Program-made: the position numbers and the translations under genes
Source of the DNA: a virus
Taxonomy: Duplodnaviria; Caudoviricetes
DNA length: 39,411 nt
IMG/VR virus record: IMGVR_UViG_3300031890_000028
Coordinates: 1 to 39,411 of that record
Direction: 5' to 3' (one strand)
Notes under the pieces: model-generated
Told to the model about the DNA's origin: nothing
Seen by the model: only the letters and a program-made list of their open reading frames with translations
The model's database searches: none
In this document: positions 1 to 39,411 of the stretch, one piece after another
How the letters are laid out: each line of letters begins with the position of its first letter
Position numbering within the stretch: position 1 is the stretch's first letter

Positions 1-471
1 GCCACCGGCCCGCTGAACTGGGCCACCTACGAGACGTTCAAGGCCGCGCTCAACATGGGCTTCGTGCACGGGCCGTTCCACGCCGAGGCCAGCGACGAGC
101 TGAAGTTCCTGCGCAAGCCGGAGGGCCAGCAGAAGGTGCTGCCGCCGGAGACGGGCCCGGTCACCACCAAGGACATCGCCGACTGCATCTCGATCGTCAC
201 CGCCGAGCTGCTCGGCGAGCAGATGGCGGTGTTCATCGGCCAGGCCCTGGGCAGCCAGCGCCCGGCCGGCTCGATGCACCCGGCGCAGACCGACCCGATG
301 CAGCGGTTCGACCCGATGACGTCGGGCCCGAACCCGCACGCGGCGTCCCTGGGCGGCATGGCCCTGTCGCGGGGCCTGCATACCGGCCAGACCCGGATCA
401 GGTTCCCCGGCTCCCGCCAGCAGTCACCGATGATGCCAGGGGGATCATCGAGGCGCCTGAGGCGCTCGTGA
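1..471 (+). CDS. terL: Terminase large subunit, C-terminal nuclease region (5'-truncated by the window edge)
   Basis: Frame 1 is open from base 1 (ATGPLNWATYETFKAALNMG...ELKFL...GPVTTKDIADC). KDxAD is the typical last acidic motif of the TerL RNase H-like nuclease, and the phage context (portal downstream) agrees. Confidence 0.7.
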   Translation, partial: ATGPLNWATYETFKAALNMGFVHGPFHAEASDELKFLRKPEGQQKVLPPETGPVTTKDIADCISIVTAELLGEQMAVFIGQALGSQRPAGSMHPAQTDPMQRFDPMTSGPNPHAASLGGMALSRGLHTGQTRIRFPGSRQQSPMMPGGSSRRLRRS

Positions 472-571
472 CGCTACGATCCCGCCAGGAATAGCCGGCT
501 ATCGTCTGGTGCTAGGATTAATAGCGAATTGTCAGGTCCGCAGGCAATCTATCCCTGGAGAGGAGGACGCC

Positions 572-778
572 ATGACAGGCCGAGTCATCTGCGAGAACTG
601 CAGGCACCCGCGTCCCTTGCACCGCAACGGCACGAGCGCGTGCGCTGCTCGCGGATGCCACGCCGGGCCGGACGGGGGACCGTGCGCCGGCTTCGTAGCC
701 GAGACCAAGACGGCGGTGCCGCTGGCCCGGTTCCAGGCTGCCGACCTGGATGGCCTTCCCGCCGCGTCCAACCAGTAG
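572..778 (+). CDS. Small Cys/His-rich (putative Zn-binding) protein
   Basis: GAGGAGG RBS before ATG 572; CENCRHPRPLH...CAARGC...GGPC. Confidence 0.7.
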   Translation: MTGRVICENCRHPRPLHRNGTSACAARGCHAGPDGGPCAGFVAETKTAVPLARFQAADLDGLPAASNQ

Positions 779-824
779 TACCCCTGGCGAAGCGCTCCAC
801 CCCGGAAGCCTTGAGGAGGTTGCC

Positions 825-3800
825 GTGGCCGACGTCCTGGAGCACTTCACCGCCGCCCGTCCCCCGCGCGGGCAGGAAACCTGCGCCTGCTGTGAGGGTG
901 ACGGCGTGCACGGGACGCGCGCCTGCGCCCGCTGCGACGGTACCGGCTTCGTCCGCAAGGGCTCGGACGACCCGTTCTGCCCCGGCCGCGAGGACGACCG
1001 TCCCGTCCCGGCGCGCCGCCACTGGCGCGAGGGCGCCCGGCGCGATCCCTGGCATGGCGAGGGCCCCTGGTACCACGGCACCCCTGAGGAGCTGGCCGAG
1101 GGCGACGTCATCCAGCCTGGCGATGTGGTGGGCAAGCAGCACATGGGCCGTGGCTCGGACTCGACCCGGGCCTGGGTCACCAACGACCCCTGGAAGGCCT
1201 CGTCCTACGGCACGAACATCTACGAGGTCGAGCCCAGCGTGCGCCCCAAGTCGATGTACGCCCGCCATCACGAGCACTACCTGCCCGAAGGCGGTACGGC
1301 CCGGGTGATCCGCCAGGTGCCCTACGCCGAGGCCACCGAGCTGAGCCCGGAGTACCAGCGCGGCAAGCGCGCCATGGAGAAGCAGATCCGCCAGCAGCGC
1401 AGGGGCGTGTTGGCCGGTCGCCCGCAGTACGGGCCCAGGCCCGAGTACCGGGGACCGCCCGAGGGCGCCGGCGAGGACGAGCAGATGGCGCACTTCGAGC
1501 GCGCCCGCGCCGAGCGCAACGCCTGGAGCGCGCACGTCAAGCGCGGCCTGTCCCTGGGTCACCTGTCAGCGGAACAGGCCAAGGGGCTGAACTACTACTT
1601 CGGCGGCCACGAGACCGATGCTCGCGGCGAGCCCGGCTGGCAGCCGCTGCCGCGCGAGATGTACCACGCCACCACCGACCTGCCCTCAGTGCGGGCACAC
1701 GGCCTGAAGACCCGCGACGAGCTGGGCCAGCTGTCCGGGCACGGCCTGGGCGGCGGCGAGTCCGACACCATCTCGGTCACCACCGACCATGAGCTGGGGC
1801 GCGGCATCCTGGCGTCCCTGCACGAGTTCCACGACGTGGTGAACGGCCGGTACACCCCGCAGCAGATGTGGGCGGACGCCAGGGCGGGCAGGGGCGCCTC
1901 GCGGCCGTTCCACGAGGACATGGCCAGCTACTGGCACCGGGAGGGCTGGCACGAGGGCGACGAGATGCCCATCGGCCTGCACAACGCCATCCACGGCATC
2001 GAGCGCAAGCACACCATGGGATCCACCCAGGAGCGGATGGACGCCGAGCACGGCCCGGGGTGGCGCCCGGCCCGCGATGACGAGGGCTGGATGAGCGGCC
2101 ACACCCCGCCGCAGCGCGTGCACCTGGACTGGGAGCGGCCGATGACCCCGGACGAGCACCGGGGCAACGCCGCCGACTTCTACAAGAAGTTCTCGGCCTT
2201 CCGCGAGCACGCCGGCGGGCGCGAGGACCCGAACTTCTTCATGACCGACGAGAAGGCCTTCGCCGCCAAGGACCCGCGCAATTTCGCGCTGCTGCACGTC
2301 CGGCCCGCCCCCGGCGGCCACGGCTACCCGATGGGCGGCATGCGCGAGTGGCGCACCGGCACCGGGGACGCCCTGCAGGTGCATCACTATGAGCAGCAGC
2401 ACGACCAGGGCCGGCTGCGCACTGCCGTCTTCCGGCATGAGGCCAGGGAGCAGGACTACGGCATAGGCCACGAGCCGGATACCGGCGGGCCGCCGCTGCA
2501 TGACCTGCTCGACTCCAGCGGGACCGACTGGGGGATGCCCCCGGACATCTACGACAACCTGCACCAGTACAACTACGGCGAGGGCAATACCGGCTGGGAT
2601 GCCATGGCCAAGATCCGTAAGTTCCGGGGCCAGCCGGACAAGCGGGTCCGTATCTGGCGGTCGGCCCCGGCGGTCAACCCCGAGTCCCGCAACAACAAGC
2701 GCGGCGAGATCAACCACGGTGACTGGATAGCGCTGAGCAAGGAGAAGGCGCTCCGTGAGTCCTATGAGGTCAACGACCCGCCGCGCGGCAGCCTGCCTGC
2801 TGACCACCCGAACCGCTACCACATCTGGTCGGCGCTGGTCCCGGCCAGGCACGTGCGCAACGCGGACGGCGACATCACCGAGTGGGGTTATTCCGGCCCG
2901 GACCTGAAGGACCTGCCGCACTCCTCCGAGCGGTGCAGCCACCGGGCCCGGGTGCTGCCGGAGGGCACCGAGCGCCCCGAGCGCGTTCCCAGGCGCCGCT
3001 CGTTCTGGGACACCGATTTCGCCGGCAAGGGTCACTTCGGTGCTTATGTCCCCCGGGCCGAGCGCACTGAGAACGTCGCGCACATGCTCGCGCACTACCA
3101 GCCGACCGACTTCGGCACCTGGGCCGAGGTCGACCACAACTTCAACTGGGATGTCCCGGAAAACCGCGAGTTCGTCGAGGACGTACGGCGCAATGGCGTG
3201 CGGCGGCCCATCCCGGTCGATTACGAGTCTGATCCGCCCCGCGTCATGAACGGTCACAGGCGGCTGCTGAGCGCGCACCGGGCAGGCGTCGGGACGGTGC
3301 CGACCCGCCAGCACGAGGGTTTCGCCGATCCGGACGACCCGGATCCGATGGGCTGCCACGGTGACTGGGGCGAGCACGAGCAGTCCTGGGGCCAGCATGA
3401 GGGGACCCGGCAGGTGACGGCGGTGAAGATCTACGACAAGCGGCCGTCCGAGGAGGAGGCCCGCGCCCTGGTCGGCCGCCGGATCGACAAGTCCGACCTG
3501 CGGTACAGCCGGGACCGCTACGGCATGGCCGAGGGCGAGAAGTTCGCCGACCACTTCGGCCTGGTGCCGATCGTCTCCATGACCAGCTCGATGGCCACCG
3601 ACCGCCCGTACGGCAACATGCACTGGGGCGTCACCGTCAAGGGCCAGCCCGCAGGCCGGATCTGGAGCAACTTCGAGGGCACCCGGCACCGCTTCACGCC
3701 CGGCTGGTGGGACCCGGAGAAGGAGGTCTACGACCCGGAGCGGCACGGCACCGACATCGAGACGGGCCACCAGCCGCGCCAGGCAGCACGCGAGCCCGGC

Positions 3801-5438
3801 ATGCGCAACCCGCATACCGGGGGCGACGAGTTCTACCACGGGACGAAGGCTTATCCCGAGGAGCTGGGCGGGCACGGCTTCGCCGACCCGATGGAGATGG
3901 ACTCCGGTGCCTATGAGATGCCGGAGTCCGAGACCGAGGGCACTCACTGGAACGCGCTGCTGGGCACGCACTTCACTGCCGACCACGACATCGCCAAGGG
4001 GTTCGCGGCCGGTGACTTCCAGTCCAGCGCCAACCAGCGCGGCGAGGGCGCCGGCGGGCGCGGTGAGGCCCGCAGCATCATCCATGCCCGCCTCGGCCTG
4101 CGTAACCCGAAGGTCTACCGCTCCGAGCACGACATGGACCACGAGGCCTACGAGCACGAGTGGAAGGCGGGCAACCATCCCTCGGCGCACATCCCGGTCG
4201 GCAGCAATGACGAGGACGAGCGGGCTGAGATGGAGGAGATGTGGAACACCGCCGACCGGCTGCACCGGCAGTACCGCAACCGGATGATCCCGGCCGGGCA
4301 TGACGAGGGCGGGCACCCGGCCCGGACGGCCTGGATCAACAGCCACCCGGACAAGTGGGGTATCGCGAACCGGTACCGGGAGCGGCTGAAGGCCCAGGGC
4401 CATGACGGCATCATCTACGGCAACGAATACGAGCGGAGCAAGCACGGCGGCCAGGCGGACAAGTCCGCGATCGTCTTCGACCCCGGCCGGATCCAGGTCA
4501 CCCAGCAGCATGGCGCCTACGAGGACTGCATGTCCGGCGAGGAGGGCGAGCACCAGCAGCGCCGGGTGCCCGGCCCCGGCCAGATGGAGCTGCGGTACGG
4601 CGCGTGGGTCCCGGGTGAGCGCATTTTCGGTCCCACCTACGGCCTGGACCACCGGCTGTTCGGCGCGGATGAGCAGCTGCGCCCGGCCGTCCGCGACGCG
4701 ATCATGTCCCGCCTGGGCGCCGTGCTGGGCAACGTCATCGGCCCGGACTGGCATGCGGTCGTCACCCCCTGGCTGGCCGGCTCGCAGGTCTCGAAGTGGA
4801 CCAGCCCGCAGCTGGAGGGCAACGGCGACCTGGACGTGCTGGTCGGCCTGTCGCACAGCCATGTCCGGCTGGTCGCGCCGGCCCTGGCGCAGCTGGCCGA
4901 CGAGGAGATCGAGCACCGGCTCAACACGGTGCTCCGCGAGCGGTTCAACATCGACGGCTGGCACCCGCCGTTCGACCCGGACGGCAGCTACGACCTGACC
5001 GGCTACGCCATCCACGCCGCCGACATCCGGCAGGTCAATCCGTACGCCGCCTACAACCTGTCGGACGACAAGTGGACGGTCAGGCCGCCGGACCTGCCGC
5101 AGTGGTCGGCGCAGGACTTCCCGCAGGGCCCGGCGCTGATGCAGCAGGCCCGCGCGCTGATCGCCGAGGTGCGCGCCATCCTGCGGCTGCCCGAGCCGTT
5201 CCGGCGGCAGGAGGCGGAGCGGATCTGGCGCTACATTCACGAGGGCCGGGCGCAGTCCTTCACCCCCGGCGGGCTGGGCTGGCAGGGCACCGGCAACGTC
5301 CTGGAGAAGGCCCTGGACCAGGCCAGCGGCGCCCTGGTCGGCAAGCTCAAGGCCGTCATCTACGGCCCGGACGACGGTCACCCGCACGCCCTGGCCCAGG
5401 GGTTGACCACCGCTGACGTGGAGCCCGCCCATGCCTGA
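825..5438 (+). CDS. Giant polyvalent protein: Zn finger, about 4 ADP-ribosyltransferase-like domains, ParB-like domain, C-terminal Pol-beta-type nucleotidyltransferase
   Basis: Start moved to GTG 825 behind GAGGAGG. Motifs: CxxCxGxG x2; Arr-like WYHGT..GDVIQPG..AWVT..IYEVEP; MYHATT..GLK; RIWRSAP..GDWIALS..EWGY; ParB NGVRRPI..NGHRRL; ART-PolyVal-like FYHGT..GTHFT..NP..GHDGIIY..IVFDP; NTase LAGS..GDLDVLV. Confidence 0.8.
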   Translation: MADVLEHFTAARPPRGQETCACCEGDGVHGTRACARCDGTGFVRKGSDDPFCPGREDDRPVPARRHWREGARRDPWHGEGPWYHGTPEELAEGDVIQPGDVVGKQHMGRGSDSTRAWVTNDPWKASSYGTNIYEVEPSVRPKSMYARHHEHYLPEGGTARVIRQVPYAEATELSPEYQRGKRAMEKQIRQQRRGVLAGRPQYGPRPEYRGPPEGAGEDEQMAHFERARAERNAWSAHVKRGLSLGHLSAEQAKGLNYYFGGHETDARGEPGWQPLPREMYHATTDLPSVRAHGLKTRDELGQLSGHGLGGGESDTISVTTDHELGRGILASLHEFHDVVNGRYTPQQMWADARAGRGASRPFHEDMASYWHREGWHEGDEMPIGLHNAIHGIERKHTMGSTQERMDAEHGPGWRPARDDEGWMSGHTPPQRVHLDWERPMTPDEHRGNAADFYKKFSAFREHAGGREDPNFFMTDEKAFAAKDPRNFALLHVRPAPGGHGYPMGGMREWRTGTGDALQVHHYEQQHDQGRLRTAVFRHEAREQDYGIGHEPDTGGPPLHDLLDSSGTDWGMPPDIYDNLHQYNYGEGNTGWDAMAKIRKFRGQPDKRVRIWRSAPAVNPESRNNKRGEINHGDWIALSKEKALRESYEVNDPPRGSLPADHPNRYHIWSALVPARHVRNADGDITEWGYSGPDLKDLPHSSERCSHRARVLPEGTERPERVPRRRSFWDTDFAGKGHFGAYVPRAERTENVAHMLAHYQPTDFGTWAEVDHNFNWDVPENREFVEDVRRNGVRRPIPVDYESDPPRVMNGHRRLLSAHRAGVGTVPTRQHEGFADPDDPDPMGCHGDWGEHEQSWGQHEGTRQVTAVKIYDKRPSEEEARALVGRRIDKSDLRYSRDRYGMAEGEKFADHFGLVPIVSMTSSMATDRPYGNMHWGVTVKGQPAGRIWSNFEGTRHRFTPGWWDPEKEVYDPERHGTDIETGHQPRQAAREPGMRNPHTGGDEFYHGTKAYPEELGGHGFADPMEMDSGAYEMPESETEGTHWNALLGTHFTADHDIAKGFAAGDFQSSANQRGEGAGGRGEARSIIHARLGLRNPKVYRSEHDMDHEAYEHEWKAGNHPSAHIPVGSNDEDERAEMEEMWNTADRLHRQYRNRMIPAGHDEGGHPARTAWINSHPDKWGIANRYRERLKAQGHDGIIYGNEYERSKHGGQADKSAIVFDPGRIQVTQQHGAYEDCMSGEEGEHQQRRVPGPGQMELRYGAWVPGERIFGPTYGLDHRLFGADEQLRPAVRDAIMSRLGAVLGNVIGPDWHAVVTPWLAGSQVSKWTSPQLEGNGDLDVLVGLSHSHVRLVAPALAQLADEEIEHRLNTVLRERFNIDGWHPPFDPDGSYDLTGYAIHAADIRQVNPYAAYNLSDDKWTVRPPDLPQWSAQDFPQGPALMQQARALIAEVRAILRLPEPFRRQEAERIWRYIHEGRAQSFTPGGLGWQGTGNVLEKALDQASGALVGKLKAVIYGPDDGHPHALAQGLTTADVEPAHA

Positions 5439-8400
5439 CCTGGTAGCGCACTTCACCCCCTCGCCGGACTGGACCTTCTACCACGGCACGCCGGACGAGC
5501 GGCACTGGCAGCACGGGGCGGTCAACGGCATCCACGTCGGCACCGAGGAGGCTGCGCACCAGGCGCTGAACGCCCGGATCGGCCGCCCGCTGGAGGGCCG
5601 GTGGGATGGCACCCGCGAGTACGGCAAGACGCTGCTGAGCCCGTACCAGCGCACTGGCACCGAGCGCGACCTGGAGAACGCCCGCTACCCGAGCGGCCGG
5701 GCCACCTACACGCCGGACGCCTCCGGCCACGCCCACCTGGTGCCGCTGGACGCCCGGCCGAACGTCTTCCCGGTGCGGATCACCGGGCCCATGATCAACC
5801 ACCCGGCAATCCCCGTTGAGGACGACTACGCGAACTCGCGGCTGCGCGGCCAGATCACCCGGGGCAACGCGAAGCGCGGCTACTTCTACCGCAATGTCGG
5901 CGAGGACGAGGGCTCGATCTCGGCGGCCGTCCCCTCGGCCGCGCACCTGGAGCGCCTGGACGCCCCGAAGACGGCCGGGCTGCTGGAGCACTTCGGCGCT
6001 TACGAGGGACCGCCGGGCGAGGGTTTCCCGAACGCCTACCACGGGTCGTCTCGGTTCGGCGGGCGGCCGGAGTGGCGTCACACATGGTTCCATGGCACCA
6101 GGGGTGTCCCGGAGTTCGGCGAGCGCCGCAGCCACGGCCAGGATGAGCTGGCCAAGCCGCCGGATGAGCGCAAGATGGCCGGCGGCTGGGCCCAGCCCAA
6201 TCAGCTGCTCGGCGTGCACTTCAGCCCGCTGCACGAGGTGGCGCACAAGTTCGCCGGATCGGTCAGCAGTACGCCGGGCGCCATCGTCCATGCCCGGCTG
6301 AACTTCAGCAATCCGGCGCACTTCGAGAGCGAGCACCATCTCAACATCGCCATGGCCGACTGGGGCTCCAGGCACTACCCGGCCTGGCACAACGACAAGC
6401 TGAACGCCAGCATGGCCTGGAACTACTCCGACAGCGAGGGCACGCGCCGGGACTTCTCCCGCGCCCCGGATGACCACCGCGAGCTGCGCCGCCTGGGCAA
6501 CCAGGCGCAGTCCCTGCTGCAATGGCACCCGCACATGCCCGAGATCCTGAAGGGCTTCACCGCTGACCTGCGCGGCCAGGGCCATCGCGGCATCACCTAC
6601 GGCAATGGCCTGGAGGGCCCGTACGAGACCGACGCCGGACGCGGCGGCGAGGCGGCCATGAAGTACATCACCAAGCGCGAGAACTGGCCGCACGGCAGCC
6701 CGTACAGCATCTCGGCGATCGCCCAGCCCGAGGACATCCAGACCACTCATGTCGAGCACATCTCCCCGTGGCGGGCCGAGCCCGAGCCGCACGAGCGCAC
6801 CTGGGAGGACGTCAGCGACGGCGACGAGGACGACGCGATGCGCGACCGGGTGCTGGCCTACCACCGTTTCCACGGCGGCGCCTACCCCCGCGACGAGCAC
6901 ACGGTGGCCCGCAGGACCGCCGCCCTGAGAGCCGAGGACTACAAGGGCACAACCGGCAACAATTTCCACATCACCCGCAACGAGTACGGGATGATCCCGA
7001 CGTCGGTGATCGCCCGGATGCCCGGCGTGCGGGGCGAGGTGCCGGGCGAGCACCGCAACATGGACGACGCGGACGAGTGGCCGGAGTTCAAGGAGGACAT
7101 CGCCCGTAACGGCATCCGGGAGCCCGTCTTCATCACCGTGAACCACGGCGAGGAGCCGAAGCTGTCTGAGGGCAACCACCGCCGGGACGCGGCCGTCGCG
7201 CTGGGCATCTCCCATGTCCCGGCGGAGATCCGCTATTTCGGCCACGCCGAGCACCAGGGCACCGTCCTGGAGCGGGCCGGGCACCATGAGGCTGCTGCCG
7301 GGTACCCGCGCCGGGCCTCATCGAGCGGCGACCGGTTCGTCACCTGCCAGCAGGGCCATGAGCACTGGGGCGCGTACGGCGCGGCCGGCCTGCTGATCCG
7401 GCACCGGGGCGAGGACGGCCGGCAGCGGTACCTGCTGCAGAAGCGGAGCCCGTACGTCAACGAGCCCGACACCTGGTCGGTCCCCGGCGGCGCGATCGGC
7501 CGGGACGAGAGTCCCGAGCAGGGTGCCTGGCGCGAGGCGCGCGAGGAGATGGGCTCGATCCCGAAGCACGTCAGGACCCATCATGTCGTCAAGTCGACCG
7601 ACTGCGGCGACTGGGCCTATCACACCGTGGTCGCCGACGCCGGGGAGCACTTCATGCCCGGCGGGCGCGGCGAGACCCAGCACGAGACGGCGGGTGTCGG
7701 CTGGCATACCGCCGATGAGATCGACGAGCTGCGCAAGAACGGCGACCTGCATCCCGGCTTCGCCCGGTCCTGGGATGCGGTGCGCCGGTCGCGCGGCCCG
7801 AGGACAGCGGCCGTCGACTTCCACAAGCCGATTCCGCCTGAGCAGAAGATCTGCGGCACGTGCGGATGGCCGAGGAACAGGCACCAGGAGTTCGACCGGC
7901 TCTATCACGCCACCAGCCCGAGTCACCGGCACAGCATCAGGGACACCGGGCTGCGCGTCGAGTTCGAGCAGGGCTATGGCGTCACCGAGCCCGGTGTCTA
8001 CATGAGCCCGCGTCCTGATGAGCACAACACGGATCAGGACATCTGGGAGGTCGACGCTAGGGGCATGCGCGTCCACCCGGACGATCCGGGCAACCAGTAC
8101 GAGTTCCGTGATGTCGGCGGCTCGCACTTCTCTGCGGAGGACATCCCGCCCGAGCGGCTGAAACTGCACTACAAGGGGCGGGGCAACAAGTGGACCGGCT
8201 ACCCGCCGAAGGAGGCCGTGATCACCCCCAGGACTGAGCACGAGGCCGCCGACATCAGGTACCGCCAGTACGTGCAGCGCATCCACCCGCGCGACCTGAT
8301 GCAGTATGCCCAGCGGGAGGCCTGGCGCATGCAGGACCCGGGCGGGCGCAGGCACATCAGCGAGCTGGCCGAGGGCATCCGCCAGCGCGGCTACCGGCCT

Positions 8401-8634
8401 TCCGAGCACGGCGGGATGAGCGGCGATACGCACAGCTACCCGCCCAGCTTCCCGATCACCTTGTGCCATGACGATGACCAGTCCTGGCTGTGGAACGGCC
8501 ATCACCGGGTCTTTGCGCTGAACGAGGCCGGGTACGACAAGCCGGTGCCGGTGCTGGTCAAGGACTTCCGCACCCAGGGCCGCACGGCTGCCTGGGACGC
8601 CAGCGGTTCGGACCAGGCTGCTAAGGTTTCTTGA
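5431..8634 (+). CDS. Polyvalent protein: 3 ART-like domains, 2 ParB-like domains, NUDIX hydrolase
   Basis: FYHGT..IHVGT; WFHGT..GVHFS..GHRGITYGN; ParB NGIREPV..EGNHRRDAA; NUDIX box GGAIGRDESPEQGAWREAREEMG; Tpt1/KptA-like LYHAT..SIRDTGL..GVYMS..DIPPERL; ParB WNGHHRVFAL. Overlaps the upstream stop. Confidence 0.8.
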   Translation: MPDLVAHFTPSPDWTFYHGTPDERHWQHGAVNGIHVGTEEAAHQALNARIGRPLEGRWDGTREYGKTLLSPYQRTGTERDLENARYPSGRATYTPDASGHAHLVPLDARPNVFPVRITGPMINHPAIPVEDDYANSRLRGQITRGNAKRGYFYRNVGEDEGSISAAVPSAAHLERLDAPKTAGLLEHFGAYEGPPGEGFPNAYHGSSRFGGRPEWRHTWFHGTRGVPEFGERRSHGQDELAKPPDERKMAGGWAQPNQLLGVHFSPLHEVAHKFAGSVSSTPGAIVHARLNFSNPAHFESEHHLNIAMADWGSRHYPAWHNDKLNASMAWNYSDSEGTRRDFSRAPDDHRELRRLGNQAQSLLQWHPHMPEILKGFTADLRGQGHRGITYGNGLEGPYETDAGRGGEAAMKYITKRENWPHGSPYSISAIAQPEDIQTTHVEHISPWRAEPEPHERTWEDVSDGDEDDAMRDRVLAYHRFHGGAYPRDEHTVARRTAALRAEDYKGTTGNNFHITRNEYGMIPTSVIARMPGVRGEVPGEHRNMDDADEWPEFKEDIARNGIREPVFITVNHGEEPKLSEGNHRRDAAVALGISHVPAEIRYFGHAEHQGTVLERAGHHEAAAGYPRRASSSGDRFVTCQQGHEHWGAYGAAGLLIRHRGEDGRQRYLLQKRSPYVNEPDTWSVPGGAIGRDESPEQGAWREAREEMGSIPKHVRTHHVVKSTDCGDWAYHTVVADAGEHFMPGGRGETQHETAGVGWHTADEIDELRKNGDLHPGFARSWDAVRRSRGPRTAAVDFHKPIPPEQKICGTCGWPRNRHQEFDRLYHATSPSHRHSIRDTGLRVEFEQGYGVTEPGVYMSPRPDEHNTDQDIWEVDARGMRVHPDDPGNQYEFRDVGGSHFSAEDIPPERLKLHYKGRGNKWTGYPPKEAVITPRTEHEAADIRYRQYVQRIHPRDLMQYAQREAWRMQDPGGRRHISELAEGIRQRGYRPSEHGGMSGDTHSYPPSFPITLCHDDDQSWLWNGHHRVFALNEAGYDKPVPVLVKDFRTQGRTAAWDASGSDQAAKVS

Positions 8635-8635
8635 C

Positions 8636-8938
8636 ATGGCCCTGCAAGCCGGGCGCCCGAAGATGCGGGCCCGCATGTCGCTGACCGACCGCCAGGCGCT
8701 GCGCGCCCTGATCCTGGCAGACAGGCAGGAAGAGGCCCGCCGCGACGCGGCCGAGATGTACCTGACCGCCCGGTGCCTCATGCACCTGCCGCACCGGTCC
8801 CCGGGGCTGTCCGAGGAGCAGCGCCGCGCCGAGCACGTCAGGTGCAACGGCGAGAGCGCCGGCGATGGGTGTTTGTGTCCCTGGCACGATAGCGAGCAAG
8901 ATGAAGAAGGCGCAGTATCCCCAGCGGACCTGCCGTGA
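8636..8938 (+). CDS. Hypothetical protein
   Basis: ATG 1 nt after the upstream stop; C-terminal CxCxWH motif. Confidence 0.55.
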   Translation: MALQAGRPKMRARMSLTDRQALRALILADRQEEARRDAAEMYLTARCLMHLPHRSPGLSEEQRRAEHVRCNGESAGDGCLCPWHDSEQDEEGAVSPADLP

Positions 8939-9179
8939 GCCGGTAGCGGGCCCGCACCAGGACTACCCGTGCGAGGTCCGCGAGTGGCACCCGGGCCCGC
9001 ACGCCTCGCTGTCCGTCCCGGACAGCGTGAAGAAGCGTAACGCCTGGGAGGCCGCCAACCCCGGCTGGGAGAAGGTCACCGCGTTCGACGACCCGTTCAA
9101 GGACCTGACACGTGAGCATGCCGCAGAAGAGGCCGCAGCCGCCGGAGAAGCCGAGGGAGGCCGGCCGGATCCTCTATGA
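8901..9179 (+). CDS. Hypothetical protein
   Basis: MKKAQYPQRTC..CEVREWHPGPH; operon position and GC3-rich codons. Confidence 0.55.
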   Translation: MKKAQYPQRTCREPVAGPHQDYPCEVREWHPGPHASLSVPDSVKKRNAWEAANPGWEKVTAFDDPFKDLTREHAAEEAAAAGEAEGGRPDPL

Positions 9180-9348
9180 GACCTGGGCGGCGGTTCTCGG
9201 CGGGCAGTTCCGGCGCATCCGGCTGCCGCCCTGGCCCGAGCTGTACCCGGGCGAGCAGGACGCGTTCCGGGAGGCCGCCCACGAGGTCATCAAGAAGGGC
9301 TGGGAGGAGGCCGCCCCGCCGCCGCAGCGCGGCCGGCACCAGCGATGA
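9112..9348 (+). CDS. Hypothetical protein
   Basis: Stop overlaps the UDG start (ATGA); the exact start is uncertain. Confidence 0.5.
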   Translation: MSMPQKRPQPPEKPREAGRILYETWAAVLGGQFRRIRLPPWPELYPGEQDAFREAAHEVIKKGWEEAAPPPQRGRHQR

Positions 9349-9953
9349 TGATGACCCGTGAGGAGCGGATCGCCGCCGCCTACGAGGAGTACGCCGGGCT
9401 GACCGTGCTGGCCCCGCTGGCCGCCCAGTCCCCGCTGGTACCCGGCCACGGCCCGCTGAACGCCCCGTTCGCGGTGGTCGGCGAGGCGCCCGGCGCCGAG
9501 GAGGTCAGGCTGGGCCGGCCGTTCGTGGGCCGTTCCGGGCAGCTGCTGTTCCAGCTGCTGGCTGAGGCCGGCGTGCAGCGCCGCTGGTGCTACGTCACCA
9601 ACACGGTCCCGTACCGGCCGCCGGGCAACCGCACCCCCGAGCAGTTCGAGATCGCCGCCTCGCGCCGGCGGCTGGCCCAGGAGATCATCGCCGTCAGGCC
9701 GGGACTGGTCATCAGCTGCGGCGCGACCGCCGGGCATGCGGTCAGCCCGTCCGCCGGCCGGATCAGCGACATCCACGGCAGGCTTCAGCGGGCCGGCTTC
9801 ACCGGGCCGCCCAGGCCCTTCGAGACCTGGTGGCTGCCGACTTTCCACCCGGCTGCCGCCCTGCGCAGCTCGGGCATCGAGGACCTGATGCGCGAGGACC
9901 TGGCGGTGCTGCGCCGGATCAGCGACGGCATGAAGCTGGTGACGGGCACGTGA
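9345..9953 (+). CDS. Uracil-DNA glycosylase, family 4-like
   Basis: Motifs VGEAPG..E..GRPFVGRSG, YVTN, RPPGNRTP, TFHPAAALR. Confidence 0.9.
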   Translation: MMMTREERIAAAYEEYAGLTVLAPLAAQSPLVPGHGPLNAPFAVVGEAPGAEEVRLGRPFVGRSGQLLFQLLAEAGVQRRWCYVTNTVPYRPPGNRTPEQFEIAASRRRLAQEIIAVRPGLVISCGATAGHAVSPSAGRISDIHGRLQRAGFTGPPRPFETWWLPTFHPAAALRSSGIEDLMREDLAVLRRISDGMKLVTGT

Positions 9954-10351
9954 CCGAAGAGCCGGAGCCGGCTGAGGAGGAGCCCGAGGTCGAGTGGATC
10001 CCGGTCGTCAAGTGGCCTGAGGGCGCCCGCGCCGTCATCACGGACATCGAGAAGATCCTGCATGTCATCGGGCTGATGGCCGGCGCGGCCGACGACATGA
10101 CCTGCCAGGTGTTCACCGACTTCCTGAACACGGTGCTGCTGCACAGGCGGCGCGAGCTGGCCCTGATCATGCTGGAGCGGCATGGCGTCGCCCTGCCCGA
10201 GCCCGGCTCGGTGCCGACCCCGCAGGAGCGGATGAGCGCGATGCTGCAGCACATCGGCGACGAGGTGCGCCGGGCCCGGCCGGACCTGGTGCCCGACAAG
10301 CAGCCGCCGACCGACCGGGCCCGGCGTCATCTCCCGGACATGAAGCCGTAA
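9950..10351 (+). CDS. Hypothetical protein
   Basis: GTGA overlap with the UDG stop; 3' part of ORF 9587..10351. Confidence 0.6.
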   Translation: MTEEPEPAEEEPEVEWIPVVKWPEGARAVITDIEKILHVIGLMAGAADDMTCQVFTDFLNTVLLHRRRELALIMLERHGVALPEPGSVPTPQERMSAMLQHIGDEVRRARPDLVPDKQPPTDRARRHLPDMKP

Positions 10352-10359
10352 ACGGGGCT

Positions 10360-10867
10360 TTACGCCGGGCGGGCGCTCTTCTTCCGGCCGAAGCGCTGGC
10401 CCACGGCCTGCCGGGTGATGCCCAGGGCGTCGGCTATCACCGGGTCGGAGTAGCCCCGGGCGCGGCAGCCCTCGACGGCCAGCTCGGTGAGGGCATCCAC
10501 GTGCCGGGTCATCGCGCCGAGCGCGGCAGCCCTCGACGGCCAGCTCGGTCAGGGCATCCACGTGCCGGGTCATCGCGCCGAGCGCGGCCAGCGCGTCCAG
10601 GTTGCCGTCCCGGGCCCGCTCGCCCTGCTTGGCAAGGACGCGCACGTTGCGCTCCGTCAGCTGGTTTTCGTCGTAGTTGCCATACCTGGCATTATCGCGC
10701 CTGCGCTGCCGCCGCTGGTCGGCCGCGTGCTTCAGCGCGTCGCGCCGGGCCTGCCGCAGCGCGCGGACAAGGCCGTCGACCTCGGCTACGGTGCCCCGGG
10801 CCAGGCGGGTGATCTCCTCGTCGCTGAGGCCGGGTGCTGCCGCGCGGATCCTGTCTGCCTTGTTCAT
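10360..10867 (-). pseudogene. HTH DNA-binding protein (candidate repressor) frameshifted by a 61-bp tandem duplication
   Basis: Removing one 61-bp copy gives a 148-aa ORF ending ...AVEGCRARGYSDPVIADALGITRQAVGQRFGRKK (HTH signature), with TAA at 10360-10362. Confidence 0.75.
10460..10588. repeat. 61-bp tandem duplication with GCGCGGC microhomology
   Basis: 10460-10527 matches 10521-10588 with one mismatch (10489 g vs 10550 c). Confidence 0.95.
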
Positions 10868-10873
10868 GCTCCC

Positions 10874-10903
10874 AGAATATCAATAAACCTTGATAGCGCG
10901 AAA
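10874..10903 (-). promoter_or_regulatory. Promoter/operator TATCAA-N6-TTGATA with extended -10 (TGnTATTCT), leaderless start of the HTH gene
   Basis: Palindrome at 10878-10895; -10 hexamer ends 6 nt before ATG 10867. Confidence 0.75.
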
Positions 10904-10942
10904 CTGATTTACCGGGCCCCCGGAAGTAATGAGGAGGGCAGC

Positions 10943-11407
10943 TTGCTCAGCCAGAACTGGGAGCCCGGTGCGATCTGCCCCGGATGCGGGCAGGAGGTCG
11001 CGGTCGGCGCCCAGGTCCTGTACGGCAGGCACCCGCAGTGCGCCCGCCGCTCTGACGGCGCGCCGGCCGATCCGGTGGCCGCCGCCCAGGCCGCGCTGGA
11101 CGCCGGCGGCCGGGTGGCGATCGCCAAGCCGGCGCTGCGGGCCCTGGCCCTGCTCGCCTGCGAGCGCGCCGGCACCGAGCCCGTCCGCCGCCCGGACAGG
11201 GGCCAGCGCGGCGTGCGCTGGTATGCCCGGATCCCCGGCTGGAGCTATGCCCGGGTCGAGGCCGGCCTGTCCGTGGCCCAGGTGGCCGGCCTGTTCCTGG
11301 ATGCCCTGGACGTCGGCCGGACCCCGCCGGTCTCGCACGAGCAGCTGCGGGCGCTCATCTCGGCCGCGTCCGGTAAACCGTTTGCGGCACAGGCCGCAGG
11401 AGACTAA
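10943..11407 (+). CDS. Hypothetical protein with CxxC..HxxC Zn motif
   Basis: TTG start after GAGGAGG; in frame with ORF 10487..11407. Confidence 0.65.
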   Translation: MLSQNWEPGAICPGCGQEVAVGAQVLYGRHPQCARRSDGAPADPVAAAQAALDAGGRVAIAKPALRALALLACERAGTEPVRRPDRGQRGVRWYARIPGWSYARVEAGLSVAQVAGLFLDALDVGRTPPVSHEQLRALISAASGKPFAAQAAGD

Positions 11408-11414
11408 GGTTTAT

Positions 11415-11710
11415 AGCTAAGCGGCTGTGGACCCACGGCCGTGGCGGTGACTGAATAAGGGCTACTGCTCAGGCCGGGCCCTAAGGTACGTGCAGGACAT
11501 CGCCTTCGTGGTGCTTTGCCCGGACGGGCGGCCAACGGTGGCCCTCCGGGGGTGGCACGAGCGGAGACAACAGCCAGGCAGCCGGCCTGGGGATGTCGCG
11601 GGTAGCGCCGCTGCATGGTTCTGCTGTAAAGGCAACTCTGAGCCAGCAGATGCCGGGAAGCCATTCCCGCCCGCCCCCTCAGGGCCTCTCCCCCGGGAGA
11701 GGCCCTGAGG
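11415..11710 (+). ncRNA. Candidate structured non-coding RNA (unidentified)
   Basis: About 300-nt intergenic stretch with several short stems, ending in a 16-bp perfect inverted repeat; no convincing ORF. Confidence 0.25.
11677..11710. terminator. Perfect GC-rich inverted repeat (terminator or processing hairpin)
   Basis: CCTCAGGGCCTCTCCC-cc-GGGAGAGGCCCTGAGG. Confidence 0.6.
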
Positions 11711-11813
11711 CCTGTTCCAGGGATCGAATACAAGGAGGAAAGGATTGCGTGTTCTGCGTCATCTCCTGACTGACTCCTAAGGAGCTAGCCAGGAGAGGGG
11801 GTGACGACACCCC

Positions 11814-11999
11814 ATGCCCCACAAGCAGGGCAAGAAGAACCGCAAGCACAACAGGAACCGTGCCAAGTGTGCCCGGTACGCCGCTCAGCACCGCCGGACG
11901 AAGAACAACCCGGCGCGCACCCAGCGGAACCCCGAGCGCACCCCGGGACGCAAGCGCAATATCCACAATGCGCCGCGCTCCCAGCGGGGAAGCAGGTGA
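11814..11999 (+). CDS. Small highly basic protein
   Basis: K/R/N-rich 61 aa with GC3-rich codons, followed by a hairpin. Confidence 0.55.
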   Translation: MPHKQGKKNRKHNRNRAKCARYAAQHRRTKNNPARTQRNPERTPGRKRNIHNAPRSQRGSR

Positions 12000-12019
12000 G
12001 CTAGATGAATAGCACCCAG

Positions 12020-12048
12020 GAGAAGCCCCGGTGGCCCCGGGGCTTCTC
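12020..12048 (+). terminator. Hairpin terminator
   Basis: GAGAAGCCCCGG/CCGGGGCTTCTC 12-bp stem. Confidence 0.6.
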
Positions 12049-12066
12049 GCGGTCTACTCTAGGTTT

Positions 12067-12540
12067 ATGGAGAATGATCGCATCACCAGCTTCCCGGCCA
12101 TGGTCGCCGCGCTGCGCTACAAGCCCGGCTGGTCGTTCCGGCTGAAGTACGGGCCGACCGGCAGCGCCGCGTGCATCGAGCCGGAATCTGCCCTGGCCGG
12201 CAGCACGGCCGGGGGCGGGATGATCTGGCCGCCGCCATCCTGGCCGGTGATGCTGGTCATCACGGTGCGCACGCACGACAGCGGGGACTGGTCCAGGGAG
12301 GTCGTGGTCTGCCGCCAGGTCGCCGTGCCGGTGGACCTGCTGGAGTACTCGCATATGCCGATGCACCGCTGGCTGCTGGACTGCATCCGCGAGGTGGAGG
12401 TCCACGAGATGTGTGAGGCATTCGCGATCGGGGACCAGCGGCCGTTTTATCCCGAGCACGGGCCAGGAGCTAACCTGTACGGGATCAGGGACCGGGGACT
12501 GGAGTGGCCGCCGGCGAGCACCAGCACCGGGACCGGATAA
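12067..12540 (+). CDS. Hypothetical protein (leaderless)
   Basis: -10 TACTCT at 12055-12060, ATG 6 nt later; LRYKPGWSF..HEMCEAF..PFYPEH. Confidence 0.7.
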   Translation: MENDRITSFPAMVAALRYKPGWSFRLKYGPTGSAACIEPESALAGSTAGGGMIWPPPSWPVMLVITVRTHDSGDWSREVVVCRQVAVPVDLLEYSHMPMHRWLLDCIREVEVHEMCEAFAIGDQRPFYPEHGPGANLYGIRDRGLEWPPASTSTGTG

Positions 12541-12734
12541 CCGAGTGCCCTGACTGCGGCGGGCCCACCAGGCACGAGCGCTCGAAGCACGTCGGCGAGT
12601 ATGACTACTGCCCGCGCTGCCACGCGGGGATCGCCTGCGACTGCGAGGGCTGCCGGGTGCTCCGGGCCCTGCAGCTGATGGGCGGCTAGGCCCCGGAAGG
12701 AACAGGACATGCTGCTTCCGGGAGAGGACCTGTC

Positions 12735-15700
12735 ATGGCTGAGCGCGAGGAGCTGCTGCGAGCGGTGCAGGGCGCCCGGACGGGCCGCGAGCTGGCCGCC
12801 GCCGTCGCCGCCCTCGACGATCACGACCAGGCCAGGACCGCTGCGATCGCGCGGTCCCGGGAGACCGACCTGTCCGCGACCGCCGTCCGGGCGACGCTGG
12901 AGCCGGTGCCGCTGTATGAGCGGCACACCGCCGCGACCGACTGGCTGGGCGAGTACGAGCCGCCCAGCGACTACCGCACCGCGATGATCGCCGAGGCATC
13001 CCGGTGGTACCGGTCGGTCTCGCCCGAGGTGGCCGCCGACCCGGAGGAGTTCGCCGAGCAGGCCCTGGGCCGCGCCTACACCGCCGCCAGCGCCTACGGC
13101 GACCACGCCCTAGCCGCCCGCCGCGAGTTCATGACCTACTTCGGCTACCTGACCCGGCAGGGGGCGTCCGGATTGCCGCAGATCCAGCAGACGGTGGACG
13201 GCGACAACCAGCCAGCGCAGACCCCGCTGCCGCCTGAGCCGTTTGACAACTTCGCGCCCGAGCAGAACCCGCTGAATGCCGGCGTCGAGTCGCCGAACCG
13301 GCAGTCCCAGATCAGCAGCGGCCAGGCGCCGGGCATCCAGGAGCTGGAGAGCCAGAACGCCGGCGGCTCCGGCTTCGGCTCGGGCCCGGAGCGGCCCGAC
13401 ACGCACACCACGTCGATGGACACCGCCGACTCCTATGCCGAGGTGCCGCTCGGCCCGCCCGGCCAGATCCCCGCCGCGCCGCCGGGCGCGACTCCCTCCG
13501 CCCCGTCAGCCCAGAACCCGGCGATGGGCATGGAGGACAACGACGAGGGCATGCAGCAGCGCCAGGGCTCGATGTCGGTGGCCGCCTATACCCGGCCGGA
13601 CTACGAGGGATTCCGCTGGCATATCGGCCCGGACCAGGACGTCGACACGTTCGCCACGCCGTACCACGAGAAGTGCGGCTCGCTGCACTGGCCCGAGGAG
13701 CCCTGCCATCGCGGCCAGGAGCACACCGCCTCGGTCGCGGTCGGCTACCTGATGAACGCCGAGGACTTCGCCCGCCGGGCCCGGTTCGAGTCAGGCGGCA
13801 TGGCCGAGGGCGATGCCGTGCTGCGCCGGACGGCCGGGGACAGGGCGCGGCTGGCCGCCCATCACAGCGCGCTGATGGCCGGGTTCCGGGTGCAGGCCCG
13901 CACCGAGGACGAGATCGCCTGGCTGCACGGCTACCTGGCCCGGGTCCGCCCGGTGCTGGCCGGCGGCAGCAGCTGCCCCGGCTGCGGCGGCAAGGCCGGC
14001 AAGAACGGCGGGCTGTGCACGGCCTGCCTGCAGGACAGCCAGAAGGCCAGGGGCAAGAAGAAGAAGGGCAAGGGCAAGGGCCAGCTGCCCGTCGAGGGCG
14101 CGAGCCGCCTGGATTTTCTCCTGGCCGCTGAGGCGGCTGCGGATGGCGATTCCGTGCCGCTGCGCATCTGCCCGCAGTGCGGCAGTACGTACTGCAAGCA
14201 CTGGCAGGGCAGGGACGAGCCCTATGACCTGCCGGGGCAGCCGTACGGGACGGGAGAGAAGACCTCCTCCCTGGCCAAGGGCGCCCCGTTCGCCGGCTAT
14301 GAAGACTTCGCGTCTTGCGTAAGGGCAAATTCGGATAAAGATTCGCCCGATGCCTACTGCGGGTACATCAAGCACAAGGTCGAGGACAAGGGCAAGTCCA
14401 AGGAGAGCGCCCGGATCCGGCTGACCGCCTCGGACCTGGCCGCCGCCAGCGCCGAGCTGCAGCGGCTGGCCGCCAGCTCGCTGCCGCAGGTCCAGGAGTT
14501 CGTGGACTCCCACGACAGCCCGGACCCGCAGGGCGACCAGCTCAACACGGCCGTGATGTTCCCGCTGCTGCCCGCCTTCGGCGGCCAGGGCCAGGAGGAC
14601 GGCCAGGGCAAGGAGGCGGCCCGCCGCTCGATGACGCCCTCGTCGGCGGCGGTGCGGATGTTCGGCCAGATGGACGCCATGGACGGCAAGCGGCCCCGTC
14701 ACAAGGACAGCTACCCGTTCAGCACCAAGGCGCACGGCCAGTACATGCGCGGCTGGAACAACACCCGGGGCTCGATGGACGCCGTGCTCGGCCGCGACCC
14801 GATCAGCGCCGAGGACTACGAGGCCTGGACCGGGCGCCCTGACCTGCACAAGCACTATCTCGGCGTGTACAGCCAGGTGAAGGCCGGCCGGTCAGGCACC
14901 GACATCCAGGCCGAGGGCATGCGGCGCCAGGCGGACGGCTTCGGCAGCCATCTCGATCCCCGCTGCGACTGCACTCACGAGCCCGGCCGCCCGTGCGATG
15001 AGTCCTGCCCGGTGCACGGCAGGCAGCAGAAGGAGGGCGTGCGCCGCCAGGCTGACTTCATGACCAGGCCGCACCAGAGCACCGATGACCTGCACGCGCC
15101 GTTCAACAGCGCGGCGACCAGCCCGGAGCCATGGTCCTCCAGCGAGCAGGGCGGCGACTACGACCAGGGCGTGCGGGACGGCCAGGAGGACGCGCGGGCC
15201 GGCGAGCACCCGACCTTCGCCGACAACAGCGCCCTGGTCAGCCCGTACGTCAAGGGCTACGCGGTCGGCTACTCCGGCCGCCCGCCGGACACCGGGGTGC
15301 AGGACGTGCCGCGCTCCATGGGCGGCGACTCCGGTCAGGCCATGAATGAGCAGGCGGCCCAGACCGCCTTCCAGGTGTCCAAGGCCAGCCTCCAGCGCCG
15401 GGCGGCCCAGTGCTACGGCTGCCCGCACCCGGCGCACCGGACGGAGCCCTGCAGCGCCGTGGGCTGCCGGCACCTGCACAACCCGGGCGAGGAGGGCGCC
15501 GGGCCCGGCATGCATGCCCGGCAGATCGGCCATGTCCCGGACCCGGCGAGTCCCGGCTATTCCATGCCGCCGCCGGGCCGGCGCGCTGACTGGGAGGACG
15601 CGTACGAGGGCAGCGGCAACCGTGACGATGACGCGTATGAGGGCTGGCGCACCGACTACGGCCGGTACTCATCGCTGCGCCGCCAGGGTCACGATTTCAC

Positions 15701-16820
15701 CGAGTCCGAGCGCGAGCATGCTAAGCACTCGCTGGGCCCGGACGACAAGCTGCCGGTCAACTCACTGCAGGACCTGAAGAACGCGCACACCCGGGCGCAC
15801 CAGGTCAAGGGCATCCCGGAGTCCACGGTCGACGCCTACCTGGACCGGCTGGACAAGGAATACGACTACGGCGGCGGCGACTCGCATGCGCACGACCGGC
15901 GGGCCGCCGGCCTGCGGCCGGTCTCGGTCGCGTTCCTGACCCGGCAGGCGATCCGCGACCCGGACTTCCGCAAGGGCTACAAGTTCGCGGCCCGCTGGCA
16001 GCCCGGCGCCCGCCTGGTCGCCCAGGGCAGTGCCGCCTTCGAGGCGGGGCTGTACGCGGCCATCAGCGACCGGCCCGGCATCCAGGAGGCCTGGGCCCGC
16101 GAGCACCGCCGGCTGTCCCGCAGGCACCCGGTGCTCGGCGCCCGGCTGGACGCGCATGTCAGCTTCACCCGTAAGCTCGCGCTGACTGATCGCGGGAGAT
16201 ACAGGGTTTCTGGCTCGGGATGCTATCCGGTGCGCAGGCAGGCCGTATGGGCAGGCGGAGAGGCGGACTGCGGGCACGAGGAGGCCTGGGGCGGGCACTG
16301 CGGGCAGGCTAGCTGCCCGAATTATGCGAACGCCTGCCCGAAGCATAATGATGTCCGCCCGGACGCCCGCCAGCGCTGCAACCGGGAAGGCCAGCAGAGG
16401 ACGGCGGGCACCTCGGTCGACCTGATCACGGACGGGCCCGGCACCAGCCCGGATCCTATGGGCTCGACGCCCCTGAACGGCGTCGGCACCCCGCCCCCGA
16501 TGGGCGGCGGGGAGGACCCGGCCCGCTCCGGGGGCCCGTCCCCGTACCAGGGCGCGCAGCCGCAGGGCTCGGGCCCGGTGGCGCCCGATGACGTGCTCGG
16601 CCGGCCGCAGGAGCCGCCGCAGCGCTCCGGGCCGATGACCCAGACGTTCAGCGGGCGGCACCCGGAGAACGCGGACCTGGCCCCGGCCGCGCCGAACACG
16701 GCGGGCGGGCCGGGGTACGAGAACACCGACGCCTACCAGGGCGACCCGCAGCGCTACCAGCAGGCGATGGCGTTCAGGCGCCGGGTCCAGGCGTCGCTGG
16801 CGGCCAGCCGGGCAGGGTGA
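12735..16820 (+). CDS. Large low-complexity virion/head protein (probable processed polyprotein)
   Basis: 1361 aa with GGAGAGG RBS; repeated LPQ(I/V)Q motif, Cys/His micro-domains and many R/K-x-A linkers. Confidence 0.75.
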   Translation: MAEREELLRAVQGARTGRELAAAVAALDDHDQARTAAIARSRETDLSATAVRATLEPVPLYERHTAATDWLGEYEPPSDYRTAMIAEASRWYRSVSPEVAADPEEFAEQALGRAYTAASAYGDHALAARREFMTYFGYLTRQGASGLPQIQQTVDGDNQPAQTPLPPEPFDNFAPEQNPLNAGVESPNRQSQISSGQAPGIQELESQNAGGSGFGSGPERPDTHTTSMDTADSYAEVPLGPPGQIPAAPPGATPSAPSAQNPAMGMEDNDEGMQQRQGSMSVAAYTRPDYEGFRWHIGPDQDVDTFATPYHEKCGSLHWPEEPCHRGQEHTASVAVGYLMNAEDFARRARFESGGMAEGDAVLRRTAGDRARLAAHHSALMAGFRVQARTEDEIAWLHGYLARVRPVLAGGSSCPGCGGKAGKNGGLCTACLQDSQKARGKKKKGKGKGQLPVEGASRLDFLLAAEAAADGDSVPLRICPQCGSTYCKHWQGRDEPYDLPGQPYGTGEKTSSLAKGAPFAGYEDFASCVRANSDKDSPDAYCGYIKHKVEDKGKSKESARIRLTASDLAAASAELQRLAASSLPQVQEFVDSHDSPDPQGDQLNTAVMFPLLPAFGGQGQEDGQGKEAARRSMTPSSAAVRMFGQMDAMDGKRPRHKDSYPFSTKAHGQYMRGWNNTRGSMDAVLGRDPISAEDYEAWTGRPDLHKHYLGVYSQVKAGRSGTDIQAEGMRRQADGFGSHLDPRCDCTHEPGRPCDESCPVHGRQQKEGVRRQADFMTRPHQSTDDLHAPFNSAATSPEPWSSSEQGGDYDQGVRDGQEDARAGEHPTFADNSALVSPYVKGYAVGYSGRPPDTGVQDVPRSMGGDSGQAMNEQAAQTAFQVSKASLQRRAAQCYGCPHPAHRTEPCSAVGCRHLHNPGEEGAGPGMHARQIGHVPDPASPGYSMPPPGRRADWEDAYEGSGNRDDDAYEGWRTDYGRYSSLRRQGHDFTESEREHAKHSLGPDDKLPVNSLQDLKNAHTRAHQVKGIPESTVDAYLDRLDKEYDYGGGDSHAHDRRAAGLRPVSVAFLTRQAIRDPDFRKGYKFAARWQPGARLVAQGSAAFEAGLYAAISDRPGIQEAWAREHRRLSRRHPVLGARLDAHVSFTRKLALTDRGRYRVSGSGCYPVRRQAVWAGGEADCGHEEAWGGHCGQASCPNYANACPKHNDVRPDARQRCNREGQQRTAGTSVDLITDGPGTSPDPMGSTPLNGVGTPPPMGGGEDPARSGGPSPYQGAQPQGSGPVAPDDVLGRPQEPPQRSGPMTQTFSGRHPENADLAPAAPNTAGGPGYENTDAYQGDPQRYQQAMAFRRRVQASLAASRAG

Positions 16821-17121
16821 TGTCCGGGCCGGGCTCGGTGAGCTGCACGATGTCGCCGGCATCGAAGGTGAAGGGCGGATCCGGCTCGGGCCAGAACTCG
16901 CGGACGCCAGGTTGCGGGGCTCGCAGCTCCAGGCTGTTCAGCTGGGCCGGCTCGGGAGCATAGACCCGGCCGCCGCATATGTCGCAGCGGATGTCCTCCT
17001 GAGTGGCGCGGCGCTGGCACGGGTTGCTCGTGCCGCCGCACGGGCACCGGCAGCGGTCATCTACGTCCCTGGATGACATCGCGCCCGGGTAGCGCGTGTT
17101 CCCGTGAGTCCAGCAGCACAT
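16774..17121 (-). CDS. Cys-rich hypothetical protein
   Basis: GAAGGAGG RBS before ATG 17121; CxCxC..C..CxxC; overlaps the convergent gene end. Confidence 0.5.
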   Translation of the reverse strand: MCCWTHGNTRYPGAMSSRDVDDRCRCPCGGTSNPCQRRATQEDIRCDICGGRVYAPEPAQLNSLELRAPQPGVREFWPEPDPPFTFDAGDIVQLTEPGPDITLPGWPPATPGPGA

Positions 17122-17199
17122 CGTTCCTCCTTCGGGGCGCCCCCGCCCGGAGGCCCAAGGATATATCAAGCTTCCTAGGGAGGGCAGCAGGGGGTAAAA

Positions 17200-17271
17200 T
17201 ATCAAGGTTTATTGATATTTCCGAACACCCGTATCAAGGTTTTTTGACAATGTGCGCGGTGCCAGTATAGT
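17200..17271 (+). promoter_or_regulatory. Two operator copies plus a near-consensus sigma70-type promoter for the RAMP operon
   Basis: TATCAAGGTTTATTGATA at 17200-17217; TATCAAGGTTTTTTGACA at 17232-17249; TTGACA(17244)-16 nt-TATAGT(17266). Confidence 0.8.
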
Positions 17272-17283
17272 CTCCTGCACGAA

Positions 17284-17311
17284 GCCGCCCCCGGATAGGG
17301 CCGGGGGCGGC
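17284..17311 (+). other. 5'-UTR hairpin of the RAMP operon transcript
   Basis: GCCGCCCCCGG-ATAGGG-CCGGGGGCGGC, 11-bp stem just after the predicted TSS. Confidence 0.55.
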
Positions 17312-17345
17312 GACACGATTCAATCCCACGAGGAGGGAAAGAACC

Positions 17346-18152
17346 ATGCCTGAAACTCAGGTTACGCCGGACACCGGGGACGGTGCCGGCATCGCAACCA
17401 AGGCTCCCGCTCGCGGTCGCCGCAGCGGCACGCCCACCACATCGGCAGCCTCTGCGACCGACGCGCCCCGGCTGGTCATCCAGCCGGTCAAGACCGAGAC
17501 GCTGATCATCCCGATCGTCGGCACCGCGCCGCTGATCGTCAGCCGGTTCAGCGAGAAGGCCAAGAAGCAGATGCTCGACGCCCAGCAGGGCGTCAAGAAC
17601 CCGCCGCAGAAGCGGGACCCGAACGCCGAGTTCGGCGCCTCCCTGTACCGGGCCGGCGTCATCGACCCGGACGGCCCGACCGAGACGCTGGTCGACGGGG
17701 TGCTCAACCCCAACCTGCGCTGGGGCCTGCCCGCCATGGCCTTCAAGATGGCGACCATCGGCGCCGGGCGCTTCTACGGCAAGCAGGTCAAGATGACCGA
17801 GCTGCGCCAGTTCATGTTCTTCGAGGGCATCCAGGTGGACGGCGAGTCCTCCAAGATGGTCGTCATCGACGGCGAGCCCGAGATGCGCGAGGACTATGTG
17901 CGGCTGGCCGGGGTCAACCACCCCGCCGACCTGCGCTACCGGGGCTGCTTCTACGAGTGGTCGGCCCTGCTGGAGGTCCGGTACACCGTCAACCTGCTCG
18001 ACCGCCAGTCCCTGGTCAGCCTGATCCAGGCCGGCGGCATGGGCGTGGGGGTCGGCGAGTGGCGGCCGGAGCGCAACGGCGAGTTCGGCACCTACGAGGT
18101 GCAGGACGGCGAGATCAAGGTGGTCAGGCCGGCGCTCGTGACGGCAGGCTGA
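17346..18152 (+). CDS. Stand-alone Cas7/RAMP-like RNA-binding protein (VIPR-like effector)
   Basis: RAMP-like layout: N-terminal strand IVGTAPLIV, GLPAMAFK helix, LRYR..F.EW strands, C-terminal Gly-rich loop GGMGVGVGEWRPERNGEFGTYEV. Strong RBS; no other cas genes in the window. Confidence 0.75.
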   Translation: MPETQVTPDTGDGAGIATKAPARGRRSGTPTTSAASATDAPRLVIQPVKTETLIIPIVGTAPLIVSRFSEKAKKQMLDAQQGVKNPPQKRDPNAEFGASLYRAGVIDPDGPTETLVDGVLNPNLRWGLPAMAFKMATIGAGRFYGKQVKMTELRQFMFFEGIQVDGESSKMVVIDGEPEMREDYVRLAGVNHPADLRYRGCFYEWSALLEVRYTVNLLDRQSLVSLIQAGGMGVGVGEWRPERNGEFGTYEVQDGEIKVVRPALVTAG

Positions 18153-18153
18153 G

Positions 18154-18612
18154 ATGCCCGCCCCGGGACCTGACATCCAGGCGCTGCTCCTGGAGATCCG
18201 GGAGGCCAACGACGGCGTACTCACCGCGCAGGCCGTCGTGGATGCCGCCCGGGACCCGCTGCACGCGCTGCACCAGCACTTCGAGTGGGATGACGAGAAG
18301 GGCGCCGAGAAGTACCGGGTCCAGCAGGCCCGGCAGCTCATCCGGATCGTGAAGCTCACCTACGTCGACAAGCGCGGCGAGGTGCGCAAGATGCGGGTGT
18401 TCCACTCGGTGCCGGACCCGGACTCGCTCTCGGGCCGGAGCTACGTGCCGCTGGGGGAGATCGAGCGCAGCGATGTCATGTCGGCGCAGCTGCTCCGGTC
18501 GATGGAGATCGACTGGCGCAACCTGCACCGCCGGTACAGGCAGTTCGCCGAGTTCCGGGCGATGGTCGCCCGGGACATGGACGAGGCCGGCGACGGCGCG
18601 ACCGGGACCTGA
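18154..18612 (+). CDS. Partner/accessory protein of the RAMP gene
   Basis: Starts 1 nt after the RAMP stop; LTAQAVVDAARDP..LHQHFEWDD..AEKYR..QARQLIR motif, which I recognise from memory as a recurrent phage neighbour of this RAMP family. Confidence 0.75.
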   Translation: MPAPGPDIQALLLEIREANDGVLTAQAVVDAARDPLHALHQHFEWDDEKGAEKYRVQQARQLIRIVKLTYVDKRGEVRKMRVFHSVPDPDSLSGRSYVPLGEIERSDVMSAQLLRSMEIDWRNLHRRYRQFAEFRAMVARDMDEAGDGATGT

Positions 18613-18629
18613 CGGGCCCGTGCATCACC

Positions 18630-18662
18630 CCGGGGCGGGCGAGGTCCCCTTGCCCGCCCCGG
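18630..18662 (+). terminator. GC-rich hairpin after the partner gene
   Basis: CCGGGGCGGGCGAGG/CCTTGCCCGCCCCGG. Confidence 0.55.
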
Positions 18663-18695
18663 TCTCATTCTCACCACCATCAAAGGGAGTATTTC

Positions 18696-19445
18696 ATGCG
18701 CAAACTGACCAGGATCAGCGCCATCGCGGCGCCGCTCTCCGCCGTCGCGATCGCCCTCTCGGCGGGCGCGGCCTCCGCCGCCCCGGCGCCCGCCTACAGC
18801 GGTACCCAGGCCGGCATTACCACGGGCTGCGGCCCGGCCGGCTGCGGCTCGGTCCAGTCCGAGGTCCTGACCCTGCCCTCGTCCCCGGGCCCGAACGGGC
18901 AGACCTCCTACGCGGTACAGCTGACCGGCTCGCAGGGATCGGTCGTGCTGTCGCTGGGCCCGCTGTCCGGCGGCGCCTACCAGGCCCAAGTCGTCAACGA
19001 GATCAACGACTACCCGCTGCTGACGGTCGGCTTCGACGACGCCAGCAACCCGGCTGTCACCACGTTCCGCGCGGGCGACAACGTGCTGCTGGAGCTGAGC
19101 TACGACTCCTCGGGCAACGTGGTCTGGTCGGCCGTCAACCTGACCGATGACACCCAGGCGCCGTTCACCGGGACGTTCCTGGACGCCGGCCAGGTGTTCA
19201 CCAGCGCCTCGGCGGGGGCCATCTTCGCCCAGGATGTCTACGGCATCGTGCCCTCGTTCACCCAGCCGCCGGCCAGCACCGTGCTGGCGAGCTTCAGGCA
19301 CACCGTGATCACCGACGCCGGCGGCGCCGTGATCCCGGCGCCGTACACCAGGGTGCAGCTGCGCGCGGGCGGGGTGAAGCTCGGCAAGCTGCTGGCCACC
19401 TCCGGCGACGGCAGGGCCTTCACTATCACTCTCGAAAAGAGCTGA
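18696..19445 (+). CDS. Secreted beta-rich protein with signal peptide
   Basis: AAGGGAG RBS; MRKLTRISAIAAPLSAVAIALSAGAASA signal (AxA site); function unknown. Confidence 0.8.
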   Translation: MRKLTRISAIAAPLSAVAIALSAGAASAAPAPAYSGTQAGITTGCGPAGCGSVQSEVLTLPSSPGPNGQTSYAVQLTGSQGSVVLSLGPLSGGAYQAQVVNEINDYPLLTVGFDDASNPAVTTFRAGDNVLLELSYDSSGNVVWSAVNLTDDTQAPFTGTFLDAGQVFTSASAGAIFAQDVYGIVPSFTQPPASTVLASFRHTVITDAGGAVIPAPYTRVQLRAGGVKLGKLLATSGDGRAFTITLEKS

Positions 19446-19467
19446 CGGTCCTGACCGTGCAGATACC

Positions 19468-19507
19468 CCGGGACCAGGGCAGAGCACCGGCTCAGCCCTG
19501 GTCCCGG
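19468..19507 (+). other. Hairpin at the 5' border of array 1a
   Basis: CCGGGACCAGGGC/GCCCTGGTCCCGG 13-bp stem overlapping the first pentamers. Confidence 0.6.
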
Positions 19508-19913
19508 CTTGCAATGGCACAGCTTGGCTCCGGAGGCCCGGCTGGGCTGGGCGGCGCGCGGCAGCGCAGGGCTGCCGTGGCTTGGCCCGTCGTTGCCCGG
19601 AGTCGCGCCGCATGGCTCGGCATTACAGCGCATGGCCGGAGCGGCTTGGCCCGGCATGACCCGGCCCGGCATGGCCCGGTCGCGCAGGGCACGGCACCGC
19701 CTGGCGGTTTTGGCAAGGCTCGGCGCCGATCGCTCGGCACGGGCGGCAAGGCCGTCCCGGCTCGTCCTGTCGTGGCGGCGCGCGGACTGTCATGGCATCG
19801 CAAGGCAGCCGGGGCTAGGCGCGGCGGGCCCTGGGAAGGCGTGGTTAGGCAGCCTGGGCCAGGCTTGTCCTGGCGTCGCTGCGAGGGCATCGCTTGGCAT
19901 CGCGCTCACGGCC
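19501..19913 (+). ncRNA. (GGC)NN pentamer guide array 1a, 7 units
   Basis: 5-nt periodic GGC/cGC/GTC scaffold with a variable dinucleotide; units end in a GGCN tetramer. Confidence 0.85.
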
Positions 19914-19932
19914 GCGCAGGACCGGTGCCGCG

Positions 19933-20070
19933 ATGAGCGGCAACGGGCAGCGCAAGCCCTGCGCGCACCCGGACAAGCAGTATTTCCGTGACGAGGAACG
20001 GCCGGACGGGACGGTGCTGCGGCACTGGATTTGCCCTGACTGCCTGCAGCTGGGAGCTGACCCGCAATGA
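19933..20070 (+). CDS. 45-aa CxH..CxxC micro-protein interrupting the array
   Basis: MSGNGQRKPCAHPDKQYFRDEERPDGTVLRHWICPDCLQLGADPQ*; lies in the non-periodic gap between arrays 1a and 1b. Confidence 0.55.
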   Translation: MSGNGQRKPCAHPDKQYFRDEERPDGTVLRHWICPDCLQLGADPQ

Positions 20071-20101
20071 GCATCCGGGGCACGATCATCTTCGCCGTGG
20101 C

Positions 20102-21233
20102 GGCATAGCGGGGCCGGTGCCGCGTGGCTTGGAAGGACCGGCAAGGCGTCGCTGGGCGGGGCACAGCCGGAGGGGTGTCGCATGGCAGCCTTGGCCTGGC
20201 CGGGCCAGTCGAGGCATGGACAGTGCGGCAAGGCATGGTGCGGCTGGCAGGATGCGCATGGCCAGCCAGGGCTTGGCGCCGATGGCTAGGCAGTCATGGC
20301 GCAGCGCTACGCGGAGTGTCATGGCTCGGCTCGGCAGTCATGGCCGGGCTTTCCCCGGCGTGGCCAGCGCGGCGAGGCTTGGGCGGCAGTCGCGGCAGGG
20401 AGGGGCTCTTCCTGGCTAGGCCCGGCACGTTATGGCGCGGGCGGCTTGGCAGTCCTGGCGAGCACGACGGGGCTGTTAGGGCATGGCGTGGTTCGGCCGT
20501 CTAGGCTCTGTGCTGCAGGGCCACGCGCGGGATCGCCCGGTTCGGCTGTCCGGGCTAGGCACGGGCAGCGCGGCCAGGAGAGGCATGCGGGGCCAAGCCA
20601 GGCTGTCAAGGCTAGGCGCGGGCAGTGCGTGGCACGGATCGGCCAGGCGTGACGGGGCCAGGCTGTCAGGGCGAGGCCGTGCGCGGCACGGATCGGCCAG
20701 GCGCGGCGGGGCCAGGCTGTCAAGGCGGGGCTCGTCATGGCTGGGCCCGGGGCGCTCGTCCCGGTACGGCAAGGCAGCGCAGTCATGGCGAGGCACGGCA
20801 GGTCAAGGCCCGGCGTGGCCGGGCAGGATCGTGAGGCAAGGCATCGCCGGTCAAGGACCGGCATGGCCAGGCGAGGCACGGGCGGCCGGCACTGGCAGAA
20901 TACGCATGGCGAGGCGGGGCCTGGGCGGCAGGCGAGGCGGTGATGGGCCTGGCCTGGCGTGGCTTGGTGAGGCAAGGCGCGGCCCGGCAGTCCGGGTATG
21001 GCCTGGACTGGCATGGTGATGCGGGGCGCAGCGAGACGCGGCGTGGCCGTCGTGGCAACGCCGGGCGGCTAGTCATGGCTGGGCACCGCGTCGCGCGGCG
21101 GGGCATTGCCTGGCAGGAGATGCGTCGCGTGGCCCGGCGTTGCTTGGCTAGGCGAGGCGGGGCGAGGCTGCCGGCGCTGGGCAGGGCTGGGCATTTCTCG
21201 GCGGGGCTCGGCTCGGCATCTCGCGGCAAGGCA
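20102..21233 (+). ncRNA. (GGC)NN pentamer guide array 1b, about 20 units
   Basis: Same periodicity and unit delimiters as 1a. Confidence 0.85.
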
Positions 21234-21272
21234 GGACTCACCCCCCGGAAGAAGTAGGCCGAGGAGGTAGCC

Positions 21273-22388
21273 GTGTCCGATCTGTGGTTCGAGGCGTCAG
21301 CTGATCACGACCTGGAGGCGCGTGAGGCTGCGCTGGCCCAGGCCGAGGGGGCGATGGTGCCGATCTGGCCGTTCTTGTTCCAGTCGGTCTCTGAACGGGA
21401 GTTCGAGCACCGGCTGGCCTTCGCCGGCGACCGCCTGGAGCGGATCGCCGGCGCCTGCGGCCTGCCGCCGGGGGAGCTGGAGGACACCGCGCGGCGCCGC
21501 TACGCGCTGCTGAAGGAGGCGCTCGAAGAGGGCGTCGACCCGGTGGCCCCGGTGCTGCAGGCCGGCCAGAGCTTCGGCTCGGGGCCCGCGCAGGGCTACG
21601 GGCACGACGAGGGCCCGGACTTCAGCCACGGCTACTCCGAGATCCCCCAGGGCCCGCCCGGCGGCCCTGACCTGGCGGTGACCGGCGTGCCCGAGCCCGC
21701 CATGGCCGCGCCGCAGCAGCAGGCGACCGCGAGCCTGTGCCGGTGCGGCAGCAGGCTCACCAGGAAGGCCAGGTGCAAGGCCTGCAGGCACCCGGCCGCC
21801 AAGTGCATGTGCCGCACCGCCCAGGGGCTCGCGACCATGACCGGCCCCGCGATGTCGGGGCCCGCGCCGACCATCAGCGGCGGCGGCGGCGGCCTGGGAG
21901 GCGGCACCGCCATGACTCCCGTCCAGATGGGCACCGGCCCGGCCCGGGGCGGTGCGGGGATGCCCGGGGCACAGTCCGGGGCGGGTGCCCAGGGCTATGA
22001 CCTGACGCCCGACCAGGATGTCACGGCCGCGCGCCGTGACCCGGTGCGCCGCCAGGTCGAGGCGATCGCCGCCTCGGTGGCCGCGTCCAACCCGCAGCTG
22101 CCCGCGTCCGAGTGCCGCCGGGTGGCCCGCCGCGTGGTAGGCGGCTACCTGCGCCGGGCCGACCTGGCCTCCTCGGTGATGAGCGACGAGCCGTGGGCAG
22201 GCTCATCCGGATCCGCCGGCAGCGGGAGCGGCGGATCCGGGGACGGCGGCGGCGGCATGCTCCAGCATCACCTGGAGTGGAAGGGGCTGCAGAGCATGAT
22301 GCCCGGCGGCGGCGGCGGGGGAGCGGCGGCGGGCGCGGGCGAGGCGGCCGGCGGGCTGGCCGACGTCGCCGAGCTGGCCGCGCTGTGA
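21273..22388 (+). CDS. Probable virion/head-associated protein, Gly-rich
   Basis: GAGGAGG RBS; MSDLWFEAS..WPFL..EFEHRLA; R/K-x-A linkers. Confidence 0.7.
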   Translation: MSDLWFEASADHDLEAREAALAQAEGAMVPIWPFLFQSVSEREFEHRLAFAGDRLERIAGACGLPPGELEDTARRRYALLKEALEEGVDPVAPVLQAGQSFGSGPAQGYGHDEGPDFSHGYSEIPQGPPGGPDLAVTGVPEPAMAAPQQQATASLCRCGSRLTRKARCKACRHPAAKCMCRTAQGLATMTGPAMSGPAPTISGGGGGLGGGTAMTPVQMGTGPARGGAGMPGAQSGAGAQGYDLTPDQDVTAARRDPVRRQVEAIAASVAASNPQLPASECRRVARRVVGGYLRRADLASSVMSDEPWAGSSGSAGSGSGGSGDGGGGMLQHHLEWKGLQSMMPGGGGGGAAAGAGEAAGGLADVAELAAL

Positions 22389-22403
22389 GCGCCTGGCCGC
22401 CGG

Positions 22404-22514
22404 GTGGGCTCCAACGGGGACGGCAAGTGCCGCTCGTGCGGCCACCCGCTGGCGCAGCACGTGGGCGGTGATTGCCGGGTGTGCTACGCGGACGGCGGGC
22501 CCTGCGCGCCCTAG
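22404..22514 (+). CDS. 36-aa Cys/His micro-protein
   Basis: VGSNGDGKCRSCGHPLAQHVGGDCRVCYADGGPCAP*, similar to the 572..778 product; start uncertain. Confidence 0.4.
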   Translation: MGSNGDGKCRSCGHPLAQHVGGDCRVCYADGGPCAP

Positions 22515-22714
22515 GACGCGGCAAGCGTCTCCATGAACCTTGATACGGCCGGGACCCCATCACACCGGGTCCCGGCCGTCAGGCCCGCAGCGGCCGTCTC
22601 CGGGCCGCGCAGGGGGCATTACGGGCCTCCAGTCAGGACACTCGCTGCAGCCGGGGCAGTGCACCGGGCAGTGCGTCTCGATCTCCTGGATCCGCCACCG
22701 GTTCGGAATGCCGC

Positions 22715-24049
22715 TCAGCCGCTCGGCGTGTAGCTGAACGAGCGCAGGATCACGGTCGTCGCCGGGATGCCCGGATTGTTCTGGCCCTGGGTCCACAGGT
22801 TCATGATCACCTGCTGGCCGCCCGTGGGCGGGATGGACACCGTGCCCGCGTACGGGTTGCCGCCATAGGTCTCGGTCCAGTTGTACTGCTCGCCCTGGGT
22901 CATGGTCAGCGTGTAGTCCGGCGGCGGCGCGGCAGCCAGGCCGGTGATGTCGGAGTACCAGATATTCCAGGTGATGTGGTCCGGCCACCAGTTGAACTCG
23001 ACCGTCGAGACCGGGTGCCCGGCCGGGACCGGCTGCTGCGACCCGTCCAGCAGGGTGTGGCACTGCTGGCCGTAGGTGGCGGGCACGCCCGAGGTCACGG
23101 TCGCGCTGGTGTCCTGGTAGTAGCCGAGCATCCAGAATGTGCCCGGCGTCTGGACGCCCTCCGGCGACCAGTCCGAGACCTCGATGTCGATTTCCTTCTG
23201 GCCGTGCGGGCCGCCCTTGCCGTACTGGTTGGCCGGCGTGGTGCTCGCCGAGCCGTAGGCCCAGAAGGTGAACAGGCCGAGCACGATGGTCGGGTCGATG
23301 GCGGCCATGTCGGTGCCGAGCACCCACCGGTAGCGGCCGTAGCCCCAGGTCGAGCTGTTCCCGCTGATGCCCAGGTCGCCGCGCACCGAGTCGACCTCGG
23401 CGCCGAGCGTGGCCCCGCCGGACTGGGTGATCTTCAGGTTCAGGTAGCCATCGGAGTCGACGAACGCGTTCGCCTGGGCGGGCCAGCCCGAGCCGGTGCC
23501 CCAGGTCTGGATCTCCCAGGTGTGGCCCATCCAGCTCAGCGAGGGCCCGCTGAACGCGGGCTCGGAGCCGCCTGACCCGGACGGCACGGACGGCTGCGGC
23601 GGCGTGGTCGCGGCGGCCGGCACCGCGATGGTGACGGTGGCGGTGACGTCCTGGGGAGCCGCGCCGGAGATGGTCAGGTCGGAAACCGTCACGTTCACTC
23701 CCGCCTGGATCGCTGCGGTCGGGGCCAGTACGCAGTCGCTGCCCGGGGCGCCGGCCGAGCCGTCGCAGACGGCGGCCCCGGACGGGCCGGTGACCCGGAA
23801 CCAGGCGGCGGTCCCGGGCGCGGCTGCCCTGACCGCGCTCAGGGCCCCGGTCGACGCGGAGATGATGCCGCCTGAGGTGGTGCCGGTCATCGCCGGGAGC
23901 TTCACCGAGGCGAGCAGCACCTGGCCGCTCAGCGCGGTGCCGGGCCCGGCGGGCTGGCTGCCGTCATAGATGCCCAGCGTGCCGTTGCTGGCCCCGCTGA
24001 TCACCGATGCCGCTGTCGCTCCCGGCAGGAACGTCAGGTTTGACGTCAT
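22715..24049 (-). CDS. Virion-type N-terminal domain fused to a GH16-like glycoside hydrolase
   Basis: Catalytic EIDIE motif, VDSDGYLNLKI, WGYGRYRW; N-terminal IYDGSQP..GTAAWFR..DG domain; GAAGGAG RBS. Confidence 0.75.
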   Translation of the reverse strand: MTSNLTFLPGATAASVISGASNGTLGIYDGSQPAGPGTALSGQVLLASVKLPAMTGTTSGGIISASTGALSAVRAAAPGTAAWFRVTGPSGAAVCDGSAGAPGSDCVLAPTAAIQAGVNVTVSDLTISGAAPQDVTATVTIAVPAAATTPPQPSVPSGSGGSEPAFSGPSLSWMGHTWEIQTWGTGSGWPAQANAFVDSDGYLNLKITQSGGATLGAEVDSVRGDLGISGNSSTWGYGRYRWVLGTDMAAIDPTIVLGLFTFWAYGSASTTPANQYGKGGPHGQKEIDIEVSDWSPEGVQTPGTFWMLGYYQDTSATVTSGVPATYGQQCHTLLDGSQQPVPAGHPVSTVEFNWWPDHITWNIWYSDITGLAAAPPPDYTLTMTQGEQYNWTETYGGNPYAGTVSIPPTGGQQVIMNLWTQGQNNPGIPATTVILRSFSYTPSG

Positions 24050-24194
24050 GAGTCTTCTCTCTCCTTCGTGCGGGCCGGAGCCGGACCAGGGCCAGGACCG
24101 CCATGGTCACGGTGAAGACCGCGACCGTGCGGCCCAGCCACGTGTACAGCAGCGGCACATGGGCATGGCTTATGACCGCCAGGACAACGTGCAT
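23964..24194 (-). CDS. Possible small membrane protein
   Basis: Hydrophobic stretch; overlaps the GH16 gene start. Confidence 0.3.
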   Translation of the reverse strand: MHVVLAVISHAHVPLLYTWLGRTVAVFTVTMAVLALVRLRPARRREKTHDVKPDVPAGSDSGIGDQRGQQRHAGHL

Positions 24195-24245
24195 ATCAAT
24201 ATTCCTTACTCTACCCTGAGCCAGGATGACGGGGCTGGCGGAGCG

Positions 24246-25496
24246 CTACTTGACCGACGTCCCGGCGCCCCAGCTGGATTGCCGGTTCCGGACCAGCCGC
24301 CACAGCGCCCGGGAGTAGATGACCTGCCGGGCCGCCGAGTACAGCAGGTCCGGCCCGATCATCAGCGTGGCCAGGATGGCCGGCGACCCGGCCCGGCGGG
24401 CCTGCCAGGCCTGTTCCAGCACCACGATGGTGATGCCGATCGCGTAGATGGGCGAGTTCAGCGGGTTGATGCCCTGCCAGCCGAACAGGTAGAACGACCA
24501 GGCCAGGTAGACGGCCGTCAGCGGGCTGGCGATCATCACCACGTAGATGAGGATCTGCCGGATGATCATCTCCCGGGTGTCTTTCGACCAGCCGTACTGG
24601 CGCAGCGCGAACAGCGTGCCGTGCTGCCAGCGCAGCCGCTGGGTCCCCCAGTCCCTCCAGTTCTCCATGACGTCGGTGGTGACCGAGCAGTCCGCCGGGG
24701 CGACCGCCGCGATGCCCATCCGCCGCACGGCCAGGGTCAGCTCGAAGTCCTCGGTGATGTGCGCGACGTCGTAGACGGTGCCCTGCGGCCGGGACGCGGC
24801 CACCGCCCGCAGCGTGCCGGCGGGCAGCGCCCAGCCGGTGCCCGACAGCACGTCGCAGTGCAGCTTGCGGTGCTGGTGCCGGGCGAACCGGGCGAACTCC
24901 GCCCGCTGCAGCAGCCCGAGCATCCGCCCGCCGGGACGGCCGTGGAACGTGGCGCCGACCGCGCCGTAGCCCTTCCCCAGCCACTTCAGCGCGTTCTCGA
25001 TGAAGTCCTCCCCGGGCACCGAGTCGGCGTCGAAGCCCGTCACGATGTCATCGTCGCGCAGGCCGGGCAGCAGCAGCGCCAGTGCCCGGTTCAGGTTCCC
25101 GGCCTTGCGGTCGCTGTTGCCGACCGTGCTGGCCACCGACGCGCCCAGGGCGAACGCCGTCTCGGCGGTGACGCCGAGCGGGTGCTCCTCGTCCTCGTCG
25201 GTGCAGTTGTCGGCGAAGACGTAGATCCAGTCCGGCGGCCGGGTCTGGCCCTGCAGCGCCCTGATGGTGTCCCCGATCGTGAGGCCCTCGTTGTGCGCGG
25301 GCAGCAGCGCCAGCACTCTCGGGGGCCCGGCGTCAGGGGGCCTGTGCCGGTGCCCCAGCTCCCGCAGCTTGCCGATGACGATGGCCGGCAGCGGCTGGGT
25401 CGGCATCGCGTCCTGGGTGATCGCGGGCATCGTGATGGTCGGCGTCGTGTCTTCCTCGAAGGCGAACCTGCGCGTTCTCTCATGTGAAGGCAGCAA
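24246..25496 (-). CDS. Membrane-bound processive GT2 glycosyltransferase
   Basis: LLPAHNE, ADNCTD, KAGNLN, DAD, TED and QRLRW motifs plus C-terminal TM helices; start uncertain. Confidence 0.9.
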   Translation of the reverse strand: MLPSHERTRRFAFEEDTTPTITMPAITQDAMPTQPLPAIVIGKLRELGHRHRPPDAGPPRVLALLPAHNEGLTIGDTIRALQGQTRPPDWIYVFADNCTDEDEEHPLGVTAETAFALGASVASTVGNSDRKAGNLNRALALLLPGLRDDDIVTGFDADSVPGEDFIENALKWLGKGYGAVGATFHGRPGGRMLGLLQRAEFARFARHQHRKLHCDVLSGTGWALPAGTLRAVAASRPQGTVYDVAHITEDFELTLAVRRMGIAAVAPADCSVTTDVMENWRDWGTQRLRWQHGTLFALRQYGWSKDTREMIIRQILIYVVMIASPLTAVYLAWSFYLFGWQGINPLNSPIYAIGITIVVLEQAWQARRAGSPAILATLMIGPDLLYSAARQVIYSRALWRLVRNRQSSWGAGTSVK

Positions 25497-25589
25497 GCGC
25501 CTCCACCCCCCTAGGTCCGTTGGTAGTCAGAGCTTGCCAGTGTACCAATAAAGATTGAGCATGAAGGCGCGTTCCTGGCAACGCCCGGA

Positions 25590-25793
25590 TCACCGTAGCA
25601 GGTCCCGGCTCTTCCCGGCCCGCCGGGCCCGGCGCCGGCCCGCCAGCTCGCGCGGCCACTTCCACGGGGCCATGTACCGGGTCGCCCTGACCCGCTCGCC
25701 GTGCCTGCTGCAGCGGTGCCCGCACTCCGTGCACCGCCAGGCCCTCATCCTGGCGTCCCGCACGGCGTGCACCCCGTGGGCGGCGCAGCTCAC
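25590..25793 (-). CDS. Small CxxC protein
   Basis: GTGA overlap with the upstream stop. Confidence 0.5.
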   Translation of the reverse strand: MSCAAHGVHAVRDARMRAWRCTECGHRCSRHGERVRATRYMAPWKWPRELAGRRRARRAGKSRDLLR

Positions 25794-26464
25794 GGCCAGT
25801 CCTCCCTGTCATCCGGGTTCAGGTACAGCCCGCCAGGGTTCCGCGAGGTGAGCATGCCCAGGTGATCGATCGGGGGAATTGTCCTTCCGAGCGCGGGCGT
25901 GTCGGCGATGGCGGCCAGGATCTCCCCGGCCGGCCACTCCTGCATGGGCCCGCTGGCCAGCTGCATCCAGCCCCGGCGGTCCAGCGGCCCCAGGATCTCC
26001 AGGAAGCGCCTGGCCTGCTCTGACAGCTCGAAGGAGGGCGTCAGCCCGATGACCTCGCTCGTGGGGTCATCGGGCCGCCCGTAGGCCCAGATTGAGCCCT
26101 TCCCGTGCGGGCGGTGGCTCAGCTTCCAGGCGTAGTCGACCGTGATGAGCGGCATCGCCCCGGCACCGTCCGCGCCCCGGGCGCGCAAGGTGGCGACCCG
26201 GGTCGGGTCGACGAGCACTGCCTCCGGGTCGTACACGTCCCAGCCGAGCACGATCCAGCTGTGCTGGCTGCTGATACCCTCGGCCATGCCGCGTGCCACC
26301 CGGCCGGGCCCGAAGGCGCCGGTCCTCAGCAGCCCGATCGAGACCTTGTGGCACTGGCCGGCCCAGTGCTCGGGCGGGATGCCGATTGTCCCGGCCAGCG
26401 AGCTGACCACCTGGGCGGCCCGCCGGGCCTGCTCCAGTGTGTAGAACTGCCTGGTCATTGTCAT
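25790..26464 (-). CDS. Hypothetical protein
   Basis: ATGA overlap with the DUF2786 gene stop; WAGQCH..QHSWIV..DPT (transglutaminase-like C/H/D possible). Confidence 0.7.
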   Translation of the reverse strand: MTMTRQFYTLEQARRAAQVVSSLAGTIGIPPEHWAGQCHKVSIGLLRTGAFGPGRVARGMAEGISSQHSWIVLGWDVYDPEAVLVDPTRVATLRARGADGAGAMPLITVDYAWKLSHRPHGKGSIWAYGRPDDPTSEVIGLTPSFELSEQARRFLEILGPLDRRGWMQLASGPMQEWPAGEILAAIADTPALGRTIPPIDHLGMLTSRNPGGLYLNPDDREDWP

Positions 26465-27177
26465 GTCAGCGCGCCAGCGGAACGGGCCTTCACCTTCGCG
26501 CTGCCGATGTCGGCCTTCTGCCCTTCGAGGTAGCCATTGACGTAGCCGTTGCCTGAGTAGGTGACCCGGGCCCGCCGGGTGTTGGGGTAGGCCTGCTCGG
26601 CGTGGCGGCGGACGGTCAGCGCGCGGTCGGCGAGCACCAGCGCGGTCGACGGCCCGCCATCGGGCCCGGACGGCGCCGTCCTGGCGGCTGCCGCCTCGGC
26701 GGCCCGGACCCGGGCGACGACCGCCGAGGCGTAGCCGAGCATCCATGACCGCCGCCACGCCTTCGCCCGGCCGCCCACGGCCGGGACCGGCTCCAGGGCC
26801 AGCGCCCGGTGCATCTGCACCAGCAGCGACGTGAACAGGATGTCGGTGCGCTCCAGGTCGGACAGGTAGCCGAACACGTGCACCCGGCTGCCCGGCTCGC
26901 GCCGGCTCAGCAGGATGCACTGGCAGCGCAGCGCGGACGCCAGGCCGGCCAGCAGGTGCGCCTTGACCCCGGCCCACGGGTTGTCCAGGTCGAAAACGCG
27001 GTCGCCGGGCTTGTCGCTCTCCGGCCGCAGCGCCCCGAGCAGCGCCCGGTCGATGCCGTAGCGGGCCATCAGCTCGGCGGCCTTGGCGGTCAGCGCCTCT
27101 GCCTCGTGCGGCGTGCACCCCTCGTCCTCGGCCTTGCTCAGGAGTTTCCGCACCCGGTCCAGCAGCTCGTTATTCAT
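26461..27177 (-). CDS. DUF2786-domain protein
   Basis: LLDRVRKLLSKAE..EAEALTAKAAELMARYGID; GAGGAG RBS. Confidence 0.85.
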   Translation of the reverse strand: MNNELLDRVRKLLSKAEDEGCTPHEAEALTAKAAELMARYGIDRALLGALRPESDKPGDRVFDLDNPWAGVKAHLLAGLASALRCQCILLSRREPGSRVHVFGYLSDLERTDILFTSLLVQMHRALALEPVPAVGGRAKAWRRSWMLGYASAVVARVRAAEAAAARTAPSGPDGGPSTALVLADRALTVRRHAEQAYPNTRRARVTYSGNGYVNGYLEGQKADIGSAKVKARSAGALT

Positions 27178-27454
27178 GATGATGCTCCTCTGGCTTCCTT
27201 TTCTGTTCCCCCGGGCGCTCCAGGCGCCAGCGCCTGCTCACGCGATCCGGTCCCGCCCGCAGCCAGCCGGCGGCGCGCCAGAAGACGGCCTGGCCGTCGA
27301 GGATGCGCACCCGGATGAACATCGCGTCGAAGACGGGATCATCGGCGGCCACCACGATCCCGATCAGGGGCTCGGCGCCCTCGACGGGCCGCCCGTGCTC
27401 ATCGTGCTCGATGATCTTGATCTCGCAGCCGGGCGGCGCGTTCAGGTCGCTCAC
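27170..27454 (-). CDS. Hypothetical protein
   Basis: GTGA-coupled within the operon. Confidence 0.55.
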   Translation of the reverse strand: MSDLNAPPGCEIKIIEHDEHGRPVEGAEPLIGIVVAADDPVFDAMFIRVRILDGQAVFWRAAGWLRAGPDRVSRRWRLERPGEQKRKPEEHHHE

Positions 27455-27885
27455 GACTTGATCTCCTGGACGGCGAACGGCTGGTGCTGGATGGCGTCGG
27501 CGGGCCCGGTGCAGATGCGGCACATCTTCTCGTGCTCGCCGCCGGAGAACCGGTGGTAGGGATTGTCGGCGCGCTGCCACAGCCGGGCCCGGCGGTCGGC
27601 GTCGGCCGTGTCGCCGACCGCCCACAGCTCTAGTCCGCCCGGGTACCCGGCGGGCCGGGCCTGGCTGATGATCAGGAACGCCGTCAGCACGGCCGGGTCG
27701 GTGCCGTTGATCATCTCCTCGACCTGCAGGGCCAGCTTGCGCTCGTTGCGCAGCCTCTCCCGGTACGGGGCCAGGGGTGCGCCTTGGTTGCGGCGGCTGC
27801 CCGCCTCACGGCGCAGCTGCTCGGCATGGGCGTGCAGCGCTTCCTGCAGCAGCTGCCAGACGGCGCCGGGATCGGCGGTGCTCAC
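27451..27885 (-). CDS. Hypothetical protein
   Basis: GTGA-coupled; C-terminal H..CxxC..H. Confidence 0.6.
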   Translation of the reverse strand: MSTADPGAVWQLLQEALHAHAEQLRREAGSRRNQGAPLAPYRERLRNERKLALQVEEMINGTDPAVLTAFLIISQARPAGYPGGLELWAVGDTADADRRARLWQRADNPYHRFSGGEHEKMCRICTGPADAIQHQPFAVQEIKS

Positions 27886-28448
27886 GGCTTCACCGGCCAG
27901 TCGCTCGCGCCGGCCTGCCAGGCGGCCTGCCGGAACTTCTCGCTGGCCTCGCCGGCCTTGCGGATGATCGCGGTCAGCACCCAGGGCACGTTCTTCTCGG
28001 GCACGCCGGCGGTCAGGGCGATCAGCTGGGCCATCACGACCAGGCGGTGCTGGTTGGCTTCCTCGCCCGCCAGCGGGTCCAGGGCGATCCGGGCGGCGTT
28101 CGTGATCAGCGTGGTGATGTTCGCGAACAGGGCCCCGCACGGCTCGTGCGGCAGGCTGCTCACGTTCGCGCCGTCGCTGCGCGCGTCGCAGTTCTCGGTG
28201 TTCTCGTACTCCTCGTACCGCAGGTTCCACCGGGCGTCATCGCCGGTCAGCTCCAGGAATACCGGGCGCCAGCACCACCGGCACAGCGGCTCCTCGGCCA
28301 GGTCCACGCCCAGGCCGGGCGCCGCCTCGCTCATCCGCAGGAACTTGGCCAGGTGCGGCTCCAGTGCCTGCGGGCCCGTCAGCGGGCGCCCGTAGCGGGC
28401 CAGCATCTCCCGGTCAGTCCGCCGGTTGTCGAACTCGTCGTTAGTCAT
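27882..28448 (-). CDS. Hypothetical protein
   Basis: AAGGAG RBS; CRWC motif. Confidence 0.7.
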   Translation of the reverse strand: MTNDEFDNRRTDREMLARYGRPLTGPQALEPHLAKFLRMSEAAPGLGVDLAEEPLCRWCWRPVFLELTGDDARWNLRYEEYENTENCDARSDGANVSSLPHEPCGALFANITTLITNAARIALDPLAGEEANQHRLVVMAQLIALTAGVPEKNVPWVLTAIIRKAGEASEKFRQAAWQAGASDWPVKP

Positions 28449-28461
28449 TGTCGTGATCTCC

Positions 28462-28788
28462 TTAGTGCGCTAGTGCGTTCTTGACGGCGGCGACGACATC
28501 GCCGCGCTTGGTGGTGCCCCAGGTGGGGCGGCCGGTGGTGATGCTGTCGGCGCCGACGCGGGAGACGGTCCAGCCGTACCACTTGCCGCCCCGGCCGTGC
28601 TTGTCGCTGATCTCGACTGAGCCGCCGTCCAGGTGCGGGATGAAGATGCTGGAGGTGACGCCCTGCTCCAGCTGGCCGTAGCTGACCTGCTGGTAGGGAC
28701 GGCGGTCCAGGCGGCAGGTAATGCCTTCGGCGGCCAGGTCCGCGAACAGGCGGTCCCAGCGGTCCTCGCGGGTGGCGGTGGCGGTCAT
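28462..28788 (-). CDS. Hypothetical protein
   Basis: First gene behind the promoter/operator at 28821-28849. Confidence 0.7.
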   Translation of the reverse strand: MTATATREDRWDRLFADLAAEGITCRLDRRPYQQVSYGQLEQGVTSSIFIPHLDGGSVEISDKHGRGGKWYGWTVSRVGADSITTGRPTWGTTKRGDVVAAVKNALAH

Positions 28789-28820
28789 CTCGGTGCCTCA
28801 TCTCGTTGGTGCCTGCACCA

Positions 28821-28849
28821 AGAATATCAATAAATCTTGATAATGCAAA
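28821..28849 (-). promoter_or_regulatory. Promoter/operator copy
   Basis: Minus strand TTGCAT-TATCAAGATTTATTGA-TATTCT; palindrome at 28825-28842. Confidence 0.8.
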
Positions 28850-29155
28850 TCAGCCTGGGCTGCGCTTGCGCTGCGGCCTCGGCGGCGGGAAGACGCGCCG
28901 GACCTGCTCGGGCCGGAACGAGTGGTAACCGGCGTCGTCGATCACCGTGATCCACTCCCGGGTCGTGCGCCTGCCGCTGCCCGGCCTGGGCGGCGCCACG
29001 GTGTGGTTGACGAACGTGAACGCCCCGCGCCTGCCCTCGATGGCCAGCTGCTGGCCCCTGACGACCGTCTTGCCCTGGTGGACGTAGCTCTCGCTCACCG
29101 TCCACCAGGGCGGGTAGGCCGGGCCCGCATAGGGCCGGGTGGCCTTGCCGGTCAT
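28850..29155 (-). CDS. Hypothetical protein (SH3-like beta fold possible)
   Basis: AAAGG RBS before ATG 29155; in frame with ORF 28850..29458. Confidence 0.6.
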   Translation of the reverse strand: MTGKATRPYAGPAYPPWWTVSESYVHQGKTVVRGQQLAIEGRRGAFTFVNHTVAPPRPGSGRRTTREWITVIDDAGYHSFRPEQVRRVFPPPRPQRKRSPG

Positions 29156-29160
29156 CGGGC

Positions 29161-29433
29161 TCAGCCTTTCTGCGCCCGGAAGAGTTTGCTGAGCCAGCAC
29201 GGCCCCTGGCCGCAGTACGGGCAGTCCGGTTTCGGCTTGTCGGTGGAGCAGACCGGGCACCGCTGGTGCGGGTCGTGGCCCTCCACCGGGGGAAGCGTGG
29301 CGTAGCCCTGGTCCTGCCAGTGCTTGCGCACGGCCGGGTCGTCGATCTCGGCCCGGCGCAGGTGGACCACCCGCACAGGGCTGGAGTTTCTGGGACCGCT
29401 GCTCTCGGATAGCCTGTCCCGGGGCTCGCTCAT
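29161..29433 (-). CDS. Small Zn-finger protein
   Basis: CPVC..CPYC; ATGA-coupled. Confidence 0.6.
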   Translation of the reverse strand: MSEPRDRLSESSGPRNSSPVRVVHLRRAEIDDPAVRKHWQDQGYATLPPVEGHDPHQRCPVCSTDKPKPDCPYCGQGPCWLSKLFRAQKG

Positions 29434-29726
29434 GACGTCTGCCCCGCCTCCAGCTCACACCGGATGGTCTCGACCCGCCTGGCGGTGCCGTACAGGCCCG
29501 CGCACTCCAGCGCGGTCTGGGCGACGGCCATGATGTCGCTGCCCAGGTAATCCACGTAGTGCGCGAGGATGACGCCGAGGATGTAGGTGTCGTCCCCGGT
29601 GGGCAGGCAGGCGGTCGGCGACTGCCGGACGCCCTCCAGGATGCGGGTGAGCGCAGCTGCCTGAGCCTCGGATGTCAGGGGCAGTGCGTCCGGGTCCGTC
29701 GTCCGGGGGTTGCCGGTGGTGGTCAT
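29430..29726 (-). CDS. Hypothetical protein
   Basis: GAAGGAG RBS before ATG 29726. Confidence 0.65.
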   Translation of the reverse strand: MTTTGNPRTTDPDALPLTSEAQAAALTRILEGVRQSPTACLPTGDDTYILGVILAHYVDYLGSDIMAVAQTALECAGLYGTARRVETIRCELEAGQTS

Positions 29727-29727
29727 G

Positions 29728-30702
29728 TCAGTTCTCCTTCGCGGGAGCCAGGCTGGCTCCGGTCGCGGGGTCCAGCCGGGCCCCGTCCCTGATGTTCTTC
29801 TTGACGGCGCTGGCGATGGTCCGGCCGATCGCGGCCTGGTCCGCGCCCCAGCCCGGGTGCTCGGCCTCGCGGGCCAGCAGGACGGCCCTGGCCCGCACGG
29901 AAGCCGCGAGGGTCTCGGCGTGGCTCGGGTGCTCGCCGCGCCCGTAGTAGTCGCGGTACTCGACCTCATCGCGCAGGACCTTCAGCGCGCCGGCCACGGT
30001 GGTGACCCAGCCCGAGGTGTCGCGGAACTGCTCGATCATGCGCAGCTGCTTGGCGTCCTTGACGGCCTGGCGGGCGGCCCTGGCGGCCTCGCGCTCGGCG
30101 CGGGTCCGCTCGTCGGCGACCTGGCCGAGGGTCATGGACCGCTGCTCGACCGGGGCGGCCGGGAAGCAGACGCTGCACAGCGCCGGGCCCAGCTTCTCCA
30201 CCGCCTCATCGACGGTCAGGCCGGACAGGTCCGGGCGCCAGGCCATCGGGGTGCTCCAGCGGACGGTCGGGCAGTCGCGGTAGCTCGCGTGGATGTGCCC
30301 GTCCCGGTTCCCGCACGGGAAGAACCGCTGCCACCGGTTGCCGGGGCGGCGGTAGATGTCCTCCATCTGGGTGACGGCCAGCAGCGCGGCGGCCACCTCA
30401 CTGCCGGTGGTCTCGTAGTAGGCCAGCGCCTGCGCCGGGTCGATGCCGTGGCGGGACTCGCCGGCCGCAGCCATGATCCGGGCGGTCTGCATGACCTCGC
30501 CCATCGTGCGGCGCCACAGGCGCTGGCGTCCCTCCCGGCGGTCTTCTGCCACGGAGTGGATGCGGTCCCCGGCGCCCTCGTGCTGCCGCCCGGCCTGCTC
30601 CCAGGCGCGGTAGCGGTCGGCCAGCAGGTCGTCGAACGTGTGCGGGTGGGCGGCCAGATCGGTCAGGAACTCCTCGTCAAAGGTCTTGGTCTCGGTGCTC
30701 AT
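29728..30702 (-). CDS. Hypothetical phage protein with H/C Zn-binding motifs
   Basis: GAGGAG RBS; GHIH..C..W.P.LSG..ALCSVCFPAAP. Confidence 0.75.
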   Translation of the reverse strand: MSTETKTFDEEFLTDLAAHPHTFDDLLADRYRAWEQAGRQHEGAGDRIHSVAEDRREGRQRLWRRTMGEVMQTARIMAAAGESRHGIDPAQALAYYETTGSEVAAALLAVTQMEDIYRRPGNRWQRFFPCGNRDGHIHASYRDCPTVRWSTPMAWRPDLSGLTVDEAVEKLGPALCSVCFPAAPVEQRSMTLGQVADERTRAEREAARAARQAVKDAKQLRMIEQFRDTSGWVTTVAGALKVLRDEVEYRDYYGRGEHPSHAETLAASVRARAVLLAREAEHPGWGADQAAIGRTIASAVKKNIRDGARLDPATGASLAPAKEN

Positions 30703-30734
30703 ATGATCTCCTCGGTGCGCGGGCGTATAACCCA

Positions 30735-30763
30735 ATAATATCAATAAATCTTGGTATTGCAAA
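30735..30763 (-). promoter_or_regulatory. Promoter/operator copy
   Basis: TATCAATAAATCTTGGTA at 30739-30756; minus strand TTGCAA..TGATATTAT. Confidence 0.75.
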
Positions 30764-30772
30764 ACCGGGCGG

Positions 30773-31039
30773 TCAGCCCGGCTCCTCCTTCGCCCCCGGC
30801 AGCCCGGCCCGCAGCACCTGCTCGTGCCTGGCGCAGACCGTGATCCGCACCGCGCCGCCGGGGACCGCCACCATGACGACCTGGCTGGCGGGGTCCGTGC
30901 ACACGAACATCAGGCCGGCCCGGATGTCCTGCCGCCTGCGCTCCTCCGGCGATGGCGGCTCGCAGAACGCGCACTGCCCCGGCCCGGCTCCGGCCGGGGC
31001 CAGCGGCCGGGGCCGGGGCAGTCGCCAGGGCCTGCGCAT
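30773..31039 (-). CDS. Small CxxC protein
   Basis: TGATG coupling; CAFC..C..CARH. Confidence 0.5.
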   Translation of the reverse strand: MRRPWRLPRPRPLAPAGAGPGQCAFCEPPSPEERRRQDIRAGLMFVCTDPASQVVMVAVPGGAVRITVCARHEQVLRAGLPGAKEEPG

Positions 31040-31518
31040 CAGAGGTCCTCTCCCGGCGCGAACGGCCGCTGCACCGAGTCCGGGAACTCCGGGTCGTCCT
31101 CGCCGACGCTGCGCTCGCTGAACCCGGCCGGGATCCGCACGCCGGGCGGCAGGCACCAGATCCAGTACTGGTTCGCGGTGTCCACCGTGCGGTCCCGGGC
31201 CGGGTGGATCTGGAATCCCTCGACGTCCTCCCCGGCGATCTCGTTCTTGATGATCTGCAGGTGCCGCCAGTCCCAGGCCGGCTTGTGGTCGGCCCGCCGG
31301 ATCGACAGCAGGAAGACGTGCCCCTCCGGGTTTCGCCTGACCGTGCAGATGTACCGGTCGTTGCGCCATATCTCGGCGCCGCTCTCGACCAGGGCGGCGA
31401 CGGCCGGGTCCGTGGCCGCCCTGGCGGCCAGCGCCGGCGGGAGGACCAGGGTGGCCGGCTTCATCGGGATCCACGGCCGCTGGCCCTGGTTCCCGGCCGG
31501 GCGCCTCGGCGTGCTCAT
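31039..31518 (-). CDS. Conserved phage hypothetical protein
   Basis: LSIRR..DWRHLQIIKNEIAG..QIHP..VDTANQYWIW. Confidence 0.7.
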   Translation of the reverse strand: MSTPRRPAGNQGQRPWIPMKPATLVLPPALAARAATDPAVAALVESGAEIWRNDRYICTVRRNPEGHVFLLSIRRADHKPAWDWRHLQIIKNEIAGEDVEGFQIHPARDRTVDTANQYWIWCLPPGVRIPAGFSERSVGEDDPEFPDSVQRPFAPGEDL

Positions 31519-31751
31519 GACTGCGGGCGCTTCGCGCGGGCCCGGCTGCTTTCCGCGCTCTCGATCAGCTCGACATCGCCGGCCAGGCGGACGTACATCG
31601 CGCCGGCGGCATGCCCTGGCTGCCCGGTGGTGCGGATGGAGATGTTCTGCTTCCGGCTGCCCCAGGGCTCCCGGGTCACGCGGCCGGTCAGCATGGTGCG
31701 GGCCTCGTCGCCCTGGCAGAACCGCACCAGGTCCCCTGTCTCGAAATCCAT
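31515..31751 (-). CDS. Small SH3/KOW-like protein
   Basis: MDFETGDLVRF..TGRV; GGAG RBS. Confidence 0.6.
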   Translation of the reverse strand: MDFETGDLVRFCQGDEARTMLTGRVTREPWGSRKQNISIRTTGQPGHAAGAMYVRLAGDVELIESAESSRARAKRPQS

Positions 31752-31764
31752 GTCAGTGCTCCGT

Positions 31765-32031
31765 TCAGCTCAGGAAGGCGGGGTCGGCGTTGAGGATCTC
31801 CCACGTCTTGTCGACCAGCCTGCGGATGATGTCGGCGGGCAGGGACGCGTCCTGGGCGGCGATCAGCCGCATCAGCTCCTCGGCGATCAGCGCGCGGTGC
31901 AGTTCCTTGCCCAGGCGCGGGGCCGTGCCGTTCCAGTTCTTCTTGACGGCCTGGACGGCGAGGCCGTACATGCGCTCGGCGCGCCGGGCCAGCTGGCGCT
32001 GCGTCTCGGTGAGTTCGGTCGCGGTTTCCAT
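31765..32031 (-). CDS. Hypothetical protein
   Basis: TGATG coupling, AAGGAAG RBS. Confidence 0.65.
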   Translation of the reverse strand: METATELTETQRQLARRAERMYGLAVQAVKKNWNGTAPRLGKELHRALIAEELMRLIAAQDASLPADIIRRLVDKTWEILNADPAFLS

Positions 32032-32438
32032 CAGCGCTTCCTTCCGTAGTTGACCCAGCAGCCGCCACGGCCGTTGGTGATGATGTACCGCTCTTCGGTC
32101 ATCCAGCGGAGCGTCCGGCCGATGTCGGTGTCGCTGTAAGACTTCAGCGCGGCGCGGTTCGCGATCGAGCTGAAGTTCCACCACACGCCGGCCGGCTTGG
32201 ACTCCAGCACCTGCTGCTCGATGATGTCGGCGATCGCGTAGATCACCTCCATGTCGGTGCCCCGGTAGTCCCTGGGCCTGGTCGGCAGGCTGAATATGGC
32301 GCTGATAGCGGTGACGGGCTCGTCGGCGTGGAAGCTGTCCGGCTTCCCGTCCCACTGGCACGGGCTGGTGCCGCATGCGTCGCAGAACTCGCGGTTGTAG
32401 CGCTCCTCGCGGGAGTCGCGCTGCTCGGTCTGGTCCAT
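32031..32438 (-). CDS. Hypothetical protein with possible winged-helix C-terminus
   Basis: GAAGGAG RBS before ATG 32438; CDAC; FSSIANRA..IGRTLRWM. Confidence 0.65.
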   Translation of the reverse strand: MDQTEQRDSREERYNREFCDACGTSPCQWDGKPDSFHADEPVTAISAIFSLPTRPRDYRGTDMEVIYAIADIIEQQVLESKPAGVWWNFSSIANRAALKSYSDTDIGRTLRWMTEERYIITNGRGGCWVNYGRKR

Positions 32439-32469
32439 CGGTGCTCCTTCTCGTCGGTGTCGTAAGTCC

Positions 32470-32498
32470 ATGATATCAATAAACCTTGATATCGCAAA
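32470..32498 (-). promoter_or_regulatory. Promoter/operator copy
   Basis: GATATCAATAAACCTTGATATC, extended palindrome at 32472-32493. Confidence 0.8.
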
Positions 32499-32675
32499 TC
32501 AGAGCCGGGCGAAGACGTCCTCGATCAGGTGATCGGGGCAGAGCCTGGTGAACTCCGGCTGGGCCTTGTCAGGCGCGCACCTCCGGCAGGCCTGCACCCG
32601 GGCGCGCAGCTCCGGGCCGATCAGCTCGGTGCGGCGCAGCGTGGAGACCGGGTTCACCTTGCGCTTGGTGCTCAT
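32499..32675 (-). CDS. Small CxxC..CxxH protein
   Basis: TGATG coupling to the ardC stop, GGAGGAGG RBS. Confidence 0.6.
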   Translation of the reverse strand: MSTKRKVNPVSTLRRTELIGPELRARVQACRRCAPDKAQPEFTRLCPDHLIEDVFARL

Positions 32676-33703
32676 CAGTCCTCCTCCCCGGGGTCCTCGC
32701 CCCAGCTGACGCCGAGGATGTGGTCGACGGCGCGCTGCGCCTGGGCGGCGGCCTGGATGACCCACTTCGGCTCGGACTCCAGCTTGGCCAGCCAGTTGGC
32801 GAGGTAGGCGGCCGAATTGGCGAACGTGGCCGGGGTTTCGATGCCCGCCGTGGCCATCAGCATCGCCGCGCCCATCTCGGCGGCCAGCTCCTCCTTGGAG
32901 TACCGCTCGGACCCGAAGTGGTCGAAGTGCTCGATGCCGGGCCGGTTCAGCCGGGACGGGTGGCCGGTGGAGTGGGTGTCCTCGTGGAAGACCGTGCTCC
33001 AGTACTCGGCCTCGGCCTCGGTCTCGCTCTCGGCCGCGTAGGCGGCCAGCGGCGGCACGTGGATGCCGTTGTGCAGGTCGTAGTAGGCCCGGTCGCCGTG
33101 CTCGGTGAAGTTCAGCCCGGCCCGCTCGATGTAGGCCTTGTGGATCTCCAGCGCCCGCAGCATCTGCTGGACGCGGGTGGGGGCCCCGGGGGCCTCGGTC
33201 GGCGCGAACCGCCCGGGGGCGCCGGTCACCTGCTCGTAGTTGAAGACCACGTAGGAGTTCAGCATCGGGATGCGCTTCTTGATCGGCCGGCCCGTCCTGG
33301 GGCTGATCTCGTCGGTGTCGACGTAGATCTGCTTCCAGAAGATGATGGCCGTGCCATGCTGGCCGGCCAGCCCGGCCCACCGGGTGCCGTCCGGGTTCGC
33401 CCAGTACCAGCCCCGGCGGCTGTCGTCAGCGGTCTTCACCGCGCCGCAGGCTTCGGCCCACTGGTTGTAGCTGCCCCACCACGGGCTCGTGAAGGGCTCG
33501 GTGGCCAGCACGATCGGGTTGACGCCCCGGTAGGGCTTCTTGCTCTTGATGTTCACCGGCCATGCCACGGCTCCGCCGGCCGCGCTCCACTTCTTGCGCC
33601 ACGGGACGGTGCCTTCCCGGAGCTGGGCGATCATGCGGTTGGTGATCGTGTTGTAGATCGCGTCCTGGCGGGTGCTCTGGCTGCGGGTTTTGGTGCCTGG
33701 CAT
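32675..33703 (-). CDS. ardC: ArdC-family antirestriction protein (ssDNA-binding plus zincin-like domain)
   Basis: IT..IAQL..G.VPWRK.W, Y.GVN, VFNYEQ, HE.THSTGH..RL.R, Y..EEL.AE.GA; true start ATG 33703 behind GAGGGAG. Confidence 0.9.
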   Translation of the reverse strand: MPGTKTRSQSTRQDAIYNTITNRMIAQLREGTVPWRKKWSAAGGAVAWPVNIKSKKPYRGVNPIVLATEPFTSPWWGSYNQWAEACGAVKTADDSRRGWYWANPDGTRWAGLAGQHGTAIIFWKQIYVDTDEISPRTGRPIKKRIPMLNSYVVFNYEQVTGAPGRFAPTEAPGAPTRVQQMLRALEIHKAYIERAGLNFTEHGDRAYYDLHNGIHVPPLAAYAAESETEAEAEYWSTVFHEDTHSTGHPSRLNRPGIEHFDHFGSERYSKEELAAEMGAAMLMATAGIETPATFANSAAYLANWLAKLESEPKWVIQAAAQAQRAVDHILGVSWGEDPGEED

Positions 33704-33734
33704 TGGGTGCTCCCTCTTGTCGGTGCCTGCACCC

Positions 33735-33763
33735 AGAATATCAATAAACCTTGATAATGCAAA
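33735..33763 (-). promoter_or_regulatory. Promoter/operator copy driving ardC
   Basis: Minus strand TTGCAT-TATCAAGGTTTATTGA-TATTCT; palindrome at 33739-33756. Confidence 0.8.
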
Positions 33764-33768
33764 ACCGG

Positions 33769-34014
33769 TCAGGGTCCCCAGGAGTGCCAGCTCCTCGTCG
33801 CCCAGATGCGCTTGGCCTGGAACCACAGCCCCACGGCCAGGACCACGGTGTTCAGCACGGCCAGGATGGCTGCGGCCAGGGGGCTGACCCGGAACAGGAC
33901 GGCGATGACCGCGAAGAGGGCCGGGATCATGACCCGGATCATCGGCACGATCAGCGTCGCGTGATGCCACCAGAATCCGTGCACGGCGCGGCTGGCTCTG
34001 CGGAGAGCGATCAT
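33769..34014 (-). CDS. Small two-TM membrane protein (leaderless)
   Basis: Two hydrophobic helices; TGA-TATCGT -10 ends 6 nt before the ATG, within a degenerate operator (34025-34042). Confidence 0.65.
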   Translation of the reverse strand: MIALRRASRAVHGFWWHHATLIVPMIRVMIPALFAVIAVLFRVSPLAAAILAVLNTVVLAVGLWFQAKRIWATRSWHSWGP

Positions 34015-34082
34015 GCGCCGACGATATCAATGAACCTAGGTACCTGCCAAGCCGCCTCGGAAGGGAAGAGGAGGCGCGGCCG

Positions 34083-35009
34083 ATGCAGCTGGACGAAAGG
34101 TTCGTAAGTATCGCGAACCTGGTCAAACTAGGACACGACCCGGGGGATCCGATTCTTTGTTCGCATTGCCCGTTCTGCGGCAGCGGGCAGATCACCGGGC
34201 GGTCAGACGGCGGCATCGACTGCGCCTTCTGCGGCCAGTCCTTCATCGTCCGCGTGCAGCCAGCATTTCCAGGAATGCCCCAGGCCCCGGGGATGGGCGC
34301 CCCGACCGACGCCGGCCCCGACATGGGCGCGATGCCTCCGCCCGGAATGGGGGAAGGCGGGATGCCGCCTGGCGCCGGGGGCCCGCCCGGCGCTGAGGGC
34401 GAGGAGGGCCCGCCGTTCGGCGAAGAGGGTGCGGAAGGCGAGGAGGGCGGCCCCCCTGGCGAAGCGGCGGAAGAAGAGGGCGACCAGGAGGACGAGGAGA
34501 AAGGCGCACCCCCGTTCCCCCCGAAGAAGAAGGCCGCCCGCGCCGCCGCCCCCGCCGCCCGAGCCGCCTACCGGACCCTAGCCGGCGACCTGCTGGACGA
34601 GGACCGCTACGTCCGGCACCTGGCCATCCTGCACTCCGGCTTCTCCCCGGCCGTCATCCGGCTGGTCCGCCAGGGATACCTGACGACCGGCGACACCCCG
34701 CACCACCGCGCCAAGTACGACGAGGGCTACTCCGCCTCGGAGAACGCCTACGAGCACGAGATCGCCGGGCGGTCCCCGCTGGAGGAAGCGGACCTGCGCG
34801 GCGAGCCCGACTCCTGGTACCAGGGCTACATGGACCACGCCACCGACCGGCCCTACGGCCACGCGATCGAGTGCCCGGCCCATGACCACGACGTGCCCGG
34901 CTGCACGCTGGTCGACTACCCCGAGAAGTTCGATCCCGCCTACACCCGCCAGCACGACACGGCCTGGCTGGGCGAGCACCGCATCAAGGGCTCCCGGGCG
35001 GCCTCGTGA
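34083..35009 (+). CDS. Zn-ribbon protein preceding the portal (probable morphogenesis protein)
   Basis: GAGGAGG RBS; HCPFCGSGQ..SDG..CAFC; acidic/Pro-rich linker; GTGA-coupled to the portal. Confidence 0.7.
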   Translation: MQLDERFVSIANLVKLGHDPGDPILCSHCPFCGSGQITGRSDGGIDCAFCGQSFIVRVQPAFPGMPQAPGMGAPTDAGPDMGAMPPPGMGEGGMPPGAGGPPGAEGEEGPPFGEEGAEGEEGGPPGEAAEEEGDQEDEEKGAPPFPPKKKAARAAAPAARAAYRTLAGDLLDEDRYVRHLAILHSGFSPAVIRLVRQGYLTTGDTPHHRAKYDEGYSASENAYEHEIAGRSPLEEADLRGEPDSWYQGYMDHATDRPYGHAIECPAHDHDVPGCTLVDYPEKFDPAYTRQHDTAWLGEHRIKGSRAAS

Positions 35010-37993
35010 AGTTCCAGTTCTCCGCCCAGGCCGCCCTGGACCGTGACCGCCGGGTCAGCGAGGGCATGAGCCGGATGCTGGCGCTCGGCGCCAGCCGGGC
35101 CGGGACGATGACCCCCGAGGTAGCCGAGGCCCGCAAGAACCGCTCGGTGATGCGCCGCACGGGCGCCTACGGGGCCGGCGGCGCCGGGGGAGCTTCCGGA
35201 GGTTTCGGCGACATCCAGTTCGCCACCGGCCGCCCGCGCGATCCTTTGTTCTACTGGCGCCAGAATAACCTGCCCTACGACTTCAGCCAGAACGAGGAGC
35301 TGGCCAAGGTCCGGGCCTTCTGCCGGCTGCTGTACCAGACCGACCCGATCATCGGCAGCTGCGTCGACATCTTCTCCAAGTTCCCCACCATGGGCGACCA
35401 CCTGGAGTGCAAGGACCCCCGGCTGGAGGACTTCTACGGCGACCTGTTCTTCACCGAGGAGCACCTGGACTACGAGGAGTTCACCGTCGACATCGGCCGG
35501 GAGTACTGGACCTCCGGCGAGGCCTGGCCGTTCGCCACCTTCAACGAGGACCTGGGCATCTGGGACGACGAGGAGCTGCTCAACCCCGATGACGTCAAGG
35601 TCGAGCGCAGCCCGTTCCTGAAGGAGCCCCGGTACTTCATCCGGCTGCCCTGGACCATCCGGCAGATCCTGCAGACCCGCCAGCCCGCCTGGGAGTACAA
35701 CCGGCTGGTCGCCGAGTACCCCGAGCTGACCGCCTACACCGCCGAGAACACCTTCATGCCGGTCAGCAACATCCTGCTGAAGCAGCTGAAGTTCCGGGGC
35801 GACACGTTCAACGTGCGCGGCGTGCCGCTGCTGACCCGGGCGATGCGCTCGATGCTGCAGAAGGAGATGCTCAACACCGCACTGGACTCGATCGCCGACC
35901 GGCTGTACACCCCGCTGATCCTGTGCAAGCTCGGCGCCAGCGCCACCGACCTGGGCACCTCCCAGCCGTGGATCCCCACCGACGACGACCTGGAGAACTT
36001 CGAGCTGGCCCTGGACGCCGCCCTGGCCGGCGACTTCCGCGCGCTGATCTACAACTTCGCCGTCGAGATGCTGCCGGTGCTCGGCCGCGAGAACATGCCC
36101 GACCTGACCCCGGACTTCGAGCGGATCGAGGACTCCATCCTGCAGGTGTTCGGCCTGAGCAGAACGTTCCTGATGGGAGCGCAGTGCTTGACTGGTGATG
36201 TGATGATCCACGTCAGCCGGGCCGGCAAGGGCTTCCAGATGAAGATCAAGGACCTGGTGGCCCGGTTCAACGGGGAGGATGACTATCTCCCCGGCAGGCG
36301 GTGGGATCCCGAGATCCCGACGCTCGTGGCACGTGCCGATGGCGGCGTGGTCCGGCTGGGCCGCCTGGACGCTGCCTGGTGCTCGGGCGTCAAGGATGTC
36401 TTCGAGGTCAGGACCGAGGGCGGGCGCAGCATCAGGGCCTCGGCCGAGCACCCGTTCCAGGTCGCCGGCGGCCGGTGGGTGAAGCTGCGGGACCTGAAGC
36501 CCGGCGACGAACTCCGGGTGAATACCGGGCACAGCGCCCGGGGCCGGGAATGGAACAAGAGCTATCGTGTCGTGCACACGCTGTATCACCCGCATCAGAG
36601 CAACGACGGGCTGCACCGGGGCAAGCGGCGGTTTAAGGTCTACCAGCACCGGCTGGTCATGGAGGCGGCGCTCAACGAGCTGCCGTACGAGGAGTTCGTG
36701 GAGATCCTGCGCACTGACCCGGTGCGCAGCAAGGAGCTGGTCTTCCTGCCCTCATCGCTGCACGTCCACCACGATAACGAGGACACGCAAAACAACGACC
36801 CGGGCAACCTGGTGATCAGCACGCACGCCGAGCACCACGGCGGTTATCACGACCACACCGGGAACGTGCTCTGGCAGGTCGGCATTGACAAGGTGTCCTC
36901 GATCACGCCCTGCGGCCAGGAATCTACTTACGACCTGCGGATGGATGGCGAGCCGCACAACTTCCTGGCCGATGACTTCGTGGTGCACAACAGCGGCCAG
37001 ACTTACGCAGCCGACGCGCTGAACAAGGAACTGGTCACCATGCTGATGGCCAAGTACCAGCGGTTCCAGGCGCGGCACTTCCGGCAGCGGGCCATGGTGG
37101 TGGCCGAGGCGCAGGAGCATTACGACTACAACGAGCACGGCGGCAAGCGCTACGTGATCATGGAGGAGGTGCTGGAGACCGACGAGGAGACCGGCGAGAA
37201 GCGCCTCGTCGAGCAGCCCCGGCTGCTGGTCCCCGACCGCCGGTTCAAGGTGCTCAACCTGAAGGACGAGGACGCGACCCGCCAGTTCGTCGAGGCGCTG
37301 CGCGCCAGCGGCATCCCGATCTCCCAGCGGACCCGGACCCGCAACCTGGACCTGGACCTGGACGAGGAGGTCAACCGGTCCCAGGACGAGGCCGTCGCCC
37401 AGGCCGTGGCCGAGCAGGACACCCGCAAGCAGACCTACATCGCGCTGCGCGACCAGGGCCTGCCGGTGCCGCAGGACCTGGCCGCCGACTTCGCGCCCGT
37501 CGCCCAGGTCGAGGGCATCCCGCCGGGCATCTCCATGGGCGGCATGCCGCTGCCCCGGCTCGGCACTGAGCCCCCGCCGGGAGGGCCCCTGCTGGCCCTG
37601 GCGCCCGGCCCGGAGGACATGGAGGAGGAAGAGCAGGCCGAGGGCGAGCCGCCCGCTGCCCCGCCCGAGGGCGAGGAGGACGAGGGCCCCGGCGACCAGT
37701 CCCAGCGCCCCGAGGAGTCCGATGAGGAACGCAAGGGCATGCCGAGCGAGGCCGCCCTGTTCCGGCGCACCGCCCGGACCCGGGACCTGGCCCGCGCCCG
37801 CGAGCGCAGGCCGCTGGAGGGGGAGGAGCACCAGACCCCGGTGATGAGGCCCAACGGCGAGGTCCAGGAGGTCCGCGAGTGGACCACGGCCGACGCCCCG
37901 GCCGGCTACAAGGATCCCCGCGTGGTCGGCGTCCGCCGCCAGGCCGGGTTGCAGAATGGCGATGAGCTGCCGGCTGACGCTGATTCGCTATAA
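35006..37993 (+). CDS. Portal protein with intein
   Basis: Portal-like segments (LLYQTDPIIGSCVDIFSKFP, GREYWTSGEAW, LLNPDDV, RGVPLL, PLILCKLG, ILQVFGL) and an acidic tail; recalled as similar to portals of large actinobacterial myoviruses. Confidence 0.8.
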   Translation: MKFQFSAQAALDRDRRVSEGMSRMLALGASRAGTMTPEVAEARKNRSVMRRTGAYGAGGAGGASGGFGDIQFATGRPRDPLFYWRQNNLPYDFSQNEELAKVRAFCRLLYQTDPIIGSCVDIFSKFPTMGDHLECKDPRLEDFYGDLFFTEEHLDYEEFTVDIGREYWTSGEAWPFATFNEDLGIWDDEELLNPDDVKVERSPFLKEPRYFIRLPWTIRQILQTRQPAWEYNRLVAEYPELTAYTAENTFMPVSNILLKQLKFRGDTFNVRGVPLLTRAMRSMLQKEMLNTALDSIADRLYTPLILCKLGASATDLGTSQPWIPTDDDLENFELALDAALAGDFRALIYNFAVEMLPVLGRENMPDLTPDFERIEDSILQVFGLSRTFLMGAQCLTGDVMIHVSRAGKGFQMKIKDLVARFNGEDDYLPGRRWDPEIPTLVARADGGVVRLGRLDAAWCSGVKDVFEVRTEGGRSIRASAEHPFQVAGGRWVKLRDLKPGDELRVNTGHSARGREWNKSYRVVHTLYHPHQSNDGLHRGKRRFKVYQHRLVMEAALNELPYEEFVEILRTDPVRSKELVFLPSSLHVHHDNEDTQNNDPGNLVISTHAEHHGGYHDHTGNVLWQVGIDKVSSITPCGQESTYDLRMDGEPHNFLADDFVVHNSGQTYAADALNKELVTMLMAKYQRFQARHFRQRAMVVAEAQEHYDYNEHGGKRYVIMEEVLETDEETGEKRLVEQPRLLVPDRRFKVLNLKDEDATRQFVEALRASGIPISQRTRTRNLDLDLDEEVNRSQDEAVAQAVAEQDTRKQTYIALRDQGLPVPQDLAADFAPVAQVEGIPPGISMGGMPLPRLGTEPPPGGPLLALAPGPEDMEEEEQAEGEPPAAPPEGEEDEGPGDQSQRPEESDEERKGMPSEAALFRRTARTRDLARARERRPLEGEEHQTPVMRPNGEVQEVREWTTADAPAGYKDPRVVGVRRQAGLQNGDELPADADSL
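36185..36991 (+). mobile_element. Intein (269 aa) with HNH homing endonuclease
   Basis: N-terminal Q|CLTGD, block B ASAEHPF, C-terminal HNFLADDFVVHN|S; internal HRLVM..VHHDNEDTQNNDPGNL..H. Confidence 0.92.
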
Positions 37994-38004
37994 ACTTGCG
38001 GAAG

Positions 38005-39411
38005 ATCAGGGCCCGGCCCGGATAGCCTGGATGGGCCAGGCACGGCAAGGCACGGCGCGGCCGGTGCGTCATGGCGTGGCGTGGTTTCGGTCGGGAGGCG
38101 AGGCGTGGCGAGGCATGGCTCGGCCGGGAGGCAGGGCGCGGCGTGGGTTGCGGGGCTCGTCCCGGCTAGGCTGTCAGGGCTGGGCCAGGAGATGCAAGCC
38201 AGGGTATGGACGGCCGGAGATGCATGGCAAGGCCCGGCGCTGCAAGGCCTGGGTGGCTAGGCCGGAGACGCATGGCACCGTGTGGCTTAGGCGGCATGGG
38301 CGGCCGGAGATGCATGGCAAGGCCCGGTGCTGACTGGCGAGGCAAGGCCGGAGGCGCAAGGCATCGCGTGGCTTGACGCGGCACAGCGTGTTTCGGCACG
38401 GCCGTTTTCGCGTGGCGCCGCGCGGCCTGGTCAGACGTGGCCTGGCTAGGCGAGGCCTGGCACGGAGGGCAAGGCCGTCAAGGCAGTGCGTGGCTTGGGC
38501 GGCACGGATCGCTCGGCATCGCGCGGCAGGGCTGCCGGGGCATCGCGAGGGGTCCCCGGCTGGGCACGGTGAGGCGTCGCTCGGCCAGGCGCGGCTGTCT
38601 AGGCTGGGCCTGGCCGTGCCAGGATCGGCCTGGCCCGGCGTGGCGGCCGAGGCAAGGCTTGGCCCGTCCCGGCGGCGCGTCGCGTGGCACGGCACCGCGA
38701 AGCAGTCCAGGCAGGGCAATGCGTGGGAGGGCTAGGCAGGGCTTGTCAGTGCCGGTCACGGCTCGTCCCGGCCCGGAGGGCAAGGCAGCCAGGGTCAGGC
38801 GCGGCCCGGATTGCAAGGCAAGGCGTGGCCGTGCAGGGCCGTTTAGGCGAGGCCCGGATGGCAAGGCAAGGCGTGGCCTGGCTGGGCCGGAGAGGCCTGG
38901 ATAGCCGGGCAAGGCGTGGCTTGGCTAGGCAGTCCCGGCGCGGCAGGGCCTGACATCGCGGGACTCGGCAGGGCTTGGCTGGGCCGTCCCGGCGCGGCAT
39001 GGTGCTGCCCGGCTTGGCTGAGCCGGGCACGGCTGGGCACGGAGGGGCTAGGCGGTCAGGGCATGGAGCGGCGGTGATCGCTCGGCCGGGCCGCGTTCGG
39101 CTAGGCGGTCCTGGCTCGGCTCGGCCTGTTCTGGCCTTGCAAGGCTGGGCATGGGTTGCTTGGCGAAGCGGTCCCGGCACGGCAAGGCCGGGCCCGGCAT
39201 GACCCGGCAGGGCCTGACGAGGCGGGGCCCGGAAGGCACGGCAGTTAAGGCATGGCAAGGCTGGGCATGGGTAGCTTGGCGGGGCAGTCGTCGCTTGGCG
39301 TGGCTCGATAGGCGTGTCCGGGCGAGGCGAGGCCAGCAAGGCCGTCTTGGCCAGGCGCGGCTTAGGGTGCAGGGCCGGGCATGGCAGTTCGCGGCGTGGC
39401 AGCCATGGCGT
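38005..39411 (+). ncRNA. (GGC)NN pentamer guide array 2, at least 25 units, runs off the window
   Basis: Same scaffold and delimiters as arrays 1a/1b; starts right after CGGAAG at 37999-38004. Confidence 0.85.

Follow-up and report, generated by a model that had tools for sequence, protein, structure and literature searches.

A phage VIPR locus with guide arrays, some of whose guides fit conserved motifs of bacterial defence enzymes

Introduction

The closest described systems, those of SUSP1 and of a P. fulva prophage, combine a Vipr RAMP protein, an accessory gene and guides written in a GGY/NN code; as published, this code skips one base at the wobble position, either strand can be targeted and repression takes place inside genes (10.64898/2026.04.26.720920; 10.64898/2026.04.26.720927). 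According to the published text, SUSP1 Vipr coats the guide, whose NN pairs with double-stranded DNA while every third base is skipped, the R-loop starts at the 3' end of the guide and extends, and transcription is repressed from within the coding sequence on either strand. The targets named in that text are satellites, prophage regulators, vipr, vrRNAs and REP decoys.

Other published cases touch on our subject from different sides. In SUSP1, vrRNA4 covers active-site codons of the F5 satellite recombinase, and escape from it breaks the enzyme (10.64898/2026.10.15.759431). CasPR anti-CRISPRs are phage factors that bind within the coding regions of defence genes and block their transcription, by protein-DNA recognition of cas genes only and without RNA programming (10.64898/2026.02.23.707548). 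VIPR types III and V are also tied to defence, albeit in the opposite direction: as the published text describes them, they belong to host defence islands, are aimed at viruses and involve nucleases. Our literature search found no paper on VIPR directed against host defence genes, and the published target tables (data S3) could list some.

Here, we describe a VIPR locus in a 39-kb virus record, analyzed over its whole length of 39,411 nucleotides (the window). It shares with the SUSP1 and P. fulva systems the Vipr RAMP protein, an accessory gene candidate, GGY/NN guides and the skip, and its arrays are staggered like published ones, which overlap by 1 nt according to the legend of Fig. S18. 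Unlike these systems as published, it holds about 50 guides in three arrays, with frequent 4-nt units, and its guides fit family-wide motifs of defence enzymes. Whereas vrRNA4 concerns one gene of one satellite family, the present guides would concern several unrelated families of defence enzymes, and, unlike CasPR, they would do so through RNA. Measured against the published text, the wobble-skip code is the known part of what follows and host defence as a target class would be the new part.

Results

The vipr gene and its surroundings

The vipr gene (17346..18152, + strand) encodes a 268-aa protein with a single RAMP/RRM fold and a G-loop, and GxGEWRP is invariant in the Vipr alignment. As a single sequence, the protein matches SUSP1 Vipr (36pp_D) with E=0.0025, and a profile of this protein and eight relatives does so with E=1.4e-9. 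Its predicted model (pLDDT 72) resembles Csm3/Cas7 RAMPs, with TM about 0.4-0.55. On the 5' side of vipr there is a sigma70-type promoter-like site with 11 of 12 consensus bases (17244..17271, +), the one such site found, against 0.3 expected in shuffles. Directly 3' of vipr lies a gene for 152 aa (18154..18612, +), likely the vap accessory gene given its position; it has no Pfam or PADLOC family and falls in unnamed viral clusters at 0.97. Between it and the first array, a gene for 249 aa (18696..19445, +) has a signal peptide-like N terminus, and a family search with it gave none. A strong hairpin (19468..19507, +; z=-4.5), which overlaps the first unit of that array, is likely a terminator or processing signal. 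An Rfam search returned no family and hence no recognized ribozyme. There was no Cas family among the 40 ORFs scanned in the window, and this viral locus contains neither cas genes nor a CRISPR array. We are nearly certain that the VIPR locus is real.

All 24 listed runs containing the window are soil DNA, and there is no RNA run among them. Independent soil assemblies reproduced the array sequence: two runs were identical to it, and a third departed from it once, at a scaffold Y (19869). The portal is similar to portals of large Mycobacterium, Gordonia and Rhodococcus phages, which, together with the closest cultured Vipr proteins being from Gordonia and Mycobacterium phages, makes an actinobacterial host likely. 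The portal gene itself (35006-37993, +) contains an intein and an HNH domain, and the third array follows directly 3' of it. An ORF on the minus strand (32675-34324) combines ArdC N-terminal and zincin-like domains, as in anti-restriction-type genes. In contrast to the very GC-rich genome, an AT-rich motif of 43 nt occurs in five copies (10867-10909, 28814-28856, 30728-30770, 32463-32505 and 33728-33770) located 5' of minus-strand genes; it is likely a phage promoter or operator.

Layout and code of the arrays

Tandem GGY/NN pentamer guides lie close to vipr. Array 1a (19501-19913, +), which has vipr 1.3 kb upstream, consists of seven staggered guides, array 1b (20106-21240, +) of about 20, and array 2 (38000-39411, +), 20 kb from vipr, of about 25, extending past the contig end, for a total of about 50. 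Between arrays 1a and 1b, a 45-codon ORF with Cys/His pairs (19933-20070, +) was noticed by eye. In array 1a, GGY recurs every 5 nt, with successive spacings of 5 in 19 of 50 cases and of 9 or 10 in 15 more, compared with 19 of 311 in a coding control region. Neighboring guides abut via a 4-nt GGCH followed by GYC, without any tail between them. These junctions fit the staggered array design in the text of the VIPR paper, and the structured, conserved 3' tail of type II (SUSP1-like) guides was not found.

A preliminary description of the window, made from its letters, had read the NN pairs as codon positions 1-2 with one base skipped at the wobble position. This agrees with the published VIPR rule, and an independent parse reproduced both its arithmetic and its six decoded strings. 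The one-base skip at the wobble position was also found in our searches, in which a two-base skip gave control level and zero skip was tried locally only. In the three arrays and in nine related loci, NN composition matches codon positions 1-2 on either strand, a fit that is favored by GC-rich third positions. Guides that might target other vrRNA arrays amounted to 3 of 41 at p<0.05, uncorrected, and we do not take this as real. Guides have been duplicated recently at 20621-20731, 38206-38383 and 38797-38930, and the NN pairs of the copies are diverging, which hints at the way in which new guides may originate.

Related loci

The same arrays are carried by 39 of 45 related viral vipr loci. The six in which no nearby GGY array was detected (L032-L036 and L040) are the low-GC ones, which may use another repeat consensus. 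Among the matches listed, the Vipr proteins of Gordonia phages Pipp, UmaThurman, ODay and Ecliptus and of 27 Mycobacterium phage records are 42-51% identical to that of the window. ODay (L296:2423-2560) and Pipp (L297:2411-2621), whose vipr genes are unannotated, have short arrays 3' of vipr from which three to four guides were parsed, with no defence motif by eye; the Pipp annotation has hypothetical gene 43 in place of the array. A motif list drawn from the window's guides was also applied to 29 related loci, where it marked 10 of 246 guides, versus 4.6 when shuffled (p=0.02). Few of the relatives seen therefore look as if they aim at defence enzymes by their motifs. A guide at L012:7576-7644 gives a decode resembling DPPY, which we take to be a methyltransferase motif, and at L008:7341-7580 an array has decayed to a run of identical short units.

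Two guides match families of defence ATPases

Guide 1a-2 (19574..19633, +) decodes as [IM]L[IM][DE][IM]ATGTG[NK]T and fits the codons for Walker A in restriction subunits, those of type I (EcoAI/EcoEI-like) and some of type III. In 185,579 genomes (596 Gb) it has four exact 24-base matches, against 0.004 expected under uniform composition, and each of the four lies in frame in the Walker A segment of a type I restriction subunit. When up to three mismatches were allowed, 15 of 200 further genomes matched, compared with 1 for a reversed-pattern control. Its matches are in wobble phase in 16 of 16 cases, seed included, which places the wildcard at codon position 3 as had been proposed. As assessed by PADLOC, run on 17 of the 19 distinct target proteins, 15 are REase_I and two are weakly REase_III. 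The restriction Walker A assignment in the preliminary description thus stands above chance in the exact, mismatch and PADLOC results alike.

The last guide of array 1b (21170..21239, +), absent from that description, is supported by unbiased searches, as is guide 1a-2. It reads [DE]L[FL]AIEEPEIHLHP, corresponding to the Walker B region of GajA, Old, PtuA, HEC and NsnB defence ATPases. Searched in 151 genomes, its 22-base core matched 38 times, in 33 of them, versus 2 for the control, and with a two-base skip, a gap size proposed as a check, the same genomes gave 5 versus 3. Among 30 loci retrieved, PADLOC identified 21 ATPases matched in phase (6 GajA, 7 HEC-03B, 4 HEC-01, 2 NsnB, 1 Old and 1 PtuA), whereas nine have no family. 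There were no matches in 12 actinobacterial plasmid records. Family-level aiming of these two guides at defence ATPases is well supported by the sequence matches, of which the confirmed ones all lie in genomes of non-host phyla, namely one phylum of small genomes and the one to which Methylomonas belongs.

Other guides of array 1a

The remaining decodes of array 1a fared less well in the same kinds of search. Guide 1a-1 (19501..19569, +) reads LLAP[HQ][HQ]GS[DE][NK], presumably MBL-like, and gave 2 matches versus 3 for the control, with none in viral contigs and four plasmid records. Guide 1a-3 (19638..19702, +; VVLRG[IM]GG[IM]G[NK]) has a single exact 22-base match among 241 million metagenome records, in an in-frame NB-ARC P-loop fragment, as its first reading predicted. 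In 251 non-host genomes it gave 21 matches versus 9 for the control, with zero NB-ARC P-loops by translation, and four actinobacterial plasmid records held no NB-ARC matches. Ten actinobacterial NB-ARC loci differ from it by 6-12 mismatches of 26. When 41 guides were compared with 65 actinobacterial loci (kinases, AAA_16 and NB-ARC), only a circular match (L050) was clearly above shuffles, and a homologue search with the L050 fragment found none. On its one exact match, guide 1a-3 exceeds chance, which weakly suggests that it is aimed at an NB-ARC gene.

For guide 1a-4 (19707..19749, +; [FL]AV[DE][IM]A[DE][FL]), the candidate reading FAVDIADF had been called cyclase-like; 6 matches versus 0 for the control were found, and none of the three tested is a cyclase. 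Guide 1a-5 (19754..19803, +; [FL][IM][IM][SR]APT[SR][DE]G) decodes to a helicase-like motif, as described, similar to Walker A of Hachiman HamB helicases. The search gave 4 matches versus 1, none inside the helicase motif; relaxed, it gave 29 versus 10, one of the 29 being a HamB Walker A that fits 16 of 20 guide bases. The sequence of two HamB genes of actinobacteria, FSFSGPTSLGKS, does not agree with this guide. No motif was recognized in guide 1a-6 (19808..19847, +). The decode of guide 1a-7 (19852..19919, +; RVA[IM][NK][IM]L[HQ]) does resemble subdomain II of Ser/Thr kinases, and its matches (22 versus 4) fall in mixed genes, with one kinase among seven tested; in six plasmid records there were 2 matches versus 1 and no kinases.

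For guides 1a-1, 1a-4, 1a-5 and 1a-7, these searches gave no convincing target, and the count of six of seven units with recognizable motifs in the preliminary description is not borne out, four of the assignments being by eye only. Moreover, a gene for an MBL hydrolase, a Ser/Thr kinase, a cyclase or an NB-ARC protein does not by definition belong to defence. Three of the six decodes hold only if 4-nt units (19531-34; 19722-25 and 19736-39; 19882-85) are treated like the others.

An ImmA/IrrE guide and motifs recognized by eye

The preliminary description had decoded the antisense orientation only, and some guides give motifs in sense. One of these (20548..20600, +) reads RYTAAHEIGH, a metallopeptidase motif of ImmA/IrrE. 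In 151 genomes it gave 59 matches versus 24 for the control, and RFTxAHE[IL]GH could be read from the listed bases in 11 of the 59. PF06114 was present in all five RFTxAHE[IL]GH loci among 30 fetched. Because this reading keeps its frame through two 4-nt units, it suggests that such units work as ordinary ones. An independent guide of a related phage (L005:7157-7216) decodes on the other strand as TIAHEIGHLVLH, also an ImmA/IrrE motif. ImmA/IrrE genes are typical of mobile elements.

Several motifs picked by eye were not supported. A TIR motif gave 3 matches versus about 40 for the control, an NB-ARC Walker B motif 6 versus 3, helicase motif III none, and PTWEVTLAY 1 versus 1; the labels of VFVSYVRED as TIR-like and GWLLVFDNA as Walker B-like are our assumptions. 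GEVRLKLYL was found in two viral contigs, one of them in a portal gene, with flanks that disagree, which is chance level, and the search with LFVGDPGQIDPF gave no support. Exact IMG/VR scans with guides other than 1a-2 and the ATPase guide were empty in six of seven cases, the seventh giving a chance-level match.

Discussion

Taken together, these findings lead us to propose, with a probability of about 0.62, that the phage VIPR system silences host defence genes, its biological job being anti-defence. The evidence from sequence is strongest at the family level, for the restriction and ATPase guides. We also count in favor of this reading the candidate anti-restriction gene, ArdC-like, that the same phage carries. 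A wider version, in which some 50 guides form a broad programmable system, many of them aimed at invariant codons of whole enzyme families and, through the wobble skip, insensitive to synonymous changes, is one that we put forward tentatively, at somewhat less than even odds. Equally tentative are the families that it would cover: the ATPases of restriction and of Gabija/OLD/Septu systems, NLR-like NTPases, Hachiman helicases, TIR proteins and others.

Three other explanations have to be weighed. First, GC-rich repeats of low complexity, or an error of assembly, could have produced the arrays, with a decode due to chance. A very GC-rich window with 67 GGY per kb in its genes might suggest this; the agreement between assemblies, the arrays at related loci, the exact-match statistics and the skip control refute it, and we regard it as practically negligible. 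More serious is the concern that only one or two guides really address defence genes and that the rest is pattern-seeing. Motifs become easier to find when eight residue pairs are ambiguous, both orientations may be read and 4-nt units are free, and the 13 of 41 window guides marked by the motif list (versus 1.1) are a circular count, since the list was drawn from the window's own guides. Among 11 motif guides searched, two were clearly confirmed, two partly and seven not. These blanks are weak, however, because the searches drew on two non-host phyla and, for actinobacteria, on 12 large plasmid records of about 18 Mb in total, and the unconfirmed motifs are presumably typical of actinobacterial proteins. 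In addition, five of the seven neighboring guides of array 1a have a motif, and the HamB match of guide 1a-5 goes the same way, so that we find this explanation doubtful.

Ordinary conflict between elements could also account for the locus: the guides would silence rival prophages, satellites and integrative elements, with defence-type genes, for exclusion or against phages, being cargo on the rivals' mobile DNA. The published VIPR text, in which natural targets are confined to mobile elements, vipr, vrRNAs and REP decoys, speaks for this, and so do the ImmA/IrrE guide and the L005:7157 guide, which independently fits the same motif. One guide reads YWLRHS, which we take to be integrase-like. 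Nevertheless, the best two guides match ATPases of restriction and of the Gabija/OLD/Septu type in a large number of unrelated genomes, through motifs shared by a family and not through one particular element, and the exact viral scans, in which those two had no part, were nearly all empty. We judge it unlikely as the main explanation, while noting that it differs from anti-defence more in where the gene lies than in what is silenced.

If the system is indeed anti-defence, the arrays would be transcribed early and processed at the GGCH/GYC junctions to guides of 8-14 units. Filament assembly, gapped pairing and repression would proceed as in SUSP1, and growth of the R-loop from the 3' end fits guides 1a-1 and 1a-7, which have their motif in the 3' part. 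Host defence genes would then be repressed while the infection runs. With invariant codons covered and the wobble base free, one guide could bind many alleles of an enzyme family, and escape would cost the host its active site. An enzyme already made would stay, so a restriction enzyme present at DNA entry would not be removed by silencing, and silencing would pay most where the system is unstable or induced, or where the infection is long. The guide set is likely mixed, other guides being directed toward rival mobile elements.

So far, VIPR has been described as a weapon between mobile elements or, after capture, as part of host immunity. If our reading is true, this would be RNA-guided counter-immunity in which one protein covers many systems, and the wobble skip would have a second use, in which it would serve to read motifs of proteins instead of single alleles. 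Target sites that can be tested already follow from the decoded guides, and the Vipr proteins of cultured Gordonia and Mycobacterium phages are similar enough for the chemistry to be studied with laboratory strains. On the wider version, the phage would in effect have written down host immune genes in its arrays, and the unassigned guides may flag actinobacterial defence genes that are not yet known.

Follow-up and report, generated by a model that had tools for sequence, protein, structure and literature searches.

In class 1 CRISPR systems, crRNA arrays are processed by Cas6 and the filament is built by Cas7/Csm3. The closest described systems to the locus considered here are the VIPR systems, for which the text of 10.64898/2026.04.26.720920 gives sRNA-seq confirmation of the ribozyme and single-guide types only, not of the staggered type. 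Staggered arrays, whose guides overlap by 1 nt, appear there in the legend of Fig. S18. In the VIPR system of SUSP1, His17 of the Vipr protein is described as reading G1 (text of 10.64898/2026.04.26.720927).

The window (the whole stretch of DNA that was analysed, 39,411 bases) is spanned in full by a virus record and holds a portal gene (portal phrog_2833), which places the locus in a phage or provirus. Its main features are:

17,244 to 17,271, plus strand: sigma-70-type promoter-like site upstream of vipr (11/12 match to consensus only)
17,346 to 18,152, plus strand: vipr gene, encoding a 268-aa RAMP protein with Ser66 where most relatives have His (PDB match, predicted fold)
18,154 to 18,612, plus strand: likely accessory (vap) gene, 152 aa, directly 3' of vipr (phrog_15946; viral clusters, without Pfam match)
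19,506 to 19,924, plus strand: array A1, about 7 guides (pentamer period, segmentation)
20,102 to 21,239, plus strand: array A2, about 23 segments, 18 of them within 20,330 to 21,233 (period, segmentation)
38,010 to 39,411, plus strand: array A3, behind the portal gene and running off the end of the window (period, segmentation)

Our reading, at a probability of roughly 0.68, is of a staggered array of VIPR guides, set off from one another by junctions, whose internal four-letter units retain the letters that match targets; Vipr likely silences matching genes of a probable actinobacterial host.

With its adjoining RAMP gene and GGY/NN arrays, the system is a VIPR system. The sole PDB sequence match of the vipr product is SUSP1 Vipr (36PP_D, E 8e-7 with a profile), and it extends across the thumb and G-loop; the predicted model (pLDDT 86.7) matches Csm3/Cas7 RAMP structures at E about 1e-5, so that a RAMP fold with thumb and G-loop is present. 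The locus is minimal, comprising vipr and one accessory gene, the latter likely being vap on the basis of its position. Tandem GGY/NN pentamers lie near vipr, and matching to targets proceeds with a 1-nt skip in which the skipped base falls at the wobble position (a 1-nt skip being the only one searched). Among the 15 proteins scanned in Pfam, no cas genes were found, nor was there a CRISPR array, and the repeat-spacer array and cas operon of class 1 CRISPR-Cas are both missing from the window, itself a partial genome. A Vipr relative is carried by 33 phage records. The host is probably an actinobacterium, because the named Vipr relatives (~50-57% identity) are actinobacterial; the protein clusters gave no host name.

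Several neighbouring genes were also noted. A 249-aa ORF with an N-terminal signal-like stretch lies between the accessory gene and A1 (18,696-19,445), is without a family match, and is missing at the corresponding place in the sister phage L072. Between A1 and A2 (19,933-20,108), two tiny overlapping ORFs of 45 aa (with Cys/His pairs) and 13 aa, read by eye, interrupt the array. The portal protein (35,006-37,993) carries an intein and an HNH domain, with A3 directly behind it. Two very large multi-domain ORFs with NUDIX and ParB-like pieces, and an ArdC-N/MPTase gene, occupy 750-8,634 and 32,678-33,700, which suggests more anti-host functions.

The 5-nt period of the arrays is found on the plus strand only. 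Segmentation of the three arrays gave 512 five-nt, 97 four-nt and 1 six-nt units, the slips being almost all of -1, and divided them into about 50 guides. Between 20,330 and 21,233 there were 29 four-nt units and 1 six-nt unit, counts that were reproduced under symmetric priors, while simulated pure pentamer arrays gave 0 slips. VIPR guides are described as having 9-16 repeats; here segments of 9-16 units made up 37/54 of the total, and those of 8-16 units 46/54, with segment ends inferred. Because the array stretch is identical in three other assemblies and one run contig, the slips are not assembly errors; the other holders of the stretch are soil metagenomes, and no RNA dataset is among the listed holders. 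The 5-nt phase with slips and the degenerate scaffold position, both proposed in the sequence-only reading, were thus borne out, GGY occupying only 313/509 pentamers and GGA, with a purine at position 3, 30/512. Scaffold class was mildly dependent on its neighbours (p=0.0005). Recent guide duplications with diverged NN letters were seen at 20,605-20,714, 38,206-38,383 and 38,797-38,889 (periods 54, 90 and 48), a possible route to new guides.

Targets could be assigned to about 9 of 67 guides. The guides and the two junctions that matter most to what follows are:

20,548 to 20,600, plus strand: guide, sense, for the HExGH motif of ImmA/IrrE (RmrA-like) proteins; four-nt units at 20,563-20,566 and 20,587-20,590
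20,715 to 20,718, plus strand: junction GGCT followed by first unit GTC, where the target match stops (0% match beyond)
20,719 to 20,777, plus strand: guide, antisense, for GDPGQ of an actinobacterial SF1 helicase-like gene; gggg unit at 20,749-20,752
20,778 to 20,781, plus strand: degenerate junction CGCA followed by GTC, where the target match ends
20,931 to 20,985, plus strand: guide, sense, for the Walker B region of STAND/NB-ARC-TPR proteins (21/22 and 20/22, pattern-found)
21,116 to 21,165, plus strand: guide, sense, for a possible RNA ligase motif (weak; 2/7 distinct matches are RNA ligases, 9/10 units)
21,170 to 21,239, plus strand: guide, antisense, for the EEPExHLHP motif of OLD/GajA-type ATPases (22/26 in locus L262; GajA E 2e-164)
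19,574 to 19,633, plus strand: guide, antisense, for Walker A of a ResIII/HsdR-like helicase (21/24 in locus L474)
19,638 to 19,702, plus strand: guide, antisense, for the NB-ARC P-loop (top of 67 guides, 18.0 bits)
39,287 to 39,339, plus strand: guide, sense, for the start of a TIR domain; the gata unit at 39,307-39,310 gives Tyr

The genes matched are homologues from a stand-in order rather than the host's own. The best characterised is that of guide 20719, whose pattern, with the four-nt codon left open and two further codons opened after a known motif, gave 55 matches in 50/61 genomes of one order as compared to 3 control matches. In 29/30 loci, 23/24 letters matched, although all 29, as orthologues of a single SF1 helicase-like gene, count as one independent case. 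Guide 20548 matched an HTH-ImmA gene (L200) at 20/22, and L072 guide 7818-7871 matched type I methyltransferase (HsdM) genes at 21/22, in both cases through the four-nt units. When 63 guides were compared to 232 loci, retrieved by family and not by pattern, with the families chosen beforehand by their known motifs, the four top excesses were the predicted pairs (HsdM, ResIII, HTH-ImmA and GajA-like). The predicted guide also ranked top of 67 in 6/7 profile families; guide 20931 was outside the top four of its NB-ARC profile, and the TIR loci were weak in a direct DNA scan (16/22), being separated by the profile test alone. Exact targets were found in 0/301 and 0/101 genomes, and three further scans also gave 0; another scan had 13 matches, about chance level, with 5 HExxH peptidases, none exact, and one more had 8 matches, none of them TIR. 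Other readings were rejected: PadR for guide 20389 (1 match versus 1 control, outside genes, and no fit in 29 PadR loci), HHGS for guide 19506 (matches not above control), and those for guides 20337 and 38705 (1 likely chance match each).

What these genes are for bears on the purpose of the arrays. The best-fitting genes match the PADLOC models for GajA, type I MTase and RmrA, and others encode TIR and STAND-TPR proteins. The arrays may therefore be aimed at host defence genes, a hypothesis given that ~9/67 guides are assigned, the families were chosen by known motifs and the scans gave no exact target. Guides aimed at competing prophages, integrative elements and plasmids could give the same picture, since defence genes travel on mobile elements; the published role and targets of VIPR are mobile elements, ImmA-like and RNA ligase motifs do occur in viral contigs, and the helicase-like target matches no recognised defence family above weak matches. 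However, 63 guides showed no excess of matches to the window itself or to 121 viral and metagenome loci, including related phages, and the helicase-like target is present in 50/61 cellular genomes and 0 viral contigs; together with the PADLOC matches, this leaves mobile targets a real contender, if a doubtful one. A broader form of the defence reading, in which VIPR serves a clade of large soil phages as a programmable means of silencing host defence broadly, seems to us conceivable at somewhat less than even odds. Dozens of guides would then face codons that do not vary in the host's immune genes (Gabija/OLD ATPases, type I restriction-modification, RmrA/ImmA, TIR and STAND), with a relaxed Vipr reading through four-nt units and cutting or ending guides at a clade-specific junction. 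A literature search found no VIPR aimed at host defence in the texts available, and target tables and data S3-S4 may hold such cases.

The best-matched target, the helicase-like gene in locus L226 (2-2,349), is a 446-aa SF1 gene with weak likeness to PLuB and GajB models, and it lies behind a gene without a PADLOC or NCBIfam family match. The two are a candidate for an unknown defence pair.

If the arrays hold separate guides, target matches should stop at defined places. The sequence-only reading had placed these at GGCN tetramers followed by GTC, GCC or GGA. Between 20,330 and 21,233, 17 four-nt units are GGCN (fourth base A in 8, T in 6, C in 2 and G in 1), and 13/17 are followed by GTC/GCC/GGA, as compared to 10/155 pentamers (p=2e-10). 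Over all arrays the figures are 39/51 for GGCN, 47/509 for pentamers and 7/46 for other four-nt units. Random 1-nt deletions produced 5.3 GGCN-type junctions (maximum 11 in 30 runs) versus 39 observed, a simulation that was run because the segmenter itself chooses cut placement and some cuts are ambiguous. In the unit-shuffle test, GGCNGTC was seen 11 times versus 1.9 in A2 and 9 times versus 1.6 in A3, and was not significant in A1 (1 versus 0.5). The spacing of 40-80 nt that had been claimed for the slips holds for most junction intervals (10/15 in 20,330-21,233 and 36/43 overall), whereas all slips taken together recur about every 30 nt. Three short segments of 3-4 units suggest that some GGCN are internal GG+CN units. 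The description was right for the range 20,330-21,233, except that one boundary is CGCA and that some of its examples (ggcc|ggaga, ggat, gata and SYVRED) come from A3 (38,010-39,411).

Target matches do end at these junctions, as had been claimed for the decoded motifs. For example, the units adjoining guide 20719-20777 match 0% on both sides, whether the junction is counted as a step or not, and in the profile tests of seven families, the flanks of the seven focal guides gave a negative sum in 26/28 cases. One exact boundary (20,778) is CGCA and not GGCN. The junctions are outer bounds only, because end units within guides 19638 and 21170 do not always fit.

The same boundary recurs across the family. 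Of 120 loci that were fetched and screened, 61 other non-redundant ones had arrays of at least 15 matches; in these, GGCA made up 572/615 GGCN units and GGY came next in 581/615; the median guide was 8-12 units in most of them. In the window, GGCA accounts for 18/51 and GTY/GCY/GGA come next in 45/51. The Vipr of L072 is 72% identical to that of the window and the array variant is common to both, so that on sequence the two phages form a clade variant in which the junction is degenerate and the first unit is marked. Cultured phages carry the common form: Gordonia phages Pipp and ODay and Mycobacterium phage Saal have vipr with GGCA-staggered arrays, the Pipp array being annotated as a hypothetical protein (gene 43). 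The arrays are:

Pipp: GGCA-staggered array, locus L494, 2,611 to 2,835
ODay: GGCA-staggered array, locus L495, 2,623 to 2,790
Saal: GGCA-staggered array, locus L496, 1,598 to 1,845

Target-match ends and family-wide conservation together support GGCN-type junctions as the bounds of individual guides. The idea of a boundary is already published in kind: the -1 shifts seen here at guide boundaries would fit the published overlap, as judged from the Fig. S18 legend alone. What is new, relative to the published text, is the clade's degenerate junction and marked first unit; GGCA is absent from the supplement text of 10.64898/2026.04.26.720920 (PMC13142463), whose figure may show it. These results leave very little room for a low-complexity GC repeat or a segmentation artefact with chance peptide look-alikes. 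High G+C and the ambiguous placing of some cuts would favour this, but the nulls (shuffle, deletion simulation, target controls, profiles and the 63-guide scan), the adjoining RAMP gene and the relatives that follow the same grammar speak against it, and the target controls and the deletion simulation have already refuted it.

Whether the junctions are cut is a separate matter. A long uncut transcript could be loaded as separate filaments, each junction merely resetting the register or stopping filament growth. This would suit an array with no conserved structured 3' tail per repeat tract, in which repeats continue gap-free between guides, no hammerhead ribozyme matched Rfam at gathering score and there is no inter-guide room for one; nor did vipr or the gene after it match a nuclease family, and the staggered type stands outside those confirmed by sRNA-seq. 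However, the near-invariant GGCA of the 61 loci suggests a recognised site, and the Fig. S18 legend presents staggered guides as processed RNAs. We consider uncut junctions rather unlikely, and continue with junctions as the likely RNA ends.

Besides the junctions, 26/45 guides hold an internal four-nt unit, and 23/45 such units are GG+NN. These internal tetramers had been predicted to contribute their last two nt. RYTAAHEIGH and GDPGQ decode as claimed, and the rule was supported at the level of sequence for gggg, gcgg, gata and gggc but not for gggt: in a tally that covers few of the 45 internal units, six fit (two being one site in two phages), one was neutral and gggt misfitted. Under this rule, the TIR, ImmA, AAA_15, NB-ARC, HsdM and helicase profiles each ranked the predicted guide first of 67, the helicase result being circular; in the kinase profile, the counter-case, it came 3rd of 67, with gggt scoring -1.3 bits. 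Skipping the four-nt unit lowered profile scores from 24.5 to 4.6 bits for ImmA, from 25.5 to 3.3 for HsdM and from 12.5 to 4.0 for TIR. For guide 20719, the predicted CC was present in 51/51 exact rows. In guide 20548, the second four-nt unit fits 9/14 distinct viral matches, and the first (gggc) fits 0/14 viral and 0/5 genome HExxH matches. Thus the available matches support the last two nt of internal units staying in register.

It could be argued that these units are decay, such that deletions in G-run scaffolds weaken or kill guides and the NN match is a relic of the intact guide. The excess of GG+NN is as expected from G-run slippage, and silencing is reportedly lost when GGY is substituted in SUSP1 (10.64898/2026.04.26.720920, main text and Fig. 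S12 legend). At one site, cgga in the window corresponds to a full pentamer in the orthologous L072 guide, whose NN and 3' junction are unchanged. The NN register would survive a scaffold deletion even in a dead guide. On the other hand, decay would damage 26/45 guides, and internal four-nt units occur at 9.0 per 100 in the window and 9.2 in L072 versus 2.5 in the 61 other loci. In a second pair of guides, with shifted ends, the position of the four-nt unit is shared by the two phages, and 14/14 NN letters are kept while 4 scaffold letters differ; this pair was found by NN score and is biased accordingly. The orthologous pairs score 21 and 14, as compared to a shuffled maximum of 11. The four-nt units were not enriched near guide ends (p=0.25). 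We regard decay as unlikely, and infer from the frequency of the units (26/45 guides) and their conservation in L072 that they are functional; the Vipr protein would then read through them. In the VIPR literature, the four-nt rule was not found in the text searched (10.64898/2026.04.26.720920, 10.64898/2026.04.26.720927, 10.64898/2026.10.15.759431 and 10.64898/2026.10.21.760802), the first of these mentioning just "internal degeneracy" in its text, and figures and data tables may hold it; as far as these texts go, a read-through rule for four-nt units is new for VIPR.

Scaffold degeneracy had been suggested to limit folding and recombination. The effect exists, in that folding is weaker than with an all-GGC scaffold in 36/45 guides and repeated 12-mers number 262 rather than 1115, but the purpose is not supported: the placing of the variants was no better than random (20/45, p=0.73). 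The protein may offer another lead. SUSP1 His17 aligns weakly (the aligned segment is not significant) to Ser66 of the window's Vipr, a position that is His in 42/45 Vipr relatives. G1 is least conserved in the window (0.83) and L072 (0.77), and reaches 0.91 with a third Ser protein. A His-to-Ser change at the G1-reading position may thus go with relaxed scaffold reading, as a lead that counts for about one evolutionary event.

A mechanism can be proposed on this basis. Transcription of the array would start at the vipr promoter. Each junction would leave the pairing slot one letter short (3+1+3), so that the filament breaks and an RNA end is likely set, the GTY/GCY/GGA first unit belonging to the junction mark. 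At an internal four-nt unit, it would instead be the flipped-out scaffold that lacks one letter (2+2), a shortening that the filament likely tolerates; such relaxed reading may follow from the His-to-Ser change. The phage Vipr likely binds the guides and silences matching genes of its probably actinobacterial host, and repression would act through binding to DNA, as has been demonstrated for SUSP1 VIPR.

With the boundary rule, long VIPR arrays can be split into guides, and the four-nt rule matters for decoding them, as a strict 5-nt decoder loses the targets of 26/45 guides. By the latter rule, a shortened scaffold is also predicted to be tolerated in the Vipr filament, which would be useful when guides are designed. 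Should host defence genes prove to be the targets, VIPR would be a counter-defence guided by RNA, and conserved motifs in undescribed defence genes could be read from its guides. Since cultured Gordonia and Mycobacterium smegmatis phages have staggered arrays, the question of processing is testable now.

Compared with known systems, the locus shares with class 1 CRISPR crRNA arrays the RAMP fold and a multi-guide precursor with a repeated boundary signal, but the window is without a repeat-spacer array or cas operon, and pairing is gapped, not contiguous. It resembles type II VIPR (SUSP1 and P. fulva; 10.64898/2026.04.26.720927) in the Vipr sequence match over the thumb and G-loop, and differs, so far as the text describes that type, in that its guides are without a 3' pseudoknot tail, Ser66 stands at about the place of His17, and position-3 purines occur. 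The nearest likeness is to the staggered vrRNA arrays as described in the Fig. S18 legend of 10.64898/2026.04.26.720920: a Vipr RAMP with one accessory gene, GGY/NN repeats, the 1-nt wobble skip, and guides that probably abut with a one-letter register shift. Unlike these, the window has a degenerate junction with a GTY/GCY/GGA first unit, 9 internal four-nt units per 100, and about 50 guides in three arrays, of which those assigned are directed to cellular defence-type motifs.
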